Source of the DNA: Spirochaetia bacterium
Lineage (GTDB): Bacteria > Spirochaetota > Spirochaetia > UBA9216
NCBI GenBank assembly: GCA_963675665.1
Contig: OY776510.1
Location: 2,912,001-2,976,000 of the forward strand
DNA length: 64,000 nt
Reading direction: 5' to 3'
How positions within the stretch are numbered: position 1 is the stretch's first letter; every line of letters begins with the position of its first letter. The notes below the pieces were generated by a model. It had not been told where the DNA came from and made no database searches. It saw nothing but the letters and a program-made list of their open reading frames with translations. This document shows, piece after piece, positions 1-64,000 of the stretch. The position numbers and the translations under genes are program-made.

Positions 1-375
1 AGGACTGTTCAGAAGGACGGTATCAGGCATCTTCTGTGGAAGAGTTTCAGTGAGGGCTCCGGGCCGCCGCAATGGCTGGAACTTAAAAAGAGACCGGAAC
101 CATTGACGGAATCAGGAAAGCTGAGAGTAACCTCGGTTGTAAACGGAATATGCCCGGTAACGAACCTCGCGTATGAACGCGCAAAGGCTGTATCGGCGGA
201 ATTCGCGGATTCAGTTGAATTCAATGAAATATGGACCGATGATCCGTCAATAATGAATGAGTGGGGAGTTTCGGACCTGCTGATTATCGGAAGCAGGGTA
301 ATCGCCCTGGGTCCGCCTCTTCCGAAGGAGAAGATCCGCAAGGCTGTAAAAAAACAGCTCAGGAAGGACCTTTGA
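1..375 (+). CDS. C-terminal part of a probable GNAT-family acetyltransferase with a thioredoxin-like tail (5' end outside the window)
   Basis: Frame 1 is open from base 1 (RTVQKDGIRHLLWKSF...NGICP...ERAK...EWGVSD...GPP). It resembles the C-terminus of a GNAT subfamily; the GNAT core itself is not visible. Confidence 0.5.
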   Translation, partial: RTVQKDGIRHLLWKSFSEGSGPPQWLELKKRPEPLTESGKLRVTSVVNGICPVTNLAYERAKAVSAEFADSVEFNEIWTDDPSIMNEWGVSDLLIIGSRVIALGPPLPKEKIRKAVKKQLRKDL

Positions 376-1981
376 CAATCTTTCCGGCTGAAACAGTCAT
401 ATAAATGCCAGCTCTGCGGATTTCTTCGGGTTCCATCCTGAACAGGTTGCCGTCTATTACTGCAATGTCGGCGGCAAATCCCGGCAGAAGCTTTCCGGTC
501 AGGTTTTCGGCGTACATCTGTGTTGAAGAACCTGCCGTATACAGCGTCAGGGATTCCTCGACATTAAGTTTTTCTTCAGGGTTCCAGCCGCCTGCCGGGC
601 GCCTGTCTTCATGCAGCCTGCTGACCGCGCGGTAAATTCCCTGCATCGGGTTCAGCGGTGAAACCGGATAGTCTGTCCCGAAAGCCATTTCAGCGCCGCT
701 GTCAAGAATTGACCTGAACGGCCATGCCCACCGGCAGCGTTCACTGCCGAGGATACTGTGAAACGGATGTCCGGCGAATGTGTCGCTCCATAAATGGTCG
801 GGCTGCACCGAAGCGGTGATTCCGAGGCTGCTGAAACGGGGAATATCGTCCGGATGTATATTTTCGATATGTTCTATAGTGTGTCTTGTGTCGTTGAAGC
901 CGTTTTTTTTCCTGACTTTTTCGAATATGTCCAGACCCAGCCTGACAGCGCCTGCGCCGCATGCATGAAAGCGTATTCTGATTCCTTCCCGGTCAAGCAG
1001 GATTGCACGGTTGATTGTCTTTTCTATATCTACCAGAGGTTCCGCATTAAACCCGGGCCTGTCGGTATACGGTTCAACAAGTACGCCGGTGTGCATGGAC
1101 GCTGTGCCGTCAAGAAATTCCTTGACGCCGCTGAAACGCAGAAAATCCGAATCATACCGGCGGCGAAGTTCAAACAGCTCTTCAATATCGGTATTCATCG
1201 GAAAGACCGGATAAATACGGCAGCTCAGTTTTTTTTCATCCAGCAGTTTTTTATAGGTTTCGCAGTTAAGGGAATTAAAAATCTGAATGTCGCTGATTGA
1301 GGTTATTCCGTAATCAGCAGCGGTTTCAAGCAGGCTTTTGTACAATCCCTCTTCTGTCTCCTGATCCACTTTAAAAGCAGCCGTGAAAACAGGTTTCATC
1401 GCGTCCGGTTCAAGCAGATAACCCGTCGGTTCTCCGTCGTCTCCAGTGAATATTTTCCCGAGTTCGGGCTGTGGAGTATTTTTTGTAATTCCGGATGCAT
1501 GTAGCGCCGCGCTGTTAAGCCATGCGCTGTGCATTTCCTCGTTGAAAAGACACACGGGAGTATTGCCGAAACGGTTGTCAAGAGAATGCCTGTCAGGCAG
1601 TGTTTTCTCCGACCAGTTGTAGTTATTCCAACCGAACCCTGTCAGCCATTCGGTACCTCTTTCGGCCTTTTCTCCGGAACCGGAAAGATAAAACGAAGCT
1701 GTCTTTTCAACACAATCCCGCTCCGAAAGACATCCTGTCAGATCTACAGACCGGGCCTGAATACTACCGAGAAATCCGTGGATATGGCTGTCGCAAAAAC
1801 CGGGAATTATCAGCCGGTCTCCGCAGTCTATAACTGTTCGGCAGGAAGAATACTCTTCAGCCGAGGGTTCGCGGCGGTGAACCGCACTTATTATTCCGTT
1901 GGATATGATTATAGTTCCGGAAAATACGTCCGTTCCGTCTGATGCAAAAATGTTACGGCTTGCAAGAAGAATATTATTCAT
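359..1981 (-). CDS. Metal-dependent amidohydrolase (amidohydrolase_3 / YtcJ-like)
   Basis: PGFCDSHIH, HACG, RHTIEHIE and FGTDYP motifs; 540 aa. Confidence 0.9.
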   Translation of the reverse strand: MNNILLASRNIFASDGTDVFSGTIIISNGIISAVHRREPSAEEYSSCRTVIDCGDRLIIPGFCDSHIHGFLGSIQARSVDLTGCLSERDCVEKTASFYLSGSGEKAERGTEWLTGFGWNNYNWSEKTLPDRHSLDNRFGNTPVCLFNEEMHSAWLNSAALHASGITKNTPQPELGKIFTGDDGEPTGYLLEPDAMKPVFTAAFKVDQETEEGLYKSLLETAADYGITSISDIQIFNSLNCETYKKLLDEKKLSCRIYPVFPMNTDIEELFELRRRYDSDFLRFSGVKEFLDGTASMHTGVLVEPYTDRPGFNAEPLVDIEKTINRAILLDREGIRIRFHACGAGAVRLGLDIFEKVRKKNGFNDTRHTIEHIENIHPDDIPRFSSLGITASVQPDHLWSDTFAGHPFHSILGSERCRWAWPFRSILDSGAEMAFGTDYPVSPLNPMQGIYRAVSRLHEDRRPAGGWNPEEKLNVEESLTLYTAGSSTQMYAENLTGKLLPGFAADIAVIDGNLFRMEPEEIRRAGIYMTVSAGKIVKGPS

Positions 1982-2558
1982 CAGGGGTTATCGCAGCCGG
2001 CATAAGCAAACCGCTGTTCTTCAGGCTGCCAAGATTGTAAAATGCTGCAAGTTCGGTAATTTTTTCGGGTGAAACAAATGCTTCGAGATTATCAGCTTCA
2101 ACATGAATCCAGCCCGGAGGTGTTCCCCGTTTCATAATGCAATCCTCTGATTTATACCAGCCATGTTTCAATTCAGCGGCTGTTATCATCACTTCGTCGG
2201 AAATAACGATTTTACATTCCGAAGATGTACGAATATAACCGGAATTGTCCCAGAGATGAACAATGGGACGATAATCAAAGATCGCACCGTTGATAATTAT
2301 TCTGCTGAAGACCGCCGGGATTTCAGAATATCTGAAAAAAAGCCGGCTGACGGACCCTTCGCTTCTGCTGCCTTCATGGGTTATTTCAGTTTCATAGGCC
2401 CAGCCGTCAGGCAGTTTGACGGTTGCGGATTCATTTTGATTGTCGCATTCCTGTACATCGACTACTGAATCATTTTCCTGTTTGCCAAGTGAGCTACAGC
2501 CTGATAATACGAATGTAAAAAAAACGAAAATAAAGATAAAGCCGGCAAAATTCTTCAT
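1974..2558 (-). CDS. Hypothetical lipoprotein
   Basis: Hydrophobic signal peptide with lipobox LSGC; overlaps the amidohydrolase start, so probably one operon. Confidence 0.7.
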   Translation of the reverse strand: MKNFAGFIFIFVFFTFVLSGCSSLGKQENDSVVDVQECDNQNESATVKLPDGWAYETEITHEGSRSEGSVSRLFFRYSEIPAVFSRIIINGAIFDYRPIVHLWDNSGYIRTSSECKIVISDEVMITAAELKHGWYKSEDCIMKRGTPPGWIHVEADNLEAFVSPEKITELAAFYNLGSLKNSGLLMPAAITPDE

Positions 2559-2656
2559 ACGAATAATAATATCAGAATAAGAGCCGGAACGGAACCTGTT
2601 AAAACCTGAAAAAATACATTGTTGTTTGTCTTTGCTTTTTAATCTATAATAAACCG

Positions 2657-3502
2657 ATGAATCTGAATCTGTCCGGCGGAAAACCGCTTACAGTAAAACG
2701 TAAAGCTTTTGTTATGGGAATACTGAATGCTACGCCTGATTCTTTCTATTCCGAAAGCAGAAAACCTGCGCTTAATGATGGAATTGACGCGGCAAGGAAA
2801 ATGATTGAAGAAGGCGCTGATATAATTGATATCGGCGGCGAATCTACACGGCCCGGTTCCAGCTATATCGATGCAGGGGAAGAAATTAACCGGGTGGTGC
2901 CTCTTGTGGAAGCCGTTCGTCAGTTTTCCGACATTGTTATTTCCGTCGATACGCGAAAGGCTGCGGTAGCAGAGGCCGCTGTCAAGGCAGGAGCGGACAT
3001 CATCAATGATGTATCCGGAATGCGGGATGATCCGGAGATCGGTTTTATTGCTTCGCAGTATGAAGTTCCGGTTGTGCTGATGCATATCAGGGGAACTCCC
3101 GAAACGATGCAGCTTAACCCGCATTATACGGATACTGTAGAAGAGATAATAGACGAACTTGAATTATGCATAAGCCGTGCAAAAAGTTTCGGCATTGGTC
3201 CCGGGAAGATTATTCTCGATCCGGGAATAGGTTTTGGAAAAAGGCTTGAAGACAATCTGATGATTATGAAAAATCTGGATCGTTTTGTGTCGCTGGGTTA
3301 TCCTCTGCTTATAGGTCTTTCACGGAAATCGTTTATCGGGACAATTACCGGAACTGAAGTTCAGGATCGTCTTGCAGGCAGTATTGCAGCAAATATGTAT
3401 TCGGTAATGAACGGTGCGCAGATATTGAGGGTTCATGACGTAAAAGAAACAGTATCCATGCTTGATATCCTTTCGGCAATTGAAGGAGCCGGGAAAATAT
3501 GA
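2657..3502 (+). CDS. folP: Dihydropteroate synthase
   Basis: MGILNATPDSF, DIGGESTRPG, DPGIGFGK, SRKSF and RVHDV motifs. Confidence 0.97.
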   Translation: MNLNLSGGKPLTVKRKAFVMGILNATPDSFYSESRKPALNDGIDAARKMIEEGADIIDIGGESTRPGSSYIDAGEEINRVVPLVEAVRQFSDIVISVDTRKAAVAEAAVKAGADIINDVSGMRDDPEIGFIASQYEVPVVLMHIRGTPETMQLNPHYTDTVEEIIDELELCISRAKSFGIGPGKIILDPGIGFGKRLEDNLMIMKNLDRFVSLGYPLLIGLSRKSFIGTITGTEVQDRLAGSIAANMYSVMNGAQILRVHDVKETVSMLDILSAIEGAGKI

Positions 3503-4299
3503 GTTTTTTGAATGAATTCTGGGTTTTCAGCCAGATAATCAGACCTGTTCTCGACATAGCTATTCTTTCATTCCTGATTTACCAGCTGTATAAAATACTG
3601 ATTCAGACAAGGGCACTTCAGCTTCTTAAAGGCGCAATAATCATTGTTGTAATTTATGCAGCCGCCTATATTCTGGAGCTGGATACGCTTCGATGGATTA
3701 TGAATGCGCTGGCTACGGTTATAGTTATAGTTATAGCTGTAGTTTTCCAGCCGGAACTTCGAAGTATATTTACAAAAATAGGTCAGCGCGACTGGTTTAA
3801 ATCAAGCTCAGGGGCCCGCCCCCGTCAGATAGAATCGGTTTTAAACGCTGTTGATGTTCTTGCCGGCCGGCGCCGGGGCGCATTGATAGTATTCTCAAGG
3901 AAGATGGGGCTTAAAAATATTATCGATACCGGAACAATGCTTGACGCCGAACTTTCATCAAGCCTGATTTTAACCATGTTCAGTTATGATACTCCGCTTC
4001 ACGACGGAGCAGTCATAATTCTGAACGGAAGAATCCATTCGGCAGGATGTTTCCTGCCGCTGTCCGAGCAGACCGATATCAGGCGATCGTTCGGCACACG
4101 TCACAGAGCCGCTCTCGGGCTTGCAGAAGAGACTGATGCGGTTGTGCTTATTGTTTCAGAGGAGACAGGAGCTATTTCTCTTGCCTATGACGCCAATCTT
4201 TTTTATGATCTCTCAATTGAGGAAACAAGGCGGAAACTGAAGTATCTGCTTAACTCAAGAGAAGAAACAGCAGCAGCGGAGGAGAGCAGCTTTGCCTAA
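3499..4299 (+). CDS. cdaA: Diadenylate cyclase CdaA
   Basis: Three N-terminal TM helices, HDGA and GTRHRAA DAC motifs. Confidence 0.95.
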   Translation: MSFLNEFWVFSQIIRPVLDIAILSFLIYQLYKILIQTRALQLLKGAIIIVVIYAAAYILELDTLRWIMNALATVIVIVIAVVFQPELRSIFTKIGQRDWFKSSSGARPRQIESVLNAVDVLAGRRRGALIVFSRKMGLKNIIDTGTMLDAELSSSLILTMFSYDTPLHDGAVIILNGRIHSAGCFLPLSEQTDIRRSFGTRHRAALGLAEETDAVVLIVSEETGAISLAYDANLFYDLSIEETRRKLKYLLNSREETAAAEESSFA

Positions 4300-5239
4300 C
4301 GGATTTTCCCAGATTATTCAACGGAACTGGCCTGCAAAAATTATTTCCGTCGCAGCAGCAGTTGTCCTGTTTCTGTTTTACAGGGCAACAAGCCTGGAGG
4401 AACGATTTTTTTCGGTGCCCCTTAATATTATCATCAATGAAAGCTATGCCGTAGCTTCGTCGGTTCCTTCAAGCGTAAAGGTCACTCTCAGAGGTTCGGA
4501 AGAGAGTATCTTTCTGATACTGGAAAATGATATTGAGGTGTATGCGGACTTTTCCGATCACAGCTCGGAAGGCCAGTTCAGAGAACCTTTGAAGTTTGTG
4601 AAAACAGGTTCGGCACAGAATATTGAAGAGCTGGAAATAAGGCTTGAACCTGCAGATCTGATGCTTGAACTTGAACGTAAAATCTCGCGTTCGGTTAAAA
4701 TACAGCCGCAGCTGACAGGCTATCCTGAAAAAGGTTATGAACTGGATCAGTACCTTCTGAGTACCGACGAAGTGATCGTTGAAGGACCCGAAAGCCATAT
4801 TGAGCAGCTTGCGTTCATTCCTACCGAAGATATTAATCTTGACGGACTGAATGAGGATTTTTATGTCAGAACCAGGTTTGATATACAGGACCCGTACCTG
4901 TCGTTTCCATCCGGGGATACTGTCGGGTTTCAGGGAGTAATAACTGAAATAGTTATAATAAAAACATTTGAGGATATCGGTCTGATCTATATCGATCTTC
5001 CTCCTGATTTGGATGTAAAAACCCCGGATGTTAAAGGCAGTATAAAAGCACAGGGGAAACAGCTTATGTTTGAATCTACGGCTACTGATGATTTTTCCCT
5101 TATCGCCGACTGTTCAGACATTGCCGGGCCGGGCGAACATGAGGTTGATGTAATGCCTATCGTCCCGGCAGGTACTGCCGTCCTGAGATACACTCCGGAT
5201 AAGGTAACAGTAGTCGTTCAGGATGCGGGCGGGTTTTAA
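4292..5239 (+). CDS. cdaR: CdaR / YbbR-like regulator of CdaA
   Basis: NWPAKIIS membrane anchor, YbbR-like repeats, directly follows cdaA; TTG start. Confidence 0.85.
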   Translation: MPNGFSQIIQRNWPAKIISVAAAVVLFLFYRATSLEERFFSVPLNIIINESYAVASSVPSSVKVTLRGSEESIFLILENDIEVYADFSDHSSEGQFREPLKFVKTGSAQNIEELEIRLEPADLMLELERKISRSVKIQPQLTGYPEKGYELDQYLLSTDEVIVEGPESHIEQLAFIPTEDINLDGLNEDFYVRTRFDIQDPYLSFPSGDTVGFQGVITEIVIIKTFEDIGLIYIDLPPDLDVKTPDVKGSIKAQGKQLMFESTATDDFSLIADCSDIAGPGEHEVDVMPIVPAGTAVLRYTPDKVTVVVQDAGGF

Positions 5240-5610
5240 TGATAATAGGAATCGGGGTTGATATTGTACATGTCGACAGAATTGAACACTGGATTAAAAT
5301 GCCCGGATTAATCGAACGTTATTTTCATCCTATGGAGATAAAAGACGCAGACGCAAGAAAAACTTCAAGAAGTCTATCTCTTGCAGCAAGATTTGCTGCC
5401 AAGGAAGCTCTTGGAAAGGCTTTGGGGACCGGATTGAAAGGAATTAAGCTCAAAGATATTCAGGTTGTATCAAATCATAACGGTAAACCTGATATCCTGG
5501 TTCACGGCACAGCAAAGGCAGTTTTTGAAAGATCCGGGGCGGCTGATATATTTGTATCAATGACACATGAGCGTGATAATGCAGTTGCGGTAGTAGTATT
5601 GGAGAAATAA
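5239..5610 (+). CDS. acpS: Holo-[acyl-carrier-protein] synthase
   Basis: GIGVDIV, ARFAAKEA and SMTHE motifs. Confidence 0.95.
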   Translation: MIIGIGVDIVHVDRIEHWIKMPGLIERYFHPMEIKDADARKTSRSLSLAARFAAKEALGKALGTGLKGIKLKDIQVVSNHNGKPDILVHGTAKAVFERSGAADIFVSMTHERDNAVAVVVLEK

Positions 5611-5611
5611 A

Positions 5612-6460
5612 ATGGCTGAAAGCGAAAGCAAAATTACATTCTGGTCAAAAAAAGAGATTAAATGTCCTGTTTGTGAAAGCGGGTTTAAACGTGAAGAATT
5701 ACTTACGGGTCGCGGAAGGCTTATTGCCGGAACGCTGACGGGAGAACTTCGCAGGCTTTATGAGCCGTCTCAGAAATACGGCGATGTGTGCCCTCTTGTT
5801 TATCCGATAACAGTCTGTCCCGAATGTTATTTTGCCGCTTTTCAGCAGGATTTTGAATCAGTTCCTCAGGAAGTAATCGGGCCTGTACAAAATGAGAGCG
5901 AATCGAGAAAAGCCAGTATTGCCAAGATTCTGCCTGATATAGATTTTAATCAGAACAGGGGATTGAAAGAAGGCGCTGCAAGCTATTATCTTGCAATAAG
6001 CTGTTATGAGCATTTTCCGTCGTATCTGTCGCCCACAATTAAAAGGGGCATCTCCGCACTGAGGGCCGCATGGATCTTCAATGATCTTCAGCGCATGTAT
6101 CCAAACGAGAATTATGATTACTGTGCAAGGATTTTTTATTATAAAGCGCAGTTTTTTTACGGTCTCGCTGTTGAATACGAACAGGACGGAACCGAAAGCC
6201 TGGCGGAAGTTCCGCACCTTGGCCCGGATCTTGACAAAAACTATGCCCACGACGGTGTTTTTTATCTGGGCGGTCTGCTTGAGTTTAAATACGGCGATAA
6301 AAGTGATCCTGAAATGAGAAAAAAACGGCTTGAGTTTGCAAAACGCGCGGTAGCCAGGCTGTTCGGAATGGGCAAAGCGTCAAAAAGCAAGCCTTCAGCC
6401 CTGCTGGATAATGCCCGCGAGCTTTATGAGGAGATGTCGGCAGAGTCGAATGAAAGCTGA
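5612..6460 (+). CDS. DUF2225-family protein
   Basis: CPVC...CPEC zinc-ribbon motifs followed by helical repeats; typical spirochaete position between acpS and truA. Confidence 0.75.
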   Translation: MAESESKITFWSKKEIKCPVCESGFKREELLTGRGRLIAGTLTGELRRLYEPSQKYGDVCPLVYPITVCPECYFAAFQQDFESVPQEVIGPVQNESESRKASIAKILPDIDFNQNRGLKEGAASYYLAISCYEHFPSYLSPTIKRGISALRAAWIFNDLQRMYPNENYDYCARIFYYKAQFFYGLAVEYEQDGTESLAEVPHLGPDLDKNYAHDGVFYLGGLLEFKYGDKSDPEMRKKRLEFAKRAVARLFGMGKASKSKPSALLDNARELYEEMSAESNES

Positions 6461-6466
6461 CGGCAG

Positions 6467-7207
6467 ATGAATCGTAACATAAAACTGGTAATTGCCTACG
6501 ACGGAACTGATTTCTGCGGCTGGCAGGTTCAGAATAACGGAAGAACAGTACAGGGAGATATCGAAGCTGCGCTTAAAAAGATACATGGAACTGAAATAAG
6601 GCTTACAGGTTCAGGCCGTACCGATTCGGGAGTACACGCCAACGGACAGGTTGCGAATTTTTATACTACGACGAACATCCCTGCTGAGAAGTTTACACCG
6701 GCCCTGAATTCGATGCTGGCCTCCGATGTCCGGGTGATGAAAAGCAGCGGGGTGTCCGAAGATTTTCATTCGAGATTTGATGCAAAAAAGCGGATTTACC
6801 GTTATTATATAAAACCGGGCGGAATCTGCGAACCCAGGCATACCCGCTATTGCTGGAGACTCAGAAACCGGCCCGATACAGGCAGGTTGAACAGCTTAGC
6901 ATCCCCGTTGATCGGGATACATGATTTTACGGCATTTACAGCCGTTGGTGATCCCAGCAACTCAAGGGTTCGCGAACTGTATACCGCTTCATTTACCATG
7001 GAAGGACAGTTTATTGTCTTTGAGATTGCAGGCAATGCTTTTCTGTGGAAGATGGTGCGGAGCATTGTAGGTACGCTGATTCAGCTTGAATCGGACGGGG
7101 GCGGACCTGAACAGATGCGTGAAATTCTGGTCAGCATGGACCGCGGACGAGTCGGCGCTACGGCCCCGGCGCATGGACTTTTTCTTGACAGGATAATATA
7201 TGAATAA
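6467..7207 (+). CDS. truA: tRNA pseudouridine(38-40) synthase
   Basis: YDGTDFCGWQ, GRTDSGVHA and FLWKMVR motifs. Confidence 0.96.
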   Translation: MNRNIKLVIAYDGTDFCGWQVQNNGRTVQGDIEAALKKIHGTEIRLTGSGRTDSGVHANGQVANFYTTTNIPAEKFTPALNSMLASDVRVMKSSGVSEDFHSRFDAKKRIYRYYIKPGGICEPRHTRYCWRLRNRPDTGRLNSLASPLIGIHDFTAFTAVGDPSNSRVRELYTASFTMEGQFIVFEIAGNAFLWKMVRSIVGTLIQLESDGGGPEQMREILVSMDRGRVGATAPAHGLFLDRIIYE

Positions 7208-7889
7208 AAAACAGTTATCTGAAATAATCGATATAATCAACGACACTGAAGATATGATGAACGACGGCTGGAAAACAGTTCACCGGAAGATTGAAATATC
7301 CGAAGCCCAACCTGCCGGAAGGGAAGCCGGAAGCGAAACTGATACGCTCGAAGCAGTAGCAGCAGAAATAGCAGCCTGCACTGCCTGCGGACTCTGTTCA
7401 ACCAGGAAGATACCGGTTCCGGGGGCCGGTGTAATTAATCCCGGGGTGATGTTTATCGGGGAAGGTCCGGGCGCGGAAGAGGACAGGACCGGCATACCTT
7501 TTGTAGGCAAGGCCGGGCAGTACCTGGATAAATGGCTGGCCGCAATTGATCTGAACCGCAGTGAAAACTGTTTTATTGGTAATATAATAAAGTGCCGGCC
7601 GCCGAACAACCGCGACCCCCATCCGGATGAAATATCCGCCTGCAGGCCCTTTCTGACACGGCAGCTGAAGATCATTAAACCTAAAATAATCATTACCCTG
7701 GGCAGGTTTGCATCCCAGGTGATTTGCAACAGCGAGGAAGGTATTGGACGGCTGCGGGGGAAAACTCACCGTTATGAGGGAATACCGGTTGTGCCTACCT
7801 ATCACCCGAGCGCTGTTTTGCGCAACCCTGATTTGCGTAGCGCCGTCTGGGACGACCTTAAAAGGGCGAAAGTTCTGCTTGATGAGTAA
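7200..7889 (+). CDS. Family 4 uracil-DNA glycosylase (4Fe-4S)
   Basis: CxxCxLC, GEGPG, KCRPPNNR and TYHPS motifs. Confidence 0.92.
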   Translation: MNKKQLSEIIDIINDTEDMMNDGWKTVHRKIEISEAQPAGREAGSETDTLEAVAAEIAACTACGLCSTRKIPVPGAGVINPGVMFIGEGPGAEEDRTGIPFVGKAGQYLDKWLAAIDLNRSENCFIGNIIKCRPPNNRDPHPDEISACRPFLTRQLKIIKPKIIITLGRFASQVICNSEEGIGRLRGKTHRYEGIPVVPTYHPSAVLRNPDLRSAVWDDLKRAKVLLDE

Positions 7890-9843
7890 ATATATTGAAC
7901 TTGTATTTAATTCCCCGGCGCCCGGGCGCTATATGTACGAAGTTCCGGAAGGTATGGATGCCGTAACCGGGATGAGAGTCAGCGCTCCGTTCGGCAGCCG
8001 TAAAATGACCGGTTTTGTTGTAGCAGACGATGTTGACCCCGGGGAGACTGAATTTACCATTAAGACCATAGAACGGGCTATAGACAAGGTGCCGCTGTAC
8101 GGCAGCCGGGAAGTCTCTCTTGCCAACTGGCTTGCAGATATGTATTACTGTACCGAAGGCGAAGCGCTGGCGACGATGCTCCCCGGCGGCCGCCGCGAAA
8201 GCAAAACCCCTGCATTTGAAGATTTCGAGCTGCCGCCGGCAGGTGAAATAACGCTTTCGGACGAGCAGGTAAAAGCCGTGAACGGAATCCTCGGCGGAAG
8301 CGACATCATGTATTATCTTTACGGCATTACGGGATCAGGAAAAACGGAAGTTTTTCTTCAGATCGCCGACAGGGTTATGGACAACGGCGGCGGGGTTATA
8401 TACCTGGTTCCCGAGATTTCGCTGACACATCAGCTGACCGATGAGGTCAGACGACGCTTCGGAACCGGGGTTGCAGTGCTGCACTCGGCTCTGACGCCTT
8501 CCCAGAAGCTTGTAGAATGGCAGCGGATAAGAAGCGGTGAAGCCCGCTTTGTTATAGGCGCCCGTAGCGCGGTCTTTGCGCCGGTGCCTGAGCTGGGGCT
8601 AATAATTATAGATGAAGAACATGAAAACGCCTACAAATCGGGCAGCAAGCCGCGATACCACGCCAGGCAGGTGGCCATGCACAGGGCGGCTGAATCAGGT
8701 GCAAAAATCATAATGGGAAGCGCTACGCCGTCGCTTGAAGCGTGGCACCTTGTACGCAGCGGCCGTATCTCAGGCTTTGAGCTTGGCCGGCGGCTTTCGG
8801 GCGGCGCTGTGCCTTCAATCGAACTCATCGACATGAAGAAATATTCCGGCTGCATATCCGCCCCGCTGGAAGCGGCTATCCGTGAAACTGCTGAGGAAGG
8901 AAGGCAGACAATTCTGTTTTTAAACCGTCGCGGGTTTTCATACTTTTTTCACTGCAGAAGCTGCGGCTACGAATCAAGGTGCCGTAACTGCTCTGTTTCG
9001 CTGACCTATCATCGTCACCGGAACAGGCTGATTTGTCATTACTGCGGTTATTCGGAAGAGCCGAAAAACGTATGTCCCGAATGCGGGTCTCTTGATGTAG
9101 GTTATTCCGGTTTCGGTACCGAAATGATTGAGAATGAGCTTGAAACCCTGTTCCCGGATCTCAGAATTGAGCGTGTTGATACGGATTCTGTAAAACAGAA
9201 AGGCAGTCTGAAAGACCGGCTTGAAAGGTTTAAAAACAGAGAAATAGATATTCTGCTGGGTACCCAGATGGTTGCAAAAGGGCTTAATTTTCCGGGAGTG
9301 AAGCTTGTAGGCATTGTGCTTGCTGATACGGGCCTCCATCTGCCTGATTTCAGGGCGCATGAGCGTACATTCAACCTCATTGTTCAGGTTGCCGGGCGGG
9401 CCGGGCGGTTTTTTCCGGACGGCAGGGTGCTTATCCAGACCTACAAACCGGAAAACGAGGCCGTAAAAATGGCTGCAATCGGAACATTGGAACAATTTTA
9501 TGAAAGGGAACTCGAAATCAGAAAAGCATTGGCTTTCCCTCCGTTCGGCAGGCTGTTCCGGCTGGTTTTCCGGGGGAAAAACGCCGAACGTACAGCGGCA
9601 GCGGCGGAAGCTTTTGCTTCCAGGTTTGATACCGAATCTCTGCCTGATTCTACGTCGACTGAAATACTCGGGCCGGCTGAATGCCCTTTGTCGATGATCT
9701 CCGGTAATTACAGGTTTCAGATTATCATCAGGACTGATGATTTCAAGTTGATGCATTCGCTTTTTCGGGGAGCGCTGAACCAGTATGTCCCTCCAGCGGG
9801 TGTTTATCTTGAAGCCGATGTAGATCCTGTGAGTCTGCTGTAA
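7882..9843 (+). CDS. priA: Primosomal protein N' (replication restart helicase)
   Basis: GITGSGKT, DEEH, Cys-rich zinc region, GTQMVAKG and QVAGRAGR. Start moved to ATG 7882, which overlaps the UDG end. Confidence 0.95.
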   Translation: MSKYIELVFNSPAPGRYMYEVPEGMDAVTGMRVSAPFGSRKMTGFVVADDVDPGETEFTIKTIERAIDKVPLYGSREVSLANWLADMYYCTEGEALATMLPGGRRESKTPAFEDFELPPAGEITLSDEQVKAVNGILGGSDIMYYLYGITGSGKTEVFLQIADRVMDNGGGVIYLVPEISLTHQLTDEVRRRFGTGVAVLHSALTPSQKLVEWQRIRSGEARFVIGARSAVFAPVPELGLIIIDEEHENAYKSGSKPRYHARQVAMHRAAESGAKIIMGSATPSLEAWHLVRSGRISGFELGRRLSGGAVPSIELIDMKKYSGCISAPLEAAIRETAEEGRQTILFLNRRGFSYFFHCRSCGYESRCRNCSVSLTYHRHRNRLICHYCGYSEEPKNVCPECGSLDVGYSGFGTEMIENELETLFPDLRIERVDTDSVKQKGSLKDRLERFKNREIDILLGTQMVAKGLNFPGVKLVGIVLADTGLHLPDFRAHERTFNLIVQVAGRAGRFFPDGRVLIQTYKPENEAVKMAAIGTLEQFYERELEIRKALAFPPFGRLFRLVFRGKNAERTAAAAEAFASRFDTESLPDSTSTEILGPAECPLSMISGNYRFQIIIRTDDFKLMHSLFRGALNQYVPPAGVYLEADVDPVSLL

Positions 9844-9849
9844 GCACTG

Positions 9850-11571
9850 CTATGCATTAAAATCAAGCAGGGCTGTATGGTTCGGAGATTTTTTGGCTTC
9901 AATCTTGAGCGCGGCAATATGTTCAGCCAGCTGTTCAAGCGTCAGTTCCTTAGGAGTTTTAAAAAGGCAAATTACTGCTGCGCTGACTGTCATGAACGGA
10001 AAACTTGTTTTCCGGCCGTTTCTGCTTTTTGAGGTAATATATCCTTTTTTTCGGGCATCTTCCTTATAAAACGGAAGAACGTCATTGGCAAAACGACTGA
10101 CAATGCTGTTAATTTCATCCATGATGCCAATCCTGCCGTGTTCTTTCTCGCTATATCCGATAAAGAAATCATCACCTCCTATATGGCCGATAAATTCCTT
10201 GCTTATCATTCTGTGCTCCTGCAGGATTTCGGAGAACAGGCGTATGATACGATCTCCCTGCCTGAATCCGTATACATCATTGAAGGGTTTAAAGTTATCC
10301 AGATCAAAATATACAAGAATGTGTCCACAGGAATTCTGCTTCATTACTTCGGCCAGATAGCTGTTGATACTGGAATTTCCCGGCAGTTTCGTAAGCGGAT
10401 TTTGATCCTGTGCGATTAATATCTTTTTTTCACTCAGGATTCTTAAAATTGCTGAAGCGCCGAGCACCCCTGTGTAGCGTCCGTTTTCAGTAATAATTAC
10501 ATTTTCAAGATTCTGGTTGAGGCTGTAGAGTTCAAGTATTTTTTCAATGGGACTTGAAATCTCCATTACAGGGGCTTTCGAAATAAGACTTTCTATTCCT
10601 TCGTTTGAAGACTTGTGCTGAAGTATGGAAATCCCGTATGGAGAAAACACATATTTCTTCAGATCTGTTTCCCTGAGCAGACCTACCGGTTCATTTCCAT
10701 GATTGACTATTGGAAAAGAATTTGTGTTCTGCTCTTTTCTGAATATTTCAAGTATTTTCTCGGTAGAAATTGTATCGGGTATTGCAGGAAGTTTCTCAAT
10801 CTCACGGATTATAAAATCCCTGTCGCCTTCGGTTTTTCTTGTCTGCCTGCCGATAAATTTGTCTACCATCTCATACCTGAGTTTGAGGTTGTCAAGATTC
10901 GATTCCGGTTTCTGGATCAGGTAACCCTGAACATAATCACAGCCTATCTCACGGCAGACAAAAAATTCGCCGATAGTCTCGATACCTTCGGCAATTACCG
11001 ATATGCCCATCATGTGGGCAAGATTAACAACATTCGCTACAAAAAATTTCTTCCGGCTGTCGTCATTAATATTTTCAATAAAAAACCTGTCGATTTTTAT
11101 GAAATCGGGATCGGAATGGTAAAGCATTGTCAGACCTGAATAACCAGATCCGAAGTCGTCTATAGCTATACGGAAATGATCCTCACGGCATTTCTCCAGC
11201 ATTTTATGCGTATCCCGGTAAGAGTTGACTTCATGTTTTTCGGATATTTCAAAGCAGATGTTGCTTTTAAATATCCTTCGTTGTTTTATCGGGTTGAAAA
11301 TTGAAGAATGGAAGCCCGGATCATTGAACAGCCTGTTGTCAAGATTATAAAAAAGCTTGGCGGAGCAGAGTTCGTGCCTGCTGTATAGAGTTGAAATAGC
11401 AAGATTTCTTAATGTCAATTCAAGTTCAAGAAGATTTCCTGCATTGTATGCTTTATCGAATACTTCTGAAATTGAATCGTAGCCTGATTCTTTAAATCCC
11501 CTGAGTAAAGCTTCAAAACCCAGGGTAACCCCGGTATGGATATTCACAATCGGCTGATAGGCATAATACAT
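9850..11571 (-). CDS. EAL-CBS-GGDEF c-di-GMP phosphodiesterase/cyclase
   Basis: EALL, DDFGSGYS and AEGIE (EAL domain); central CBS-like pair; DLDNFK and GGDDF (GGDEF domain). Confidence 0.9.
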   Translation of the reverse strand: MYYAYQPIVNIHTGVTLGFEALLRGFKESGYDSISEVFDKAYNAGNLLELELTLRNLAISTLYSRHELCSAKLFYNLDNRLFNDPGFHSSIFNPIKQRRIFKSNICFEISEKHEVNSYRDTHKMLEKCREDHFRIAIDDFGSGYSGLTMLYHSDPDFIKIDRFFIENINDDSRKKFFVANVVNLAHMMGISVIAEGIETIGEFFVCREIGCDYVQGYLIQKPESNLDNLKLRYEMVDKFIGRQTRKTEGDRDFIIREIEKLPAIPDTISTEKILEIFRKEQNTNSFPIVNHGNEPVGLLRETDLKKYVFSPYGISILQHKSSNEGIESLISKAPVMEISSPIEKILELYSLNQNLENVIITENGRYTGVLGASAILRILSEKKILIAQDQNPLTKLPGNSSINSYLAEVMKQNSCGHILVYFDLDNFKPFNDVYGFRQGDRIIRLFSEILQEHRMISKEFIGHIGGDDFFIGYSEKEHGRIGIMDEINSIVSRFANDVLPFYKEDARKKGYITSKSRNGRKTSFPFMTVSAAVICLFKTPKELTLEQLAEHIAALKIEAKKSPNHTALLDFNA

Positions 11572-11678
11572 GCTGTTAAATTAAAGTTATTTTGTTAAGA
11601 AACAATGAGAAAATGGTTAAATAGATGCCAAAAAACAAGCTACTTTTCATCCTCAATAATAAATAGTATTATATAAAT

Positions 11679-12176
11679 ATGATTGATGTAGTTACTGTCG
11701 GCTCAGCCGATGAAAAAATATTATACAAACAGGCTGCAACAGTTGCGGATATTGATGAGCGAATTGTACGTCTTGCACAGGCAATGATAGAGTCCCTGGT
11801 AATTCACAAGGGTATAGGGCTGGCCGGGCCCCAGGTAAACGAACAGCTGAGGCTTTTCGTTACGCACGCGCAGGGAGATATTCCGCGTGTTTTTATAAAT
11901 CCTGAAATAATAATGACGTCCAACGATATTGTCCCTTATGAGGAAGGCTGTCTGAGTATTCCCGGAATATGGGCTGATGTAATGCGGCCTGCCGAGGTTA
12001 CCATTCAGGCCTGGAACGAGAATGGCAAACCGTTTACTCTTGATGCCGAAGGGGTTCTTGCCCGGGTTATTCAGCATGAATATGATCACCTGAGGGGTAA
12101 ATTATTTATCGACAGGCTCAACGAAAAAAAGCGTGAGCGTTTACTGAAAGTTTATAATAAAAAACTCGGAAGTTAA
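11679..12176 (+). CDS. def: Peptide deformylase
   Basis: GIGLAGPQ, EGCLS and QHEYDH motifs. Confidence 0.97.
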   Translation: MIDVVTVGSADEKILYKQAATVADIDERIVRLAQAMIESLVIHKGIGLAGPQVNEQLRLFVTHAQGDIPRVFINPEIIMTSNDIVPYEEGCLSIPGIWADVMRPAEVTIQAWNENGKPFTLDAEGVLARVIQHEYDHLRGKLFIDRLNEKKRERLLKVYNKKLGS

Positions 12177-12182
12177 AAAATT

Positions 12183-13130
12183 ATGAAAGTGTTTTTTGCC
12201 GGAACACCTGAAATAGCGGTGCCTTCACTTGAAAAACTGAATAATGATCATGAAGTTGTAGGGGTCCTGACTAATCCGGACCGTGGTTGCGGCCGTGGTC
12301 GGGAGATTGCATGCTGCCCTGTAAAACTGAAAGCGGACGAGTTGGGAATTCAAACATTTCAACCGGAATCGCTGGATGCCGGTTTTATAAATGCCGTGAA
12401 AGAGCTGGGTGCAGAACTTCTGGCCGTTGTTGCGTTCGGAAAAATCTTTAAAAAGGATTTTATTGATATATTTCCGTCGGGAGGACTGAATGTTCATCCG
12501 TCTCTGCTGCCGAAATACAGGGGAGCCAGCCCCATTCAGACTGCGCTGCTGTCGGGCGACAGGGAAACCGGAGTGAGTATTCAGCGGCTGGCTCTGAAAA
12601 TGGACAGCGGAGCTCTTCTGAAACAGGAACCGTATGTTTACGACGGAACCGAAACCGGAGAGTCTCTTACGGATTATTTTGCCGAAAGGGGCGCAGAGCT
12701 TCTTTCCGGCGTGATTTCCGAGATTGAAAGAGGCGAGGCTGTTGAAACTGAACAGGATGAATCGGAAGCTACATACTGTTCTTTTATAAAAAAAGAAGAC
12801 GGATTGATAGACTGGAGAAATTCTGCAGTCCGGTTGGAACGGACGCTTCGGGCGTTTACTCCCTGGCCGGGAATTTATACATTTTTAGGTGATAAAAAGC
12901 TTAATATTATTGAAGCATCGGTTTATACTGGGGAATATGATTCAGCAGCAGCCGACTCTGTTGCTGCCGGCGGTGTTGCCGGGACAGACCGAACGCATGG
13001 AATTCTGATACAAACCGGAGACGGGCTTCTTGCTGTACAGAGACTGCAACTGCAGTCGAAAAAGCCCCTCGACTGGAAATCGTTTCTTAACGGTGTCAAG
13101 AATTTCGATAAAGCTGTACTTGGAGGTTAA
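12183..13130 (+). CDS. fmt: Methionyl-tRNA formyltransferase
   Basis: FAGTPE, NVHPSLLPKYRGASP and MDSG motifs; follows def. Confidence 0.96.
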   Translation: MKVFFAGTPEIAVPSLEKLNNDHEVVGVLTNPDRGCGRGREIACCPVKLKADELGIQTFQPESLDAGFINAVKELGAELLAVVAFGKIFKKDFIDIFPSGGLNVHPSLLPKYRGASPIQTALLSGDRETGVSIQRLALKMDSGALLKQEPYVYDGTETGESLTDYFAERGAELLSGVISEIERGEAVETEQDESEATYCSFIKKEDGLIDWRNSAVRLERTLRAFTPWPGIYTFLGDKKLNIIEASVYTGEYDSAAADSVAAGGVAGTDRTHGILIQTGDGLLAVQRLQLQSKKPLDWKSFLNGVKNFDKAVLGG

Positions 13131-13132
13131 TA

Positions 13133-14170
13133 GTGGGACCGCTTGGCGAGAAATTAAAGAGTATTCTGTTCGGAGGATCTTCAGATCCCGACCGCAGGTT
13201 TTACAGAACCTTTATGGTCTTTGCAATAGGAACAATCATAATAATGGTTGTTGCGGGATTGACCACCTTTTTCCTGACTCTCAAGGGAATAGAACAGACT
13301 ATGGTTCCCGATGTAACAGGTATTGAAATTGAGAATGCCCTTGTAGAACTTGAAGAGAAAGCACTTTATTCAAGCGTTCAGCTTCGGTATACGCAGAATA
13401 TTGAGGATAAGGGGCTGGTTGTGGAACAGGACCCCGGTCCCGGTACAAGCGTGCGCGCGGGTTCCCGTGTTGTGCTTCGGGTCAGTAAGGGATCTGCTGT
13501 AGAAAAACTGGACGATTATGTGGGTTGGAATGTTGATGATCTTGAAGCTCATATAAAGAGTATGGTTTCAATCTACGGCCCGTTGCTTTCCATAAAAAAA
13601 CCGGTAATCCGTATTTATGATAATTCTCCAACCGGAACAATACTCGTACAGAAACCTGAACCCGGCACCGATATCTCTGCGGCAACGGAGATTGAACTTG
13701 TAATAAGCAAAGGGCCGATGGGGCAGACACGAAAGGTTCCCGATTATACCGGCCTGACGTTTGGTGAGGTTATCGAGAGCGTTGCCGACGCCAATATCCG
13801 TTTTGTATTTACAACGAAGGATGCGGGCCGTAACGATGTGCCCGGTACTGTAGTCACACAGTCGCCGGCTGCCGAATCGGAAGTCCCGAACGATACGATT
13901 ATGCAATTTGTAATAGCAAGACCGGACAGTCCGCCTGAAGGTTACGTTTTTGGAATTCTTGAGCGCACCTTACCGGATTATCAGGTGCCTGTAACGCTTA
14001 AGGTTGAAGCTATTCTTCCGGATGGCGTCCGCAAACAAATATTCAATATGAAACATGCCGGAGGTCTGATTACAATTCCGTATCTTGAAGAAGAGAATAC
14101 CCTGCTGAAGGTAAGTGTTTCCGATAAAGAGATTATAACCTATCCCATAAGGGCTGTAAGATCGGAGTAG
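13133..14170 (+). CDS. Membrane-anchored PASTA-domain protein
   Basis: One TM helix followed by three PASTA-like repeats (VPDVTG...VVEQDPGPG...VSKG); no kinase domain. Confidence 0.85.
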   Translation: MGPLGEKLKSILFGGSSDPDRRFYRTFMVFAIGTIIIMVVAGLTTFFLTLKGIEQTMVPDVTGIEIENALVELEEKALYSSVQLRYTQNIEDKGLVVEQDPGPGTSVRAGSRVVLRVSKGSAVEKLDDYVGWNVDDLEAHIKSMVSIYGPLLSIKKPVIRIYDNSPTGTILVQKPEPGTDISAATEIELVISKGPMGQTRKVPDYTGLTFGEVIESVADANIRFVFTTKDAGRNDVPGTVVTQSPAAESEVPNDTIMQFVIARPDSPPEGYVFGILERTLPDYQVPVTLKVEAILPDGVRKQIFNMKHAGGLITIPYLEEENTLLKVSVSDKEIITYPIRAVRSE

Positions 14171-14235
14171 TTTTCGGAGGTAATTTTATTCTTGCATAAG
14201 TGCTGTTTTTCAGATTATTATAATGTTTGATTGAT

Positions 14236-14306
14236 GCGGCTGTCGTATAATGGTAATACCCGAGCTTCCCAAGCTCGTGCCGAGGGTTCGATTCCCTTCA
14301 GCCGCT
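14236..14306 (+). tRNA. tRNA-Gly (CCC)
   Basis: Acceptor stem GCGGCTG/CAGCCGC, anticodon arm CGAGC-TTCCCAA-GCTCG, T arm GAGGG-TTCGATT-CCCTT; CCA not encoded. Confidence 0.96.
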
Positions 14307-14419
14307 GAATTCCGACTTTTTATATTTCACCTATAATGATGAAAAATTACTTTTGTAGTCTGTTCGGGAATTGAACCCTGTTAGCGTGAAGCGGATATTA
14401 TCAGAACAATTTTAATACT

Positions 14420-14620
14420 CTATTCGCTAAGCTCGATCGGGATATGTAATGAACTGTCCCGATAAAAAAGAATCTTTTTACCCCGAAGGCCAATTTCTGC
14501 TTTATCAGCCAGCCTGGTACATCCATTTTTTTCCAATTCAATTATATCTCCTTCAATGTCAGAGGAACAAAACGCAAAATGATGAATTATTATATTCAAC
14601 GCAAGCTTCAATTGATTCAA
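14420..14620 (-). pseudogene. Possible remnant of a VOC/glyoxalase (methylmalonyl-CoA epimerase-like) gene
   Basis: HHFAF..DIE..I.EL...G...GLRG.KI.F...IEL resembles a VOC C-terminal half; N-terminal half absent. Confidence 0.35.
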
Positions 14621-14731
14621 TTCCGCCTGGAAAAATGAATAATCAAAATTTAATAGTTATCTGATTATATTGTTAAAAATCATATTAAAAGTTAATATAT
14701 AACGATTACTCTTTATTATAAGGCAGGAAGG

Positions 14732-16798
14732 ATGAGACTATCAAAGAAGATATCGGTAATAATCGGAGCGCTGGTTATTTTTATTTCACTGGGATTAAGC
14801 CTGACTTCACTAATCAACTCTTCCCGGACAATAAAAGAAATTGCGCGTCAGTCTTTGCTTACGGAAGCCGACATGGGCGGAAAACTTTTACATGAAAAAA
14901 TAACAAATAAATTATCATTGCTCCAGGAAATTGCAGCCATGAGCGATGTCGGCAGTATGGTTTGGGAAAGACAGCGAGCTGTTCTCAGGCCGGTTGCTAA
15001 AAGACTTGGTTACCTTGATATAGGAATTGTAAATCCGGACGGTATTGCTACTTATATTTCGAATAACAATACAGCTGATCTCAGCGATCGCGATTATATA
15101 AAAACTGCTTTGAAGGGTGACGCCGCAATTTCGGATGTTATCATCAGCAAGGTTACAGGGAATCCGGTAGTTATGTTTGCAGTACCCATATCACAGGGCG
15201 GTTTTATCAAAGGAGCGCTAATTGCACGCGGCGACGGTGATATTTTGAGTACTCTTACAAATACGATGGGTTTCGGAGAAACCGGATATGCGTATATGAT
15301 AAATGAAGAAGGCGTGGTCATTGCTCATTCCGATAAAGAGCTGGTTATAAACAGGTTTTCACCGATTGAAGCTGCAAGGTCCGATGCGGAATACCAACCC
15401 CTGGCAGATGCTGTTAACCGGATGCTTAAAGACAAAGAAGGGATGATCAATTACACATTTCAAAATAAGGAAATTTATTCCGGGTTTCAACCGGTTGAAC
15501 TTATGGGCTGGTCAATTGTAATTACAATTGAGAAACAGGAACTTATGGCCGGATTATACCGGCTTGTCGCTCATTTGATTATTGCGACCCTGATATTTTT
15601 ATTTATTGGAATTGTTGTAGCTATGGGAATAGGAAAATCCATAGCCCGGCCGCTTACCAAAATCCTGCCGGTCCTTGCCGGGATAGCTTCGGGAGATTTA
15701 ACACAAAAGATTGAATTTAATTCGAAAGATGAAATTGGGATTATGACAGATAATTTGAATACCGCGATTATGAGCCTTTCAGAAATGATCTCAACAGCCA
15801 GTCAGTCGACCTCAAAACTCAGCGGTATTGTTGAAAGCCTGTCCGTGAATATGATTGAAACTGCAACAACCATGAATCAGATAACTTCAAATATATCCAG
15901 CATAAATCAGCAGACAGACAGGCAGAATTCCTCTGTAGAAGAGGTTAATCAGAATGTCGGTAATATCAGGGAGCATATAAGGACTCTTGATGAATTGATA
16001 AATAGTCAGGCTGCGGCCATAAATCAGTCTTCCGCTGCTATTGAAGAGATGGTTGCCAATATTAAATCTATAGCTGATATTCTCAAACAGAATACATTAT
16101 CGGTGGAAAATTTGTATAAGGCAACTGAAGAAAGCCAGATTGATATTCAGGGTGTTGCTGATATTCTTAAAACTATAGAATCAGATTCGGACGGTTTGCT
16201 TGAAGCAAGTGATATTATACAGAATATTGCCGGACAGACAAATCTGCTGTCGATGAATGCCGCGATTGAAGCTGCACATGCCGGAGATGCAGGAAAGGGT
16301 TTTTCAGTGGTAGCTGATGAAATCAGAAAGCTTGCTGAAAATTCTGCCGAACAGGGCAAGACTATTTCGACTGTTTTGGTTAATTTAAAACAGCAGATCA
16401 ATACGGTTACTGCGCTTTCGGAAAAATCCCAGGAACAGTTTTCCAGTATTATGGATAACCTGGACTCTGTAAAGAATCAGGAAAATGTTATCAGGAATGC
16501 CATGGATGAACAAAGCGCCGGAAGTCTGCAGGTACTTGAAGCCATCAGGGAAATTGACAACATTACAATCGAAGTCAGAACCGGATCATCCCAGATGCTG
16601 GATAGAAGTGAAGAAGTTTTATCCGATATGAAGCGACTTTCGGGTATTACTGCAGAAATCAGCAGCGGAATTAACGAGATGGCTACCGGATCTGAACAGA
16701 TAAATGAATCAGTTCACAATGTTAATGAAATTACGCATGAAACCAAAAACTGTTTTTCTGAATTATCATCAGCGGTTTCAAATTTCAAAGTGTCCTGA
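14732..16798 (+). CDS. Methyl-accepting chemotaxis protein (dCache-HAMP-MA)
   Basis: Two TM helices, Cache motifs (DRDY, GYAYMIN), HAMP, and [20 protein letters not shown] signalling domain. Confidence 0.95.
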
Positions 16799-16833
16799 TG
16801 AGCAATTCAAAAGAAATTCAAAAAGGAATAAGC

Positions 16834-16862
16834 TTGACATTTAAGTAAAGTGCCAATAGGAT
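16834..16862 (+). promoter_or_regulatory. Sigma70-type promoter upstream of the riboswitch
   Basis: TTGACA (16834-39), 17 nt spacer, TAGGAT (16857-62); predicted transcription start just before the aptamer. Confidence 0.7.
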
Positions 16863-16869
16863 AAATTAC

Positions 16870-16972
16870 ATTACTCCGAACCTTTAATTCCTAAAGCTTT
16901 TTATAGCCATGGATAAAGGTCGCTGGGTACGATGGGAAACGATCGTGCCTTCCGTGTTTGAAAAGGAGGATC
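16870..16972 (+). ncRNA. Moco RNA motif (molybdenum/tungsten cofactor riboswitch candidate), P3-less variant
   Basis: P1 CTCC/GGAG; P2 ACCTTTA/TAAAGGT with a CCTAAAG...CATGG tetraloop-receptor-like element; P4 GGTACGAT-GGGAAACG-ATCGTGCC with a GAAA loop; P5 and 3' end CCTTCCGTGTTTGAAAAGGAG resembles the E. coli moaA leader; lies upstream of a WtpA/ModA-like gene. Confidence 0.85.
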
Positions 16973-17116
16973 TGAAAACATTTCTCATGTTAAATAAAAC
17001 AATCTTGTTTTAAATCTCGTTATAAATTTATCCTGCAAGCGAAATGTCATTGATCCGGGATGTCTGAAAAAAACGGAAGGCTGTTAAATCTTTTCCAGTA
17101 ACAAAATGCTCCTCAC

Positions 17117-17149
17117 TGCCTTGCTTTACTTTACAGCAGGTGTTTTTTT
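17117..17149 (+). terminator. Possible attenuator (riboswitch expression platform)
   Basis: Imperfect stem CCTTGCT...AGCAGG followed by a T7 run, about 27 nt before the ATG. Confidence 0.35.
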
Positions 17150-17176
17150 ATCAGGAATTTTGTCCCGGAGGTTTTT

Positions 17177-18487
17177 ATGTCATTGTATCGAAAGTATTTG
17201 CCCGAACTGAAGAGTACCACTCTGTTTCAGTCTATTGAAGATGAAGAACTGATTGCGTTACTGGAGGTAATGCATCCTGAAATTGTGTGCCGTAAGGCAG
17301 GAGAACGTGGAATGCCGCCTATTGATATGGAGAACGGTCTGTTCTGTTTTGTCCTTAAAGGAAAACCCCTGGATGAACTGGAACCAAGGCTGGATGCATA
17401 TAACATGCCAGGACCTGCCGAACCCGGAATGATGATGGGCGAGATTCCCTGCCTGTCGGAAATGCGCAAAAGCAGGGCTCCGAGAATAAAAATGAAAGGC
17501 CCTCCTCACGGCGGTCCTAAAAATGAAGAGTTTGATTTATATATGCTCCGGATGAGCGGCGAGATGTTAACCGGATTCTACGGCAGCCGATACAGCAAGG
17601 CACAGGGGATTATGCTCCGTAACTTTTTAGGCATTCTCGCCCAGAAGGTTACCGATGTCCGAAAGGAAAAGGCGGAAACTGTCGCTGCTTTTGAAGCGGA
17701 GCTTGCTCCATATCGTCTGATTGTTTCCTGTGCCGGCGTATCAATGCGGCTTGTCAAAGCCGCAGCCGGAGAGTGGAACAGGATTCACCCGGAGCTGCCG
17801 GCCGTAGTTAATCCCGGCGGTTCAGTCGATCTGATTCGTAATTTTATTAATGGTGAACCCTGTGATCTTTTAATTTCAGCTGATGATGAAATCATGCGTT
17901 CGATGCTGCTACCCGAATACATTGACGGATACCGAATATGGGCTGGTAATAAAATGGTTGTAACCGGCGAAGATATCAATACGGGGAACTGGGAGGAGAA
18001 ACTTCTTGCTGAAGATGCAACCTTCAAACACAGGAACCCGTATGGTGATCCGGGAGGTTACCGCGCTGTTATGGCAATGTTGCTGGCTGACGCATATAAG
18101 CCGGGTCTTTCTGCTCGTCTTATGAATCATCCGGGCCATATCGGTATGGAAAAAGATCCGGGGCCGTTCGGCAATATGAAACCGGCAAAATATGAATTTA
18201 CCTACTTTTCAGGAGCAAAGGCCTCCGGCTGTAATTTTGCTGAATTGCCGCCGGTAATGGATCTTTCTGATCCCGAACTGGCCGGTGAATATGCCAAAGT
18301 CAGTTTTGCCGTAGACGATAAAAACAGTGTAACAGCGACGCCTGTTTCTCATGCACTGACAATTCCAGGGACTGCGCTTCACAAGGAGGCAGCAAAAGAA
18401 TTTGCCGGACTGTTCCTGGCTGTTGACAAGGAACCCGAGGGTTTCCTGCGTCGCGACGGCATTGTCGGCGAAGACCCTCTTAAATAA
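17177..18487 (+). CDS. Fusion of an N-terminal Crp/Fnr-like cNMP-binding domain and a C-terminal WtpA/ModA-like tungstate/molybdate-binding domain
   Basis: N-term LKSTTLFQSIEDEEL...VLKG...GEI...RNFLGILAQK is Crp-like without an HTH. C-term GGSVDLIR, CDLLISAD, NKMVV, DPGGYR and ALTIP is WtpA-like. No signal peptide. Confidence 0.7.
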   Translation: MSLYRKYLPELKSTTLFQSIEDEELIALLEVMHPEIVCRKAGERGMPPIDMENGLFCFVLKGKPLDELEPRLDAYNMPGPAEPGMMMGEIPCLSEMRKSRAPRIKMKGPPHGGPKNEEFDLYMLRMSGEMLTGFYGSRYSKAQGIMLRNFLGILAQKVTDVRKEKAETVAAFEAELAPYRLIVSCAGVSMRLVKAAAGEWNRIHPELPAVVNPGGSVDLIRNFINGEPCDLLISADDEIMRSMLLPEYIDGYRIWAGNKMVVTGEDINTGNWEEKLLAEDATFKHRNPYGDPGGYRAVMAMLLADAYKPGLSARLMNHPGHIGMEKDPGPFGNMKPAKYEFTYFSGAKASGCNFAELPPVMDLSDPELAGEYAKVSFAVDDKNSVTATPVSHALTIPGTALHKEAAKEFAGLFLAVDKEPEGFLRRDGIVGEDPLK

Positions 18488-18507
18488 ATTATATAAGGAG
18501 TAAAAAA

Positions 18508-19647
18508 ATGAAAAAACTAATTACAATCTTACTGTTGACGCTTTGCCTTGCGGTACCGCTGATTGCGGCCGGTCAGACTGAAAGTCCAGCAACGGAAGCA
18601 GTCGGGGAGACCTTTGTCGAACAGGCGGAAAGAAGTGTTACTGTTACTGATATGAGCGGCGACACCGTTACGGTTGTCGGAGAAATTAAGAAAATAGTCA
18701 ACCTGTGGCCGGCAGGAACTTCTTCTTTTTTTGTCATGGGCGCGGGCGATTTAATAGTCGGTCTTGCCGTAAACAAACCCGGTACAATGAATTCCTGGAC
18801 GCAGCTGTTTTATCCCGATTGCGTCAATATTCCCGCTCTCGGCGGTGTTACCCCCTCTGTTGAAGATATCATCAAGCTGAACCCGGACCTGGTTATAATT
18901 CATCCGACTACCGCAAAAGCCGGTTTTGCAGAACAGATTCGCGGTGTTGGAATTCCGGCTATCAATATCAATTTCAGCGACTATAAAACAATGATGCAGG
19001 CTTACACTGTTCTCGGAGAAGTTCTCGGAGGAGAATATCAGGAAAGATTAAGTACCTGGTGTAATGCTGTAGAAAACAAACTGGCAAATGTAAGAAGGCT
19101 GACAGCAGGTATTGATCAAGCGGACAGGCCGGTTGTTTATTATATTTCCGGCCAGACTGATTCGCTGACCGCGACCATGTCTGCCGACAGTATTATTAGC
19201 GATTGGGTTGAGTCTACCGGCGGAGTTTACGCAGCCGGGCTTATGTCGATACCTGCAAAGGAAATGACGGCAGAAGCGGTTTTCAGTCTTAATCCTGATG
19301 TGATCGTTTGCGGAGGGGTATATCAGCATATTGAGAAGAATGCCCTTGAAACTTCGGAAGGCTGGAAAGAATTGAATGCAGTAGTAAACAATAGGGTCCA
19401 CAACAATCCCTACGGCTGTTTTAACTGGGACCGTTTCGGCCTTGAAAGTCAGTTGCAGATTAATTATGCACTTATGAGTATTCAACCAGAGATAGCAAAA
19501 GCAAACGGAATCACAAAAGAATCGATGATCGAAGAAATTATTGAATTCTACAGGACTTACACTGATTATGAATTAACCCTGATCCAGGCTGAGAATATGC
19601 TTGGCGGCCTGCGCTTCGACGGCACAGCTGAAATTCCTGTTCAGTAA
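18508..19647 (+). CDS. ABC transporter substrate-binding protein, class III (BtuF/FepB/MolA-like)
   Basis: Signal peptide, VTVTDMSG, EDIIKLNPDLV, NPYGCFNWDR motifs. Confidence 0.88.
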   Translation: MKKLITILLLTLCLAVPLIAAGQTESPATEAVGETFVEQAERSVTVTDMSGDTVTVVGEIKKIVNLWPAGTSSFFVMGAGDLIVGLAVNKPGTMNSWTQLFYPDCVNIPALGGVTPSVEDIIKLNPDLVIIHPTTAKAGFAEQIRGVGIPAININFSDYKTMMQAYTVLGEVLGGEYQERLSTWCNAVENKLANVRRLTAGIDQADRPVVYYISGQTDSLTATMSADSIISDWVESTGGVYAAGLMSIPAKEMTAEAVFSLNPDVIVCGGVYQHIEKNALETSEGWKELNAVVNNRVHNNPYGCFNWDRFGLESQLQINYALMSIQPEIAKANGITKESMIEEIIEFYRTYTDYELTLIQAENMLGGLRFDGTAEIPVQ

Positions 19648-19656
19648 TCATTTTTT

Positions 19657-20745
19657 ATGATGCAGACCGATCGCAGAAGCAACAGCCTTTCCGCAGATGG
19701 CGGAAAGGTCGTCTTTCATAAGAAGCAATTAGCCAGTACTTTTACATTTACAGGCATTCTTATCCTGTCTGTAATTCTGTTATTCGTTGTTTTTACGGCA
19801 TCTCTGGCAATCGGCAGGTTCGGAGTTCCTTTCGGCTGTACATTAAGAATCCTGTTTTCAAAGATATTTACTGTCGAACGGGTTTGGAACAATATAGAAG
19901 AGGCAGTGGTAATGGACCTCCGGTTGCCGCGAACAACAGCCGCAATCATAATAGGAGCATCGCTGGCTCTCTCCGGGGCAACATATCAGAGTATTTTCAA
20001 AAATCCCATGGTATCGCCCGACCTGCTTGGTGTATCTTCAGGCGCCTGTGTGGGCGCGGCTCTGGCAATCCTGATGAGTGCCGGAAGCGCTGTAATTCAA
20101 GTCGGAGCTTTTGCGGGCGGTTTGCTTGCAGTAGCTGTAACGGTTACAATCCCGACATTGATTCGCAACAGTTCCACCACTGTTCTGGTCCTCTCCGGAA
20201 TCGTTATCAGCAGTCTGATGTCCTCAATCATGAGTATAATCAAGTTTGTGGCAGATACGGATACGCAATTGGCGGAAATTACCTACTGGCTGATGGGTTC
20301 GTTTGCATCAATTACTTTTACCCAGATGCTGCCTGTTCTGCCTGCCATTCTTGTTCCGGCAGTTATCATACTGCTAATGCGTTACAGGCTGAATGTGCTT
20401 TCGCTCGGCGATAAAGAAGCAAGATCGCTTGGAGTAAATCTTAGGACAACGCGGGGAATGTTCATTCTTTGTTCAACACTGATAACCGCCGGCTGCGTAT
20501 GCCTGTCCGGAACAATCGGATGGGTGGGCCTTATTATTCCACATACGGCGCGAATGATAATAGGTTCTGACAATAAAAAGATGCTCCCTGTTGCGATGAT
20601 TTTCGGAGGAATCTTCATGCTGATTATAGATATTCTTTGCAGAACGATAACCTCAGCTGAATTAAGGCTGGGTATTCTGACTGGAGTAATCGGCGCTCCG
20701 TTTTTTATTTTTATCCTTTTTAAGCAAAAGAAGCAAATAAAATGA
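19657..20745 (+). CDS. FecCD/BtuC-family ABC permease
   Basis: RLPR, FKNPMVSPDLLGVSSGA and GWVGLIIPH motifs. Confidence 0.93.
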   Translation: MMQTDRRSNSLSADGGKVVFHKKQLASTFTFTGILILSVILLFVVFTASLAIGRFGVPFGCTLRILFSKIFTVERVWNNIEEAVVMDLRLPRTTAAIIIGASLALSGATYQSIFKNPMVSPDLLGVSSGACVGAALAILMSAGSAVIQVGAFAGGLLAVAVTVTIPTLIRNSSTTVLVLSGIVISSLMSSIMSIIKFVADTDTQLAEITYWLMGSFASITFTQMLPVLPAILVPAVIILLMRYRLNVLSLGDKEARSLGVNLRTTRGMFILCSTLITAGCVCLSGTIGWVGLIIPHTARMIIGSDNKKMLPVAMIFGGIFMLIIDILCRTITSAELRLGILTGVIGAPFFIFILFKQKKQIK

Positions 20746-21512
20746 TATTAGAAGTAAATAAACTGAGTTTTCATTATCATAACAGCCGTATGATTTTTCA
20801 AGACGTAGGATTCAGCGTAAACAAGGGAGAAGTACTGACGATTCTCGGAACAAACGGAGCCGGCAAATCAACACTTCTCAACTGCATTGCCAATCTCAGC
20901 AAACCGCAAACCGGAGAGATCCTGCTTGACGGGCAGCCGATGTCAAAGATGCATATTCGTGATGTTGCGCAGATTATCGGATACGTGCCGCAGATCCACA
21001 CTCCGGCATACGGCTATTCAGTGCAGGAGTATGTTGTTATGGGCCGTACACCGTATATAGGCGCTTTTTCATCGCCTGGTGCCGGGGATTACAAAATTGC
21101 CGATGAAGCGTTGGAGCGGATGGGAATTGTGCATCTTCGGGATAAACTGTATACGGAAATTTCAGGCGGGGAGCGTCAACAGGTTCTGATTGCCCGGGTA
21201 TTTGCTCAGAAACCGCAATTAATCCTCCTGGACGAACCGACGGCTCACCTGGATTACGGAAACCAGTATCGTGTAGTACAGATGATCCGAATGCTTGCTG
21301 AAGAAGGGTACGCGATGATAATGACTACTCATAACCCTGAGCACGCTTTCATTCTCAACGGAAAGGTCGCAATTCTCAATCGTGAAGGCGTTTTAGGGGT
21401 CGGCCGTGCAGTGGAAACCCTAAACGCGGAAACACTTTCGAATCTTTATGAGCTGTCAATAAAAACGATATACGACGACGATGCGAAACGTAATATCTGT
21501 ATTGTTTTTTAA
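20742..21512 (+). CDS. ABC ATPase (FecE/BtuD-like)
   Basis: GTNGAGKST, ISGGERQ and LLDEPT motifs. Confidence 0.94.
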   Translation: MILEVNKLSFHYHNSRMIFQDVGFSVNKGEVLTILGTNGAGKSTLLNCIANLSKPQTGEILLDGQPMSKMHIRDVAQIIGYVPQIHTPAYGYSVQEYVVMGRTPYIGAFSSPGAGDYKIADEALERMGIVHLRDKLYTEISGGERQQVLIARVFAQKPQLILLDEPTAHLDYGNQYRVVQMIRMLAEEGYAMIMTTHNPEHAFILNGKVAILNREGVLGVGRAVETLNAETLSNLYELSIKTIYDDDAKRNICIVF

Positions 21513-21577
21513 CATTATCTTTACAACATAAAAACTAAATATTAATATTCACCAATAAAAAAATAAAAGGAGCTAAA

Positions 21578-22405
21578 ATGAAATTTAAAATCTCTGTATT
21601 GGCTGCGGCCATTATTTTTATCATTATACTTTTGAGTTGCACAACAAATTCCGGATTGACAGTAAAAAAAACCGGAGCACTGTTTAAAAAACCCGAATGT
21701 GTTGTTTTTGATGAGCAAAACCAATGTTTATATATAAGTAATATCAACGGATCCCCGTCAAAAAAAGACGGCAATGGTTTTATTTCAAAGACTTCAACGG
21801 AAGGGGAGATTATAGAGCAGGAATGGATTGACGGACTTGATGCACCAAAAGGCATGTTTATAAAGGACGAGATTCTTTATTGTACGGATATTAATAATTT
21901 AGTATTGATTGATATTACGATTGGCGAAATCGTTAAAAAAACAGAAATTCCCGGCTCGCTTTTTCTTAATGATTTGGTAGTTACTAATGATAAAACTATT
22001 ATCATAACAGATTCAAAAAAAGATTCAGTGTTTAAAGTTGATGATCAGAAAATCAGTATGTCGAACGTAAAACTTAAAGGTGCAAACGGTATTTATTATG
22101 ATGGGGAAAATATATATTTGGGTGCAAATGGAGATATTAATATATACAACCAGGAAACCGATTCAATAGAAGTTTTTCAGGCGGGTGTCGGAAATGTCGA
22201 CGGAATTATAGTAACAAAGAGCTGTGTTTTATTTACAAATTATTTTAACAGGTTTTCCGAAATTGAAAATAATAAAACTGTTGATATAGACAAGGGCATT
22301 CCATTTATCGACTGCAGAACGGACTTTTGTCAATTGACGGATGGTACTGTTGTTATCCCGGATTTCGATTCCAGATTGTTTTTTTATGAGAAGGTGTTAA
22401 GATAA
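21578..22405 (+). CDS. SMP-30/gluconolactonase-like beta-propeller lipoprotein
   Basis: Lipobox LLSC; PE.V, DGNGFISK, APKGM, FLNDL, ANGI and DGI propeller motifs. Confidence 0.7.
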   Translation: MKFKISVLAAAIIFIIILLSCTTNSGLTVKKTGALFKKPECVVFDEQNQCLYISNINGSPSKKDGNGFISKTSTEGEIIEQEWIDGLDAPKGMFIKDEILYCTDINNLVLIDITIGEIVKKTEIPGSLFLNDLVVTNDKTIIITDSKKDSVFKVDDQKISMSNVKLKGANGIYYDGENIYLGANGDINIYNQETDSIEVFQAGVGNVDGIIVTKSCVLFTNYFNRFSEIENNKTVDIDKGIPFIDCRTDFCQLTDGTVVIPDFDSRLFFYEKVLR

Positions 22406-22471
22406 TTAAACCAACAGGGAATTATCCTGATAAAATAATGTTTTAAGCAGTAACTTGTAAGGAAGAAGTTT

Positions 22472-22996
22472 GTGAATGATTTACAGGTATTGGGGCTTTC
22501 CGGAGATTTTACAATAATAACACTGAAAAAAGCCTTTCGGCAAAAGTCCAAACAGTTTCATCCGGACAGGAATAATGACAATTTAAAAAGCCACCTGGCC
22601 ATGATCAGGGTGAACCAGGCCTACTCGAATCTAATGAAGACTTTAAACGAAAAAAACAGCAAGGATAATACTGAAAAGAGTTTTGATCCTTATTCAATAT
22701 ATAAAGAAGGAATAATGAGATTTCAGTCAATTCACCCTTCCAGATGGAAAACAATAAGCAAAACAGCTCTGTTTAATGCTGATGCTGTTGAAACACATCC
22801 TGAAACAACCGGGATTCTGAGAGTATTAATAAATGATATGGCTAAAGCTTATCATAGCTTTTCAATCATTGCCAATGAGTATCCGGCCAGCTGCTGGGCT
22901 CAAGACGCCGAAAACAAGCTCAGAGAGATTGAAAAAATGACTGAAAGATATAGAAAAATACTGGATTCATATCAGAGAGAAATGAATTTCAATTAA
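22472..22996 (+). CDS. J-domain protein with a helical C-terminus
   Basis: LKKAFRQKSKQFHPD (HPD motif); GTG start with an upstream AAGGAAG. Confidence 0.8.
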   Translation: MNDLQVLGLSGDFTIITLKKAFRQKSKQFHPDRNNDNLKSHLAMIRVNQAYSNLMKTLNEKNSKDNTEKSFDPYSIYKEGIMRFQSIHPSRWKTISKTALFNADAVETHPETTGILRVLINDMAKAYHSFSIIANEYPASCWAQDAENKLREIEKMTERYRKILDSYQREMNFN

Positions 22997-23001
22997 CCAA
23001 T

Positions 23002-23166
23002 GGGGACTTCTAAAAACTGCAGTTTTATAAAACTTTAGTTTTCGAAGCCTTCCTTAGATGTATTGGATGCTTACTTATTAACTGATAAGGAAATAAGTAA
23101 ACTCCCGGAAACACAATGTGTTTCAAACCTCTGATAAACCCAATTTAGGGTTATTAGAGGTGCCCC
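23002..23166. repeat. MITE/REP-like multi-hairpin intergenic element
   Basis: Imperfect terminal inverted repeats GGGGACTTCTAAAAAC ... GTTATTAGAGGTGCCCC enclosing several internal palindromes. Confidence 0.6.
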
Positions 23167-23191
23167 AATTATTTTTTATACGGAGGGAAAA

Positions 23192-23530
23192 ATGAAAGAC
23201 GAATTATTTATTCTGTGGACAAACGACAATCCGATAGTGTCTGAAAAAATGGTCTGCATGTATGCCCATAATGCAGTTAAAAAAAAGTGGTGGGATGAAG
23301 TAACCATAATTATCTGGGGGGCCACGGCAAAATATGCGGCAACAGACAAGAATATCAGAAACCGGATAACCGGGATGCAGAGCGATGGAGTTAAATTTTC
23401 AGCCTGTATTTCATGTGCCGAGCAGTTAGGTGTCTGCGATGAACTTGCAGAAATCGGAATTGAGCTAAAAAAATGGGGAGAACCTTTAACTGAAATAATT
23501 AAAAAAGGCAAAAAACTCATAACTGTATAA
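23192..23530 (+). CDS. DsrE-family protein
   Basis: ILWT, MYAHNA, WWDEVTIIIWGAT and ACISCA; RBS GGAGGG. Confidence 0.85.
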   Translation: MKDELFILWTNDNPIVSEKMVCMYAHNAVKKKWWDEVTIIIWGATAKYAATDKNIRNRITGMQSDGVKFSACISCAEQLGVCDELAEIGIELKKWGEPLTEIIKKGKKLITV

Positions 23531-23531
23531 A

Positions 23532-24512
23532 ATGAAAGATGACGCAAAGAAAACAATAAGATCATTAAAAGAAATAAATAATTTTCCTTTTTATACAGCA
23601 ACATACTATGGGAATTACAGAATTGATGAATACATGCAGGGTGCTGTAGATTCTCCCGATGCGGTAATTCCTTTCTTTGAGGATTTGCTAAAAAATATAG
23701 GCGCCCCTTTTAAACTCTCTTTTCACCGTCCTCCTTCCGGGCAGCCCGGTTGCAGTGCTTTTTATTGCAAAACAGTTGCCGGTGATGCTGTAGTAGGCAA
23801 AAATCTTGATTGGATGCAGGCTCCTGTTCTTCTGCTGAGAACCAGGCCGGTTGGCGGATTAGAATCGCTTTCAATGGTAAACCTCAATTTTTGTGACTTT
23901 TTCAATACGGGATCTTTCAAGTATAAATTGCTGCTGTCGCCCTATGTGCCGCTTGACGGTATAAATAAAAGCGGTTTGGTTGTTTCGATGCTCTCGGTTG
24001 AAAAAGGAGCTGAATACCCGGTCAAGCCGGGCCGAATCATGGTTGGAGATTTTAATATTATCAGAATAATCCTGGATTCATGTAATGACGTTGGAGAAGC
24101 GGTGGATGTATTTAAGAAATACAATCTGATGATGACGGGAATGCTGTCGTTACATTACCTGATTGCCGATAAAAATAGATCATGTATTGTTGAATTTACA
24201 AACGGCGAAATGAATATTGAAGAAAACAAACAGGTCAACTATTTAACAAATTTCATTAAACTGAAGAATGATTCTCTTGAGACGGAAAAACGTAATTGTG
24301 ATCGTTATTGTAAAATTGAAAAAACATTAATTGAAAACAATAATCATCTGAATACCAGGCAGGCAGCAACATTATTAAAAGAAGTTTCAGTTTTTCAGCC
24401 GGAATATAAAATACCAAGTACGATCTGGTCCATTGTTTATGATATTAATTCGCTGAATATGAAAATACGAACAGGCTGTGAACCAAAACAATATTCTGTT
24501 AAACTAAGCTGA
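23532..24512 (+). CDS. Ntn-hydrolase (linear amide C-N hydrolase / choloylglycine hydrolase-like)
   Basis: Propeptide followed by GCSAF (Cys nucleophile), GKNLDW, DGINKSGL, HYLIAD and TNF. Confidence 0.8.
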   Translation: MKDDAKKTIRSLKEINNFPFYTATYYGNYRIDEYMQGAVDSPDAVIPFFEDLLKNIGAPFKLSFHRPPSGQPGCSAFYCKTVAGDAVVGKNLDWMQAPVLLLRTRPVGGLESLSMVNLNFCDFFNTGSFKYKLLLSPYVPLDGINKSGLVVSMLSVEKGAEYPVKPGRIMVGDFNIIRIILDSCNDVGEAVDVFKKYNLMMTGMLSLHYLIADKNRSCIVEFTNGEMNIEENKQVNYLTNFIKLKNDSLETEKRNCDRYCKIEKTLIENNNHLNTRQAATLLKEVSVFQPEYKIPSTIWSIVYDINSLNMKIRTGCEPKQYSVKLS

Positions 24513-24624
24513 GAAAGATTTCATTGATAGAATTTTAGATAAGCATTAGAATTAAAACTCAAAATGTCCTCTTGCCGAATATTTCTCTATTTTGTGCTTT
24601 AGCGGCAGGGACGGGGAGAAACAA

Positions 24625-26097
24625 ATGTTAAATTATTCCGGTTATGATGCGGTCGGGCTTTCAGAGCTTATAAGGAAGGGAGAAATCTCTGCCGTTGAAG
24701 CGACCGAGGCTGCGATCAGTAATATTCAAAGAATTAACCCGGTTTTGAATGCCGTAATATTCAAAGAGTATGAGAAGGCTGTTAAAACTGCCAGAATGCT
24801 TGACAAGTGGGATTCGCGGCTTGAAAAAAGCAGCTTATACGGTGTGCCTTTTCTGATTAAAAACCTGGTTGCTGATTGTAAGGGAATTCCTTTCAGCGAT
24901 GGATCTCGGGCAGTGCACGGCTTTGAATCCAGTGTTGATGCTGAGTTGATCAGAAGGCAGAAAGAAGCCGGTCTGATTGTTTTGGGCAGAAGTAATGCGT
25001 CGGAGTTCGGAGTTATGCCGACTACCGAGCCGGATATGTACGGACCAACTCTCAATCCGTGGAATACCGAATATACCGCGGGTGGTTCCAGCGGCGGTTC
25101 AGCGGCTGCTGTTGCGTCCGGAATGGTTCCGGTAGCCCATGGAAACGACGGTGGGGGATCGTTGCGGATACCGGCTTCCTGCTGCGGAATTTTCACTCTA
25201 AAACCTTCACGTGCACGCAACCCCCTGGGGCCTGTGTTCGGGGATCTTTCCGGAGGGATTGTATGTGAACATTGTCTTTCACGCAGCGTAAGGGATTCTG
25301 CCGCCATGCTTGATATCACCTCGGGACCGGAACCCGGAGATCCATATTGTGCTCCTGAATTCAGCGGATCATACCTGCAGGAAACCGGGAAAGATCCGGG
25401 GAAATTGAAAATCGGTATACTGTCAGAAGTTCCTGAAGGCTGGGGTAATGACGCCGGGCTGCACAGAGATTGTCTTGAAGCCGTAAATGATGCGGCAGGG
25501 CTATGCATGGAACTTGGGCATACTGTTGAGGAAATCAGATCCGCAGAATTGTCGTGGCCGGACCTTCCCAAAACATTTATAGATGTTTTCAGCTGTTTTG
25601 TCGGTCATGAGATTGAATACTGGCAGCGCCAGCTTAACAGGAAGATCTCCGAAAACGAACTTGAGCCTGCAACCTGGAACCTTTACCGGGCCGGAAAAGC
25701 CATCAGCGGCGCTGATTACCTCTCCGCATGGGAAAATCTTCAGCTTTTTACCCGGAAGACAGCACGCTGGTATATCGACGGCGAATGGGACTTGATTCTT
25801 TCGCCGGTGATGTGCGTACCGCCTCTGAAGACAGGTTCGTTTAAACCGGACCCTGATGCTCCCGACAAGTGGTTGGAAAATGCGCAGGCTTTTGTAGGTT
25901 TGACGCGTGTGCAGAACATAACCGGTCAGCCTGCCGTATCTGTTCCGCTGTTCTGGAATAACGACGGACTTCCGATAGGCGTTCAGTTTGCAGGCCGTTT
26001 TGGAAGTGAAGCTGGTCTTTTCAGGTTATCAGCACAGCTTGAAAAAGCCCGTCCGTGGTTTAAACGCACGCCGTCGGTTTTTGCTGAAGAGCAGTAG
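24625..26097 (+). CDS. Amidase-signature family enzyme
   Basis: GVPFLIKN, GGSSGGS and DGGGSLRIPAS (Ser-cisSer-Lys triad); ATG 24625 follows GGAG. Confidence 0.93.
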   Translation: MLNYSGYDAVGLSELIRKGEISAVEATEAAISNIQRINPVLNAVIFKEYEKAVKTARMLDKWDSRLEKSSLYGVPFLIKNLVADCKGIPFSDGSRAVHGFESSVDAELIRRQKEAGLIVLGRSNASEFGVMPTTEPDMYGPTLNPWNTEYTAGGSSGGSAAAVASGMVPVAHGNDGGGSLRIPASCCGIFTLKPSRARNPLGPVFGDLSGGIVCEHCLSRSVRDSAAMLDITSGPEPGDPYCAPEFSGSYLQETGKDPGKLKIGILSEVPEGWGNDAGLHRDCLEAVNDAAGLCMELGHTVEEIRSAELSWPDLPKTFIDVFSCFVGHEIEYWQRQLNRKISENELEPATWNLYRAGKAISGADYLSAWENLQLFTRKTARWYIDGEWDLILSPVMCVPPLKTGSFKPDPDAPDKWLENAQAFVGLTRVQNITGQPAVSVPLFWNNDGLPIGVQFAGRFGSEAGLFRLSAQLEKARPWFKRTPSVFAEEQ

Positions 26098-26112
26098 CAC
26101 AGGAAAGCTAAA

Positions 26113-26979
26113 ATGAACTATTTTCATATAGATGTATTTTCATCAAAACCATTGTCCGGAAACGGATTGACGGTTGTTTTTCCTGATAAAGAACTGGAAA
26201 GTGCGCATATGCAGGAAATAACCCGTGAGTTTAATCAGTTTGAAACTATATTTCTTTATCCCTTGAATGATAACAATTATAGAGCCAGAATATTTACTGT
26301 AGATGAAGAACTGAATTTTGCCGGACATCCTGTACTGGGAGCATCGGCAGCAATATTTAATATAAACGGTAAAAAGGATAAAGAACAGAATATAAATATT
26401 GTTGTGAATAATCGAACAATAGAAACAAAAGTAAAAATGGAAGGAAAAAATATTTTTGTTGAAATGAATCAGGGCAAACCTGAATTTATTTCAACCCTGA
26501 AAGCCGGGAATATTAAAGAGATAATATCAGCATTGAACCTGGATATCTTCGACATACATACGGAATATCCCGTAGAAGTTGTATCTACCGGGTTGCCGTA
26601 CCTGCTATTGCCTTTAAAAGATTTCAATATACTGGGGAAGGCTGAAATAATATCAGGTGATTTTGAAAAATTACTTGAAAAAACCGGAGCAAAATTTATT
26701 TATGTTTTTGAACCAGCTGAAATTGAGTGCAGAACCTGGGATAATACGGGGAGAGTAGAGGATGTTGCTACCGGAAGCGCAGCCGGACCGCTTGGCGCCT
26801 ACCTTGTAAAAAACGGGTTTAAATCTGTCAATGAAGAAATCGTAATAAGTCAGGGCCGCTTTGTTCACCGGCAAAGTCAAATATATTGCAGTGTAGACGG
26901 AGAAACAAACGAAGTGAGCATTAAAGGGCCGGTTGCTTTTTTTGCGCATGGTGCTGTTCTGCATGACTTTTTACCCTGA
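26113..26979 (+). CDS. PhzF-family isomerase/epimerase
   Basis: DVFS...GN, FET, ELNFAGHP and EDVATGSA motifs. Confidence 0.9.
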   Translation: MNYFHIDVFSSKPLSGNGLTVVFPDKELESAHMQEITREFNQFETIFLYPLNDNNYRARIFTVDEELNFAGHPVLGASAAIFNINGKKDKEQNINIVVNNRTIETKVKMEGKNIFVEMNQGKPEFISTLKAGNIKEIISALNLDIFDIHTEYPVEVVSTGLPYLLLPLKDFNILGKAEIISGDFEKLLEKTGAKFIYVFEPAEIECRTWDNTGRVEDVATGSAAGPLGAYLVKNGFKSVNEEIVISQGRFVHRQSQIYCSVDGETNEVSIKGPVAFFAHGAVLHDFLP

Positions 26980-27045
26980 ACTGTTTTGATAATTTGACAA
27001 TGACGGTATATAAAACTAAGATTGAATAAAGGCGGATAGCAGTTA

Positions 27046-28449
27046 ATGGTTGGCGAATTGGCGTTATTCTTTGCGTTATTCAATAACATTGCCATTTTCA
27101 TTGCATTGATATCATTATACAGTTATCTTTACAATCTTTCCTCGCCTCTTAACGGGATTATACGACAGTTTTTATCGGGCTCATCTCGGCGGAAGCGGTG
27201 TTCTTGCAGGGGTGTTCGGGGTAATACTGGCGGCATCGGCCGGAACTCTTCTTTACTTCTGGAAAGACAGCTTTTCTTCAATTACTAAAGCTGCTTTTCG
27301 TTCGTTTATTTCCGTAATCATTATTCTTCCCGGATTTCTGCTTGTCGGAGATCTTCAGACAGGCCGGAATCTGATGATCGATATGAGCCTTCCGTTCGGC
27401 ACGGCGATTTTTACCGGTATTTTTCTCGGAGGCTTGCTTCTTAAACGGGAAGAAGCCCGTGTTCAAGTTGAAAAATCTTTGGCCGTAAGTGAAGAAAAAT
27501 ATCATGTACTTTTCGAATCGTTGCCGCTCGGAATCATTATTACCGATAAGAAAGGACATGTTATGCAGACTAATGCCCTGGCGGCTGATCTACCGGCGAT
27601 TGATCCTTATTCCCGGGAAACGATAGATTCGGGTATCAGGATTGTTAATTCGGAAAGGGAGGTTATATTGCCTTCCGAATACCCGGAAGTACTGGCCCTG
27701 AACGAAAACAGAAAGATTTCCAACCAGGAAATGGGTATAGTTTACCCGGATGGAAAGGAGTCGTGGTATAACGTTACGGTTGCGCCCATCCCCCTTAAAG
27801 ATTACGGAATTGGAATAGTTTATAATGATATCACCGAACCAAAAATAACATGCAGATGATTATAGCCCTGATGGAGACCCAGGTAAGTTATATTAATGAT
27901 GAAAGACTCCGTACCGCTATAGAAGATACACAGAACAGGATTTATTCAATGTCGCTGGTTCATGAAAAAATGTACCAATCGGGGGACCTTTCTCATATAA
28001 ATTTGGCCGAATACGCTCAGGAGCTTGTGTTATGGTTATTAGACAGTTTTGAGTTAGACAGCAGACAGATAGGTATTCAATACGATATTAAAGATGTTAA
28101 TATATCAATTGAAACAGCGATTCCCTGCGGTCTGATTTTGCAGGAATTAATTACAAATGTTTTCAAACATGCTTTCCCGTCGGGAGAACGAGGTAATATG
28201 ATCATAAAAATCGAAAGAGCAGAGGATGACAGTATTAATCTGGTTGTAGATGATGATGGAGCGGGCGTTCCGCCTTCAATGAATATAAGAGAAGATGGAA
28301 AGCTGGGCATATCGACAATTATTGCCCTGGCGGAAATGCAATTAAGAGGCAAAATGCAATTCGATACTGCAAAGGGGCTTAAAGTCTCGATTAATTTCAG
28401 GGATGATTTTCAGGTTTCAGGAAAAGTTGAACAGGTCGCGGAGAAATAA
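27046..28449 (+). pseudogene. Disrupted 5TM-5TMR_LYT / PAS / HisKA_2 sensor kinase split over three ORFs
   Basis: Three consecutive ORFs encode the LytS-like membrane domain, PAS and HATPase parts. The H-box YHRTKNNMQ is out of frame with the PAS segment. Frameshifts lie near 27175 and 27830. Confidence 0.8.
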
Positions 28450-28461
28450 TCTTTAGTAATC

Positions 28462-29241
28462 ATGAATATAATCTATAAAGATCATTATCAGCTTCTCGGT
28501 ATAAACAGGTTGTCGACCCGCTCACAGATTAAAAATGCTTTTCGCCGGCTGTCGATGGTTCATCATCCCGATAAAAATAAAAACTCAGAAAAATCAAACC
28601 GGATATACAAACTGATTTTGAATGCTTATAAAATATTGTCGGATAACGAAACAAAAAAGGAATACGATGATTTTCTGAGAAAAAGCAGATTTATTAAAAA
28701 TACAGGAAAAACCGGCAACCTAAAGCTGGAAAACAGGTCTTTCTTCAACAATAAAGATATTTTGCAACAGATTAATTTAACTTTATGGGAGTTAGATGAT
28801 TTTATTTCAAAAACCCATGTTAATAATTTCCGGCGCTATATTTTGATAATCCTTACTTTTTTGGATAAATGGATTCTTGAGCCTGGCGGATTTCCTGATT
28901 ATTTTATGGAAGCGAGAAAACTGGAACGAATCGATCCCAGGGAATATATTAAAATTCTGGATGCGGATATTCCTTTTAAAAATTATATGCCGTACCTCAG
29001 TGTTAATGACTATTATGTTGATATTAGAAAAAGAACCGACAAATTTATTACAAAATATGAAAACAGGACCGAATGGAAAGAACCCGGGGACTCCGAGGTA
29101 AATCTTCTGGATGGAATAATAGAATACAACAATATGGCAATACATTACCTGAGTTATATGTTAAATATAAAACCCGGCAAAGAAGGCAGAATCCCGCCAT
29201 TTGAATTTTCAGGCGAGGTATACAATTTTGATTATAAATGA
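28462..29241 (+). CDS. J-domain protein with an uncharacterised C-terminus
   Basis: DHYQLLG, HHPDKN and AYKILSD motifs. Confidence 0.85.
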   Translation: MNIIYKDHYQLLGINRLSTRSQIKNAFRRLSMVHHPDKNKNSEKSNRIYKLILNAYKILSDNETKKEYDDFLRKSRFIKNTGKTGNLKLENRSFFNNKDILQQINLTLWELDDFISKTHVNNFRRYILIILTFLDKWILEPGGFPDYFMEARKLERIDPREYIKILDADIPFKNYMPYLSVNDYYVDIRKRTDKFITKYENRTEWKEPGDSEVNLLDGIIEYNNMAIHYLSYMLNIKPGKEGRIPPFEFSGEVYNFDYK

Positions 29242-29254
29242 GGCAATTTGCAGA

Positions 29255-31018
29255 TTAGTTTTTCTCCTCACATTTTTCAAGTTCACTGTAAATTTCAAGG
29301 TTTAGTTGTCTTATCAGTTGTTCGTCCATTTTAAGAACATTGCGATCATAGGTATAAAAACCGTTTGTTTCAATTTCTACATCGCTAAGCTGGGTATAGA
29401 CTGCTGCCGAAAGGCCTTTGCTTATCAGGGGAATTAACTGTTTTTGTATAAGTTTTTTATACGCTTTTTCAAGGGCTTCTTTATTTTTGAATGAACGGTA
29501 CCCGAATTTCTTTTTCTCGTTCCATAAATGCCCTTTCACAGAAAGATTATATCCTCCGTATTCCGATATAAAATAGGCTCGGCTTTCAGAAGCATGCGGT
29601 TTTTTTAATCTGATAGAATAGATGTGTCTGCTGCAGAAGTCTCCGCCGCCCTGATCAAACCAGCCTGAAGCATTATCTATTGTCCTTGAATTGTCCGCTC
29701 GTCTTATTAATTGTTCAATTCGGTTTGAGTCAAACTGTCCCCAGCTTTCATTGAATGGTATCCACATGATGATGGACGGATGATTATAAAGATGAGTTAT
29801 CATTTCTTCCAGTTCCGATTCAAAGCTCTTGCGGTTTTGTGCTTCCACTCTTCCTGCTTTACGATATGATCTTTTCCCGGTGTCGCTTAAATGCTTGTTG
29901 CAAACCATTGTCGCCACAGTTCCCGGAAGTCCGACCATATTTTTCCCTCCGGAGACAGCATCCTGCATTACAAGTATTCCCAGACGATCGGCATGAAAAT
30001 ACCAGCGCCTGGGTTCAATTTTGATATGTTTGCGCAGAGAGTTGAAGCCGAGTTTTTTCATTTGCATGATATCAAATATCATTGCCTCGTCTGAAGGCGG
30101 GGTCATTCCCGTTTCAGGCCAGTATCCCTGGTCGAGAGCGGCGTGAAGGAAAATGGGTTTATCATTTAAAAAAAAACGCTTTTTACCGGAAGCTCCGTCA
30201 GATACATTTATTTTTCTGAGGGCAAAATAACTTTCAATGCTGTCGCCGTCAGGTTCTGAAAGCCGAATATTGAGATCGTAAAGAACCGGTGAATCAGGCT
30301 CCCAGAGGCATACTTTACTTAACTGCAGCTTTGAAGGAATATCAGATTCCAGGAGCTCATTAATTATAAGCTTTCTGTTGAGGCTGATTTCTGCTACGGC
30401 TTTGGCAGGAACGGCTGTATTAAGTACAAGTTCAATACTGCCGCTGTCGATGTCCGGGGTAATCCTGCAGGAAATAATATGATTGCTTTCAGGTACGGCT
30501 TCAAGCCAGACTGTCTGCCATATTCCGCTGGTGGCTGTATAATAGATCTTCTGTGGATTAAGCACCTGTTTGCCACGCTGCTGAAAACCTGAATCAGTAG
30601 GGTCTTCAACTTCCACAACTATTTCATTCAGTCCAGGTTTGGCATATTCAGTAATATCAATGTTGAAGGGTAAATAGCCGCCTTCATGTGAACCTGCATC
30701 GGTACCGTTTATGAAAGCCCTGCATTTCCAGTCGACAGCCTCGAAATTCAACAGAAGCCTTTTTTTGATCCAGTTGTCCGGAATTGAAAAAACTTTCCGG
30801 TACCTGATTTTTTCATCCGGTTTCAAGCCTTTGTTTACACCCGAAGCCCTGGTTTCAACAGCAAACGGCACAATTATTGTTTCGTAATCAACTGAAAATT
30901 CCCCGTTTTTACTGATAATGCTGTATTCCCATTCTCCGTTAAGGCAAAGCCAGTTTTCCCTGACCAATTGCGGCCGGGGATATTCAGGTAACGGTATAGC
31001 GGTTATATGCTTGTTCAT
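29255..31018 (-). CDS. Glycoside hydrolase family 2
   Basis: EYPRPQ, FEAVDW, SGIWQTVWLE, LDQGYWP, RKHIK, WIPFNESWGQ and SEYGG motifs. Confidence 0.93.
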   Translation of the reverse strand: MNKHITAIPLPEYPRPQLVRENWLCLNGEWEYSIISKNGEFSVDYETIIVPFAVETRASGVNKGLKPDEKIRYRKVFSIPDNWIKKRLLLNFEAVDWKCRAFINGTDAGSHEGGYLPFNIDITEYAKPGLNEIVVEVEDPTDSGFQQRGKQVLNPQKIYYTATSGIWQTVWLEAVPESNHIISCRITPDIDSGSIELVLNTAVPAKAVAEISLNRKLIINELLESDIPSKLQLSKVCLWEPDSPVLYDLNIRLSEPDGDSIESYFALRKINVSDGASGKKRFFLNDKPIFLHAALDQGYWPETGMTPPSDEAMIFDIMQMKKLGFNSLRKHIKIEPRRWYFHADRLGILVMQDAVSGGKNMVGLPGTVATMVCNKHLSDTGKRSYRKAGRVEAQNRKSFESELEEMITHLYNHPSIIMWIPFNESWGQFDSNRIEQLIRRADNSRTIDNASGWFDQGGGDFCSRHIYSIRLKKPHASESRAYFISEYGGYNLSVKGHLWNEKKKFGYRSFKNKEALEKAYKKLIQKQLIPLISKGLSAAVYTQLSDVEIETNGFYTYDRNVLKMDEQLIRQLNLEIYSELEKCEEKN

Positions 31019-31048
31019 TTTGCTTTCCCTGTTTATTGCATTTATGAA

Positions 31049-32338
31049 TTATTCTGCCAAAATCAAATTGGCTTTCTTCAGAAACTGTTCTGCACCTTCA
31101 AGCGCAGTAATATCTTCGTCAATAATATTTACCGATATTTCAAGAAGAAGTTTCTTTACCAAATCACTTTTTGGAGGATCAGGAGGGTAAATATCGCTGG
31201 AATTCCCGTCTGCAACAAGTGAAATATAATCAAAAACAGGTTTAAGGCAGGATGATACATTTTCCCTGACGATAAATTTTATTTCCGTGTTAACCGGTAC
31301 TCCCCGCTCGCCCAGAAGTATATTATTAGCATCAGGATTGTTTATAAAGAAATTAATGAACTCGGCGCTTTCATTCTGATTATCGGAATTTGACGTTATA
31401 GAAAAGAATTGCGACGGTTTTAAATATGTTCCGGCTTGTCTGGGATTCTGAATTCTTGGAAGTAAAAAGAGTTCTACAGGATGATCCAATAAAGTACAGA
31501 AGGCCGGGTATGAATTGCTCCAGATATAAAAAATCCAGCTTCGACCCTGAAGAAATTCTTCTATTCCATTTTGGTTTTCTTGAATGTATTTCTTATAAAC
31601 ATCGGAAAGGACCCCGGCTTTTTTCAGTCTCAATTGAAGTTCAAAGTAGTATACGAGAATATCAGTCTGATTAAAACCCAGAGATTTTCCGTCTTTACTG
31701 TAAAGTGAATAACCGTTCTGCTTGAGTATATTAAGAAACGTCATATCTGAGACTCCGGAGAAGAACGGAAGAGTTTTTACTCCGGTTGTTTCAAATATCA
31801 CGATGGAATAATCAGTCAGCTCGTCCCAAGTCCAGTTTATATCCGGTTTCTCAATTCCTGCTTTTTCAAGTATTGCCGGATCGTAAATGACGGAAGGAGC
31901 ATTTGTGCCCAGATTTATTCCATAAATTTTATTATCAATACGCCCTGAATCCAGAAAAGCAGAGGGGATATTGGAAACGTCTATTATACCGTTTTCTATA
32001 AACGGATCCAGTTCAATAATCGTTCCGTTCTTTACGTCACGATTCAGATATGCATAATCTTCCTGAATGATGTCGCATGATTCTTCACCTGAAGAAATTT
32101 TATCAATAAACGGCCAATAATCATGCCAGCTGAATGTTTTAAATTCTATTTCTTTATTATTATGCAATTGCTGATATAATTCGATCACCTTTTCAGTTCT
32201 TTCATCTCTTAATGTTGTTCCCCACCAGCATATGGTTAACGGCTTGTCATTAACTTTTTTATTCGTAATTACAAAAAAGAAAATAAGAATTAATAAAATG
32301 AAAATCATTAAAGAAATCAGAATAATTTTCTTATTCAT
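31049..32338 (-). CDS. Extracellular sugar-binding protein (family 1)
   Basis: WWG...R, DIIQ, YGINLGTN, YLKPSQ and GERGVP motifs; N-terminal hydrophobic anchor. Confidence 0.85.
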   Translation of the reverse strand: MNKKIILISLMIFILLILIFFFVITNKKVNDKPLTICWWGTTLRDERTEKVIELYQQLHNNKEIEFKTFSWHDYWPFIDKISSGEESCDIIQEDYAYLNRDVKNGTIIELDPFIENGIIDVSNIPSAFLDSGRIDNKIYGINLGTNAPSVIYDPAILEKAGIEKPDINWTWDELTDYSIVIFETTGVKTLPFFSGVSDMTFLNILKQNGYSLYSKDGKSLGFNQTDILVYYFELQLRLKKAGVLSDVYKKYIQENQNGIEEFLQGRSWIFYIWSNSYPAFCTLLDHPVELFLLPRIQNPRQAGTYLKPSQFFSITSNSDNQNESAEFINFFINNPDANNILLGERGVPVNTEIKFIVRENVSSCLKPVFDYISLVADGNSSDIYPPDPPKSDLVKKLLLEISVNIIDEDITALEGAEQFLKKANLILAE

Positions 32339-34052
32339 AATGTTCTTCTTTAGAATTATTAAAGAAAGTGATAATTACGACGCTTCCTGAATGATTTTGT
32401 ATAGTTATTTCTCCTCCAATCTGATTTACAAGGTTTTTTACAAGCAATAGTCCGAATGATTCTGTGCTGTCAATATCCAGGGCCGGAGGGAAGCCCGGGC
32501 CATTATCTTTTATTGTCACAGTTATCTTTTTATTCATGCTTTCTATCTTTAAATACAGTTCGCAGGATCCGTCTGCAGATCTTCCATGTTGTGCAGAATT
32601 TATAATAAGTTCGTTTAAAATAAGGGACAGACTGGTTGCAAGTTCAAGGTTTATATTAAGATGCGGGTAACTGATATTGCTCTTTATATAAGGATACATT
32701 TCCATAATATATGAAAAGATACTTTTAATTAATAAATTTACTTCAATTCTTGCTAATGATTCCGACAGAAAAAGCGATTCATATATGCTTGACATGGCAT
32801 TTATTCTGCTTTCAAGTTGTCTGGAGAATAAACCTATATCGCTATAATTTCCCTTTTCAATATTGATCAGGCTGAGAATCATTTGAAGATTGTTTTTAAC
32901 CCGGTGATGTATTTCTTTCAGCAGGGTATCTTTTTCATATAATGCAGAATTAAGTTCTTTTTCATAAATGTCCCTTTCCCTGTTTCTTTTCTCAAGGGTG
33001 CCGGTCATGTCGTTTATTGCAAATGAAACTTCTTTAATCTCCTTCGGCATATTTTCAGGATCTATCCGGGTAGAAAAATCACCGGATTGAATACTTTTTA
33101 AAGAATAAATCAATTTTGCGAGTGATTTACCAATCAGAAGATAGCCTAGTATACTTGAAATAAACAAACTGCCGATTGCAGTTAATATTAACAGCAAAAC
33201 GCTTTTTAAAATGCTCTGTTTAATCGGCGTTACAAGTTCTGATTCACTGGTTTCCAGAAGCATGAAAAGGTAAGGGGACTGTGTGTCGGTCAGTCGTATT
33301 TTTTTATAGACTATTCTCGCTTTTTCTGTGCTTTTCATTTCAAGCTTGCCGGTATCAGGACCGGCCTCGATAGCCTCAAGGGTTTTTAAATCAATCATTG
33401 TACGGGTCTTCTCAGCTTCTTCATTTGATGAACAGAATATTCTGACGCCGTTGTTATCAGTTAAAATAAATCTGAAACGTTTTGTTTCATTCAGTTTATC
33501 GCTGAGCTTCTCATATGAGGATAGTGAGTAGATAACTGAAACACAGCCGGTTGGTTCGCCTTTACTGTTACGCAAGGTTATTGCATAAGCCAGTCGCGGT
33601 GCGCTGTTTATTTCAGCATAAAAAATGCCTGCCGTAAAACCGTTTCCGTCAAGTGCGGATTTTATAAAAGAATAATCTGAAAGCGTTGTTCGCGAATCTT
33701 CGTAGCCGGAATAAATAATCTTTCCGGTTTTATCAATCAGGTAAATATTCATATATTCCGGGTTCCGCCATAATACTTCCTTCAACAGGTATTGTTTGGA
33801 TAGCGGCTTTGTATCTTCAATTGCAAGCAGGACTGCCAAAGTCGACAGCGTTTGATATGTTGATGCATTTATTGTTTCCTGAACATAAGAAGTAAAATCA
33901 AGCTGTCTGAAGGCTTCATTTTCGATTTCCCGGGAAATTTTTTTTACATTCTCCACACCTATACGGGATATTACTATAAGCGAAGGGCCTATAGAAATAA
34001 TGATTATAATTAAAAATATTTTTATGAATGAAGCTCCAGGGAAACGGTCCAT
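32331..34052 (-). CDS. Sensor histidine kinase (Cache-HAMP-HisKA_2-HATPase)
   Basis: Two TM helices, EIHHRVKNNLQ, NELIIN and DNGPGF motifs. Confidence 0.92.
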   Translation of the reverse strand: MDRFPGASFIKIFLIIIIISIGPSLIVISRIGVENVKKISREIENEAFRQLDFTSYVQETINASTYQTLSTLAVLLAIEDTKPLSKQYLLKEVLWRNPEYMNIYLIDKTGKIIYSGYEDSRTTLSDYSFIKSALDGNGFTAGIFYAEINSAPRLAYAITLRNSKGEPTGCVSVIYSLSSYEKLSDKLNETKRFRFILTDNNGVRIFCSSNEEAEKTRTMIDLKTLEAIEAGPDTGKLEMKSTEKARIVYKKIRLTDTQSPYLFMLLETSESELVTPIKQSILKSVLLLILTAIGSLFISSILGYLLIGKSLAKLIYSLKSIQSGDFSTRIDPENMPKEIKEVSFAINDMTGTLEKRNRERDIYEKELNSALYEKDTLLKEIHHRVKNNLQMILSLINIEKGNYSDIGLFSRQLESRINAMSSIYESLFLSESLARIEVNLLIKSIFSYIMEMYPYIKSNISYPHLNINLELATSLSLILNELIINSAQHGRSADGSCELYLKIESMNKKITVTIKDNGPGFPPALDIDSTESFGLLLVKNLVNQIGGEITIQNHSGSVVIITFFNNSKEEHYE

Positions 34053-34144
34053 ATCGAATCAATTATATTATAACTGCTGATAAAGTCAAAAAGAAAAAAT
34101 TATTGTTATTATTGTTTAAGATTGCATTTGCAGCAATAAGGATG

Positions 34145-35097
34145 TTACCATGCCGTAAAATCAAAATCGGATTCGAGGTTTGATTCGATATTTTCTTCGA
34201 GCATAAAGAAAAAATCAATTCCGGTAATTTCTTCGACTTCATCTACGGAAACCGAAAATTCCGACAATGGTTTATTTGAAGGTTTATTGGGCAAGATAAA
34301 TCCTATTGCCTTTTTCTCCGGGCCGAAATAATCAAGGATTACCTTAAAATAATAGTCAGGCACGCTTACATTGTTTTACCGATTTTATTGAAAAGTCCCC
34401 CGGTAAGTACCGGTCCGGTTACAACATAAATTTCAAAATTCTCCACAACCTTTGTCCTTACCCAGCTTTCAAGTTCTTTCCATATCCCCCGGTTAAACCC
34501 AGGCGCCTGCGGGCTCATGTTGGATAAATAGAAAGAATCGCTGATTGATTCGGAAGACCATTTAAGATCAGCTGCAGGAGCAAGATGCCCTCTGTCGTAT
34601 CCAGATCCTTTATAATCGGACAACTCGGCCGAACCTGTTAGTATCTCAGGATCCGCCCTGAAATTGTCGGTACGATCATGCTCACCTTCTGTTTCGTCAC
34701 ATGTTAACAGGTAAGCAACCCACAACGCCTGTTCGTCGGCTTCACTGTATAAAAGCGAATATCCATGATGATGAATTATTGCGGCAGTATTTTTACAGTA
34801 GGGTAAAGCAAGTTCTTCAAACCCGTATGACTGAAAGACCAAGGGTTTGCCTTCATATTCATTAACAGATGTTGCGTCGGGCGGTTTGCACCGCAGGCAG
34901 GGTTCATACCCGCGGCTAATGGCTTCAGCGAGATCTACAGGAATACCGTTTCCCTTTAAAACTGGGCATTCTTCACGGTGGTATTTTGAACCGGATTTTG
35001 TAATAAAAACAGTTATTTCTTCAGAAAAGCAAATATTTGAAAGGACAGGAATCAGAAGCAGAGCAATAATATATCTTTTGTATAAGCCGATTTTCAT
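34145..35097 (-). pseudogene. DNA/RNA non-specific endonuclease with an N-terminal Ada-like Cys/His module, frameshifted near 34375
   Basis: Signal peptide, KYHREEC...CLRC, YDRGHLAPA and NMSPQ. Adding one A to GGTAAAACAAT restores GKNNVSVPDYYFKV and joins the two ORFs. Confidence 0.85.
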
Positions 35098-35154
35098 TTA
35101 TAACACATCATCCCTGAACAATTATACCAGTATTTATTAATATCAGGTATGGGT

Positions 35155-35760
35155 TTAATGATACAGGGTCAGTAATTGGTTTATTTTTTCCGGAATACTT
35201 TCACGCGGGGGCCTGTCTTCGAGCCATGTTGTGAATAACCCGAATATATAACCTCTGATAGTATGAAGAATCTCAAATGAAGAAAATTTATCTGAAAGCT
35301 GACCTGTTTTCTGGGCCCTTTTAATAACATCCTCAAGGCTTTTGTTTGCATCGCGATAGGTATCCAGAAAATGATTAATGGCAACAGAATCTTCACGATA
35401 ATCTTCGTCAATTACCATCGGGAAAACCTGTGTAAGGATAATATGCAAAAGAGGCATATTATCATAATAAAATTCCGTAATCATTATTACCATTTGTTTC
35501 AGTACAGAAATAGGATTGGTTTCAATATCCTTGAATCGAATATTGTCCAGCGTAAAGTCATGATACTCCTGGTCAAGTATTGTATCGATGATTTCGGGAA
35601 TGCTTTTAAAATAATAGTAAAGACTGCTTTTGTCCATATCTATTGCGTCGGCAATCGATGCCAGTGTGACCTGTTTCCCGTATTTAACAAATAATTCTTT
35701 AGCAGCATCAAGAATTAGTGTTTTTTTCTGTTCCAGCCGTGATTTTTTTGATGCTTTCAT
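35155..35760 (-). CDS. TetR/AcrR-family transcriptional regulator
   Basis: ILDAAKELF...IADAIDMDKSSLYYYFKS HTH; divergent from the catabolic operon. Confidence 0.92.
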   Translation of the reverse strand: MKASKKSRLEQKKTLILDAAKELFVKYGKQVTLASIADAIDMDKSSLYYYFKSIPEIIDTILDQEYHDFTLDNIRFKDIETNPISVLKQMVIMITEFYYDNMPLLHIILTQVFPMVIDEDYREDSVAINHFLDTYRDANKSLEDVIKRAQKTGQLSDKFSSFEILHTIRGYIFGLFTTWLEDRPPRESIPEKINQLLTLYH

Positions 35761-35931
35761 AAACCTGTCCGTTTAAAAATCCTGTATTCAGTATATAGCA
35801 CTCATTTTAGTATGGCAAGGTTCTTGACAAACAAACTGGAATAAAATTCTGAATATATGAAAAAATAATATTTCCAAAAAATATTCAAGAAGAAAATTTA
35901 ATAATATTTCAAAAAAATTTTGAAAAAAACA

Positions 35932-35966
35932 TTGACATAACGAATATACAATGTAAAATGTTCGTA
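35932..35966 (+). promoter_or_regulatory. Sigma70-type promoter with an overlapping imperfect inverted repeat (candidate TetR operator)
   Basis: TTGACA (35932-37), 16 nt, TAAAAT (35954-59); ACGAAtAT...ATgTTCGT dyad overlaps it. Confidence 0.5.
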
Positions 35967-35990
35967 TAGAAGTTCATAAGAGGTGAAATT

Positions 35991-37352
35991 TTGAATAGTA
36001 AAGGGAAAAACATACCAAGAAGCTATAAAACTGCTATGCCCTGTGCTGTAAGTGCAGAAGGGATTTATATATATGATGATGATGGAAAACGTTATATAGA
36101 CGGATGCTGCGGAGCTTTAATTTCCAATATCGGCGAATGCGTACCGGAAGTGGTGGACGCAATAAGTGAGCAGCTTCGCACGCTGAATTTTGCTCATCCG
36201 TCAAGATGGCGGAATACTTCAACCGAAGGAGCTGCTGAAGAACTGGCGGAGCTTCTGCCTGATGATCTTAATAATGTCTGGTTTGTCAGCGGCGGAAGTG
36301 AAGCGAATGAATCAGCCGTCAAACTTGCCCGGCAATATTATACAGAACGGGACGGAAAGGGTTCTTCCAAAAATGAAATCATAGGTCGATGGAATTCCTA
36401 TCACGGCGCAACACTGGGATGTATGGCAATAGCCGGAAATATGTCGAGAAGAAGAACATTTGCCCAAATGTTTAAAGAGCATTCGAAAATTGAAACTCAT
36501 TATTGCTACCGATGCCCGTATGGTCTTGAATATCCGAAATGTAAAATAAAATGTGCATATGAGCTTGAGGATACCGTGAATCGTATTGGTGCAGAGTCGA
36601 TTGCAGCTTTTATTGCAGAGCCGATTGTCGGTTCAAGCATAGGGGCTTTAACTCCGCCTGATGAATACTGGCCTGTCGTACGTAAAATATGCAGCGATAA
36701 CGATATTTTGCTTATTGCCGATGAGGTTATGACCGGTATGGGTCGGACGGGTAAGGCTTTCTGTGTTGAGCACTGGAATGTCACTCCCGATATAATGACT
36801 TCGGCAAAGGGGCTTGCCGCAGGGTATATACCTGCAGGCGCGGTGTTCGCCCCGGATTATATAATGAACGTAATAAAGGCCGGCAGCGGAAGTTTTGCAA
36901 ACGGATATACATATAACGGCAATCCGGTTGCGTGTGCAGCGATATCGGCAGTAGCCAGGTATATAAAAAAGAACAGGCTTATAGAAAACGCAGCCCGTCA
37001 GGGGGAGATTCTTGCGAATGAACTGGTGAAGCTGAAAAGTCTGCCGATAGTCGGGGATATCCGTGGTCTGGGGTTGATGAGGGGCATTGAAATTGTTGCT
37101 GATGCTTCAACCAGGGAGCCTTTTCCAGCCGGGCTGCATGCTTCTTCCATGATTGCCCAGGAATGTATGAAAAGGGGACTTGTGATATATCCTTCGGGCG
37201 GTATGGTAAACGGAGGTACCCGGGGGGACAATTTCCTTATTGCTCCCGCCTTGATTGTAACGGAAGAACAAATCGTTGAAATTGTGGAAATACTGTATGA
37301 GAGCCTTAAGACGGTATCGGAGCGTTTGCTTGCCGGAAAAGCAGCAGTGTAA
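35991..37352 (+). CDS. Class III PLP aminotransferase (YodT-like)
   Basis: SGGSEANE, SYHGAT, FIAEP, DEVMTGMGRTG and SAKG motifs; TTG start after GAGGTG. Confidence 0.92.
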   Translation: MNSKGKNIPRSYKTAMPCAVSAEGIYIYDDDGKRYIDGCCGALISNIGECVPEVVDAISEQLRTLNFAHPSRWRNTSTEGAAEELAELLPDDLNNVWFVSGGSEANESAVKLARQYYTERDGKGSSKNEIIGRWNSYHGATLGCMAIAGNMSRRRTFAQMFKEHSKIETHYCYRCPYGLEYPKCKIKCAYELEDTVNRIGAESIAAFIAEPIVGSSIGALTPPDEYWPVVRKICSDNDILLIADEVMTGMGRTGKAFCVEHWNVTPDIMTSAKGLAAGYIPAGAVFAPDYIMNVIKAGSGSFANGYTYNGNPVACAAISAVARYIKKNRLIENAARQGEILANELVKLKSLPIVGDIRGLGLMRGIEIVADASTREPFPAGLHASSMIAQECMKRGLVIYPSGGMVNGGTRGDNFLIAPALIVTEEQIVEIVEILYESLKTVSERLLAGKAAV

Positions 37353-37392
37353 CATCCGGGGTATGAGCTTACTTGCAGAGGAGTTAATGTAA

Positions 37393-38082
37393 ATGGCAAA
37401 GAAAAGAATAAAACCGGTATTAACAGCAAAAGATGCGGTAAAGTGCATCTCCAGCGGTGCAACCATTATGGTCGGTGGTTTTAATTACGGAGGCATTCCC
37501 TATAGTCTGATTAAGGCGCTGGTAGAATCTGAAGTTAATGATCTCACTTTAATAAGCAATGACACAGCATATGAAGATGTTGGACAGGGATCGCTTGTTA
37601 AAAACGGCCAGGTTAAGAAGGTTATTGCTTCTCACATCGGCCTGAACAGGGCAACACAGAATTTATACAATGAGCATAAAATTGATCTGGAATTGATTCC
37701 CCAGGGAACTTTTGTAGAAAAAATACGGGCCGGCGGATTCGGGTTGGGCGGGTTTTTAACGCCGACGGGTATAGGAACTGAAGCTCAGAACGGAAAACAG
37801 CTTATTGATGTCGGAGGAAGAGAATATATTCTTGAACTTCCTATGGTCGCCGATGTTTCATTGATCCGCGCTTATAAAGCGGATCAGAACGGGAACCTTA
37901 TCTATTTTGGTACCAACCGGAATTTCAACCCGACAATGGCCACCGCCGGAAAGATTGTTATAGCAGAGGTTGATGATATTGTGGTTTCCGGTGAGATCAA
38001 TCCCAATGATGTTGTGACGCCCGGAATTCTGATCGATTATCTGGTCTTGAAGGAGGACACCTATTATGCTTCCCGTACTTGA
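37393..38082 (+). CDS. 3-oxoacid CoA-transferase subunit A
   Basis: MVGGF, PQGTFVEKIRAGG and RNFNP motifs. Confidence 0.93.
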   Translation: MAKKRIKPVLTAKDAVKCISSGATIMVGGFNYGGIPYSLIKALVESEVNDLTLISNDTAYEDVGQGSLVKNGQVKKVIASHIGLNRATQNLYNEHKIDLELIPQGTFVEKIRAGGFGLGGFLTPTGIGTEAQNGKQLIDVGGREYILELPMVADVSLIRAYKADQNGNLIYFGTNRNFNPTMATAGKIVIAEVDDIVVSGEINPNDVVTPGILIDYLVLKEDTYYASRT

Positions 38083-38746
38083 TGAAGAAAAAGTCCGAAA
38101 TAGAATTGCAAAGAGAATAGCGCTGGAATTTGATGACGGTGATGTTGTCAATCTGGGCATAGGTATTCCCACCCTTGTATCCGATTATATTCCAACCGGT
38201 ATTGAAGTAGTATTTCAAACGGAAAACGGCGTCGTCGGGGCCGGTCCGAAACCTGAAGTTGACGACTGGCGTTTTATCGGTGCCGGAGGCAGGTGTCTTA
38301 CACTGCTGCCCGGTTCGGCTCTGGTGTCAAGCGAAGTCAGTTTCGGTTTAATCAGGGGAGGGCACATTGATTACACAGTGCTGGGAGCTCTGCAGGTAGA
38401 TGAAAAGGCTAATCTGGCCAGCTGGTGGATTCCCGGAAAACTTATTCCCGGTATGGGCGGCTCAATGGATCTCGTAACCGGCGTAAAAAATGTAATTATC
38501 GCCACAAGCCATGTCAATAAAAAGGGAGAAGCAAAGATTGTTAAAGATTGCAGCTTCCCGCTTACGGGAGTCGGCGTGGTAAGCATGATCGTAACGGAAT
38601 ACGCTGTAATGAGATTTATCGAAAGCAAGCTGGTTTTGTCTGAACTTGCGCCCGGAGTTACCGTAGAAGATCTCCGTGGGAGTACAACTGCGGAATTCGA
38701 AATTGCTAAAGAAATAATAATCATGAAAGGATGCGAAGATGAGTGA
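38066..38746 (+). CDS. 3-oxoacid CoA-transferase subunit B
   Basis: VNLGIGIPT, catalytic QTENG and GMGGSMDL motifs. Confidence 0.93.
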   Translation: MLPVLDEEKVRNRIAKRIALEFDDGDVVNLGIGIPTLVSDYIPTGIEVVFQTENGVVGAGPKPEVDDWRFIGAGGRCLTLLPGSALVSSEVSFGLIRGGHIDYTVLGALQVDEKANLASWWIPGKLIPGMGGSMDLVTGVKNVIIATSHVNKKGEAKIVKDCSFPLTGVGVVSMIVTEYAVMRFIESKLVLSELAPGVTVEDLRGSTTAEFEIAKEIIIMKGCEDE

Positions 38747-39938
38747 GGCCGAAATAAAGGTGAAACCTGTAATTCTAAGCGCCTGCAGAACTCCCGGGGG
38801 AAAGTACGGAGGCACTCTGCAGAATGAAAAAGCTCCCGGGCTCGGCGCTCTGGTTTTAAAGGAAGCTCTGAAAAGGTCCGGTGTACCGGCGGAAAATATA
38901 TCCGAGATAGTAATGGGCAACGGCTGGCAGGCCGGTATAGGTGCCAATCCTGCAAGAATTGCAGGATGGAAAAGCGAAGTGCTTTCGGAAGTTCCGGCTG
39001 TCACTTTAAATAAGCGCTGCGGTTCCGGATTGCGATCTGTAATGCTGATAGCCGACCGTATCAGGCTTGGTGATATTAATGCAGGTATCGGCGGGGGGAT
39101 GGAAAGCGCCAGCAATGTGCCCTATATACTTCCTGAAGCAAGATGGGGGCACAGGATGGGCGATAAAACCACCCTGGATATTCTTCATAAGGACGGTTTT
39201 TTCTGTCCGTTATCAGAGATGATGATGGGCAATACAGCTGAAATACTTGCCGAAGAATACCATATCAGCAGAAGCGAACAGGATCTTTTTGCTTTGCGAA
39301 GTCACAGGAATGCCGTAGCGGCAATTGAGCAGGGCAAATTCCATAATGAAATCGTACCGGTTCATATAAAAAACAGAAAACAGGAATTTGATTTCGATAC
39401 AGACGAGATCCCCAGAAGCGATACTACGGAAGAAAAGCTTGCAAAACTGCCGACTATTTTTCAGGCCGACGGCACTGTTACCGCAGGAACAAGTTCGGCC
39501 CTGTGCGATGGAGCAAGCGCACTTGTCCTTGCGGCCCCTGATTGGGCGCAGGAAAGGGGACATAAACCAATGGCTGAAATCCTGGGTTATGCGTCTGCAA
39601 CGGTTCCTCCCGATCATATGGGTATAGGCCCGGTTGAAGCTGTTCCGAAAGCCTTGAAAATGGCAGGACTGAGCCTTGCCGATGTTGATCTGATTGAACT
39701 GAATGAAGCTTTTGCTGTTCAGGTATTGGCGGTTCAGCGGGAACTTTCATTTGATATGGATAAATGTAATATATACGGCGGCGCAATAGCCCTTGGACAC
39801 CCGATTGGCGCCACAGGAGCAAAAATACTGACAACTCTTACATATGCGCTTCAGAGTGAAGATAAGGAGATCGGTTTGGCAACTGCATGCATAGGAGGCG
39901 GTCAGGGTGTTGCCATGGTAATAAGAAGATTGAATTAA
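38739..39938 (+). CDS. Thiolase (acetyl-CoA C-acyltransferase)
   Basis: NKRCGSG, NEAF, GHPIGATG and CIGGGQG motifs. Confidence 0.95.
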   Translation: MSEAEIKVKPVILSACRTPGGKYGGTLQNEKAPGLGALVLKEALKRSGVPAENISEIVMGNGWQAGIGANPARIAGWKSEVLSEVPAVTLNKRCGSGLRSVMLIADRIRLGDINAGIGGGMESASNVPYILPEARWGHRMGDKTTLDILHKDGFFCPLSEMMMGNTAEILAEEYHISRSEQDLFALRSHRNAVAAIEQGKFHNEIVPVHIKNRKQEFDFDTDEIPRSDTTEEKLAKLPTIFQADGTVTAGTSSALCDGASALVLAAPDWAQERGHKPMAEILGYASATVPPDHMGIGPVEAVPKALKMAGLSLADVDLIELNEAFAVQVLAVQRELSFDMDKCNIYGGAIALGHPIGATGAKILTTLTYALQSEDKEIGLATACIGGGQGVAMVIRRLN

Positions 39939-40031
39939 ATATTTAGAAGCCTCCTTAAAGGTTGAAACATGAATTTGAGAATAGGCAGGCAGAAGAATCT
40001 AATATTTATATAAAAGCTACAGGAGGATTTT

Positions 40032-40844
40032 ATGGGGAGAAGCAGGAAATTCACGGTAGCCGCAGTCCAGATGAAATCGGAAATGAAAAATACCGAGCTT
40101 AATCTGGAGCGGGCCATCGAATTTGTAGTAGAAGCTGCAAAAAAAGGGGCAGATATAGTGTGTTTGCCTGAACTTTTTTACACAGGTTATCATCTTAATG
40201 CTCATGACTTGCAGGATATTGCGGAGCCGGTAGATGGTAATATGGTTAACCGATTACAAAAAGTTGCCAGTGATAATCGGGTATACATAATAGGCGGGTA
40301 TGCAGAGTCTGTAAAGATTCTGGGAAGAATGTATAACTCGGCTATTTTTATAAACGATAAAGGTGAAGTCGTCGGTAATATGAGAAAGGTATATTTGTGG
40401 GGCGAGGAACGGTTGAAATTTCGCGAAGGCGATAAATTTCCTGTTTTTGATACTCCGCTTGGGAAAATCGGAATAATGATTTGTTATGATGCTGAATTTC
40501 CTGAACCCATGAGAATAATGGCATTAAAAGGCGCTGAAATTGTGTTTGTACCATCCGTATGGAGCTTTAATGCCGAGAAAAGATGGCATGTCGATCTGGA
40601 GGGCGGGGCATTATATAACCTGTTCTACACAGTCGGAACAAACACCATCGGAGACGGCGCCTGCGGCAGCTCCAAAATAGTCTCTCCTTATGCAAAAACA
40701 TTAGCCCAGGCCGCAACGGATAAGGAAGAGATTATATATTCAGAGATTGATCTGGATAATGTTATTAAAGCACGTTCAGAAATACCTTACCTGAATGATT
40801 TTAAAGAAGACACTTTTAGCATGGATGCGCTAAAAACTTATTAA
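40032..40844 (+). CDS. Nitrilase-superfamily carbon-nitrogen hydrolase (amidase)
   Basis: Glu-Lys-Cys triad: LPEL, RKVYL, ICYDAEFPE. Confidence 0.92.
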   Translation: MGRSRKFTVAAVQMKSEMKNTELNLERAIEFVVEAAKKGADIVCLPELFYTGYHLNAHDLQDIAEPVDGNMVNRLQKVASDNRVYIIGGYAESVKILGRMYNSAIFINDKGEVVGNMRKVYLWGEERLKFREGDKFPVFDTPLGKIGIMICYDAEFPEPMRIMALKGAEIVFVPSVWSFNAEKRWHVDLEGGALYNLFYTVGTNTIGDGACGSSKIVSPYAKTLAQAATDKEEIIYSEIDLDNVIKARSEIPYLNDFKEDTFSMDALKTY

Positions 40845-40859
40845 AGAAGGAGTAAAGTA

Positions 40860-42128
40860 ATGTCGGAAACAACACTTACAAAAGATGCAAACACATCTTC
40901 AGCAAAGGCTTCTGAAAATTCGGTATACGAAGAAGGAGCCTTAAAAATCACCAGATTAACCAATAAGGAAGTACTGTTTACCATTATTGGTTGTGTAATC
41001 GGTTCGGGTTCACTTGGTACAGCATATGCTGCAAGATTAGCAGGCTGGCCAATTATAGCACTGTGGTTTGTAGTATCCGGTTTCTTGACTACATGTTCAA
41101 TGTTGTATGTAGCAGAAACAACTCTCAGAACAAAGAAATTTGTTCAGCTTCCGGGACTTGCGGAAAAGTATGTTGGAAAACCGGGAGCCGTTATAATCTT
41201 CCTGGCTGTTCTGGTCAATGCTCTCGGTTGTCTGATTGCATATTTTAACGGAAGCGGAGCTATAATTTCCCAGATGATTGGCGTGCCCAGATGGGTATCA
41301 ATGCTTATCTTTTTAATCCCGGCTGCAGGTGTTTCCTGGTTCGGTCTGAAGGCTACAGGAATCGGAGCAAAAGTACTTAGTTTCGGGATGATTATAATTC
41401 TCACTATTTTATGTATAGCAACATTTTTCTCCTCGAAGGTTGATTTCAGCAATGTAGTATTTGTAAACTGGAAATACGCAATTCCGCTTTTTAACGTAGC
41501 TGCATTCAGTTATATAGGACAATATCTGGTTCCGGATTTGGCCAGGGGTATGTCTCATAACCCGAGAGCTCTTGCTCCGGCAATTGTAAAAGGTATGATT
41601 ATCTCAGGTGTATTGCTGATATGTATACCATTCAGTGTTCTTCTGGTAAACGATCCTGCTGAAGTAACACAGGTCGCAACTCTCTCATGGGGAGAAGCAC
41701 TTGGATTATGGGCTTTCTTTATCGGTAATATTTATGCCCTTATAGCCATGCTTACATCCTACTGGGCAATAAAGACTACAATAGTAACCAATATCGTTGA
41801 TGTCTTTAAATTCCGGTCTGAATGGGATATTAAAACCAGATTGTCAATAACAGCTGTTGTAACAGCTATCCCGTTATTTCTTGCTATAACCGGTCTCGTC
41901 GGATTTGTAAATGCAATTTATGCTGCAGGCACTTTCGGCGGTATTGTAATGGCTATAATTCCTGTAATGATGCTCAGAAAATCAAGGAAGATTGGAGAAG
42001 TGGAACCTTCCTGGACCTGCAGCTGGTATTCTCATTCTTTCTTCCAGGGATTGCTGATTGTAGTTTATTCTCTTGCATTCATCTATGCAGTATTAAGCCT
42101 GTTCGGATTGTTGCCGGCCGGTTGGTAG
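40860..42128 (+). CDS. Amino acid permease (HAAAP / Trp-Tyr permease family)
   Basis: IGCVIGSGSL, AETTLRT and about 11 TM helices. Confidence 0.85.
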   Translation: MSETTLTKDANTSSAKASENSVYEEGALKITRLTNKEVLFTIIGCVIGSGSLGTAYAARLAGWPIIALWFVVSGFLTTCSMLYVAETTLRTKKFVQLPGLAEKYVGKPGAVIIFLAVLVNALGCLIAYFNGSGAIISQMIGVPRWVSMLIFLIPAAGVSWFGLKATGIGAKVLSFGMIIILTILCIATFFSSKVDFSNVVFVNWKYAIPLFNVAAFSYIGQYLVPDLARGMSHNPRALAPAIVKGMIISGVLLICIPFSVLLVNDPAEVTQVATLSWGEALGLWAFFIGNIYALIAMLTSYWAIKTTIVTNIVDVFKFRSEWDIKTRLSITAVVTAIPLFLAITGLVGFVNAIYAAGTFGGIVMAIIPVMMLRKSRKIGEVEPSWTCSWYSHSFFQGLLIVVYSLAFIYAVLSLFGLLPAGW

Positions 42129-42184
42129 AGCCGTTAATTATAAATGATTTAAAAACTGTCAGCTTACTTAATAAATTCTCTATT

Positions 42185-42211
42185 AAACCTCTGCCGGAAG
42201 GCAGGGGTTTT
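42185..42211. terminator. Intrinsic terminator between convergent genes
   Basis: AAACCTCTGCC-GGAA-GGCAGGGGTTTT hairpin. Confidence 0.75.
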
Positions 42212-42280
42212 AACATTAATTGGATTCATAACGGTTTTCCGCTCAACTTATTAATGCTTCAGTTTAAAAAATGAAAAACC

Positions 42281-43408
42281 CTACCGGGAAAGCTTTTTTA
42301 CAAAACACCGCCTTCTTTTATGCTGACGATGTTCGTAGTGTCTCCATATATCCTGAACAGCTTTATTGTTTTCAAGTTCTCCGGAGGTTTCACAGCTTTT
42401 AATTCCGTTTCTGATTGCAGCCTTGTTTACTTCGGTCAGCATCAGCGCAATTATTCCCCGGCCCGAATATTCTTTTTTTACACCGATAAGATAAAGATCC
42501 AGCTTTTCAGGGTGTTTGAACGCATGCAGAATATGAAATATCCCAAACGGAAATAATCTGCCCCGGGCTTTTTGCAGCGCTTTTGTAAGCGACGGAAATG
42601 CAATTCCTGCAGCAATGACATTGTCGTTCTCATCCAGAACAAACTTCGTATAATCTGGAACAATGAAGCCGAAATACTGTTTGGTATAAAAATCTTTCTG
42701 TTTCTGTGTCAGAGGAACCGTGCCGAATAATTTTTCATAAGCCTCGTCAATTATTTCCCAGAAACCGGGAATATATGGTTTGAAATCCCCGGATTTTTTT
42801 GCATCAAGCAGCCTGATTCCGGAACGTTTGCAGATTAGATCATTAACATGAATTACTTTTTCAGGAATTTCATCGGGGACTTTGACCTCGAATTCAAGCC
42901 AGTCAACTTCCTTGCTGTAACCCAGTTTTTCCAGATGTACAGGATAATAGGAATAATTATATATCATGGGGTATGTGCCCTGCTCGTCAAATCCTTCAAC
43001 AAGCATGCCTTCTTCATCCAGGTCGGTAAAGCCCATCGGGCCTTCTATAGCCTCCATACCGTTTTCTGCGGACCATTTCTCTACGGCTGAAAAAAGCGCT
43101 GCTGAAACTTCTTCATCATCTATGAAGTCGAGCCAGCCGAATCTGGCTTTCTTTTCTCCCCATTTATTTACCAGTGCGTCATTGAGTATTCCGCCAATTC
43201 TTCCGGCAATCATGTCGTTTTTGAATGCAAGCCAGTATTTCGACCTGCAGTGTTCAAATGCAGGATTAATTTCAGAATTGAGGGTTTTCAGCTCATCCCT
43301 TATAAACGGAGGCGCCCAGTATTTGTTGTTTTTATAAAGCCGGAAAGGAAACTTTACAAACTGCCTGAGCTCCGATTTGGTTTTTACTTCTTTAATGATC
43401 ACGCTCAT
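42281..43408 (-). CDS. YghO-like GNAT-fold protein
   Basis: FVKFPFRLY, GRIGG, RFGWLDFIDD, GMLVEGF and YNYSYY motifs. Confidence 0.8.
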   Translation of the reverse strand: MSVIIKEVKTKSELRQFVKFPFRLYKNNKYWAPPFIRDELKTLNSEINPAFEHCRSKYWLAFKNDMIAGRIGGILNDALVNKWGEKKARFGWLDFIDDEEVSAALFSAVEKWSAENGMEAIEGPMGFTDLDEEGMLVEGFDEQGTYPMIYNYSYYPVHLEKLGYSKEVDWLEFEVKVPDEIPEKVIHVNDLICKRSGIRLLDAKKSGDFKPYIPGFWEIIDEAYEKLFGTVPLTQKQKDFYTKQYFGFIVPDYTKFVLDENDNVIAAGIAFPSLTKALQKARGRLFPFGIFHILHAFKHPEKLDLYLIGVKKEYSGRGIIALMLTEVNKAAIRNGIKSCETSGELENNKAVQDIWRHYEHRQHKRRRCFVKKLSR

Positions 43409-43508
43409 GCATCCTCCGTAAAAAAAAGGAAGAATATTCAGGATAAATAGTACTATATACTATTTTTATCTTTTCAGAAACAAAAATGATTGATGAAAAA
43501 TCTTGCTT

Positions 43509-44081
43509 CTAATAGATGTTTTTGATTTCCATGTATCTGAAACAGCCCGTCAGATGATCATTAACCATTCCGGCGGATTGCATATAAGCATAGCAGATAG
43601 TAGATCCGCAGAATTTGAATCCTCTTTTTTTCAGGTCTTTCGACATTGCATCCGACACGGATGTTGAGGATGGCAGGTCTGATAATTTGCTGAATGGATT
43701 GTTAATACTCTTGCCTCCGGTAAAATGCCAGATATATTTATCAAAACTCCCGAATTCCTTTTTTACCTCAAGAAACGCCTGTGCGTTGGAAACGGCTGAT
43801 CTTATTTTCAGATTGTTTCGGATAATGCCGGGATTTTGCAGAAGTTCGGAAATTTCGGTTTCATTATATGCCGCCACTTTAACAGGATCGAAACCGTCAA
43901 ATGCCAGCCGGTAATTTTCCCGTTTGCGGAGAACTGTTATCCATGAAAGGCCGGCCTGTGCGCCTTCAAGTACAAGAAGTTCGAAGTGTTTGATATCATC
44001 ATGGACAGGTACTCCCCATTCTTCATCATGATATTGAACATAGAGAGGGTCATTTCCGCACCAGCTGCATCTGCGTTTCAT
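43509..44081 (-). CDS. tag: DNA-3-methyladenine glycosylase I
   Basis: RCSW, YHDEEWG, EGAQAGLSW and NDHLTGC motifs. Confidence 0.96.
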   Translation of the reverse strand: MKRRCSWCGNDPLYVQYHDEEWGVPVHDDIKHFELLVLEGAQAGLSWITVLRKRENYRLAFDGFDPVKVAAYNETEISELLQNPGIIRNNLKIRSAVSNAQAFLEVKKEFGSFDKYIWHFTGGKSINNPFSKLSDLPSSTSVSDAMSKDLKKRGFKFCGSTICYAYMQSAGMVNDHLTGCFRYMEIKNIY

Positions 44082-44212
44082 ATTCTATCTTTAGCATATG
44101 GAACAATAAAAGAGAAGATGCTAAACGGTATGGCAATCGGAAGGAATCTGCAACTCGTGTAGGTAAAATATAGAAAAAATTGTAATAAAACACCATAAAA
44201 ACAATTATTAAT

Positions 44213-44240
44213 TTGACAAAAGTTAAATAGATGGTAAAAT
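44213..44240 (+). promoter_or_regulatory. Sigma70-type promoter of the sugar ABC operon
   Basis: TTGACA, 16 nt spacer, TAAAAT with an extended TGn. Confidence 0.6.
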
Positions 44241-44308
44241 ATCAAATAAATCTAAATAAAGACTCTCATATAAAACATGAAGAGAGAAAGAAGGACGGAG
44301 GACTTAAA

Positions 44309-45262
44309 ATGAAAAAAAAGGTTGCAGTTTTTTTAATTGTTACAACTATTCTTTTTAGCGGAACAGTATTATTCGCAAGCGGTCAGCAGGACAAAGATGA
44401 TGGTCAGCTGAAAATTGTTTATTCGCAGATTGACCTTGTTAACCCGTTTTTTATTTCAAGGCTTGAAGGTGCAAAAGCCAAATGTGAAGAACTCGGAATA
44501 AAACTTATAGTAGACGATGCGCAGTGTGATGTTTCGAAGCAGGTTTCATCAATTGAAAATTATATTGCGCAGGGTGTTGACGGTATCATTATGATTTGTG
44601 TTGATACAGCGGCAATGACCGATGTGGTTGCCCAGGCAACAGACGCCGGGATTCCGGTTATGACTGTAATTACCCTTGTTGAAGGCTCATCGGCACAGTG
44701 CATACTCGATGAGTATGAGTTCGGTTACCAGGCCGGTTTGAATGCAGGTGAATGGGTTTCTGAAGAACTGGGCGGAAAGGCTGATTGTGCTATTCTCGGC
44801 TATCCCGATATGCCGCAGAATAAATACAGAATTGACGGAATGAGAGACGGTCTTCTTAAACTTGCTCCCGGTGCGAATATTGTATCGGATAATCAGTCGG
44901 CAAATAATACGGCAGACGGTATGAAATGTACCGAGGTGCTTCTTCAGGCAAACAAAGACCTTGAAGTTATAATATGTCATTCAGATGCTGTTGCGCTTGG
45001 CGCTTATGAAGCTGTAATTGCTGCAGATCGCGATAGCGACAGGTTCTTTATCGGCGGTATTGATGCAACTCCTCCGGGGCTTGACGCAATGAAGGAAGGC
45101 GGTATTTTCAGGGCAAGCGTAGATATGATGCCGTATGCCGAAGCTGCAAACGATATAGAGATGATGGTCGATCTTATTAACGGCAAAAAGGTTGAAGACC
45201 ATGTGATTTCTTTTGAAAGGGTGACCTGGAAGAATCTCGAAGAATATCTTGCCTCAAAATAA
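44309..45262 (+). CDS. Monosaccharide ABC transporter binding protein (RbsB-like)
   Basis: ATG after GGAGG; signal peptide LFASGQQD; NPFF, AGIPV and GID motifs. Confidence 0.9.
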   Translation: MKKKVAVFLIVTTILFSGTVLFASGQQDKDDGQLKIVYSQIDLVNPFFISRLEGAKAKCEELGIKLIVDDAQCDVSKQVSSIENYIAQGVDGIIMICVDTAAMTDVVAQATDAGIPVMTVITLVEGSSAQCILDEYEFGYQAGLNAGEWVSEELGGKADCAILGYPDMPQNKYRIDGMRDGLLKLAPGANIVSDNQSANNTADGMKCTEVLLQANKDLEVIICHSDAVALGAYEAVIAADRDSDRFFIGGIDATPPGLDAMKEGGIFRASVDMMPYAEAANDIEMMVDLINGKKVEDHVISFERVTWKNLEEYLASK

Positions 45263-45288
45263 TCAGAATACAGATTAATCATTTTATT

Positions 45289-45316
45289 GCAGTCGCCCGG
45301 TGCTCCGGGCGGCTGC
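45289..45316 (+). promoter_or_regulatory. Intercistronic GC-rich hairpin (mRNA stabiliser or partial terminator)
   Basis: GCAGTCGCCCGG-TGCT-CCGGGCGGCTGC between the SBP and ATPase genes. Confidence 0.6.
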
Positions 45317-45337
45317 TGTATATATAAGGAGTCAGTT

Positions 45338-46828
45338 TTGATTAAAGATATTATCCTCGAGGCGAAAAATATCAGTAAGGGATTTCCCGGCGTTCAGGCT
45401 CTTGATGACGTGAAGTTTGATCTCAGAAAGGGCGAGGTTCATGCTTTAATAGGCGAAAACGGCGCCGGGAAATCTACTTTCATAAAAATATTAACCGGAG
45501 CTCATCAGCCTGACGGCGGACAGATCCTGCTGTCGGGAAAGAAACTTACCGATTTAACGCCACACCTTGCGATGAAATACGGTATTTCGGCGATTTACCA
45601 GGAGTTTAACCTGATCCCGTATTTAACGGTTGCAGAGAATATATTTTTTGGAAGGGAAATCACAAAATCAGTCTTTGTTGATATGGAGAAGATGAATAAG
45701 TCGGCTTCCGAAATTTTCAGGGCCATCGATGTAAATATAAATCCGAAGCTGCAGGTATCCGAGTTAACCGTTGCATATAAGCAGCTTGTAGAAATTGGTA
45801 AAGCCGTCAGTCAGAATTCCCGGATACTTATTTTTGATGAGCCGACGGCAGCGCTCACGAACAGGGAGACTGAAAACCTGTTCAAACTGATAAAAAAACT
45901 GAAAGCTGAAGGGGTCTCGATAATTTATATTTCACACAGGCTTGAAGAACTTCAGGAAATTGCGGACAGAATAACCGTTTTGCGTGACGGCCGATATATT
46001 GATACCCTGGATATTCACGAAACCGACAGGGCCGGGCTGATAAGCCTCATGGTCGGAAGAAAGCTTGGAGTAAATTTTCCGAGACCGTCTGCCGCCGGGG
46101 GTGAAGTACTTCTCGAAGTGAATAACCTGAGCACAGAAGGCTTTCTTAAGGATATAAATTTCAAGCTCAGGCGCGGAGAAATCCTCGGTTTCGGCGGCCT
46201 GGTAGGTGCCGGACGTACGGAGGTAGCCAGAGCGCTCTTCGGTCTGGACAGGATGGAATCAGGAGAGGTTTACATCAGGGGTTGTAAAGTCGAAAACAGA
46301 AGTCCGGCCAAAGCTATTGAAAACGGAATAGGTCTTATACCGGAGGACAGAAAAGACCAGGGGGTACTTCTTAATCTGTCGGTAAGGGAAAACATTGGTT
46401 ATACATTCACAAAACTTATAACAGACTGGATTTTTATAAACAGGAAAAAAGAGAAAACCCTAGTAGACGAATTCAGAAAGAAACTATCCATAAAATGTTC
46501 TTCCGCCGAACAGAGGGCGGCCAATCTGAGCGGCGGGAACCAGCAGAAAGTAGTGCTTGCAAAATGGCTTGCCGGCGACTGCGATGTTCTCATATTTGAC
46601 GAGCCGACACGCGGTATCGATGTCGGTGCAAAGCAGGAAATCTATAACCTGATAAAGGAACAGGCTGAAGCCGGAAAAGGAATAATCCTGATTTCTTCCG
46701 AAATGCCGGAACTTATTGGAATGTCCGAAAGGATAATCGTTATGCATGAAGGCGCCATAGAAGGTGTACTTTCGGCCGATGAAGTGAGTCAGGAGAAGAT
46801 CCTTGACCTTGCCTCGGGAACCAATTAA
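45338..46828 (+). CDS. Sugar ABC ATPase (RbsA-like, two NBDs)
   Basis: GENGAGKST, LSGGNQQK and DEPTRGIDVGAK; TTG start after AAGGAG. Confidence 0.93.
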   Translation: MIKDIILEAKNISKGFPGVQALDDVKFDLRKGEVHALIGENGAGKSTFIKILTGAHQPDGGQILLSGKKLTDLTPHLAMKYGISAIYQEFNLIPYLTVAENIFFGREITKSVFVDMEKMNKSASEIFRAIDVNINPKLQVSELTVAYKQLVEIGKAVSQNSRILIFDEPTAALTNRETENLFKLIKKLKAEGVSIIYISHRLEELQEIADRITVLRDGRYIDTLDIHETDRAGLISLMVGRKLGVNFPRPSAAGGEVLLEVNNLSTEGFLKDINFKLRRGEILGFGGLVGAGRTEVARALFGLDRMESGEVYIRGCKVENRSPAKAIENGIGLIPEDRKDQGVLLNLSVRENIGYTFTKLITDWIFINRKKEKTLVDEFRKKLSIKCSSAEQRAANLSGGNQQKVVLAKWLAGDCDVLIFDEPTRGIDVGAKQEIYNLIKEQAEAGKGIILISSEMPELIGMSERIIVMHEGAIEGVLSADEVSQEKILDLASGTN

Positions 46829-46843
46829 ACAAAGGAGGATTTT

Positions 46844-47812
46844 ATGCCGGATGGGTTCAATCCGATAAAGTCGATTCGTAAACATGGAATTTTCTATGTC
46901 TGTATTGTAGTTTTTATTTTTTTTGCTGTTGCATCAGATGCATTTCTTACAAAAAACAATCTGATGAATGTTGTAAGGCAGGTATCAATGCTGGGGATAA
47001 CTGCGGTAGGAATGACTTGTGTAATACTGACCTCCGGAATAGATCTGACCGTCGGGTCTGTTCTGGGGCTTGCCGGAACAGTCTGCGCCAAACTGATGGT
47101 AGAGGCGGGGTTTCATCCGGTTATATCAGTCATACTCGCACTGGTCGCCGCATGTCTGTGCGGTATCGTCAGTGCGTTTATGATCACAACCGTGCGTATC
47201 CCTCCGCTTATTGCCACGTTGGGGTTAATGGGAACAATAAGGGGCGTAATATACATACTCTGCGGCGGGTTGCCGGTTTACGGTTTTACAAAGTCCTTCA
47301 AGATAATAGGGCAGGGATATATCGGTATAATTCCGGTTCCGGTTATCATAATGATCATAATATTTATAATAGGGCATCTTTTTCTCAACCGTTCAAGATA
47401 TGGCCGGTATATTTACGGTCTCGGCGGAAATGAAGAGGCTGCACGGCTTTCAGGTGTAAATATTCGGGGAATGAAGTATCTGACATATATATTTTCATCC
47501 CTCTGTGCGGGAATTGCCGGTATCGTAATGCTTTCACGGCTATTCAGCGCCCAGCCGACAACCGGAGACGGGTTTGAAATGAATGTAATCACTGCGGTTG
47601 TTCTGGGCGGAATAAGTATTGCCGGAGGCGAAGGAAAACTCAGCGGTGTAATAGCAGGTGTTATGATCATAGGAATTCTGACAAACGGAATGATTCTACT
47701 GAATATAGATTCTTACTGGCAAATGGTTGTTCAGGGAATTGTACTTCTAATGGCGGTAGGTGTGGACCAGTTAGGGAAGTCAATGAATGGAAAAGCAAAA
47801 AAAACTATATAA
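46844..47812 (+). CDS. Sugar ABC permease (RbsC-like)
   Basis: GIDLTVGS, GGNEEAARLSG and ITAVVLGG motifs. Confidence 0.93.
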   Translation: MPDGFNPIKSIRKHGIFYVCIVVFIFFAVASDAFLTKNNLMNVVRQVSMLGITAVGMTCVILTSGIDLTVGSVLGLAGTVCAKLMVEAGFHPVISVILALVAACLCGIVSAFMITTVRIPPLIATLGLMGTIRGVIYILCGGLPVYGFTKSFKIIGQGYIGIIPVPVIIMIIIFIIGHLFLNRSRYGRYIYGLGGNEEAARLSGVNIRGMKYLTYIFSSLCAGIAGIVMLSRLFSAQPTTGDGFEMNVITAVVLGGISIAGGEGKLSGVIAGVMIIGILTNGMILLNIDSYWQMVVQGIVLLMAVGVDQLGKSMNGKAKKTI

Positions 47813-47825
47813 TTTTCAAAAAATT

Positions 47826-47854
47826 AACCGGAATCCTTTATGTTTCCGGTTTTT
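47826..47854 (+). terminator. Intrinsic terminator
   Basis: AACCGGAA...TTCCGGTT followed by a T-run after the permease gene. Confidence 0.6.
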
Positions 47855-47921
47855 AATTAAAAAATGTTTTATAAATGGAATTTTTCATAATATAATTTAT
47901 AAATAAAACGTATCAGTAGGT

Positions 47922-48815
47922 TTGTTCATGGTTGATAACTTCTTGAAAATTATTCTGCTTGTTGAAGATGATGCAATCATTGCTCTTGAAGAAACATTTA
48001 CGCTGGAGAAAAACGGTTACACAGTGGTTTCGGTCTGCAGTGGAGAAGAAGCTGTTGAAATTGCCGTAAACAGTCAAAATATTGATCTTGTCCTTATGGA
48101 TATTAACCTGGGCGACGGAATGGACGGGATTGAGGCTGCCCGTCTTATACTGAAAGAAAAAGAGATTCCTCTAATATTTCTATCATCGCACATGGAAAAA
48201 GAGATTGTTGAGAAGACTGAGTGCGTCACATCATACGGATATATCACCAAGAACTCCAGTGAAGCTGTAATGCTGACCTCTATAAAAATGGCTTTCAAAC
48301 TTTTTGCTGCCCGGCAGGACATTAAAACAACTGATCAGTATCTAAAAAATGCAAACGATACCCTTGATTCGATATTTAACTCGATAAATGATGCTATTGC
48401 TTTAATAAATATGGATTCCCGGATTGAAAAATGTAATGAAGCATTCAAAATTATTTCAGGTCGAGACGAAAAAAATATTATCGGCATGAAGTGTATGGAT
48501 TTAATACATGAAAAAGGTTTACGCCCCCCTGAATGTCCTTTTATCAGAATGCTGAAAAGCGGCAAACGTGAAAAAATGGAACTCCCTTTAAACGGTAAAA
48601 TATATGAAGTTATAGTTGATCCGTTATTCGACAATGACGGGAAAATGATTAAAGCTGTGCATATTATTACTGATATAACCGAACGGAAGCAGGCTGAAGA
48701 GGCGCTGAATAAACAGTTAAGCGAATTGTTGCTGCCTGTAAAAGATGATGATATTAATTTAAAAAATCTATTAGATACGGACTCTCTCCGGAAGCTGCAG
48801 GATTCTTTTTGCTGA
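47922..48815 (+). CDS. REC-PAS signalling protein, truncated at the start of a PocR-like domain (probable pseudogene)
   Basis: LLVEDD and LMDINL receiver motifs; PAS ending DITERK. Ends LQDSFC*; a shifted frame continues DSFADITGAAAI. Real start may be ATG 47928. Confidence 0.75.
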   Translation: MFMVDNFLKIILLVEDDAIIALEETFTLEKNGYTVVSVCSGEEAVEIAVNSQNIDLVLMDINLGDGMDGIEAARLILKEKEIPLIFLSSHMEKEIVEKTECVTSYGYITKNSSEAVMLTSIKMAFKLFAARQDIKTTDQYLKNANDTLDSIFNSINDAIALINMDSRIEKCNEAFKIISGRDEKNIIGMKCMDLIHEKGLRPPECPFIRMLKSGKREKMELPLNGKIYEVIVDPLFDNDGKMIKAVHIITDITERKQAEEALNKQLSELLLPVKDDDINLKNLLDTDSLRKLQDSFC

Positions 48816-48943
48816 TATAACAGGTGCGGCAGCTATCCCGATCCCTGCAGGACAAGTGTGATTCCCTCCCGACTGTTGCAGCATAATTATGAATAAGCCC
48901 GGTTAGCCTTGTAATTATCGCTTCTTTCCGTTATGTTCAATTC

Positions 48944-50578
48944 ATGTTGACAGTTAGTGATATTACCCTTTCATTCGGAGAAAGGGTTCTCTTTAAAGAG
49001 GTAAATATTAAGTTCCTTCCGGGGAACTGTTATGGTGTAATTGGAGCAAACGGAGCCGGAAAATCTACATTTCTCAAGGTTTTATCGGGTGATCTTGAAG
49101 CGGACAAGGGAGAAGTAATAATTACTCCCGGCGAACGGATGGCTGTTCTGCAGCAGGACCAGTTTGCATTTGATGATTATTCGGTAATGCACACCGTTAT
49201 TATGGGGCATAAAAATCTCTATGAAATAATGATTGAAAAAGATGCCATATATGAGAAAGCCGATTTCAGTGAAGAAGACGGAATCAGGGCGGCGGAACTT
49301 GAAGGCGAATTTGCGGAAATGAACGGCTGGGAGGCGGAAAGCGAAGCTGCAACCCTGCTGAGCCAGCTTGGTATAAGCGAAGACCTGCATTATAAGCAGA
49401 TGGAGGAAATTGAACCGGCGCTCAAGGTTCGAATCCTTCTCGCTCAGGCTTTGTTCGGGAACCCGGACATTCTTTTGCTTGATGAGCCTACAAATAACCT
49501 CGATCTTGAATCAATTTCATGGCTCGAGGAATTCCTGTATAAATTTGATAATACAGTTATCGTAGTATCTCATGACCGGCATTTTCTTAACAAGGTTTGT
49601 ACGCATATTGCAGATGTTGATTTCGGAAAAATAAAGCTCTTTGTCGGAAATTACGATTTCTGGTATATGGCAAGCCAGCTGGCTCTCAAACAGATGAAGG
49701 ATGAGAAAAGACGCCGTGAAGACAAGGTTGCCGAACTGAAGGAATTTATCCAGCGGTTCAGTTCCAATGCGTCCAAGGCCAAACAGGCCACAAGCCGAAA
49801 AAAACTGATTGAAAAGCTTACTATAGACGACATCAAACCTTCATCGAGAAAATTCCCCTACGTCGATTTCAAGCCGGACAGGGACCCGGGTAATAATATC
49901 CTGACGATTGAGGGACTCAATAAAGAAGTTGACGGCGAACAGGTGATTAAGGACCTTTCCATCACTGTAAATAAGGGCGACAAGATTGCATTTGTCGGTC
50001 CTATGCACGCCTCCAAGACTGCATTGTATGATATCCTGTCGGGAATTATCGAACCGGACTCCGGCAGTTTCGAATGGGGAGTGACAATAAAAAACGGTTA
50101 CTTTCCAAAAGACAATACAACTTTCTTTGAGAACGAGATGACCATAGTAGAATGGCTGCAGCAGTATACTGAGGTGGAAGAAGAGTCTTTTGTAAGGGGT
50201 TTTCTCGGCAGAATGCTTTTCAGCGGTGAGGAAGCCCTTAAAAAAGTAAAGGTGCTGTCCGGAGGCGAGAAGGTAAGGTGCATGCTTTCAAAGCTTATGC
50301 TTGAAGGGGCGAATGCGCTTATATTCGACGAGCCTACAAACCATCTTGATCTTGAATCCATAACCGCCCTGAACAACGGTCTGATCAAATACCCCGGGGT
50401 GCTGCTTTTTAATTCGCATGACCACCAGTTTGTGCATACGGTTGCAAACCGCATAATAGAGTTTGCCCCGGACGGGATAATAGACCGGATGATGCCTTTT
50501 GACGATTACCTTGTCAATGAAGATGTGAAAACTCTCAGAGATGAACTGTGGCACGGACACCACGGGCTTTCAATCTGA
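48944..50578 (+). CDS. ABC-F family ATPase (YbiT/YkpA-like)
   Basis: Two NBDs, no TM domain, LLDEPTNNLD, SHDRHF and linker QATSR motifs. Confidence 0.93.
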   Translation: MLTVSDITLSFGERVLFKEVNIKFLPGNCYGVIGANGAGKSTFLKVLSGDLEADKGEVIITPGERMAVLQQDQFAFDDYSVMHTVIMGHKNLYEIMIEKDAIYEKADFSEEDGIRAAELEGEFAEMNGWEAESEAATLLSQLGISEDLHYKQMEEIEPALKVRILLAQALFGNPDILLLDEPTNNLDLESISWLEEFLYKFDNTVIVVSHDRHFLNKVCTHIADVDFGKIKLFVGNYDFWYMASQLALKQMKDEKRRREDKVAELKEFIQRFSSNASKAKQATSRKKLIEKLTIDDIKPSSRKFPYVDFKPDRDPGNNILTIEGLNKEVDGEQVIKDLSITVNKGDKIAFVGPMHASKTALYDILSGIIEPDSGSFEWGVTIKNGYFPKDNTTFFENEMTIVEWLQQYTEVEEESFVRGFLGRMLFSGEEALKKVKVLSGGEKVRCMLSKLMLEGANALIFDEPTNHLDLESITALNNGLIKYPGVLLFNSHDHQFVHTVANRIIEFAPDGIIDRMMPFDDYLVNEDVKTLRDELWHGHHGLSI

Positions 50579-50583
50579 CTTAT

Positions 50584-50660
50584 ATAAATATCAGAAACAA
50601 ACTTTTTTAAAACTCTGATAATCCAAAATCAGGATTATCAGGGTTTCCTGATATTTTTAT
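50584..50660. repeat. Nested inverted repeat / terminator-like element
   Basis: Inner stem AAACTCTGATAATCC-N7-GGATTATCAGGGTTT; outer stem AAATATCAG...CTGATATTT. Confidence 0.6.
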
Positions 50661-50724
50661 AAATTCAGATATCCATTCCTAAAACCTTGCCTTTCGACAG
50701 ATATATAGATATATTTCTAATATT

Positions 50725-51903
50725 ATGGATAGAGTTTACCTTGATAATAATGCAACAACCCTGGTTGATCCCCTTGTAAAAGACGCGATGGACCCTTTTT
50801 TTACAAAAATGTACGGGAACCCCAATTCACTGCACAGTTTCGGCACCGAAATACATCCCTACATGAGTATTGCGCTTGACAGGTTGTACGATGGCATAAA
50901 TGCCGATGATAAGGATGATATATTCATTAACAGCTGCGCTTCCGAGGGAAATAATACAGTAATTAAGTCGCTTTATTTCGACAGTGTTCTTAACAGTAAA
51001 AAAAACCGGATGATCACATCTGCAATTGAGCACCCGGCTGTTTCTAATGTATATTTGTTTCTTGAAAAACTTGGTGTCGATGTGAAATGGCTCCCGGTTA
51101 ACAGCCAGGGAATTGTTGATCCTGCCGAATTGCGAAAAGCTATTGATCCGGATAAAACAGCGCTTGTGTCGCTTATCTGGGCAAATAATGAAACCGGCCT
51201 GATAAACCCGGTTAAAGAGTACGGTGAAATCTGCCGTGAGAACGGAGTAAAACTGCATCTTGACGGAGTTCAGGCTATCGGGAAAATTCCTGTCGATGTT
51301 CAGGATGTTGAAGTCGATTATCTGACCTTCAGCGCCCATAAGTTTCACGGCCCGAAAGGAGTAGGCGGTCTGTATGTCCGAAACGGCGCAGGCATAACTC
51401 CCCTGATCCACGGCGGCGAACAGATGAACGGAAAACGCGCAGGCACCATCAATACCGCTTTCATGATAGGTATGGGACTTGCGCTGGAACTTGCCGTTAA
51501 AAACCTTGATTATGAAGCCACCGAAGTCCGCAGACTGCGCGATAAACTTGAAGACGCCATTCTTGAAATTGATGATGTCGAGGTTATTGGAAGCCGTGAT
51601 ATCCGGACGCCCAATACAATCCTGGCAAGTTTCAGGGGTATTGAGGGTGAAGCTTTCCTCTGGGATCTGAACCAGAAAGGAATAGCAGCATCAACCGGAA
51701 GTGCCTGCTCGTCGGAATCGCTGGAATCAAATCCGACCTTCCAGGCAATGCAGATAGGCGCTGATCTGGCCCATACAGGTATGAGATTCAGCCTGTCGCG
51801 TTATACAACTGAAGAAGAAATTGATTATGCTGTCGATGTTATCAAAGGTGCAGTAGAAAGATTGCGGAGAATCTCATCGACGAGCAACAGGGAATATATC
51901 TGA
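50725..51903 (+). CDS. nifS: Cysteine desulfurase NifS
   Basis: YLDNNATT, SAHKFHGPKG and STGSACSS motifs. Confidence 0.95.
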   Translation: MDRVYLDNNATTLVDPLVKDAMDPFFTKMYGNPNSLHSFGTEIHPYMSIALDRLYDGINADDKDDIFINSCASEGNNTVIKSLYFDSVLNSKKNRMITSAIEHPAVSNVYLFLEKLGVDVKWLPVNSQGIVDPAELRKAIDPDKTALVSLIWANNETGLINPVKEYGEICRENGVKLHLDGVQAIGKIPVDVQDVEVDYLTFSAHKFHGPKGVGGLYVRNGAGITPLIHGGEQMNGKRAGTINTAFMIGMGLALELAVKNLDYEATEVRRLRDKLEDAILEIDDVEVIGSRDIRTPNTILASFRGIEGEAFLWDLNQKGIAASTGSACSSESLESNPTFQAMQIGADLAHTGMRFSLSRYTTEEEIDYAVDVIKGAVERLRRISSTSNREYI

Positions 51904-51988
51904 GTTGGAGTAATTTGGAAAGCGGAATTTTTCAAATTAAATTACAGTAAACCTGCAACCGTGCAGGAAGCTATATATTGGAGAAGTC

Positions 51989-52954
51989 ATGGCTAAAAAT
52001 GATTTAATCGGCGGAGCTTTATGGGAAAATTATTCCGATAAAGTCAGCGACAGAATGAACAACCCGCGGTTTATGGGTGAAATCTCCGAGGAAGAGGCTG
52101 AAGCGAAGGGCGCAAAACTGATAATTGCAGATTTCGGAGCTGATTCATGCGGAGATGCTGTAAGACTTTACTGGATGGTTGACCCTAAAACCGATATTAT
52201 AATTGATTCCAAATACAAGAGCTTCGGATGCGGAACAGCTATCGCATCAAGTGACATAACGGCTGAACTATGCATAGGCAAAACTGTCGATGAAGCGGTT
52301 AAAATTACCAATATAGATGTTGAAAAAGCATTGCGTGATACCCCCGACAAGCCGGCAGTTCCTCCCCAGAAAATGCACTGTTCGGTAATGGCTTACGATG
52401 TAATAAAAAAAGCAGCTTCATTATACAAACAGGTTGATATGTCGGTTTTTGAAGATGAGGAAATTGTTTGCGAATGTGCAAGGGTCTCCCTGAGCACGAT
52501 CAAGGAAGTTATAAAGCTTAATGATTTGAAAACCGTTGAAGAGATTACCCAGTACACCAAGGCGGGAGCTTTCTGCAAATCCTGCATTAAACCCGGCGGG
52601 CATGAAGAGAGAAAATTTTATCTTGAAGATATTCTTCGTGATACGCGTGCCGAAATGGAACGCGAAAGGCTTAATTTCAGCAGCGAAACACAGACCTTCA
52701 GCGAAATGACCCTGATTCAGAAACATAAAAAAGTGGACAAGGCGATAACCGAATCGATTCTGCCGATTCTGAATGCGGACGGCGGAAGCGTTGAAGTCGT
52801 GGATATGCAGGAAGTGGACGATTATACCGACGTATATATCAAATACAAGGGGGCTTGCGCGGGCTGTGCGGCAAGCAGAACCGGTACATATGAGGCAATC
52901 GCCGACACGCTGAGAAAGAAAGTCGACGAATCAATCAGGGTCCACATTCTCTAA
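51989..52954 (+). CDS. nifU: Fe-S scaffold NifU (IscU + BFD-like + Nfu domains)
   Basis: CGD, FGCG and MHC; CEC...CKSC; DGG...GACAGC. Confidence 0.93.
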   Translation: MAKNDLIGGALWENYSDKVSDRMNNPRFMGEISEEEAEAKGAKLIIADFGADSCGDAVRLYWMVDPKTDIIIDSKYKSFGCGTAIASSDITAELCIGKTVDEAVKITNIDVEKALRDTPDKPAVPPQKMHCSVMAYDVIKKAASLYKQVDMSVFEDEEIVCECARVSLSTIKEVIKLNDLKTVEEITQYTKAGAFCKSCIKPGGHEERKFYLEDILRDTRAEMERERLNFSSETQTFSEMTLIQKHKKVDKAITESILPILNADGGSVEVVDMQEVDDYTDVYIKYKGACAGCAASRTGTYEAIADTLRKKVDESIRVHIL

Positions 52955-52965
52955 ACACCCGGAGG

Positions 52966-53901
52966 GTGGAAATGAAAGCTCAGAATGTAACCGAACTGAT
53001 CGGAGGGACTCCTCTGGTCAGGCTTAACCGTATATGCGGTAATGCAGAAGTTTATGCAAAACTTGAATATTTCAATCCCGGAAGTTCGGTAAAAGACAGA
53101 ATAGCACTGGCTTTAATTGAAGACGGAGAAAAAAGCGGATTAATAAACAGTGAAACTATCATTGTCGAACCCACAAGCGGCAACACAGGTATAGGTCTTG
53201 CGATGGTGTGTGCCGTCAAAGGATACAGGCTGATACTGACTATGCCTGAAACCGTCAGCCCTGAGCGAAGGCAGATCCTTGCCGGATTCGGGGCGGAACT
53301 TGTTCTGGTGTCCGGGAAGGGGGGAATGACGCCTGCAATTGAAAGAGCCCGTGAGATTGCAGCTGAAAATCCGGACAGTTATATGCCGGGACAGTTCTCA
53401 AACCCCGCAAATCCCGCTGCGCATGAGTTTACAACGGCCCGTGAAATATGGGATGATACCGGCGGAAAGATAGATATACTGGTTTGCGGTGTCGGCACCG
53501 GAGGAACAGTCAGCGGTACTGCAAGAGGGCTGCGCCGGCTGAACCCTGATCTGAAGGTTATTGCAGTGGAACCCGCGGATTCACCCGTGATTACCCAGCA
53601 CTTGAACGGACAGAAGCCGGCACCAGGCAGCCATGTCATTCAGGGAATAGGCGCAGGTTTTATTCCTGAAAATCTTGATATTTCACTAATCAGTGAGGTA
53701 ATATTGGTCACAAATGCCGATGCCCTGGAATATGCCAGGCGTCTGATGAAGGAAGAAGGCATTTTCGCCGGAATATCAGCGGGGGCGGCGGCCCGGGCTG
53801 CAGTTGAGATTGCCTCGAAGCCCGAAAATAAAGGTAAAACGGTTGTTTTTGTTGTTCCTGATACCGGTGAAAGATATCTGTCGCAGAATATATTCAGCTG
53901 A
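52966..53901 (+). CDS. cysK: Cysteine synthase A
   Basis: SVKDR, PTSGNTG, GVGTGGT and ERYLS motifs; start may be ATG 52972. Confidence 0.95.
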   Translation: MEMKAQNVTELIGGTPLVRLNRICGNAEVYAKLEYFNPGSSVKDRIALALIEDGEKSGLINSETIIVEPTSGNTGIGLAMVCAVKGYRLILTMPETVSPERRQILAGFGAELVLVSGKGGMTPAIERAREIAAENPDSYMPGQFSNPANPAAHEFTTAREIWDDTGGKIDILVCGVGTGGTVSGTARGLRRLNPDLKVIAVEPADSPVITQHLNGQKPAPGSHVIQGIGAGFIPENLDISLISEVILVTNADALEYARRLMKEEGIFAGISAGAAARAAVEIASKPENKGKTVVFVVPDTGERYLSQNIFS

Positions 53902-53919
53902 TTAATTTGGAGAGTAAGA

Positions 53920-54813
53920 ATGTCAGGTTTCAAAGAAGAATTCAATATCAAGGAAATAACGGAAGAACTGTGCAAATCTGAATCTTACAGCAAGGTTTAC
54001 CTCAGATCCAGCGAGCACGATATTCATATGCCGTCAATTGATGAACTTGCAAAAGCGGTTGAACTGCTGCGGTCGGTCATATTTCCCGGTTACTTCATCC
54101 ATTCGGAACTGCGCGAAGATACAATGCATTATTACATAGGGAGCAGTCTTGATAAATGTTTTGCAATACTTTCAGAGCAGTTGAAACGGGGATACTGTTT
54201 TGCGTGCTCTTCAGAGACGGTATGCAATTTCTGTGAAACCAGGGCTGAAGAAGCCGCAGCGCATCTGCTGAAACGACTTCCGTATATCAGACACATGCTG
54301 TCGACAGATGCCGAAGCCGCTTATGAGGGTGATCCTGCGGCAAAAAGTATAGGAGAGGCTATTTTCTGTTATCCAAGCATACGGGCCCTGACGAACCACC
54401 GAATTGCGCACGAACTTTATCGCTTCGGTGTTCCAATAATACCAAGGCTAATCAGCGAAATGGCTCATTCCGAAGCAGGAATTGATATTCATCCCGGGGC
54501 GGAAATCGACGAGCATTTTTTCATAGATCACGGTACAGGCACCGTAATAGGTGAAACTTCTGTTATCGGAAAAAATGTTCAGATTTACCAGGGCGTAACA
54601 CTCGGTGCGCGAAGTTTTCCCAAGGATGAAGACGGCAAACCAATCAAGGATATCCCGCGACACCCAATAGTAAAAGACGGCGTTATCATATATGCCGGAG
54701 CTACTGTGCTCGGTCGCGTAACTATCGGTGAAAATGCTATGATTGGCGGTAATGTCTGGATAACGCGCGATGTCCCTGCCGGCGAGAGGGTTATTCAGCG
54801 GCGGGCGGACTAA
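53920..54813 (+). CDS. cysE: Serine O-acetyltransferase (EpsC-type)
   Basis: GDPAA, IDIHPGA, IDHGTG, YQGVTLG and RHP motifs. Confidence 0.92.
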   Translation: MSGFKEEFNIKEITEELCKSESYSKVYLRSSEHDIHMPSIDELAKAVELLRSVIFPGYFIHSELREDTMHYYIGSSLDKCFAILSEQLKRGYCFACSSETVCNFCETRAEEAAAHLLKRLPYIRHMLSTDAEAAYEGDPAAKSIGEAIFCYPSIRALTNHRIAHELYRFGVPIIPRLISEMAHSEAGIDIHPGAEIDEHFFIDHGTGTVIGETSVIGKNVQIYQGVTLGARSFPKDEDGKPIKDIPRHPIVKDGVIIYAGATVLGRVTIGENAMIGGNVWITRDVPAGERVIQRRAD

Positions 54814-55972
54814 CACCGACATCAGCTGCGGCTGAATATAATGCATCAAAAAAGAACTGAAACTCATGTTCGGTGATTATCAGCGGGGGATCGATCCGCA
54901 GAAATGAGCCCCTGTACCCGGTAAGAAATCCCTGATCAACAAGCTGTAAATATATCTTTTTTGTCAGCCCGGGATTGATAAACTCAATTGCATACATCAA
55001 CCCCCTGCCGCGGACCTGAGCAACAGCGTCAAGTTCCTCAAGACCTTCAAGTTTTTCCAGGAACAGCCTGCCGTTGATCTCTGCTTTTTCAATCAGGCAG
55101 TTTTCATTTATCACCCTGATTACCTCGCGCGCAACGGCGGCGCCCAGCGGATCATTCTGATGTGACTGGGCATATTTAAACGGACGACCCTCAAGTTCCA
55201 TGGTTATTCCGGCATTTAAGGCTGCAACACTGACGGGATAACCGTTGCCGATACCTTTCCCGATGGCAATCATGTCAGGTTCTATATCATAATGATTGTA
55301 TCCGAACCATTTGCCGGTTCTGCCTATTCCGGTAGTAACCTCGTTGACGATGATTTTTCCGCCGTTTTTTCTGACTTTGTCCGAAATGGTTTTAATTAAT
55401 GCTTTCGGGGGAAACCTGACAAAACCCGATGAACTTCCGGGTTCAAAAATAAAGTCTGAAATTCCGTCAGGGATATCACTGATTAAAGGACAATCTGCGC
55501 TGCATACATCAGCATTAACGCAATTTACACAGCCGGCCCAGTCAAAACAGTACCAGCCGGACTCTCTTCTTCCGACCGAAGAAAAGGCTCCGAGGTATGA
55601 ATCTTTCATTGTCATTGAAAGCGGTTTTCCGGTAAGATGGCGGGCAATCTGTCTTGATATCTCTATTGCTTCGCTTCCTGAGCACAGGAACACGGCTTTA
55701 CCGTCCGGCATCCCCGTCTTCTCCAGTACCGTTTCAGCGGCTTCCTCGACAATCCGGGTTGAATAACAAAAGCCGGCCTGTACAAGTGAACCGAGCTGGT
55801 TAATTATGGTTTGATTAATCTCTTTCCGCTGATGTCCGAGAGACATGCACCAGACTCCGGATTCAAGATCCATATAGTAATTGCCGGCCCGGTTTTTAAT
55901 GTATAGTCCGTTTCCTTCTGTTATGTCGGGTAAAAGAAGTTCATGCCCGCTGCAGTTAAAAACGTGTTTCAT
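54791..55972 (-). CDS. Class III aminotransferase-fold PLP enzyme (NEV variant)
   Basis: SGSEA, FEPG, NEVTTGIGRTG and GKGIGNG motifs; ATG overlaps the MocR stop codon (ATGA). Confidence 0.85.
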   Translation of the reverse strand: MKHVFNCSGHELLLPDITEGNGLYIKNRAGNYYMDLESGVWCMSLGHQRKEINQTIINQLGSLVQAGFCYSTRIVEEAAETVLEKTGMPDGKAVFLCSGSEAIEISRQIARHLTGKPLSMTMKDSYLGAFSSVGRRESGWYCFDWAGCVNCVNADVCSADCPLISDIPDGISDFIFEPGSSSGFVRFPPKALIKTISDKVRKNGGKIIVNEVTTGIGRTGKWFGYNHYDIEPDMIAIGKGIGNGYPVSVAALNAGITMELEGRPFKYAQSHQNDPLGAAVAREVIRVINENCLIEKAEINGRLFLEKLEGLEELDAVAQVRGRGLMYAIEFINPGLTKKIYLQLVDQGFLTGYRGSFLRIDPPLIITEHEFQFFFDALYSAAADVGVSPPAAE

Positions 55973-57438
55973 ATGCAATTCTCCCTTATGGTTTCACTGA
56001 TTATTTTTATCCCCTGTTCAATCTCATCCGGAAGGGTTTTTGAGAGCGATATTCTGACGCAGATATTCCGGGACGGATCTTGAAAATATAAACTGCCGGG
56101 ACTTACAGCAACGCCTTTGCTAAGAAGCTCGGACAGAAACTGTTTTTCACTTATCGGCGGATTATCCCAATATACAAGAAAAGTATAGCCGCCCGAAGGT
56201 TTCGTATACCGGACGTAATCGAGTGATAAATACCGGCGGGCGGCTTTCATGGCGGCATTGATTCTTTCGCGGTACCTGGTGTGGACCTTTTTCAGAAAAT
56301 ATTCGAATTTCCCCTGTTTAAGAAAATCTGTCAGAGCCATCTGTATAAGGGGGTTTCCCGATAACCGGGTTACCCTTCTTATTTCCGCCAGCCTGTCTAT
56401 TAATTTCGGAGAGGCGGCAATCCATCCGGTTCTGAGTCCGGGGAACAGTATCTTTGAAAAAGTGCCGACATAGATAACAATGCCGCTGCTGTCCATTGAT
56501 TTTATCGGAAGTATTGTTTCTCCATGATACTTCAATTCTTCAAGAAAACCGTCCTCAAGAATCGGCACATTATACAGGCTGCATAACTCAAGGAGTTTTT
56601 CCCTGTTTTTCTGGCTGATCGACAGGCCCGAAGGGTTCTGAAAACTGGGCATTGTATAAAGAAGGGAACAGTTATTATTTTCGAGTATTTCCTCAAGTGC
56701 ATGAATGTTCATGCCGCTGTCCGTTAACGGGATCGGCGCTGTGGTGCCGCCGTTGCAGGCAACAAGGGACGGAAGATAACTGTAGGTGGGTTCCGAACAA
56801 ACGACAGTATCTCCCGGATGCAGCAGCGCCTTTAATACCAGGTCAATAGCATCCTGACTTCCGTTTGTAACAAGAATATTCTTTTCAGATATATAGATCT
56901 GGTGGCGGCCAAGATACTTGGAAAGCTCTTTTCTGAATTCCATGTTCCCCTTCGGATCTTCGTACGACATAGCCGTTTCCGGATCGCTTTGAAGTATTCT
57001 GTTAATGCTTTTTCTGAATTCTTCAACAGGCCAGTATGCGGGATCTGAAGACAGCGTCGTAAAATCGATCTTGCAGTTTTGCGGATACTGGATGCCGCCT
57101 GATGCCATTTTTTCGGACATTCTTTTATATGAAGGCGACAGTTTTTCATCCCAGTTGATCCCGGTTTCGTTTATATTTTTCGAACTGGTAATATCGGGAC
57201 GGTTTCTGATTCTTGAATAGCTTCCCGGTCTGCTCTCAATATAACCGAGGCTCCATAATTCTTCATATGCCTTGCATACAGTAGTTCTGTTTACTTCAAG
57301 GTGAACCGACAAAGCCCTGGTCGAAGGCAGGATATCACCGTCTTTAAGGGCCTGATTTTTAATCATTGATTCAATCTGTTTTGCGATCTGTTTATGTAAA
57401 GTGTCTTCGGATTTTCGATCTATAGTTACCAGAATCAT
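55969..57438 (-). CDS. MocR/GabR-family regulator (GntR HTH + PLP aminotransferase domain)
   Basis: LPSTRAL..HLEVNRTTV..AYEEL HTH; FQNPSG and TFSK...GLRTGW motifs. Confidence 0.93.
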   Translation of the reverse strand: MILVTIDRKSEDTLHKQIAKQIESMIKNQALKDGDILPSTRALSVHLEVNRTTVCKAYEELWSLGYIESRPGSYSRIRNRPDITSSKNINETGINWDEKLSPSYKRMSEKMASGGIQYPQNCKIDFTTLSSDPAYWPVEEFRKSINRILQSDPETAMSYEDPKGNMEFRKELSKYLGRHQIYISEKNILVTNGSQDAIDLVLKALLHPGDTVVCSEPTYSYLPSLVACNGGTTAPIPLTDSGMNIHALEEILENNNCSLLYTMPSFQNPSGLSISQKNREKLLELCSLYNVPILEDGFLEELKYHGETILPIKSMDSSGIVIYVGTFSKILFPGLRTGWIAASPKLIDRLAEIRRVTRLSGNPLIQMALTDFLKQGKFEYFLKKVHTRYRERINAAMKAARRYLSLDYVRYTKPSGGYTFLVYWDNPPISEKQFLSELLSKGVAVSPGSLYFQDPSRNICVRISLSKTLPDEIEQGIKIISETIRENCI

Positions 57439-57530
57439 TCTTCTCTCCTGATACTCAAAATAGCAGCAGAGCGGATGATTGGCAACAGCCAAATATTGTC
57501 TGAATTGAACAGACCAATTACCATAACCGC

Positions 57531-57560
57531 AAAAAAATAGGCTGCATTTTGAATGCAGCC
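57531..57560 (-). terminator. Intrinsic terminator after the cysS-like/VOC pair
   Basis: Perfect 9-bp stem GGCTGCATT/AATGCAGCC followed on the minus strand by TATTTTTTT. Confidence 0.75.
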
Positions 57561-57602
57561 CCTAAAATATATCTTCCGGCTGTATCAGCCGCTATGAAAA
57601 AA

Positions 57603-57968
57603 TCAGTCTACCTCGGATACCGTAAGAATATTTTTGTCGTGATCGTAGAATTTCAGCATGCGCATGCCCTGTTCCGAAAATTCAACAATATCGCCTTTAA
57701 GTGTTACCTCTTCAGCCAGCAGGTGTGCCTTGAATGAATCAAGATCTGCAACACCGAACGTCATAAACTCGTTTACCGGGTAGGGGGCATCCTGTTTCCA
57801 CTGATTTATTGCAATATAAGCATTTGTTACTCCGGGAACAGCCATTTCAACCCATCCGTCGGATTCAAAAGCCCGTTTGAACCCAAGAACCTTTTCGTAG
57901 AAAGTTTCGGTTTTCCTGATATCCCTTGACCATATGAAGGTTATTGAATGTTTATAATTAATACTCAT
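57603..57968 (-). CDS. VOC (glyoxalase/bleomycin resistance) family protein
   Basis: FYEKVLGF, W.E, FGVADLD and FYDHDKN motifs; 121 aa. Confidence 0.85.
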   Translation of the reverse strand: MSINYKHSITFIWSRDIRKTETFYEKVLGFKRAFESDGWVEMAVPGVTNAYIAINQWKQDAPYPVNEFMTFGVADLDSFKAHLLAEEVTLKGDIVEFSEQGMRMLKFYDHDKNILTVSEVD

Positions 57969-59231
57969 TTAGAACTCCTGTAAATTCATGTTTTTATGAG
58001 GGTAAATTACATTGAGAACATTGTCAATTTTTTCAAGATTTTTATTCAGTTTTTTTTGCTGTAAATCTGATAACGGCTGTGTTCCGCTCAGGTCGGAGAG
58101 TTTTTTTATGATTGAATGAACGGCATTAAAACCCTCTCCGAGAGAAAGGTCGTTGTCAAGTTCTTTCTCAAAGGCAGCCGGTATTCTGTCAATCAATAAG
58201 CCGGCCTGTGAATTGTCGTTTGTATTTCCGGAGCATATTGAAGAGATCAGGGATCTGAAATTCCTGATAATATCTGTACTTTGTTTAAAGGCTTTTTCCG
58301 TATAATTAAGCTTTTTACGGTAATGTTTATAGGTAAGAAAAAACCTGATGTCCCGCCAGTCGGCGCCGGATGCCGCGAGGGTTTCGGGATAAATGATATT
58401 CCCGCGGCTTTTGGACATTGTTTTACCGTCCACTATCAGATGGGCTCCGTGCATATAGTAATTGGCGTAATCTTTACCTGTAAAAGCCTCCATTACGGCG
58501 ATGTTGTAATCATGGTGACGGTAGATATTATCTATTCCGCCGCAGTTAATATCAATTTGATCACCGAGGCTCATTGCAACAATTGCCGGATCCTGAATGT
58601 TCCATGAAGGCCTGCCGCGTCCTATTGCAGTGTCCCAGTAAGGATGGTAGGGATCATTTTTATAATTATGCCAGAGTATGAAGTCTCCCATATTCCACCG
58701 GTTGCCGTTGTATGTGTCTTTTCTGAAATGTCTTTTTCTGTCGGGCCAGCGGTTCATATCCAGGCGGAACAGCTTTCCAAAATTATTTATTTTCAGGGGA
58801 TCGAAAAAATAATCCTCTTTATGTTCATAGACGATTTTTTTCTCAATAAGATTCTGAATTATTCGCACCGACTGATCTATGCTTTTGGTAGCCGGTATAA
58901 GATGATCGGGCATAATAAAACCGAACCCGTCCAGGCCTTCCCTGAAAATGGCCAGCACATCATCGGTCAGCGATTTTACATTCGTTTTTTTTCTTTTTGC
59001 TTCGTTTATGGCTTTGTCCTCAATATCGGTTAGGTTCATTGCCCTTTCGACATTGTAACCCTTGTAACGAAGGTATCTGACAAGAAGATCTTCATAGAGA
59101 AAAGTCCGGTAATTACCGATATGAGCTTTCTGATAAATCGATGGTCCGCAAGTGAATATTTTTACATTTTTCCCTTCGCGCGGCTTAAATATTTCGATGC
59201 TGCGTGACATGGTGTTGTATAACTTCAGCAA
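57969..59231 (-). CDS. Atypical cysteinyl-tRNA synthetase paralogue (class I aaRS, C-terminally short)
   Basis: LYNTMSR, TCGPS, HIGN and MSKSRGN motifs; WNIQD replaces the canonical WHIEC; 420 aa. Confidence 0.85.
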   Translation of the reverse strand: MLKLYNTMSRSIEIFKPREGKNVKIFTCGPSIYQKAHIGNYRTFLYEDLLVRYLRYKGYNVERAMNLTDIEDKAINEAKRKKTNVKSLTDDVLAIFREGLDGFGFIMPDHLIPATKSIDQSVRIIQNLIEKKIVYEHKEDYFFDPLKINNFGKLFRLDMNRWPDRKRHFRKDTYNGNRWNMGDFILWHNYKNDPYHPYWDTAIGRGRPSWNIQDPAIVAMSLGDQIDINCGGIDNIYRHHDYNIAVMEAFTGKDYANYYMHGAHLIVDGKTMSKSRGNIIYPETLAASGADWRDIRFFLTYKHYRKKLNYTEKAFKQSTDIIRNFRSLISSICSGNTNDNSQAGLLIDRIPAAFEKELDNDLSLGEGFNAVHSIIKKLSDLSGTQPLSDLQQKKLNKNLEKIDNVLNVIYPHKNMNLQEF

Positions 59232-59313
59232 TCCATACTCCTCTGTTATTATGAATATAAGCAGACTTGGGGAAAAAGTCGACTTAATTAGTTATTTAAT
59301 GTATATTAAAGCC

Positions 59314-59928
59314 ATGAGCAGAATAGACGTTCTGAAAAAACATTACGAACCAAGGCTTGAAAAATACAGGGATAATTCAAGGGTGCTGGACTGGGAAAGC
59401 CGGGATGCACAGTACAAACGTTTCAGAGCTCTTACGGATAACCTTGATCTCCGGGGAAAATCATTTCTGGATATAGGCTGCGGCTGCGGAGATTTCTTCG
59501 GACTGCTTGGTGAACTTGGAATTAAGGCTTTATATACCGGCGTGGATATCCTTGAAAAAATGATTGATCGCGCTGTTAAATGCTATCCCGAAGCTGATTT
59601 TTGCTGCGCTGATATCTTTGACAAGGATTTTTGTGCCGGAAAGCAGTTCGGATGTCCCGTATTCGATATTACCTACACGTCCGGAATATTCAATCTGAAT
59701 GCAGGCAATAATGAAAAATTCCTTAAAAAGGCGGTTCCGGTAATGGCCCGGCTTGCCGACGAAGCGTTTGCATTCAATCTGCTGGATCCTGCGTCGCCTG
59801 ATCGGGATGAAAGATACTTTTATTATGAACCTGAAAAAGCCTGCCGGCTTGCAGAACCGTATTCAAGCGGTATAAAAATTATTAAGGGATATCTGGCAAA
59901 CGATTATACTCTTATATGTATGAAGTGA
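59314..59928 (+). CDS. Class I SAM-dependent methyltransferase
   Basis: Q..RF, LDIGCGCG, YTGVDI and SGIFN motifs; start moved to ATG 59314. Confidence 0.88.
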   Translation: MSRIDVLKKHYEPRLEKYRDNSRVLDWESRDAQYKRFRALTDNLDLRGKSFLDIGCGCGDFFGLLGELGIKALYTGVDILEKMIDRAVKCYPEADFCCADIFDKDFCAGKQFGCPVFDITYTSGIFNLNAGNNEKFLKKAVPVMARLADEAFAFNLLDPASPDRDERYFYYEPEKACRLAEPYSSGIKIIKGYLANDYTLICMK

Positions 59929-59937
59929 CGGAGAGGC

Positions 59938-60774
59938 ATGATGAAAAAGTTCAATATTGCATTAATACAGTCTGATGTTACCGAGTCCAAAGAAAAAAAT
60001 CTGAAAAATGCTGAAAAACTGGTTATGGATGCGGCCGAATCGGGAGCTGACCTGGCTGTTTTGCCGGAGATGTTTATCTGTCCGTACAATTCCAAAAGAT
60101 TTCCGGAATTCGCGGAACCGTCAAACGGTCCGTCGGCAGAGCGTCTGGCAAGACTGGCGGAGAAGGCCGGCTTATATTTTATTGCGGGAACAGTTCCGGA
60201 AATAGACGATGAACAACGCATCTACAACACATCATACATTTTTTCATCAGACGGCAGCCTGGCAGGGAAGCACAGAAAAATTCATCTTTTCGACATCAAT
60301 ATTGAAGGCGGAATCAGTTTCAAGGAATCAGAAGCCCTCTCTCCGGGTAAAACAGCAACGATTGTCGAAACTCCCTGGGGCCGGATCGGCATTGCTGTAT
60401 GTTTTGACCTGAGATTTGCCGAATTGTTTCGTTTTATGGCTGATGAAGGCGCGCATACTATTGTTGTCCCGGGTGCTTTTAACATGACTACCGGACCGGC
60501 CCACTGGGAGTTGACGTTCCGTATGCGTGCTGTTGACAATCAGGTTTTTATGGCCGGCTGCGCTCCGGCCCGAAACAGGGAAGCCGGGTATATATCCTGG
60601 GCCAATTCGATTATTACCGACCCATGGGGAAGAGTTCTTGAAAAACTCGGAACTGAAGAATCAATTCTGCTTCATGAAATAGACCCTGGTTATGCGTATG
60701 ATATACGAAACCAGCTTCCGATTTTATCCGGAGTCAAAAAAGAGGGATACACTACGCAGGATGGAGGCAGGTAA
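59938..60774 (+). CDS. Carbon-nitrogen hydrolase (Nit2/omega-amidase-like)
   Basis: LPEMF, HRKIHLFD, VCFDLRF and AFNMTTGPAHW motifs. Confidence 0.92.
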   Translation: MMKKFNIALIQSDVTESKEKNLKNAEKLVMDAAESGADLAVLPEMFICPYNSKRFPEFAEPSNGPSAERLARLAEKAGLYFIAGTVPEIDDEQRIYNTSYIFSSDGSLAGKHRKIHLFDINIEGGISFKESEALSPGKTATIVETPWGRIGIAVCFDLRFAELFRFMADEGAHTIVVPGAFNMTTGPAHWELTFRMRAVDNQVFMAGCAPARNREAGYISWANSIITDPWGRVLEKLGTEESILLHEIDPGYAYDIRNQLPILSGVKKEGYTTQDGGR

Positions 60775-60778
60775 ACTG

Positions 60779-61051
60779 CTATTGTTCCAAAATCCGATCC
60801 AGTTCGTCCGAGCGTTTCTGGACAGCGTTTCTGTACACAGCTATTAACCTGTCTTTTTCGTTTTGTCCTATTTTTCTGTATTCACCGTCAAGAGAATTTT
60901 TGGGAACAATTTTGTGGATCTTTAATTCTGCAAGAGACGGCATAGGCTCTCTGGTGTAATATATAACATAATCGTGAAGATCGTCAAAATCCTCTATGTA
61001 TTCAAGATATTCATTGGTTCCAAGATCAAATATATCGCCCTTCTGCGGCAT
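60779..61051 (-). CDS. Hypothetical protein (90 aa)
   Basis: ATG with an AGGAG RBS 6 nt upstream; no recognisable motif. Confidence 0.6.
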   Translation of the reverse strand: MPQKGDIFDLGTNEYLEYIEDFDDLHDYVIYYTREPMPSLAELKIHKIVPKNSLDGEYRKIGQNEKDRLIAVYRNAVQKRSDELDRILEQ

Positions 61052-61057
61052 ATAAAA

Positions 61058-61374
61058 CTCCTATAAGAAATTCCTGCATGGATGCAGGTATCTGAGGGTG
61101 TAGTTTGAAAAGATATTTTCAAACTACTAAATGATAAAATAACACGGATGTTATTTTATCATTCCTCCTATAAAACTTTCCGCCATGGAGGGCGGTTTCA
61201 TTACAGGAAGTTTGCATCAGCAAACTTCAAAATGATAAAATCACAAGGAAGTGATTTTATCATTCCTCCTGTAAAACTTTCCGCCATGGAGGGCGGTTTC
61301 ATTACAGGAAGTTTGCATCAGCAAACTTCAAAATGATAAAATCACAAGGAAGTGATTTTATCATTCCTCCTGTA
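61058..61374. repeat. Structured 101-bp tandem repeat (about 2.4 near-identical units plus one diverged partial unit)
   Basis: ATGATAAAAT recurs at 61131, 61232 and 61333; each unit contains three hairpins. Confidence 0.9.
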
Positions 61375-61427
61375 TCTGTATTAAAAACATACTATGCTGA
61401 TTTTGCATATTAGTCTATAATTCGGCT

Positions 61428-61883
61428 ATGATTCCTGAAGATGTACGTGAATTTCTGGATAGACATAAACTGGAAGCTGTTGAGTTTGAAGAAGGCAGTA
61501 CGCCGACCGCAGAAACTGCAGCTATGAAACTGGAAGTAAAAACCGGTCAGATTGCAAAATCAATACTGCTCAAGGCAAAAAAAGGCAATTTCTGTCTTGT
61601 TGTCTGCGCAGGCGACAAAAGAATAGATTCAAAAAAGGCGAAGGAGCTGATCGGATCAAAAATCAGGATGGCGAATGCGGAAGAACTCTATGATATTCTG
61701 GGTTTTAAACCCGGAGAAGTTTGTCCGTTCCGCAATTCCGATATTCCGTATTTTATTGATGAAAGTCTCTCTGTTTACGATACTGTCTACCCTGCAGCAG
61801 GAACTGATTCGTCAGGTGTCCCTGTGGCGTATGACAAGCTTATAGAAATTACCGGTGCGGGAGTATGCGATATAACTGGCTGA
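61428..61883 (+). CDS. YbaK/EbsC-family aminoacyl-tRNA deacylase
   Basis: TAETAA, QIAKSIL, G.VCPF and YPAAG motifs. Confidence 0.88.
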   Translation: MIPEDVREFLDRHKLEAVEFEEGSTPTAETAAMKLEVKTGQIAKSILLKAKKGNFCLVVCAGDKRIDSKKAKELIGSKIRMANAEELYDILGFKPGEVCPFRNSDIPYFIDESLSVYDTVYPAAGTDSSGVPVAYDKLIEITGAGVCDITG

Positions 61884-63148
61884 CGGCCGTTGCGGCTGTT
61901 TTTTTTACAGTATTACTATCCTCCTGTAACGGCAGTCCCGGAGTTATTGTCCCTGATTTCAGCGAATACGACGGTCTTTATCCCGGGAATGTCGAGGTTT
62001 CCGCCGTCTATGGATTGAATTCAGCAAAGCTGCCTGTTTTCGAAGCGCTTGCAGAGGAATTCAGTAAAATAAATGAATGGGGAATAAAAGTAAATATCCG
62101 GCAGGCTGAAATCAGTTCAGCCGATATGGCAATTATATCACCGCCGGAAGCATCAAGACTGCTGAGAGAAGGGCAGAGCGAAGAACTTTCTCCGCTGCTG
62201 TCGCATCCTGTCTGGAAAATAGCCGACGGAAGGCGGGGGTTTTATTCCGCTGCAAGGAAGCAGACCGACTATTGGGACTTCAGCCTGAAAGTAACTTCAA
62301 TTCCGCTTTCAATGGATGCATGCATTCTGATTGTAAACGACGACCTTCTGAAAGAAGCAGGTTTTGAAAAAATACCGGGTAACTGGAAATTTATGCACTA
62401 TATGATGTATAAAATAAAAAAACTGACCGGCCGGCCTGCAATGGGCATGGAGTTTAACTCACAGTCGGTTGTTCCGTTTATTCATGCCCGCGGCGGGTCA
62501 ATCCGGAGCCCTGCAGGAATAACCTACAGCCTGATTAATCCCGTCGTAAACAGAACTCTCCGTTATATAAGACGACTCAATAAAAAGAATATGCTGTCTT
62601 CCAATAATTACAGATACAGTAATCAGACAGAATTTGCATTCGGCAAGTTGCCGATGGTTTTTACCGGCATCGACGGGTTGAAAGCTTACAGCGAACTTAT
62701 TTCAATGACCTCGCCCGAACTACAGTGGAGCGCCGCTCTTCTTCCGACAAGGCGTCCCGGCGGCGGTGTTACGGTAAACTGTACGCATACCGCCGCAGTA
62801 CTTAAAGGTCCTGTTGAAAAACGACTGGCTTCGTGGCTGTTTATCAGATGGCTTGCAGAACCAGAACAGCAGATAAAGATTTCTTCAATGACTTATTCCC
62901 TCCCTGCGGAAAAATCAGCGCTTCAAAAAATTATTGACGAAAAACCGGAGGCATTTGTTCCGCAGTGGCTGCAGGCAGCGTCGGCAATTAGTGATGCCCA
63001 TATGGAGTATATACCTGACCTTCCGGATTATGAAACAGTTTCGGAACGTTTTAATGAGCTTGTCAATCGCTATATCGGAAACGGCGGGTGGATCTGGCTG
63101 GATACCATCAGACTTGAATACGAGATTAAAAAAGGCGGAGAAAAATGA
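61865..63148 (+). CDS. Extracellular solute-binding lipoprotein (UgpB-like)
   Basis: Lipobox LSSC; FAFGK, ASWLFIRWL and SLPA motifs. Confidence 0.75.
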   Translation: MRYNWLTAVAAVFFTVLLSSCNGSPGVIVPDFSEYDGLYPGNVEVSAVYGLNSAKLPVFEALAEEFSKINEWGIKVNIRQAEISSADMAIISPPEASRLLREGQSEELSPLLSHPVWKIADGRRGFYSAARKQTDYWDFSLKVTSIPLSMDACILIVNDDLLKEAGFEKIPGNWKFMHYMMYKIKKLTGRPAMGMEFNSQSVVPFIHARGGSIRSPAGITYSLINPVVNRTLRYIRRLNKKNMLSSNNYRYSNQTEFAFGKLPMVFTGIDGLKAYSELISMTSPELQWSAALLPTRRPGGGVTVNCTHTAAVLKGPVEKRLASWLFIRWLAEPEQQIKISSMTYSLPAEKSALQKIIDEKPEAFVPQWLQAASAISDAHMEYIPDLPDYETVSERFNELVNRYIGNGGWIWLDTIRLEYEIKKGGEK

Positions 63149-63480
63149 AGAAAACGATAATGGTTTCCAACACATGGCGGCCGGAGCAGAACTCGGTCTG
63201 CGCACACTGTGGAGCGGAAATTCAATATGCGTGGGGAGATTATTCATTCAGATATTATGAACAGAAAGACAAGTCGGATATTTGTGTAATATGTAAATCC
63301 TGCGCAGCATCATTGAAGAATAACGATAAAAAAATACGTGTAATAAATCGTTCTCCGCTGATGGATATGATTAATTTAAAGAATTCGGGCTGGAAATCGC
63401 AGCAAACACAGTCATTCGGCGGCAGCGGAGTCTCGCGTACTGAAGTCGATTCTTCTGATGAAAAAAAGGCTGATAAATGA
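63145..63480 (+). CDS. Hypothetical zinc-finger-like protein
   Basis: CAHC...CKSC; ATGA overlap with the upstream gene. Confidence 0.55.
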   Translation: MKKTIMVSNTWRPEQNSVCAHCGAEIQYAWGDYSFRYYEQKDKSDICVICKSCAASLKNNDKKIRVINRSPLMDMINLKNSGWKSQQTQSFGGSGVSRTEVDSSDEKKADK

Positions 63481-64000
63481 AATCAGCCCAAGGGCTGCAA
63501 AAACAGTCCTGTATGCGGCGCCTGTGGACATCGGCATGATATCGAGCAGCTTTCCGCTTAAAAGCGATATGCCTATGCTTGCAGGAAGCATGACAATCGG
63601 GGCTGTCGCGAAATAATCCGTAACATCGGTTCTGCCTGAAATGTGCTTGACAGCAGGCGCGTAAACAAGGCTTCGAATTGCACGGGATAAACCGAACAGA
63701 ACACTTGCAACAAGAAAATAAGGAAGCCCCGCGGCAAATATAAGAAGAATAATACCGGTTATGCTGCATATTCTTGCAAAGAAGCATTTCGTTTTTATAT
63801 TCAGCAGGTTAAATGTACCGAATGCAACATTTGCGGATATCTGTCCGGCATAGTTGAGGCCGACAAATACACCCGCGGCGGCGGCAGGTGAGATACCGAA
63901 ACATTCGACGGCATAATTGGCATAAAAAGAAATGACTGCAACCACTGCATACATTTCAAGATCGCTCAGCAGAAAAAGCAGAACATTTTTGTTTCTGACA
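63412..64000 (-). CDS. MFS transporter, C-terminal part (5' end outside the window)
   Basis: Six hydrophobic helices in an MFS-like pattern; the frame continues upstream of the listed Met. Confidence 0.7.
   Translation of the reverse strand, partial: VRNKNVLLFLLSDLEMYAVVAVISFYANYAVECFGISPAAAAGVFVGLNYAGQISANVAFGTFNLLNIKTKCFFARICSITGIILLIFAAGLPYFLVASVLFGLSRAIRSLVYAPAVKHISGRTDVTDYFATAPIVMLPASIGISLLSGKLLDIMPMSTGAAYRTVFAALGLISFISLFFIRRIDFSTRDSAAAE

Follow-up and report, generated by a model that had tools for sequence, protein, structure and literature searches.

A riboswitch-linked operon joins a signal-less, WtpA-derived fusion protein to a FecCD-type importer in a Spirochaetia bacterium

A 64,000-nucleotide stretch of DNA from a Spirochaetia bacterium (the window) carries, on its plus strand, a Moco-family riboswitch followed by four co-oriented genes, which encode a fusion of a putative Crp/Fnr-like domain to a WtpA-derived periplasmic-binding-protein (PBP) fold, an exported binding protein, a FecCD-type permease and an ABC ATPase. 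The fusion protein lacks a signal peptide, and the linkage of its family to the importer and riboswitch recurs in other organisms. We give even odds to the reading that the operon is an acquisition module for W (or Mo), predicted to be switched on by a shortage of the pterin cofactor. This reading draws on the P3-less riboswitch, the gene linkage, the Mo/W-related neighbours of the family and the polarity of the fetABC1 operon of Eubacterium limosum; from these we infer which way the switch works, what is imported and what the fusion protein does.

A W-cofactor-class riboswitch precedes four genes

The aptamer (16862..16984, plus strand, as are all features below) matched the covariance model of the Moco RNA motif, RF01055, with 80.3 bits against a gathering score of 36 (E = 7.4e-18), covering model positions 1-135 without truncation. 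Together with the gene-family matches below, this bears out the layout that an earlier reading of the sequence alone (the sequence-only reading) had proposed. Alignment to RF01055 deletes the columns of the P3 stem, which places the aptamer in the Tuco (W-cofactor) subclass; P3-less Moco RNAs are reported to correlate with W-cofactor use (Regulski 2008, PMC2408646), and Shao 2024 (PMC11725836) also gives the P3-less aptamer this meaning. A promoter had been proposed as well, and a promoter-like site, TTGACA-17 nt-TAGGAT (16834..16862, 10 of 12 matches), does end where the aptamer starts. The 600-nt region contained one such site against a mean of 1.6 in shuffled sequences, which is not significant alone, so it is only the position of the site that argues for a promoter.

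Within the expression platform (16985..17176), ACGGAAGGC at 17073-17081 has its complement in the aptamer, at bases 16947-16955, which makes the two a candidate anti-aptamer pairing. An imperfect hairpin (17114-17142) is followed by seven Ts (17143-17149) and then by GGAGG (17167-17171). A consensus terminator scan of the window leader found nothing, because the loop of this weak hairpin is longer than 8, and the fold stability of the leader does not exceed that of shuffles (z = -0.10). In relatives L002, L008, L010, L012 and L017 the aptamer is directly followed by GC-rich inverted repeats with T-runs behind them, which by eye we take for putative terminators. The predicted polarity is that of an OFF switch: the finished cofactor would bind the P3-less aptamer, and the hairpin and U-run would then halt transcription or hide the ribosome site. 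With scarce cofactor the operon would be read through.

Gaps of 20 nt and 9 nt separate the first three of the four genes, and the start codon of the ATPase gene overlaps the permease stop by 4 nt. No W/Mo enzyme or cofactor-biosynthesis gene was found in the 64-kb window, and a Pfam scan of 59 window ORFs found no BPD_transp_1 (type I permease), so the earlier statement that modB and wtpB are absent holds for the window alone.

The fusion protein contains a WtpA homologue with a remodelled pocket

The first gene (17177..18487) encodes a protein of 436 amino acids whose C-terminal domain (aa 179-436; 17711..18487) is shown by both its sequence and its structure to be a genuine homologue of WtpA, with the type II PBP fold of the archaeal ModA/WtpA class. 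A phmmer search of the PDB matched the WtpA proteins MA_0280 and AF_0094 at E values of about 1e-25, and Foldseek matched 3k6x, 2onr, 3cfz and 3cfx (E = 6e-21 to 3e-20, TMt 0.68-0.74), confirming the WtpA ancestry that had been read from the sequence. Pfam SBP_bac_11 spans residues 183-309, and the WtpA models TIGR03730 (106.1 bits, equivalog cut-off 242.75) and NF003196 (99.1 bits, cut-off 355) both match below their cut-offs.

The same reading had described this domain as oxyanion-binding like WtpA and ModA, a property that its binding site does not allow us to assume. Like WtpA and archaeal ModA (2onr, 3cfx, 3cfz, 3cg1), with which it shares fold and sequence, the family retains the metal-ligand Asp of the DPGGYR motif, in 34 of 34 members. 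Unlike them, it has lost the segment bearing the Glu that supplies the second metal-binding carboxylate (a deletion common to all 34 of 34), it has Val (30 members) or Cys (4) in place of the first-loop Ser, and the WtpA Tyr is His392 in the window fusion. The deletion comprises roughly 30 residues and takes with it part of the small oxyanion pocket. Mapped onto 2onk_E, the haloarchaeal Glu corresponds to chain residue E190 and the Asp to D125. The metal-ligand residue numbers we take to be 153 and 218, the Glu presumably being Glu218 of A. fulgidus ModA. Two acidic ligands are described as necessary for octahedral metal coordination in WtpA (PMC11350598). With one of the two carboxylates left, the pocket is remodelled, and because the WtpA pocket is not conserved, tungstate binding by the fusion protein would be an unsafe inference.

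The sequence bears out the proposed cytoplasmic location of the fusion protein. Its N terminus is not hydrophobic, the maximum 12-residue Kyte-Doolittle mean within the first 45 residues being 1.41 as against 2.93 (from residue 5) in the exported binding protein of the operon, and a helix of 40 residues leads up to the WtpA-like domain, which begins only at residue ~180. Haloarchaeal homologues (n = 28) carry RR..FL...AGC leaders, and in a quick tree starred branches divide 48 signal-less rows from the WtpA of haloarchaea, 27 rows of Tat lipoproteins; signal peptides are absent from the N termini of the cytoplasmic clade. Unlike WtpA, the window fusion has neither a signal peptide nor a WtpB partner, its neighbours are of FecCD type, and the cytosolic forms make up a separate clade.

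Precedents for cytoplasmic PBP-fold proteins in W/Mo metabolism are MoeA fused to a PBP-like domain, exemplified by a 644-aa E. limosum MoeA annotated with a molybdate-binding domain and by the MoeA_C+PBP_like protein of related locus L030, and TaoR-type proteins (HTH + PBP-like + TOBE), described as intracellular W/Mo regulators (PMC11980592, section 9). Both use PBP_like (PF12727, TupA-type) and have MoeA or an HTH as partner, whereas the window domain is WtpA-derived and its partner is a Crp-type sensor domain.

The N-terminal domain resembles a divergent Crp/Fnr sensor

The N-terminal domain (aa 1-178; 17177..17710) had been called a Crp/Fnr-like cNMP-binding domain without an HTH. Its AlphaFold2 model (pLDDT 86.6) places a long C-helix (aa 137-176) after a putative beta-roll region, as in Crp, with few strands and with low confidence at residues 100-120. 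All the Foldseek matches listed from the PDB are Crp/Fnr or cyclic-nucleotide-binding-domain proteins, the best with an E value of 1.4e-3 (none at or below 1e-3), TM scores of 0.3-0.6 and r.m.s.d. of 8-9 Å. Among look-alikes in the ESM Atlas, 24 of 30 belong to cNMP_binding clusters; their score, 0.90, is also attained by shuffled proteins in 4-10% of cases. In a weak test against one Crp protein, with a single sequence as template, hhalign gave a probability of 0.14.

The homology can be traced to bona fide Crp/Fnr members through bridging homologues that the N-domain profile finds. P0153 (E = 4.3e-14) carries HTH_Crp_2 (E = 5.9e-5) and cNMP_binding (8.5e-4), and P0174 (E = 1.3e-4) matches cNMP_binding with 34.1 bits and HTH_Crp_2 with 39 bits, both above cut-offs. 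Across 28 family members searched with a limit of E ≤ 10, the N domain matched no Pfam model, cNMP_binding (PF00027) included. The Crp/Fnr-like identity, argued for by the fold search, language-model look-alikes and bridging homologues, is the one soft element of our observation.

The cNMP-binding part of the earlier description fared less well. The Arg of the phosphate cassette is not conserved across the family, nor is a site for cyclic nucleotides; what the members do share is a Met-rich motif (MP..EPGMMMGEIP.LS). With the cNMP_binding match missing too, we find no support for control by a second ligand, for instance a cyclic nucleotide. No HTH was matched in the fusion protein, as predicted, and the C-helix runs directly into the WtpA-like domain. 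The domain resembles the Crp/Fnr sensors GlxR, M. tuberculosis CRP, HcpR and DNR in the fold that Foldseek suggests and in its long C-helix, and differs from them in lacking the HTH, the Pfam match and the conserved cyclic-phosphate Arg.

The importer is of type II and its linkage to the fusion family recurs

The remaining genes encode a substrate-binding protein of class III (18508..19647, 379 aa, Peripla_BP_2), a FecCD/BtuC-like permease (19657..20745, 362 aa) and an ABC ATPase (20742..21512, 256 aa). Adjacent matches to PF01497 (47.5 bits), PF01032 (290.9 bits) and PF00005 (122.9 bits, ABC_tran), all above cut-offs, and the hydrophobic N terminus of the binding protein place the system in the type II (BtuCD/FecCD-like) class with its own exported binding protein, in keeping with the sequence-only reading. 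The window importer shares its type II class and its class III binding protein with MolBC-A (HI1470-1472) of Haemophilus influenzae, which is described as a Mo/W importer. The binding protein of the window, however, is not specifically related to MolA: the best PDB match is 4ovk (E = 6e-19), uncharacterised, siderophore and heme binders lie nearer, and MolA HI_1472 ranks 22nd of 23 matches (E = 0.0046, 19.4 bits). A cytoplasmic WtpA-like partner is not known for MolBC-A.

Members of the fusion family are spread over anaerobes from several phyla, with the two domains fused, split or in reversed order, or with one domain only. The proposed link to Mo/W metabolism gains strength from synteny across 51 related loci. 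A WtpA-like domain is present in 47 of these loci and adjoins type II importer genes in 36 of the 47; a FecCD permease matched in 32 of the 36, and four are cut by a contig end beside the binding-protein or ATPase gene. The type II importer is absent in 11 of the 47 (L006, L019, L022, L023, L028, L032, L038, L039, L040, L042 and L043). Gene order varies, the fusion gene coming first in L001-L020 and the importer first in L024-27, L030, L031, L033 and L036. The two domains are fused in 31 loci, encoded by adjacent separate genes in L035, L047-49 and L051, and reversed in P0142. Of the 45 domain-bearing loci that were scanned, 18 have RF01055 immediately upstream of the family operon (11 at the gathering score, 7 in the same position at 28-35 bits); it was not found there in the other 27, the sensitive-mode scan having covered 15 loci only. 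Because related operons L010, L029, L032 and L033 carry riboswitches with P3, some hosts may use the system for Mo.

Neighbouring genes include MoaA (L034, L038), MoeA beside a stand-alone N gene (L044), MoeA_C+PBP_like (L030), type I SBP_bac_11 or PBP_like_2 transporters (L032, L034, L038) and DUF364 (L032, L034). C domains are fused to SAM methyltransferases in L040, L041 and L043, and in Mangrovibacter (L028) the family gene comes directly after pstSCAB-phoU. In the deltaproteobacterial metagenome-assembled loci L047 and L048, there are genes for a TonB-dependent receptor, the N and C domains, FecCD permease, ATPase, binding protein, ExbB and ExbD; L047 additionally carries TonB, and L049 begins at the N gene and has TonB after the binding protein. 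Of the cargoes that had been offered (oxyanion, chelate or intact cofactor), the TonB-dependent receptor and TonB genes of these three loci, with ExbB/ExbD in two, favour a chelate. TonB-dependent channels near molybdopterin riboswitches are noted in Pelobacter carbinolicus (PMC3543383).

The operon compared with E. limosum and with other readings of its function

FecCD-type ABC importers, taken for 'iron' importers, are reported to follow P3-less Tuco riboswitches in E. limosum (Shao et al., PNAS 2024, PMC11725836), so the suggestion that the architecture is uncharacterised was half right: we found no description of the fusion protein in the literature searched, whereas importers of this kind under Tuco riboswitches are published. 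Like the window, FetABC1 and FetABC2 have a P3-less riboswitch followed by a binding protein, FecCD permease and ATPase, with a terminator hairpin after the riboswitch in one of the two cases. Sizes are 365/348/259 and 346/345/258 aa, compared with 379/362/256 aa in the window, and the systems are set side by side by layout and size, not orthology. As listed in Dataset S6 of that study, the fetABC operons contain no WtpA-like or Crp-like gene, unlike the window. The fetABC1 operon is described as a terminator-type Tuco-riboswitch operon that goes up under W limitation, the polarity expected of a W-acquisition system (PMC11725836).

The authors of that study read the riboswitch-controlled importers as iron transporters and report that cells on lactate contained about 12-fold more iron (PMC11725836). 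By the same reasoning, the window could hold an ordinary iron, heme or siderophore importer under a W-cofactor riboswitch, iron supply following tungstoenzyme demand, and the fusion protein merely riding along, for example to buffer W/Mo in the cytoplasm; we think this unlikely. For each of the three importer parts, the nearest Pfam and NCBIfam families are indeed those of iron, heme and B12 systems, the PDB matches of the binding protein are iron, siderophore and heme binders, and the TonB-dependent receptors of L047 and L048 are nearest heme and siderophore subfamilies. However, the importer matches fall far below curated NCBIfam cut-offs (for the permease, the closest models are BtuC, F420-0 permease and FecC) and so give the class, not the substrate. 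The importer is also tied to a WtpA-derived protein across the related loci in two gene orders, its neighbours are Mo/W genes, and Pfam scans of the relatives' loci recognised no iron-regulator or siderophore-biosynthesis family. A cofactor-repressed switch induced by W limitation, as described in E. limosum, would moreover have the wrong polarity for iron linked to tungstoenzymes.

It is quite improbable, in our view, that the fusion protein is less a carrier than a transport regulator that senses cytoplasmic oxyanion, perhaps with a second N-domain ligand, and inhibits or gates the ABC ATPase in the manner of the ModC TOBE domain or of PhoU on Pst. The WtpA-like module does lie beside varied oxyanion importers (mostly type II, the type I Mo/W transporters noted above, and pstSCAB-phoU), its N domain descends from an allosteric sensor family, and ModBC is an established case of trans-inhibition (cited within PMC11484787), but the N gene beside MoeA and the methyltransferase fusions point to metabolism rather than transporter control, and the pocket lacks one WtpA metal ligand.

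We regard as very doubtful that the importer salvages the W/Mo cofactor or a precursor, held in the cytoplasm by an enlarged WtpA-like pocket, since MoaA and MoeA accompany the system in related loci, whose organisms thus appear to make the pterin themselves, the DPGGYR Asp is kept throughout and no pterin-binding family was matched. The W/Mo cofactor is also highly labile. Set against this are the large cofactors that type II importers typically carry, the cofactor as riboswitch ligand, the loss of part of the small oxyanion pocket, the XdhC/CoxI cofactor-insertion factor listed after E. limosum fetABC2 (PMC11725836, Dataset S6) and the DUF364 neighbours, proposed makers of pterin or flavin derivatives (PMC2954201).

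A possible supply route for tungsten or molybdenum

On the acquisition reading, the type II importer, served by the exported class III protein, would carry a W or Mo species inward, more probably complexed (metallophore-bound or otherwise bulky) than as the bare oxyanion, given the TonB-dependent receptor loci and the siderophore- and heme-like binding protein. The cytoplasmic fusion protein would then take over or sense the imported species, and might hand the metal towards MoeA-type insertion or feed back on the importer. More tentatively, and at rather less than even odds, the operon may be a dedicated uptake route for a W/Mo complex, a 'tungstophore/molybdophore' or a bulky species of anoxic habitats, in which the WtpA-derived receiver hands the metal to cofactor synthesis and the Crp-derived domain links this step to some signal from metabolism, perhaps a cofactor intermediate that bears a nucleotide. 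If such a route exists, 'iron transporters' under W-cofactor riboswitches would be misnamed metal-cofactor supply systems.

A riboswitch leads a four-gene operon

The Moco RNA motif model RF01055 matches over its whole length at window positions 16862-16984 (+) (Rfam; 80.3 bits, gathering score 36, E = 7.4e-18), and its P3 stem columns are deleted in the window aptamer, the form that defines the W-cofactor (Tuco) class. A promoter-like TTGACA-17-TAGGAT has its 3′ end exactly at the aptamer start; a single such site in 600 nt is no more than shuffled sequences yield. The aptamer is followed by 192 nt of leader, in which ACGGAAGGC (17073-17081) is a perfect complement of aptamer bases 16947-16955, an imperfect hairpin (17114-17142) runs into seven Ts (17143-17149), and GGAGG lies five bases 5′ of the ATG at 17177. 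A consensus scan called no terminator in this leader, missing the hairpin at 17114-17142, and the minimum free energy fold of 16940-17180 was no more stable than those of shuffles (z = -0.10).

Four tightly spaced genes follow in the same orientation. The first (17177-18487, +) encodes a fusion protein of 436 aa, and the others encode a type II importer consisting of a binding protein (18508-19647, +; 379 aa, Peripla_BP_2), a permease (19657-20745, +; 362 aa, FecCD, 290.9 bits) and an ATPase (20742-21512, +; 256 aa, ABC_tran). Directly 3′ of the operon, an open reading frame (21578-22405, +) encodes 275 aa with a lipoprotein-like start, a hydrophobic stretch and then a Cys, and has no significant family match; we rejected it as an operon member, as it lacks a homologue in the related loci and has a promoter-like site 5′ of it at 21520-21549.

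The remaining window genes are housekeeping genes, and outside the operon the window holds no Mo/W enzyme, cofactor-synthesis gene or type I BPD_transp_1 permease. Genes at 50725-54810 (+) encode an Aminotran_5 protein of the cysteine desulfurase type, a NifU-like scaffold (NifU_N + BFD + NifU), a hexapeptide transferase and a PALP enzyme; by family match they resemble a unit for Fe-S assembly and cysteine synthesis. The TD-2 sRNA (RF03162; 55-56 bits, gathering score 48.7), whose family name suggests a Treponema-like spirochaete, is present in three tandem copies at 61072-61369 (+), about 100 nt apart and shortly before a gene with a YbaK-type editing domain.

The C domain has a WtpA fold with a rebuilt site

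Residues ~180-436 of the fusion protein are homologous to archaeal WtpA/ModA (MA_0280 and AF_0094 at E of about 1e-25; phmmer against PDB). An AlphaFold model of this C domain, built with 34 relatives, reached a pLDDT of 89.3 and matched 3k6x, 2onr, 3cfz and 3cfx (E about 1e-20, TMt 0.68-0.74). The fusion protein scores 106 bits as WtpA, below the cut-off of 242.75, and has no signal peptide; judged by its sequence, it is not a WtpA.

We compared the ligand pocket in an alignment of 34 family members and 28 haloarchaeal homologues, all 28 of which carry twin-arginine lipoprotein leaders. The Asp of the DPGGYR motif is retained in 34/34 family members. The Ser of the first loop, 'HAGS', is replaced by Val in 30 members and by Cys in 4. 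All 34 have lost the invariant 'PTGTE' segment, and His392, itself invariant, stands in place of a Tyr. Mapped onto 2onk_E, the DPxGYR Asp falls on chain residue 125 and the Glu that aligns with 'PTGTE' on chain residue 190. These are offset by 28 from Asp153 and Glu218, which we take to be the metal ligands of Archaeoglobus fulgidus ModA. Two acidic residues together produce the octahedral metal site, according to PMC11350598. At the level of the alignment, the C-domain site is rebuilt relative to WtpA. Sequence homology and the structural matches establish WtpA fold and ancestry, a claim that does not extend to WtpA-style tungstate binding. In a quick maximum-likelihood tree of 48 signal-less rows and 27 exported haloarchaeal WtpA, starred branches part all 48 of the former from the latter.

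The N domain descends from Crp/Fnr sensor domains

The N domain (residues 1-178) gave no Pfam match in 28 family members even at E<=10, where only the chance hits ATG7_N, DUF5601 and CBM-like_CFAP184 appeared. Modelled separately (pLDDT 86.6), it opens with a short helical part, has a few strands and an ill-defined region at 100-120, and ends in a 40-residue helix that joins it to the WtpA-like domain. All rows listed by Foldseek against PDB were Crp/Fnr regulators or other cyclic-nucleotide-binding-domain proteins, including GlxR, Mycobacterium tuberculosis CRP, HcpR, DNR, PKG and CNG channels, with none at E<=1e-3 and rmsd values of 8-9 Å. Among its ESM-Atlas look-alikes, 24/30 belong to cNMP_binding clusters, at a borderline score of 0.90. 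Comparing the N-domain alignment by hhalign with one Crp/Fnr protein from locus L032 gave no similarity (probability 0.14), a weak test with a single sequence as template.

The strongest tie to Crp/Fnr came from a profile search that returned two bridging proteins. Scored against 1.84 billion representatives, the N-domain profile found only 62 proteins, among them P0153 (E = 4e-14), with weak HTH_Crp_2 and cNMP_binding matches, and P0174 (E = 1.3e-4), in which both matches exceed the Pfam cut-offs. These bridges identify the N domain as a divergent branch of the Crp/Fnr sensor domains, one from which the HTH has been lost. Invariant positions fall in the Met-rich motif MP..EPGMMMGEIP.LS and in a portion of the helix. 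Only the window's close relatives have the Arg that binds the cyclic phosphate in canonical domains, and nothing in the analysis indicated a cyclic nucleotide as the ligand. Two further representatives, P0138 (748 aa) and P0139 (707 aa), place the N domain C-terminally, after an uncharacterised NTP_transf_5 nucleotidyltransferase domain, an arrangement that hints at a nucleotide-related ligand.

The two domains recur in several arrangements

A word-indexed search returned 225 homologues, named by NCBI only as 'substrate-binding domain-containing protein' and by JGI as 'molybdate/tungstate transport system substrate-binding protein'. Scanning species-representative genomes yielded 51 related loci (L001-L051), and a further 29 loci with an ordinary WtpA. 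The hosts are anaerobes, comprising Syntrophomonadaceae and other Clostridia, Peptococcaceae, Christensenella, Atribacterota, Dehalococcoidales, Spirochaetia, Candidatus Adiutrix and other 'Deltaproteobacteria' metagenome-assembled genomes (MAGs), and one Mangrovibacter isolate. L033 comes from Christensenella sp. MSJ-20, a cultivable host.

The WtpA-like domain is present in 47/51 loci. Both domains share one reading frame in 31 loci and lie in different frames in 5 (L035, L047-L049 and L051), with separate genes confirmed for L047-L049; 11 loci have the C domain alone, starting directly at the first strand without a leader, and 4 (L044-L046, L050) the N domain alone. The order is reversed, C then N, in P0142, tandem N domains also occur, and at three loci (L040 1217-2893, L041 6947-8614, L043 6986-8629) the C domain is fused to a class I SAM methyltransferase. 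At L022 (6428-8863) and L050, a full-length fusion gene is directly preceded by a tandem pair of free-standing N-domain genes (177 and 179 aa), with no importer nearby.

The WtpA-like domain of the window is closest to that of a Syntrophomonadaceae MAG (L001; 83% identity), and over its full length the fusion protein shares 68-72% identity with its counterparts in other spirochaetes. The window riboswitch is of the high-scoring P3-less type of the spirochaete loci L012, L014 and L016, unlike the low-scoring L001 variant. These affinities suggest horizontal transfer or a mosaic origin for leader and genes.

Riboswitches and gene neighbours link the family to Mo/W

Rfam scans covered L001-L048, with sensitive mode in 15 loci. 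RF01055 lies directly upstream of the operon with the family gene, on the same strand, at gathering score in 11 loci (L002, L008, L010, L012, L014, L016, L017, L023, L029, L032, L033) and in the same position at 28-35 bits in 7 more (L001, L003, L004, L007, L009, L011, L015), making 18/45 scanned loci that hold the C domain. At L034 and L037 it heads divergent importer operons; L047 and L048 have no match at gathering score. P3 is absent from the window, L034 (two copies) and L037, and present in L010, L029, L032 and L033; L012, L014 and L016 appear P3-less by length and alignment, and the low-scoring Clostridia and Atribacterota variants have, by eye, an apparent hairpin at the P3 position. 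The system therefore stands under both riboswitch classes, and hosts may differ in the metal concerned. Right after the aptamer, L002, L008, L010, L012 and L017 have GC-rich inverted repeats with trailing T-runs, which by eye on the spacers we read as intrinsic terminators.

The WtpA-like gene adjoins type II importer genes in 36/47 loci, in either order; a FecCD match is present in 32 of these, and the other 4 end at a contig edge beside a binding-protein or ATPase gene. The 11 loci without a type II importer are L006, L019, L022, L023, L028, L032, L038, L039, L040, L042 and L043, with type I Mo/W-type transporters beside the gene in L032 and L038 and a ZnuA/ABC-3 system in L023. The fusion gene of the enterobacterial isolate Mangrovibacter yixingensis (L028 2083-8323) lies directly 3′ of pstS-pstC-pstA-pstB-phoU, with neither a type II importer nor a riboswitch at the locus, and its product is on a long branch of the quick tree.

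Further neighbours include MoaA (L034, L038), MoeA_C+PBP_like (L030), DUF364/DUF4213 (L032, L034) and a Nitro_FeMo-Co protein (L046), and at L044 (6986-8825) a stand-alone N gene (204 aa) overlaps the start of MoeA (MoeA_N + MoCF_biosynth) by about 30 nt. DUF364 has been tied by context to Mo/W/Fe transporters (PMC2954201) and, in Methanococcus maripaludis, to a modABC operon that is cofit with nifH (bioRxiv 10.1101/2024.03.05.583561). SAM methyltransferases fused to or flanking the signal-less WtpA-like domain (L029, L038-L041, L043) match CpaM, CbiT, TehB and arsenite methyltransferase models weakly; at L041 the methyltransferase-linked domain stands beside a FecCD importer and a PF02441 flavoprotein.

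In the 'Deltaproteobacteria' MAGs L047-L049, N and C are adjacent separate genes within a diderm-style uptake operon with a FecCD importer. L047 (605-9510) and L048 (4466-13140) run TonB-dependent receptor, N, C, FecCD, ATPase, binding protein, ExbB, ExbD, with TonB additionally in L047; L049 (277-5849) begins at the N gene and has TonB after the binding protein. The genome paper of Pelobacter carbinolicus (PMC3543383) notes TonB-dependent channels close to molybdopterin riboswitches.

A candidate module for tungsten and molybdenum acquisition

The system is real and more than chance. Its best-supported reading, from genomic context, is a W/Mo acquisition module that finished cofactor would repress, so that scarcity of cofactor would permit metal acquisition. 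The Mo/W link is drawn from the riboswitch together with repeated, independent gene neighbours, and the OFF polarity from the terminator-type platforms of relatives and the following data from Eubacterium limosum. According to Shao et al. 2024 (PMC11725836, with SI and Dataset S6), this organism has five P3-less riboswitches, which precede WOR1, TupABC, FocA and two importers of the FecCD type ('Fe ABC'). Of these, fetABC1 and focA carry terminators and increase when W is limiting, and an XdhC/CoxI gene comes after fetABC2. Neither fetABC operon is listed there with a WtpA-like gene, whereas the window operon has one. In Regulski et al. 2008 (PMC2408646), 58/176 Moco RNAs lack P3, and the P3-less class correlates near-perfectly with W-cofactor use.

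Shao et al. (PMC11725836) interpret the E. limosum importers as iron supply, and an iron or heme importer would suit the FecCD class; with the Mo/W neighbours in view we consider it unlikely. Our literature search found no paper joining RF01055 with iron and an ABC transporter. That the fusion protein is a pure gate on the importer is less probable still. Pterin salvage is the least probable of the three and very doubtful.

For the W/Mo acquisition reading, we favour a complexed W/Mo species as the putative cargo because of the importer class and the TonB-dependent receptor sets, and because the binding protein resembles MolA only weakly (E = 0.0046, rank 22 of 23). The binding protein also matches PDB entries 9HRJ, 9HT5, 9HRP and 9IF3, for which we found no relevant literature. 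The cytoplasmic fusion protein is best seen as a putative receiver or sensor of the imported species, and may hand metal over to MoeA, buffer it or throttle the ATPase.

Described tungstate and molybdate transporter families are Mod, Tup and Wtp, with MolBC-A as an additional type II case. Several W/Mo-using organisms have none of these transporters (PMC9246946), Mod are the sole transporters mentioned in the accessible text of a thiomolybdate paper (PMC11484787), and cytoplasmic PBP-like W/Mo modules are documented as MoeA fusions and TaoR-like regulators (PMC11980592 section 9; PMC11725836 Dataset S6). Our full-text literature searches, with subscription journals outside their coverage, turned up no Crp-like/WtpA-like protein. 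The system would be a variant within riboswitch-controlled Mo/W supply, and extends a recently published, differently interpreted observation.

Two unnamed, uncharacterised protein modules are defined here, a cytosolic WtpA-like clade that has an AGV loop, lacks the Glu segment and carries His instead of Tyr, and a Crp-derived domain with the motif MP..EPGMMMGEIP.LS; both turn up repeatedly as fusions, as split genes, in reversed order and attached to other enzymes. If our reading is true, they would belong to a fourth W/Mo route, a type II system under riboswitch control that in diderm bacteria includes a TonB-dependent receptor, and would add a new cytoplasmic handling step for W/Mo, offering an alternative to the published view in which the W-cofactor riboswitches of gut anaerobes govern iron uptake.

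Follow-up and report, generated by a model that had tools for sequence, protein, structure and literature searches.

In E. coli, acetoacetate and short-chain acids are handled by atoDAEB, in which a two-subunit family I CoA-transferase is followed by a thiolase of the acetoacetyl-CoA type. In B. subtilis, the cluster that we take to be composed of kamA-yodP-yodQ-yodR-yodS-yodT (function untested) combines a class III aminotransferase with a two-subunit CoA-transferase. The L-beta-lysine pathway of Pseudomonas B4, to whose steps (EC 2.6.1.65 and the later ones) we know of no assigned genes, proceeds by beta-transamination, CoA transfer and thiolysis, with an acetylation and a deacetylase-thiolesterase acting on 4-acetamidobutyryl-CoA. 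In the Kat variant of lysine fermentation, as described in PMC3149608, a beta-transaminase of anaerobic-digester bacteria is coupled with a thiolase; this HemL-like enzyme takes the CoA ester as substrate, and its gene adjoins kamA/kamDE/kdd/kce.

The locus compared here with these systems lies at 35155..42128 of a 64,000-nucleotide stretch of Spirochaetia DNA, called the window. A divergent TetR gene stands opposite co-oriented genes for a class III aminotransferase (AT), CoA-transferase A and B, a thiolase, a CN-hydrolase and a HAAAP-type permease (Table 1), and Pfam and TIGR scores bear out this gene set as the first-pass annotation had listed it. Sequence comparison makes it rather probable that this is a TetR-repressed operon catabolising an imported beta-amino compound. 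On our best reading it would handle a small beta-amino acid, with an amidase and permease front end specific to the window.

Table 1. Features of the locus, with positions counted from the first nucleotide of the window
Feature	Position	Strand	Remarks
TetR-family regulator	35155..35760	-	PF00440 36.5 bits; divergent from operon
Divergent control region	35761..35990		promoter-like pair and tandem repeat with palindrome
Class III (omega-type) aminotransferase (AT)	35991..37352	+	PF00202 318.3 bits; proposed beta-amino acid:2-oxoacid transaminase
Family I 3-oxoacid/acetate CoA-transferase, subunit A	37393..38082	+	PF01144; TIGR02429 224.9>=128.5
Family I CoA-transferase, subunit B (catalytic Glu)	38066..38746	+	PF01144; TIGR02428 283.1>=243.55
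Thiolase (acetyl-CoA C-acyltransferase)	38739..39938	+	TIGR01930 441.2>=240.55
CN-hydrolase superfamily amidase	40032..40844	+	PF00795 191.1 bits; accessory, lineage-specific
HAAAP-family (Trp_Tyr_perm) amino-acid permease	40860..42128	+	PF03222 91 bits
Hairpin, probable terminator	42185..42210	+	-18.5 kcal/mol, z = -5.27

In the proposed pathway the permease would take up the substrate, and the CN-hydrolase would strip an amide or N-substituent before or after transamination. The AT would remove the amino group from C3, with pyruvate or 2-oxoglutarate as acceptor, and yield a free 3-oxoacid, from which the AtoDA-like CoA-transferase would form the 3-oxoacyl-CoA, to be cleaved by the thiolase to acetyl-CoA and a second acyl-CoA. 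The three steps from AT to thiolase form the conserved module, and the first two a lineage-specific front end that replaces the TAXI-TRAP importer found in relatives.

The AT passes the PF00202 gathering cutoff (30.5). Its PLP-binding lysine, K273, and D244, the aspartate that binds the pyridine nitrogen, are invariant in alignment A1. The closest PDB sequence match is 3i4j (1.4e-79), and the AF2 model (pLDDT 87.5) has amine/omega-transaminases as top fold matches (TM about 0.85). No characterised beta-amino acid transaminase was found near the AT, the closest structures being generic omega-transaminases at 27-33% identity. For AT, CoA-transferase B, thiolase and CN-hydrolase the catalytic-residue motifs were defined by PROSITE-type patterns.

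With scores above the cutoffs and the catalytic E53 of subunit B lying within QTENG ((S)ENG motif), both CoA-transferase subunits belong to the family I 3-oxoacid CoA-transferases (PcaIJ/ScoAB/AtoDA). The best PDB matches of subunit A are 3-oxoacid CoA-transferase A 9cq2 (4.5e-66) and E. coli AtoD 5dbn/1k6d (1e-65); on the AtoD equivalog NF007394 it remains below cutoff (263.3<315). The thiolase carries the Cys-His-Cys residues C94/H353/C384 and matches best the clostridial and E. coli acetoacetyl-CoA thiolases (4wyr, 6e-118; 5f38), while no cutoff was reached for the equivalogs PhaA, BktB, PcaF and FadA. As judged by sequence, both enzymes are closest to those of the acetoacetate (AtoD/AtoB) type. 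AtoD and AtoB are among their nearest solved relatives; the operon differs from atoDAEB in the AT in front, TetR, CN-hydrolase and HAAAP permease, and has neither AtoE nor AtoSC regulation. Acetoacetate, or a compound yielding it, is the likeliest 3-oxo product, and the source would be 3-aminobutyrate, or beta-glutamate via 3-oxoglutarate.

How far is this gene set conserved? We searched 80 related loci, mostly of Synergistota and Spirochaetota, by tblastn (E<=1e-5, at least 50% coverage). Of these, 48 have both CoA-transferase genes and the thiolase gene next to the AT; among the 45 loci with at least 7 kb of downstream sequence, 37 do. Strand is shared and order unchanged. The full trio is absent from the long loci L003, L005, L014, L036, L056, L072, L075 and L078, and a paralogous order, Thl-CoAT-AT, occurs in L024, L054, L062 and L073. 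The usual neighbours of the core are a TAXI-TRAP importer and an RpiR regulator. On this evidence of gene neighbourhood, AT, CoA-transferase A/B and thiolase make up a module that is conserved among anaerobes fermenting amino acids. Conservation as a unit holds for these genes and fails for the CN-hydrolase and permease, neither of which was found by tblastn in any of the 80 loci.

Locus L001 has the order TetR-AT-CoAT_A-CoAT_B-Thl-[TAXI, DUF1850, DctQM]-ABC-F. The window repeats this frame, but with [CN-hydrolase, permease, ...] before the ABC-F gene (68% identity). The permease (PF03222, cutoff 22; subfamily TIGR00837 82.5<350) occupies the slot of the relatives' importer, and this arrangement marks CN-hydrolase and permease as a lineage-specific front end. 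The CN-hydrolase (PF00795 cutoff 23.2) has its Glu-Lys-Cys triad E47/K118/C151, so that the catalytic motifs of AT, CoA-transferase B, thiolase and hydrolase are all intact, as first annotated. Its nearest PDB matches are P. abyssi nitrilase 3ivz, PH0642 and mouse Nit2, and it stays below the equivalog cutoffs of nitrile_Arch (161.6<500), AguB (132.4<410) and de_GSH_amidase (110.5<355). Relatives at 60-69% identity carry names of amino-acid-fermenting Clostridia. In the known pair of glutamine transaminase and omega-amidase (Nit2), a transaminase is likewise combined with such a CN-hydrolase, which could deamidate an oxo-acid monoamide; however, that transaminase comes from a different fold-type family, and the window hydrolase falls below every NCBIfam equivalog cutoff.

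The importers and variant loci of the relatives give clues to the substrate. A TAXI binding protein with a fused TRAP permease was found in 47 of the 56 loci having at least 4.5 kb downstream. TRAP systems are uptake systems, so their position beside the core points to a catabolic role. In three Desulfobulbales-type loci (L072, L075, L076) a beta-keto-acid cleavage enzyme (BKACE) replaces CoA-transferase and thiolase; its nearest NCBIfam model is Kce (337.9<382), and L072 and L075 also have a 3-hydroxybutyrate dehydrogenase (353.1>=340). BKACE enzymes take free beta-keto acids plus acetyl-CoA, and the replacement therefore favours release of a free 3-oxoacid by the AT. The general chemistry proposed at first (beta-amine to 3-oxoacid, CoA transfer, thiolysis) agrees with this replacement and with the conserved core. 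If the product were acetoacetate, BKACE would be futile; hence either the ATs of these loci (50-53% identity) differ in substrate, or 3-aminobutyrate is not what all the loci have in common.

The TAXI proteins of the AT loci are homologous to glutamate-binding TAXIs (8s4j, 3.8e-50; 1us4, 4e-47). According to PMC11574862, VcGluP is glutamate-specific and binds the alpha-amino group by defined residues. At these contacts, as given there, 42 AT-linked TAXI proteins have Q93->M (39/42), E125->A (39/42) and H123->Y (42/42), conserved substitutions that seem to point to one ligand across clusters. That ligand could be beta-glutamate, which the AT would convert to 3-oxoglutarate; CoA activation and thiolysis would then give acetyl-CoA and malonyl-CoA, or decarboxylation would give acetoacetate for the Ato-like steps. 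At the window, the permease would import neutral beta-glutamine, and the omega-amidase-like hydrolase would deamidate it or 3-oxoglutaramate. We consider this route unlikely, albeit with several points in its favour. The alteration of glutamate-type TAXIs falls exactly at the alpha-amino contacts, and BKACE is not futile with 3-oxoglutarate. Dicarboxylates are hinted at by a MatC-like carrier (L011, L014), by a family III CoA-transferase nearest succinyl-CoA:mesaconate and succinate-glutarate enzymes (L003-L005) and by a succinyl-CoA synthetase (L005). Beta-glutamine would explain an amidase solely where a neutral amino-acid permease replaces the carboxylate importer, and Nit2 omega-amidase is among the hydrolase's nearest solved relatives. 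Beta-glutamate and beta-glutamine are both methanogen osmolytes (PMC1224877). All this is circumstantial, however: a gene handling malonyl-CoA is conserved in none of the loci, the top BKACE model is Kce rather than a 3-oxoglutarate enzyme, HAAAP permeases for beta-glutamine are not known, and a literature search on beta-glutamate catabolism turned up nothing for comparison. For our preferred reading, a small beta-amino acid, the imported form at the window may be the amide beta-glutamine.

The locus might also contain no single pathway, with an ato-like module for acetoacetate or short-chain acids beside an amine transaminase of other role and the CN-hydrolase and permease as an independent amide-uptake pair. 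Every part comes from a generic family, the core recurs without the hydrolase and permease, and a 47%-identical hydrolase of Fusobacterium vincentii is solitary, flanked by genes for malic enzyme and DAHP synthase. The intergenic gaps from AT to permease (40, -17, -8, 93 and 15 nt) are compatible with a single transcript; the 93-nt gap before the hydrolase could conceal a promoter, so that hydrolase and permease possibly form a separate unit. Yet no terminator-like site was found between thiolase and hydrolase, the association of the AT with CoA-transferase and thiolase is met again in different phyla and survives rearrangements, among them the paralogous order Thl-CoAT-AT, and the AT is linked to BKACE as well, which makes such a chance assembly decidedly improbable.

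Slightly less credible still is a CoA-first order, in which the CoA-transferase would form a beta-aminoacyl-CoA, the AT a 3-oxoacyl-CoA, and the thiolase would cleave it. Its precedent is a 3-aminobutyryl-CoA:2-oxoglutarate aminotransferase co-localised with a thiolase (PMC3149608). Against it, the BKACE variants require a free 3-oxoacid, and the 25 best NCBIfam models for the AT are all of omega-transaminase or BioA type and include none for HemL, whereas Kat, compared by description, is HemL-like. Kat's neighbours kamA/kamDE/kdd were not found among the scanned ORFs of the window or the scanned neighbours at the 80 loci, with Kce-like BKACE in L072, L075 and L076 alone.

The operon had first been called yodTSR-like and assigned to scavenging of N-epsilon-acetyl-beta-lysine: uptake, transamination to 6-acetamido-3-oxohexanoate, CoA transfer, thiolysis to acetyl-CoA and 4-acetamidobutyryl-CoA, and deacetylation by the CN-hydrolase. 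YodT is presumably a member of NCBIfam PRK06917, and the Bacillales PRK06917 clade served as its stand-in in tree and identity comparison. The likeness to YodT extends to the broad radiation that includes this family and goes no further. The AT scores below the PRK06917 cutoff (478.6 against 535; in a scan of 75 proteins P0124 alone passed, with 689.7), is 41% identical to a genuine member and differs from the family in its specificity loop (FAHPSRWR vs YRSQFTS). In the tree the window orthologues form a clade (SH-aLRT 99) apart from that of Bacillales (SH-aLRT 99), contrary to the grouping first expected. Unlike kamA-yodPQRST, the operon adds a thiolase, CN-hydrolase and permease, and has no AblB/YodP-type gene.

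No lysine 2,3-aminomutase (kamA) or M20 deacetylase was found among the 56 window ORFs of at least 150 aa, and no lysine aminomutase among the scanned neighbours of the 80 loci (19, 65 and 38 proteins). The absence of kamA thus stands; that of an acetyltransferase does not, since a 375-aa GNAT-type gene (42281-43408), the only GNAT of the window scan, lies convergent directly downstream, with homologues in 0/80 loci. The gene set ablA/kamA plus ablB/yodP with a yodQ-type deacetylase was recognised neither at the window nor at the 80 loci. An M20 peptidase occurs near the core at L036, L037 and L045 only; with no regular deacetylase there, 4-acetamidobutyryl-CoA would have no onward route inside the relatives' loci, and nothing in the conserved module corresponds to the acetylation and deacetylase-thiolesterase of Pseudomonas B4. 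The CN-hydrolases nearest to that of the window are primary-amide or nitrile enzymes, and to our knowledge N-deacetylation is not typical of the branch with the Pyrococcus nitrilase and Nit2. The reaction order does equal that of Pseudomonas B4, the relatives come largely from anaerobic consortia, N-acetyl-beta-lysine is a widespread methanogen osmolyte (PMC1224877), and YodT and the AT share the nearest structure 3I4J (for YodT, PMC6522883); with a hydrolase found in 0/80 related loci, an AT of another clade and an acetoacetate-type CoA-transferase and thiolase, this substrate is nonetheless very improbable. As substrates, 3-aminobutyrate and beta-glutamate/beta-glutamine are more plausible.

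The gene for TetR, the proposed repressor, is divergent, as first noted, and lies on the minus strand. TetR stays below every NCBIfam equivalog cutoff; homologues hold the equivalent divergent position in L001 (68% identity), L002 and L010 (48%). A 36-nt tandem repeat (35864-35935) contains the palindrome TTTCAAAA-N3-TTTTGAAA (35907-35925), a candidate TetR operator, and similar A/T-rich AAATTT-type repeats lie directly 5' of TTGACA in L001, L002 and L010. The promoter-like pair TTGACA (35932-35937) and TAAAAT (35954-35959) upstream of the AT matches at 11/12 positions; as the scan gave 29 promoter-like sites where shuffled sequences gave 26.0 +/- 5.8, the match by itself is no proof. The AT starts with TTG, preceded by AGAGGTG. 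The terminator first annotated agrees with the stable hairpin after the permease gene, which has a short U run, is equalled in stability by 0/200 shuffles, probably ends the operon and may also serve the GNAT gene that converges on it.

The first-pass annotation's list of genes for the operon was borne out by the ORF listing and family scans (see table). We regard the observation as real and the operon as a credible, uncharacterised catabolic unit, all of whose proteins come from well-known families. The gaps between successive genes from the aminotransferase (AT) to the permease are 40, -17, -8, 93, and 15 nt, the catalytic residues (by PROSITE-type motif definitions) are present in the operon enzymes, and a strong hairpin lies 3′ of the permease. 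A TTGACA/TAAAAT pair stands upstream of AT; promoter-like matches are no commoner in the scanned sequence than in shuffles (29 vs 26.0 ± 5.8). The control region also has a tandem repeat of 36-nt units in which a perfect 8+8 palindrome is embedded. The convergent GNAT-type gene directly downstream of the operon had been missed. Its Atlas family consists of widespread N-acetyltransferases of about 375 aa without known role, and as an AblB-like partner it was rejected, being generic, convergent, and absent from all 80 related loci described below. Pfam scans of 56 ORFs of at least 150 aa detected neither lysine aminomutase nor any other lysine-pathway gene in the window.

Features of the operon and of other amine- or amide-related genes in the window
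Feature	Position	Strand	Basis or remark
Choloylglycine-hydrolase/AAT-like, amidase-signature (PF01425), and PhzF-like run	23532-26979	+	another uncharacterised amide-processing cluster
TetR gene	35155-35760	-	divergent from the plus-strand run
Class III aminotransferase (AT)	35991-37352	+	ORF listing and family scans
CoA-transferase subunit A	37393-38082	+	ORF listing and family scans
CoA-transferase subunit B	38066-38746	+	ORF listing and family scans
Thiolase	38739-39938	+	ORF listing and family scans
CN-hydrolase	40032-40844	+	ORF listing and family scans
Trp_Tyr_perm/HAAAP permease	40860-42128	+	ORF listing and family scans
GNAT-type protein, 375 aa	42281-43408	-	weak C-terminal GNAT domain, PF00583, 23.2 bits
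ABC-F gene	48944-50578		68% identity to its counterpart in locus L001
MocR/PdxR-like GntR-aminotransferase fusion regulator and ArgD-like second class III aminotransferase	54791-57492	-	NF052282, 331.7 ≥ 320 (regulator)
Second CN-hydrolase	59938-60774	+	deaminated-glutathione amidases are its closest NCBIfam models; none reaches its cutoff

How much of this arrangement is shared with other genomes? Species-representative genomes scanned with an alignment of 38 close AT relatives (A1) gave 226 matched stretches, 214 of which encode relatives; the best 80 of these 214 were kept as loci L001-L080. Conservation was counted by tblastn with the window proteins (E ≤ 1e-5, at least 50% coverage), and neighbouring ORFs were clustered and matched to Pfam and NCBIfam models to establish gene order. 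Of the best 80 loci, 48 have the trio of CoA-transferase A, CoA-transferase B, and thiolase beside AT; among the 45 that extend 7 kb or more downstream of AT, the figure is 37. The other eight of these long loci are diverse: L003 and L005 have thiolase with a family III CoA-transferase, L014 has CoA-transferase and no thiolase, L036 and L056 have TRAP alone, L072 and L075 have a beta-keto-acid cleavage enzyme (BKACE) instead, and L078 has none of the trio, TRAP, or BKACE. Conservation holds for the core and fails for CN-hydrolase and permease, each of which, like the GNAT gene, was found in none of these best 80 loci even at 30% coverage.

The window AT is closest to a relative in one other genome (98% identity) and next to one in a Spirochaetales MAG (70%); a long series at 53-68% follows, and those with names are mostly from Synergistota. 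There the usual order is RpiR regulator, AT, TAXI binding protein, fused TRAP permease, CoA-transferase A, CoA-transferase B, and thiolase. TAXI and permease are present in 47 of 56 loci with at least 4.5 kb downstream, and RpiR in 62 of 71 with at least 1.2 kb upstream; TetR occurs in only three of the latter (L001, L002, and L010), all spirochaetes. Scans of further neighbour proteins (n = 65 and n = 38) detected no lysine aminomutase and no GNAT, and M20 peptidases only at L036, L037, and L045. In several Synergistaceae (L035, L043, L048, L059, and L068) a gene for a 1418-aa BcrAD/BadFG-type CoA-enzyme activase fusion (PF01869 plus DUF2229) and a cupin gene adjoin RpiR-AT on the upstream side of AT.

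L001, a spirochaete locus and the nearest relative of the window, has the order TetR, AT, CoA-transferase A, CoA-transferase B, thiolase, TAXI, DUF1850, DctQM, ABC-F. This frame recurs in the window, where its genes are 68-79% identical; the interval from thiolase to ABC-F is there occupied by CN-hydrolase, permease, and unrelated genes spanning about 7 kb. In L002 an ABC-transporter ATPase directly follows thiolase. These differences indicate that the transporter slot is variable and that, in this lineage specifically, hydrolase and permease as a pair replace the TRAP importer; the window thus shows a module re-plumbed by exchange of uptake and pre-processing genes alone. Base composition (GC 0.41 in hydrolase and permease vs 0.44-0.49 in the core; GC3 0.35-0.39 vs 0.41-0.43) was dropped as a sign of acquisition, because the difference is too small to argue from. 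Going by their names, which are only generic, the relatives of the hydrolase at 60-69% identity come from amino-acid-fermenting Clostridia, and its best match in the plasmid collection, a Fusobacterium vincentii record (47% identity), lies in an uninformative housekeeping context. The second CN-hydrolase of the window was rejected as a paralogue (28% identity, different subfamily) and is probably a housekeeping Nit-type enzyme.

Because TRAP systems serve uptake, the module should be catabolic. Its CoA-transferase is nearest to AtoD and 3-oxoacid CoA-transferases, and its thiolase to acetoacetyl-CoA thiolases. In L072, L075, and L076, from Desulfobulbales-type MAGs, the AT and RpiR genes adjoin BKACE without CoA-transferase or thiolase, and L072 and L075 also have 3-hydroxybutyrate dehydrogenase. 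Since BKACE enzymes use a free beta-keto acid and acetyl-CoA, two alternative routes of 3-oxoacid processing lie beside orthologous ATs. The BKACE loci are the best evidence here that AT would make a free 3-oxoacid from a beta-amino acid, which argues against a CoA-ester transaminase like 3-aminobutyryl-CoA aminotransferase (Kat). The Ato system and Kat offer precedents for the reaction logic of the module, as reportedly does the Barker beta-lysine pathway. Import and breakdown of a beta-amino compound is on balance probably the right general pathway, and to this extent the logic of the first-pass annotation survives. Kat-type identity of AT was also rejected on family grounds, Kat being described as HemL-like in PMC3149608.

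The operon had been called yodTSR-like after Bacillus subtilis. In the tree of ATs (70 rows, quick IQ-TREE, LG+G4, no bootstrap), as in the other comparisons, YodT is represented by a stand-in, the Bacillales family PRK06917, of which we take YodT to be a member. This family is the best NCBIfam model for the window AT, below cutoff (478.6 < 535), and PRK07483 follows closely, likewise below its cutoff (461.8 < 485). When representatives clustered at 50% identity were searched exhaustively, the best match had 45% identity. The sole true PRK06917 member among 75 proteins scanned, P0124 (score 689.7), shares 41% identity with the window AT; the relatives of P0124 bear Bacillales names, none of them YodT. 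The tree separates a clade of the window AT and ten orthologues from a clade of ten Bacillales PRK06917 proteins (SH-aLRT 99 each); both hang from an unresolved radiation, and their loop motifs differ. A 41% match to the window AT on a Bacillus mycoides plasmid lies beside acyl-CoA dehydrogenase and MFS genes, with no yod-like cluster. The nearest structure to the window AT is 3I4J, as it is for YodT (39%) according to the review PMC6522883. It is a fair statement from these comparisons that the two would belong to the same broad subfamily but to different orthologous groups, and the yodTSR label holds only at the former level.

The loop at AT residues 69-75 (FAHPSRWRN) is specific to the clade, with an invariant R72 and either R or K at 74; Bacillales PRK06917 proteins have YRSQFTS in its place, and the loop may determine preference for an anionic substrate. 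The motif CxxC...CxxxC (C172/C175/C184/C188; residues 172-188, window about 36504-36554) is invariant among orthologues, and 3I4J lacks it. The cysteines may form a structural metal site; the motif was discarded as a special feature because it is widespread in the transaminase radiation, including outgroup omega-transaminases.

If AT acts on a beta-amino acid, which one? The simplest candidate is 3-aminobutyrate, whose transamination would give acetoacetate, converted by Ato-like steps to two acetyl-CoA; however, the BKACE variants would then be futile, and the amidase is left without explanation. Beta-glutamate or beta-glutamine is a tentative choice to which we give a rather low probability. 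Beta-glutamate fits more of the side evidence, all of it circumstantial. The AT-linked TAXI proteins are homologues of glutamate-binding TAXIs, and across 42 of them conserved changes stand exactly at the residues with which VcGluP, a glutamate-specific TAXI binding protein (PMC11574862), holds the alpha-amino group: Q93 to M (39/42), E125 to A (39/42), H123 to Y (42/42), and M201 to N (41/42). Variant loci have dicarboxylate-type parts: L011 and L014 a MatC-like carrier, and L003-L005 a family III CoA-transferase whose closest relatives are mesaconate and glutarate enzymes, with succinyl-CoA synthetase in addition in L005. If the window's substrate were the amide, beta-glutamine, it would make sense that a permease for neutral amino acids and an omega-amidase-like enzyme stand in place of the carboxylate importer. 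The complete scheme, in which AT, TAXI-TRAP, CoA-transferase A/B, and thiolase (BKACE in some lineages) would be a hitherto unassigned bacterial beta-glutamate route re-tooled in this spirochaete for beta-glutamine through the permease and hydrolase, is still less likely. The weakest candidate, and a quite improbable one, is the originally named N-epsilon-acetyl-beta-lysine: the conserved module has nothing to handle 4-acetamidobutyryl-CoA, and the sole candidate deacetylase, the CN-hydrolase, is confined to the window and has nearest relatives that presumably act on nitriles or primary amides. PMC1224877 lists beta-glutamate, beta-glutamine, and N-acetyl-beta-lysine as methanogen osmolytes.

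Our literature search retrieved no description of this cluster and no paper naming at least three of yodT, yodS, yodR, and kamA; publications on acetyl-beta-lysine, 3-aminobutyrate, beta-lysine, BKACE-aminotransferase, and beta-glutamate likewise yielded nothing on it. The beta-amino acids 3-aminobutyrate, beta-glutamate, beta-glutamine, and N-acetyl-beta-lysine are made in anoxic habitats, and few genes for breaking them down have, to our knowledge, been assigned. Dozens of genomes of Synergistota and Spirochaetota carry the compact module, which consists of one transaminase, one binding protein, and one CoA-transferase/thiolase pair, so that a few assays could assign the substrate. Were the beta-glutamate/beta-glutamine scheme right, catabolism of these two compounds would have its first genes, and a trophic link would join methanogens, which release the osmolyte, to Synergistota or Spirochaetota; with plain 3-aminobutyrate the gain would be one of routine annotation.

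Paralogous clusters with the order thiolase, CoA-transferase A/B, AT are present at L024, L048, L054, L062, and L073, their proteins having 39-49% identity to those of the window; L062 and L073 have two ATs each, followed by a classical DctPQM TRAP. Two such clusters occur in one genome in the pairs L007/L024 and L002/L004. This pattern suggests a module family whose members would serve different beta-amino acids. The genome of the window probably also has a second AT cluster, with the 63% identical paralogue P0008, and the regulator-aminotransferase pair on its minus strand may belong to a separate regulated amine pathway.

Follow-up and report, generated by a model that had tools for sequence, protein, structure and literature searches.

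Does a cysteinyl-tRNA synthetase (CysRS) homologue that has no anticodon domain and carries an altered amino-acid pocket still charge tRNA(Cys), or does it perform another ligation? This question is raised by a gene, here termed CysL (CysRS-like ligase), located in the 64-kb stretch of spirochaetal DNA that was analysed as a whole (the window). An earlier note on this DNA had described the product as a 420-aa CysRS homologue devoid of the anticodon domain, and this is borne out by three approaches in agreement. In the Pfam search (E ≤ 0.01), the catalytic domain tRNA-synt_1e (235.6 bits) is the sole match and neither DALR_2 nor CysS_C was found, both of which are detected in the full-length CysRS fusion proteins P0130 and P0181 used as controls. 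In addition, the match to the cysS model TIGR00435 ends at model position 402 of 466, and the alignment to E. coli CysRS ends at residue 372 of 461, with an identity to canonical CysRS of about 30%. The TTG start (Table 1) is supported by the N-terminus MLKLYNT, whose alignment to E. coli CysRS and to other members of the family begins at residue 1. Among solved structures, the best match of the protein is the CysRS 8qhp (E = 1.7e-58). The AlphaFold model (pLDDT 89), whose final four helices span residues 312-406, gives TMq values of 0.87 against 8qhp, 0.85 against the CysRS 1u0b and 0.81 against 8hfn, a structure of the mycothiol enzyme MshC. Neither curated model accepts the protein, which scores 294.5 bits with TIGR00435 (cut-off 340) and 193.3 bits with the MshC model TIGR03447 (cut-off 485.1); five further family representatives reach 260.7-315.6 bits with TIGR00435, so that all six tested fall short of the cysS cut-off. 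A second CysRS gene was found neither in the window nor in the flanks of 80 family loci. No Rfam match was obtained in 57300..59700 at E ≤ 1, and promoter-like sites did not exceed the shuffle expectation (8 versus 6.0 ± 2.8).

Table 1. Features of the CysL locus, with positions given as those of the window.
Feature	Position	Strand	Details
CysL (CysRS-like ligase gene)	57969..59231	-	420 aa, TTG start, TAA stop; from ORF list and Pfam
Cys28 codon (first zinc Cys of CysRS, kept)	59148..59150	-	counterpart of E. coli C28
HIGN (class I HIGH motif), residues 37-40	59112..59123	-	from sequence and E. coli alignment
TMSKS (class I KMSKS motif), residues 271-275	58407..58421	-	M272 198/199, S273 197/199, K274 198/199
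WNIQDP, residues 210-215, for canonical WHIECS	58587..58604	-	Asp214 at the second zinc Cys position
CGGIDNIYRHHDYN, residues 230-243, for canonical GGGSDLMFPHHENE	58503..58544	-	His239 kept, Asn243 at the Glu-ligand position
Basic connective-peptide segment, residues 155-182, RLDMNRWPDRKRHFRKDTYNGNRWNMGD	58686..58769	-	conserved in the family
VOC (glyoxalase/bleomycin-resistance fold) gene, 121 aa	57603..57968	-	PF00903, 35.1 bits (cut-off 20.6)
Intrinsic-terminator-like hairpin after the VOC gene	57539..57561	-	10-bp stem (5 GC pairs) and 3-nt loop, followed by ATTTTTTTGC
Class I SAM-dependent methyltransferase gene, 204 aa, divergent from CysL	59314..59928	+	Methyltransf_25 and related Pfam; context only

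Both motifs by which adenylation is expected from a cysS product are present in CysL, HIGH as HIGN and KMSKS as TMSKS. That these motifs and the first zinc Cys are retained had been noted before and now extends to near-invariance across 199 family sequences. H37, G39 and N40 are each found in 193 of them, as is Cys28 (within FTCGPS in CysL), for which the remaining six show gaps in fragments; the first position of xMSKS is variable (P 67, T 59, S 30, K 29), and in the GG.D motif G231 is conserved in 198 and G232 and D234 in all 199. The amino-acid pocket is a different matter. Around the second zinc Cys, CysL reads GRPSWNIQDPAI and E. coli CysRS GRPGWHIECSAM, while the HH region reads INCGGIDNIYRHHDYNIA (RHHDYN) versus IHGGGSDLMFPHHENEIA (PHHENE). 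By E. coli numbering, C209 corresponds to D214 and E238 to N243, with C28 and H234 (H239 in CysL) kept. The replacement of WHIEC by WNIQD and of HHENE by HHDYN, and with it that of the second zinc Cys by Asp and of the Glu ligand by Asn, had been read from this single gene, and it holds family-wide: W210, Q213 and D214 are each conserved in 197 and N211 in 196 of the 199 sequences, H239, H240, D241 and Y242 in all and R238 in 198, and residue 243 is N in 189, T in 6 and S in 4, so that the Glu ligand is lost without exception. In the canonical CysRS rows, the positions of N211, Q213 and D214 are occupied by H, E and C at 100%. The zinc ligands of E. coli CysRS, which we take to be C28, C209, H234 and E238, are hence not matched as a set, Cys209 being Asp in 197 of 199. 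Gly29, Thr68 and Trp210, which presumably hold the substrate cysteine by its backbone and side chain, are kept in the CysL family.

Compared over the whole alignment, 64 positions are conserved identically in the CysL family and in canonical CysRS, and 13 are conserved yet different, seven of these lying in the two pocket motifs and two beside Cys28. The seven pocket positions are at least 88% conserved in 40 canonical rows (five at 100%) and are swapped for equally conserved residues; His206→Asn, Glu208→Gln, Cys209→Asp, Pro233→Arg, Asn237→Tyr and Glu238→Asn are fixed family-wide. As they are conserved throughout the family, the altered motifs lie far beyond chance. The predicted pocket of CysL is made up of Cys28, Asp214 and His239 together with Asn211, Gln213, Arg238, Asp241, Tyr242 and Asn243. 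Judged from the alignments, the zinc-thiolate specificity site is replaced concertedly and the elements for class I adenylation (HIGN, the Lys-containing xMSKS and GG.D) are retained, and the pattern across 199 distinct sequences indicates that the remodelled pocket is under strong purifying selection. Such a frozen catalytic scaffold combined with a concertedly rebuilt substrate pocket is the classic signature of a specificity switch, here seen across an entire family. As judged from sequence, this pocket may or may not still bind a metal.

The 199 distinct relatives share about 45-97% identity, with near-invariant changed pocket residues. Among the 120 best database matches, 119 carry W[NH].QD and all carry CGG.DN...HHDY. 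About 190 members form one Atlas cluster, the clade is fully supported (SH-aLRT 100, branch length 0.52), and scores leave a gap between 347-396 bits inside the family and at most 275 bits for other full-length proteins. The 80 loci kept include 69 with Spirochaetota titles and nine with deltaproteobacterial (Desulfobacterota-type) ones. The distribution is patchy: among 185,579 species genomes there are 150 matching stretches, which come from several phyla. The phyla hosting the family normally carry canonical cysS. By these measures CysL belongs, at the sequence level, to a distinct, conserved and mostly spirochaetal family of CysRS-derived proteins without anticodon domain. Many members are labelled 'cysteinyl-tRNA synthetase' by JGI and 'class I tRNA ligase family protein' by NCBI. 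In other phyla, clusters of CysRS-like proteins of about 400 aa are likewise named as CysRS, and short forms bearing the canonical pocket do pass the TIGR00435 cut-off. In nine such short forms, the position of the Tyr in HH[DE]Y is Asn in seven of the eight in which the motif was found, and five keep Asn-Glu. A search for fused forms among proteins of 736-2100 aa gave three matches, all with canonical motifs and none from the CysL family, which is weak evidence; two of these show additional Pfam domains (IspD/IspF and glycosyltransferase, respectively) and for the third the catalytic domain only is listed. The canonical CysRS representative P0139 is of the Chlamydiota/PVC type.

Besides the pocket, the connective-peptide segment (residues 155-182) sets the family apart by its charge. 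The mean net charge of this segment is +5.85 in 20 family rows versus -1.38 in 40 canonical CysRS and +2.89 in nine short canonical forms, W162 and P163 being invariant and K166, R168 and F169 nearly so in the family alignment A1. In line with this, CysL has a pI of 9.15, whereas the median over 56 proteins of the window is 5.4, and the family median is 9.05 (n = 189), with 75% of the members above 8. In Mukai 2016 (PMC5389517), recognition of the first acceptor base pair is ascribed to residues of the CP1 domain, to which residues 155-182 may correspond. The short forms with canonical pocket show the same basic shift, which in their case may reflect host-genome composition instead of RNA binding.

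For the gene neighbourhood, the earlier note had proposed a two-gene unit in which CysL is coupled to a VOC protein. For the window, this organization stands: the CysL TAA (57971-57969) directly abuts the VOC ATG (57968-57966), which is preceded by AGGAG 6 nt upstream, and a terminator-like hairpin with stem and T run follows downstream, so that the VOC gene is predicted to be translationally coupled to CysL. As a general feature, the coupling did not hold up. Of 79 loci for which a downstream ORF was called, only 8 have a VOC orthologue directly after CysL, namely those in the lineage of the window plus one other locus; at the family level the linkage is therefore largely not conserved, an outcome which the earlier note had itself named as speaking against its reading. 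The VOC protein does not match any curated family that would mark it as a FosB-type thiol transferase or glyoxalase I, reaching only 18 bits with bleomycin-binding NCBIfam models, far under their cut-offs, and its best match among solved structures has E = 0.022. Moreover, three of the eight orthologues have Asn in place of His7, the residue that usually serves VOC enzymes as the first metal-binding His. The VOC gene accompanies CysL in an operon in particular lineages and is not a defining partner.

The divergent methyltransferase, whose start (MSRIDVLKK) is conserved and was placed by aligning 11 orthologues, recurs in the same divergent arrangement in two CysL clades, at 11 of the 78 loci for which an upstream ORF was called; it gives generic class I SAM methyltransferase matches only. 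In 13 of 79 loci, the gene directly downstream encodes an ABC-2 exporter, in seven of these within 7 nt of CysL or overlapping it, and a CN-hydrolase is another lineage-specific neighbour. Within 10 kb of CysL, tblastn located NifU at 11 and NifS at 12 of the 80 loci, in addition to the window, and nifS/nifU and cysE/cysK recur near CysL in several clades from two phyla, with nifU-nifS following co-directionally after a 48-nt gap at locus L077. This recurrence hints at a link to sulfur trafficking. In most clades, CysL resides among housekeeping genes (rpe, glmS, fba, eno, clpS/clpA, uvrC, lipB, holA), and no partner gene is universal to the 80 loci. A tRNA gene adjacent to CysL was found in none of the 56 of 80 loci scanned, four of which hold any tRNA gene, and there is none near CysL in the window. 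No tRNA-Sec-like match was obtained in 10 non-spirochaete loci, and no GTPase/SelB Pfam domain in the five flanking ORFs scanned at L073 and L078, two of the four Desulfobacteraceae loci. Among the annotated neighbours, MshA/MshB- or BshA/BshB-type glycosyltransferases and deacetylases are lacking, and mshD was not encountered there either. As msh genes are scattered too, this neighbourhood argument is a weakened one.

Taken together, CysL very probably performs a ligation job different from tRNA(Cys) charging. The reading we prefer, at a probability of roughly 0.4, is that of a ligase which forms an adenylate and has a new specificity for its amino acid, its acceptor or both, an RNA acceptor being narrowly favoured. 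From the proposal of a non-canonical adenylating enzyme, this keeps the part that rests on intact motifs, a remodelled pocket and scores under both cut-offs, and drops the general link to a VOC protein. CysL would form an aminoacyl-adenylate from a small amino acid that is not chosen via a Cys/Cys/His/Glu zinc site, candidates being an isostere of cysteine whose donor atom is O or N (serine, for example) and cysteine itself bound at a Cys/Asp/His metal site. The aminoacyl group would then be passed to an acceptor not recognised through the anticodon of tRNA(Cys). For this acceptor, RNA is the leading candidate at somewhat less than even odds, a small molecule is a weaker one, and the remainder falls to a protein or carrier or to no transfer at all. 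An RNA acceptor might be the acceptor end of a tRNA or a nucleoside within one, contacted by the basic connective-peptide segment, in which case CysL would work like CysRS* or GluQRS and not like MshC. This is favoured by the high pI and the charge of the segment relative to canonical CysRS, by the acceptor-pair recognition through CP1 described in Mukai 2016, together with the same basic shift in short canonical forms, and by the housekeeping neighbourhoods in most clades. Counting against RNA are the missing adjacent tRNA genes and tRNA-Sec-like matches, the HH[DE]Y motif and Glu-ligand loss in common with the tRNA-independent MshC, and the methyltransferase, VOC, CN-hydrolase and ABC-2 exporter neighbours, which would suit small-molecule chemistry.

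An MshC-like, tRNA-independent ligase, the idea put forward in the earlier note, is the main competitor, although a rather doubtful one. Cysteine or a close analogue would be adenylated and joined to a small-molecule amine, as a step towards a spirochaetal low-molecular-weight thiol or related metabolite which, in the lineage of the window, the methyltransferase and the VOC protein would modify or use. The architecture of about 410 aa, the HH[DE]Y motif and the Glu-ligand loss common to both, the remaining Cys/Asp/His set that could still bind zinc, the sulfur genes nearby and the methyltransferase-CysL pairs are in line with this. Zinc sites of the Cys/Asp/His type have precedents. Furthermore, Spirochaetes are without a documented or predicted low-molecular-weight thiol, according to Hiras 2018. 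However, MshC keeps the second zinc Cys, His206 and Glu208, all of which are replaced in CysL, the score with TIGR03447 is far below the cut-off, MshA/MshB- or BshA/BshB-type neighbours are missing (a weak argument), VOC linkage is rare with its first metal-binding His partly lost, and so high a pI would be unusual if the enzyme acted on small molecules, given the acidic proteome. A working cysteine-tRNA ligase, sole or second in its genome, selecting cysteine with a Cys/Asp/His metal site and charging tRNA(Cys), is improbable. The stable clade-wise synteny among housekeeping genes, the short CysRS-named clusters and cysS-passing short forms of other phyla, the JGI naming and the absence of another CysRS gene from the window and the 80 flanks would fit such a role, but seven conserved canonical pocket positions are replaced by equally conserved residues, all six family proteins tested miss the cysS cut-off, NCBI applies the broader name, and the distribution is patchy, over phyla that normally have canonical cysS. 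Moreover, binding of the thiolate to zinc is the basis of discriminating Cys from Ser, as stated in Rubio Gomez & Ibba 2020. More improbable still is a non-catalytic paralogue, i.e., a sensor or regulator like HisZ, which would have an amino acid or nucleotide as ligand but would not ligate it. Regulatory roles of aaRS paralogues exist, and neither partner nor product is identifiable for CysL, but the near-invariance of HIGN, Lys274 and the GG.D motif is so high that a loss of chemistry is unlikely.

In a broader reading, the CysL family might represent a new functional class of aaRS paralogue, in which the rebuilt Cys/Asp/His pocket serves to activate either a substrate other than the canonical one or cysteine by a new route. 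Its members would then take part in making the low-molecular-weight thiol, or a metabolite derived from cysteine, that is so far missing from Spirochaetota, or else would aminoacylate or modify a tRNA independently of its anticodon, in a new activity that parallels GluQRS but arose from CysRS; we consider this broader proposal speculative and rather unlikely as it stands. Identifying the amino acid and the acceptor would add a metabolite pathway or an RNA aminoacylation or modification activity. For annotation, the JGI label of CysL proteins as cysteinyl-tRNA synthetase is probably wrong.

In the literature, MshC and CysRS* are described and no description of the CysL family was found; a review lists MshC, GluQRS and CysRS* as truncated aaRS paralogues with unexpected chemistry. 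With canonical CysRS (TIGR00435; PF01406 + PF09190 + PF23493; 1LI5/1U0B), CysL shares the Rossmann core, the connective-peptide domain, the stem-contact fold and the helical bundle as well as HIGN, MSKS, Cys28, His234, Trp205 and Thr68, whereas an anticodon-binding domain at the C-terminus (PF23493, CysS_C) is present only in the former, and a basic connective-peptide segment and a high pI distinguish the CysL family. MshC, which joins cysteine to GlcN-Ins in mycothiol synthesis (TIGR03447; 3C8Z, 8HFM), had been pointed out as a similarly short CysRS paralogue, and in length and architecture (about 410 aa, no anticodon domain) the parallel is sound, extending to the class I motifs, TMq values of 0.79-0.81, the lost Glu ligand and the Tyr after HH[DE] (FPHHEYS in MshC, HHDYN in the CysL family). 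It ends at the second Cys and at the model cut-off: MshC keeps GWHVEC where CysL has SWNIQD, so that its presumed Cys/Cys/His zinc site (GWHVEC...HHEYS) is not matched by SWNIQD...HHDYN, and only Cys→Asp, with His206→Asn and Glu208→Gln, separates the two pockets. Besides, MshC is actinobacterial and the CysL family mostly spirochaetal. CysRS* of Desulfobacterales, according to Mukai 2016 (PMC5389517), is a second CysRS copy without anticodon domain and with an altered CP1 motif, hence of similar architecture, and some CysL-family members likewise occur in Desulfobacteraceae MAGs; it lies, however, downstream of selC*-selB*, while the CysL loci scanned show no tRNA or selB link, and its CP1 motif is PTVS versus RWP plus basic residues in CysL. 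Although of a different aaRS lineage, so that the likeness is one of analogy only, GluQRS/YadB, a shortened GluRS by which queuosine of tRNA(Asp) is glutamylated (cited in PMC9437257), may be set beside CysL as another class I aaRS paralogue without anticodon domain that stands alone in genomes.

CysL, the CysRS-like protein of the window, is a distinct, conserved CysRS derivative without anticodon domain. Its TTG start is sound, as the N-terminus MLKLYNT pairs from position 1 with MLKIFNT of E. coli CysRS and with all close relatives. Pfam assigns the catalytic domain of CysRS (PF01406, 235.6 bits), while neither DALR_2 nor the anticodon-binding CysS_C is present at E<=0.01, both of which were detected in full-length CysRS fusion proteins used as controls. 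In NCBIfam, the protein reaches 294.5 bits against the cysS equivalog (cut-off 340), with the match stopping at model position 402 of 466, and 193.3 bits against the equivalog of MshC, the cysteine ligase of mycothiol synthesis (cut-off 485.1), and by these curated criteria stands outside both. The 420-aa protein lacking an anticodon domain described in an earlier note is thus corroborated. Among solved structures, those of CysRS match it best (8qhp, E=1.7e-58), and residues 1-372 of the 461 of E. coli CysRS 1li5 can be aligned with it. The comparison with E. coli CysRS and MshC proposed in the same note gave an AlphaFold model (pLDDT 89, pTM 0.89) ending in a C-terminal four-helix bundle, with TMq values of 0.87 to 8qhp, 0.85 to 1u0b and 0.81 to MshC 8hfn, and the predicted fold is accordingly CysRS-like.

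All motifs quoted there were found as well. CysL retains FTCGPS with Cys28, HIGN and TMSKS, and shows GRPSWNIQDPAI in place of GRPGWHIECSAM and INCGGIDNIYRHHDYNIA in place of IHGGGSDLMFPHHENEIA. Counted along the alignment with the E. coli chain, C209 is replaced by Asp214 and E238 by Asn243, while C28 and H234 are retained; these four E. coli residues we take to be the zinc ligands (Newberry et al. 2002).

The altered pocket is a family trait. Among the best 120 database matches (49-97% identity, 277-447 aa), W[NH].QD is present in 119 and CGG.DN...HHDY in all. Pooling the window protein, these matches, 80 locus translations and six representatives resulted in 199 distinct sequences, in which His239, His240, Asp241 and Tyr242 are invariant, Arg238 and Lys274 of xMSKS are found in 198, Trp210, Gln213 and Asp214 in 197, Asn211 in 196, Cys28 in 193 (the remaining six being gaps in fragments) and Asn243 in 189 (Thr in 6, Ser in 4). 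In a position-by-position comparison of 20 sequences of the family and 40 of canonical CysRS, the same residue is conserved in both groups at 64 positions, whereas 13 are conserved within each group with differing residues, seven of them in the two pocket motifs (211, 213, 214, 215, 238, 242 and 243) and two (26 and 31) flanking Cys28. Such a pattern is characteristic of a switch in specificity with the catalytic scaffold preserved. In an exhaustive search of representative proteins, full-length family members scored 347-396 bits, while the next full-length proteins, having canonical motifs, reached at most 275 bits. The family and its degenerate member P0131 form one clade in a 75-row tree (SH-aLRT 100, branch length 0.52), whose grouping with P0132, a short CysRS-like protein with unaltered pocket, is weak (56). 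A literature search found no published description of the family.

Outside the family, seven CysRS-like proteins among 150 representatives (P0143, P0151, P0201, P0234, P0253, P0260 and P0263) have the motif W-H-x-[EL]-D-T, in which Asp occupies the place of the second zinc Cys. In four of them the Asn237 position is a Cys (HHECE, HHECV or HHDCE), which gives the impression of a relocated zinc ligand. Hence, replacing Cys209 by Asp is possible with compensation, which the CysL family, having Tyr242, does not show. Fused family members were absent among the longer proteins searched (weak evidence); in P0130 (768 aa) and P0181 (783 aa), a CysK-like PALP domain is naturally fused to a full-length canonical CysRS.

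In a scan of one genome per species (185,579 species), family patterns were matched in 220 stretches, 150 of which encode a relative, and 80 loci, all from MAGs, were kept. By record title, 69 belong to Spirochaetota, nine are deltaproteobacterial of Desulfobacterota type (Desulfobacteraceae, Syntrophobacterales, Syntrophales and similar), one is from Acidobacteriota and one is labelled Thermoplasmata. The latter (L071, CP070751.1), branching among Desulfobacterota and Acidobacteriota sequences, looks doubtfully titled 'Thermoplasmata archaeon' at 5.16 Mb. One UBA9216 MAG carries CysL copies on two contigs, one followed by a VOC gene (L006), the other partial and directly followed by convergent nifU-nifS without VOC (L067), which may mean that the bin holds two strains or that the gene is present twice. 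In the protein atlas, a cluster of 190 members, most commonly from Spirochaetota, goes under 'class I tRNA ligase family protein'; several further CysRS-like clusters of about 400 aa occur in other phyla, so short length by itself is not unusual.

Features of the window around CysL and RNA elements elsewhere in it
Feature	Position	Strand	Remarks
CysL ORF	57969..59231	-	420 aa, TTG start
CysL TAA/VOC ATG	57971-57969/57968-57966		abutting; AGGAG 6 nt 5' of ATG
VOC-fold gene	57603..57968	-	121 aa; PF00903, 35.1 bits
Hairpin after VOC gene	57561..57539	-	10-bp stem, T run
MocR/PdxR-like regulator, class-III aminotransferase	54791..57438	-	between VOC gene and cysE; regulator NF052282, 331.7 bits (cut-off 320)
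nifS-nifU-cysK-cysE block	50725..54813	+	converges on CysL-VOC unit
TD-2 motif (RF03162), three tandem copies	61072-61167, 61179-61268, 61280-61369	+	55-57 bits (gathering score 48.7)
YbaK/ProX-type aminoacyl-tRNA editing-domain gene	61428..61883	+	directly downstream of TD-2 array
Molybdenum/tungsten cofactor riboswitch (RF01055)	16862-16984	+	80.3 bits
Solute-binding protein, Fe-siderophore-type ABC transporter genes	17177..21512		downstream of RF01055
tRNA-Gly	14236		sole tRNA gene of window

The abutting stop and start codons and the terminator of the earlier note are present, and by all appearances the VOC gene is co-transcribed with CysL in the window. As a general trait, however, the coupling fails, since VOC directly follows CysL in only 8 of 79 loci with a called downstream ORF (window, L001-L004, L006, L029 and L035), corresponding in the CysL tree to the window's clade (seven of eight rows, L005 lacking it) and the separate L035. 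The VOC gene is therefore a lineage-restricted companion and not a family-wide partner. Its product has no match among the curated Fos and glyoxalase families of NCBIfam, the closest solved structure is at E=0.022, and the strand-1 His is Asn in three of eight orthologues. In L001, L002, L029 and L035, cysE directly follows the VOC gene, and the intervening regulator and aminotransferase pair looks like an insertion specific to the window's genome.

With neighbours called by a simple longest-ORF rule and clustered by BLASTP, no universal partner gene emerged in the loci compared. Eleven of 78 loci retain a divergent SAM-methyltransferase. In a different clade, CysL is directly followed by an ABC ATPase and an ABC-2 permease (13 of 79, seven within 7 nt or overlapping), and in other clades it lies beside rpe/glmS, fba, clpS/clpA, lipB, uvrC, eno or plsY. 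Besides the window, 11 of the 80 loci have nifU and 12 have nifS within their 10-kb flanks. The two genes recur in several clades and in two phyla (L010, L021, L067, L077 and L079), arranged convergently in spirochaete clades, co-directionally after 48 nt in L077 and together with cysE in L079. This frequency exceeds what chance would be expected to give for genes with one or two copies in a genome, albeit from phylogenetically related loci providing only three or four independent contexts. A tRNA gene is present in 4 of 56 loci scanned, in none adjacent to CysL. Elsewhere in the window, the placement of the TD-2 array suggests a cis-regulatory or sRNA array tied to a trans-editing factor.

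The adenylation motifs of CysL are intact and its specificity pocket is rebuilt. The enzyme would form an aminoacyl-adenylate and probably transfer its amino acid to an acceptor different from anticodon-recognised tRNA(Cys). A working CysRS is improbable, and a non-catalytic role is more improbable still. No second CysRS was found within the window or the flanks of the 80 loci. Canonical CysRS selects cysteine via zinc-thiolate binding (Rubio Gomez & Ibba 2020), and Cys/Asp/His of CysL could still hold zinc and bind the thiolate. By analogy with methanogen-type SerRS, recognising serine by a zinc site that includes a carboxylate ligand (Rubio Gomez & Ibba 2020), serine or another cysteine isostere is a plausible substrate.

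As acceptor, RNA (probability about 0.4) is narrowly favoured over a small molecule. The pI of CysL is 9.15, eighth most basic among 56 window proteins (median 5.4), and the family has a median of 9.05 (n=189; above 8 in 75%). The conserved connective-peptide residues 155-182 have a mean net charge of +5.85 in the family versus -1.38 for canonical CysRS (n=40) and +2.89 for nine short canonical-pocket forms. In CysRS, CP1-domain residues, which may correspond to this segment, recognise the base pair at the start of the acceptor (Mukai 2016, PMC5389517), and the basic character suggests a polyanionic partner, for example RNA. CysRS*, the anticodon-domain-less second CysRS, lies in a selC*-selB*-cysS* arrangement (Mukai 2016, PMC5389517), which is not present at CysL, as there is no tRNA-Sec-type match in 10 non-spirochaete loci and no SelB-like/GTPase domain among flanking ORFs scanned in two of four Desulfobacteraceae loci. 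Of the eight (of nine) short canonical-pocket forms where the motif was found, seven retain Asn where the family has Tyr after HH[DE], and five of these retain Asn-Glu. A small-molecule acceptor, the slightly less probable choice, would be in line with the tRNA-independent MshC, which shares with the family this Tyr and the lost Glu ligand (HHEYS in MshC, HHDYN in the family), but MshC, unlike the family, still reads WHVEC.
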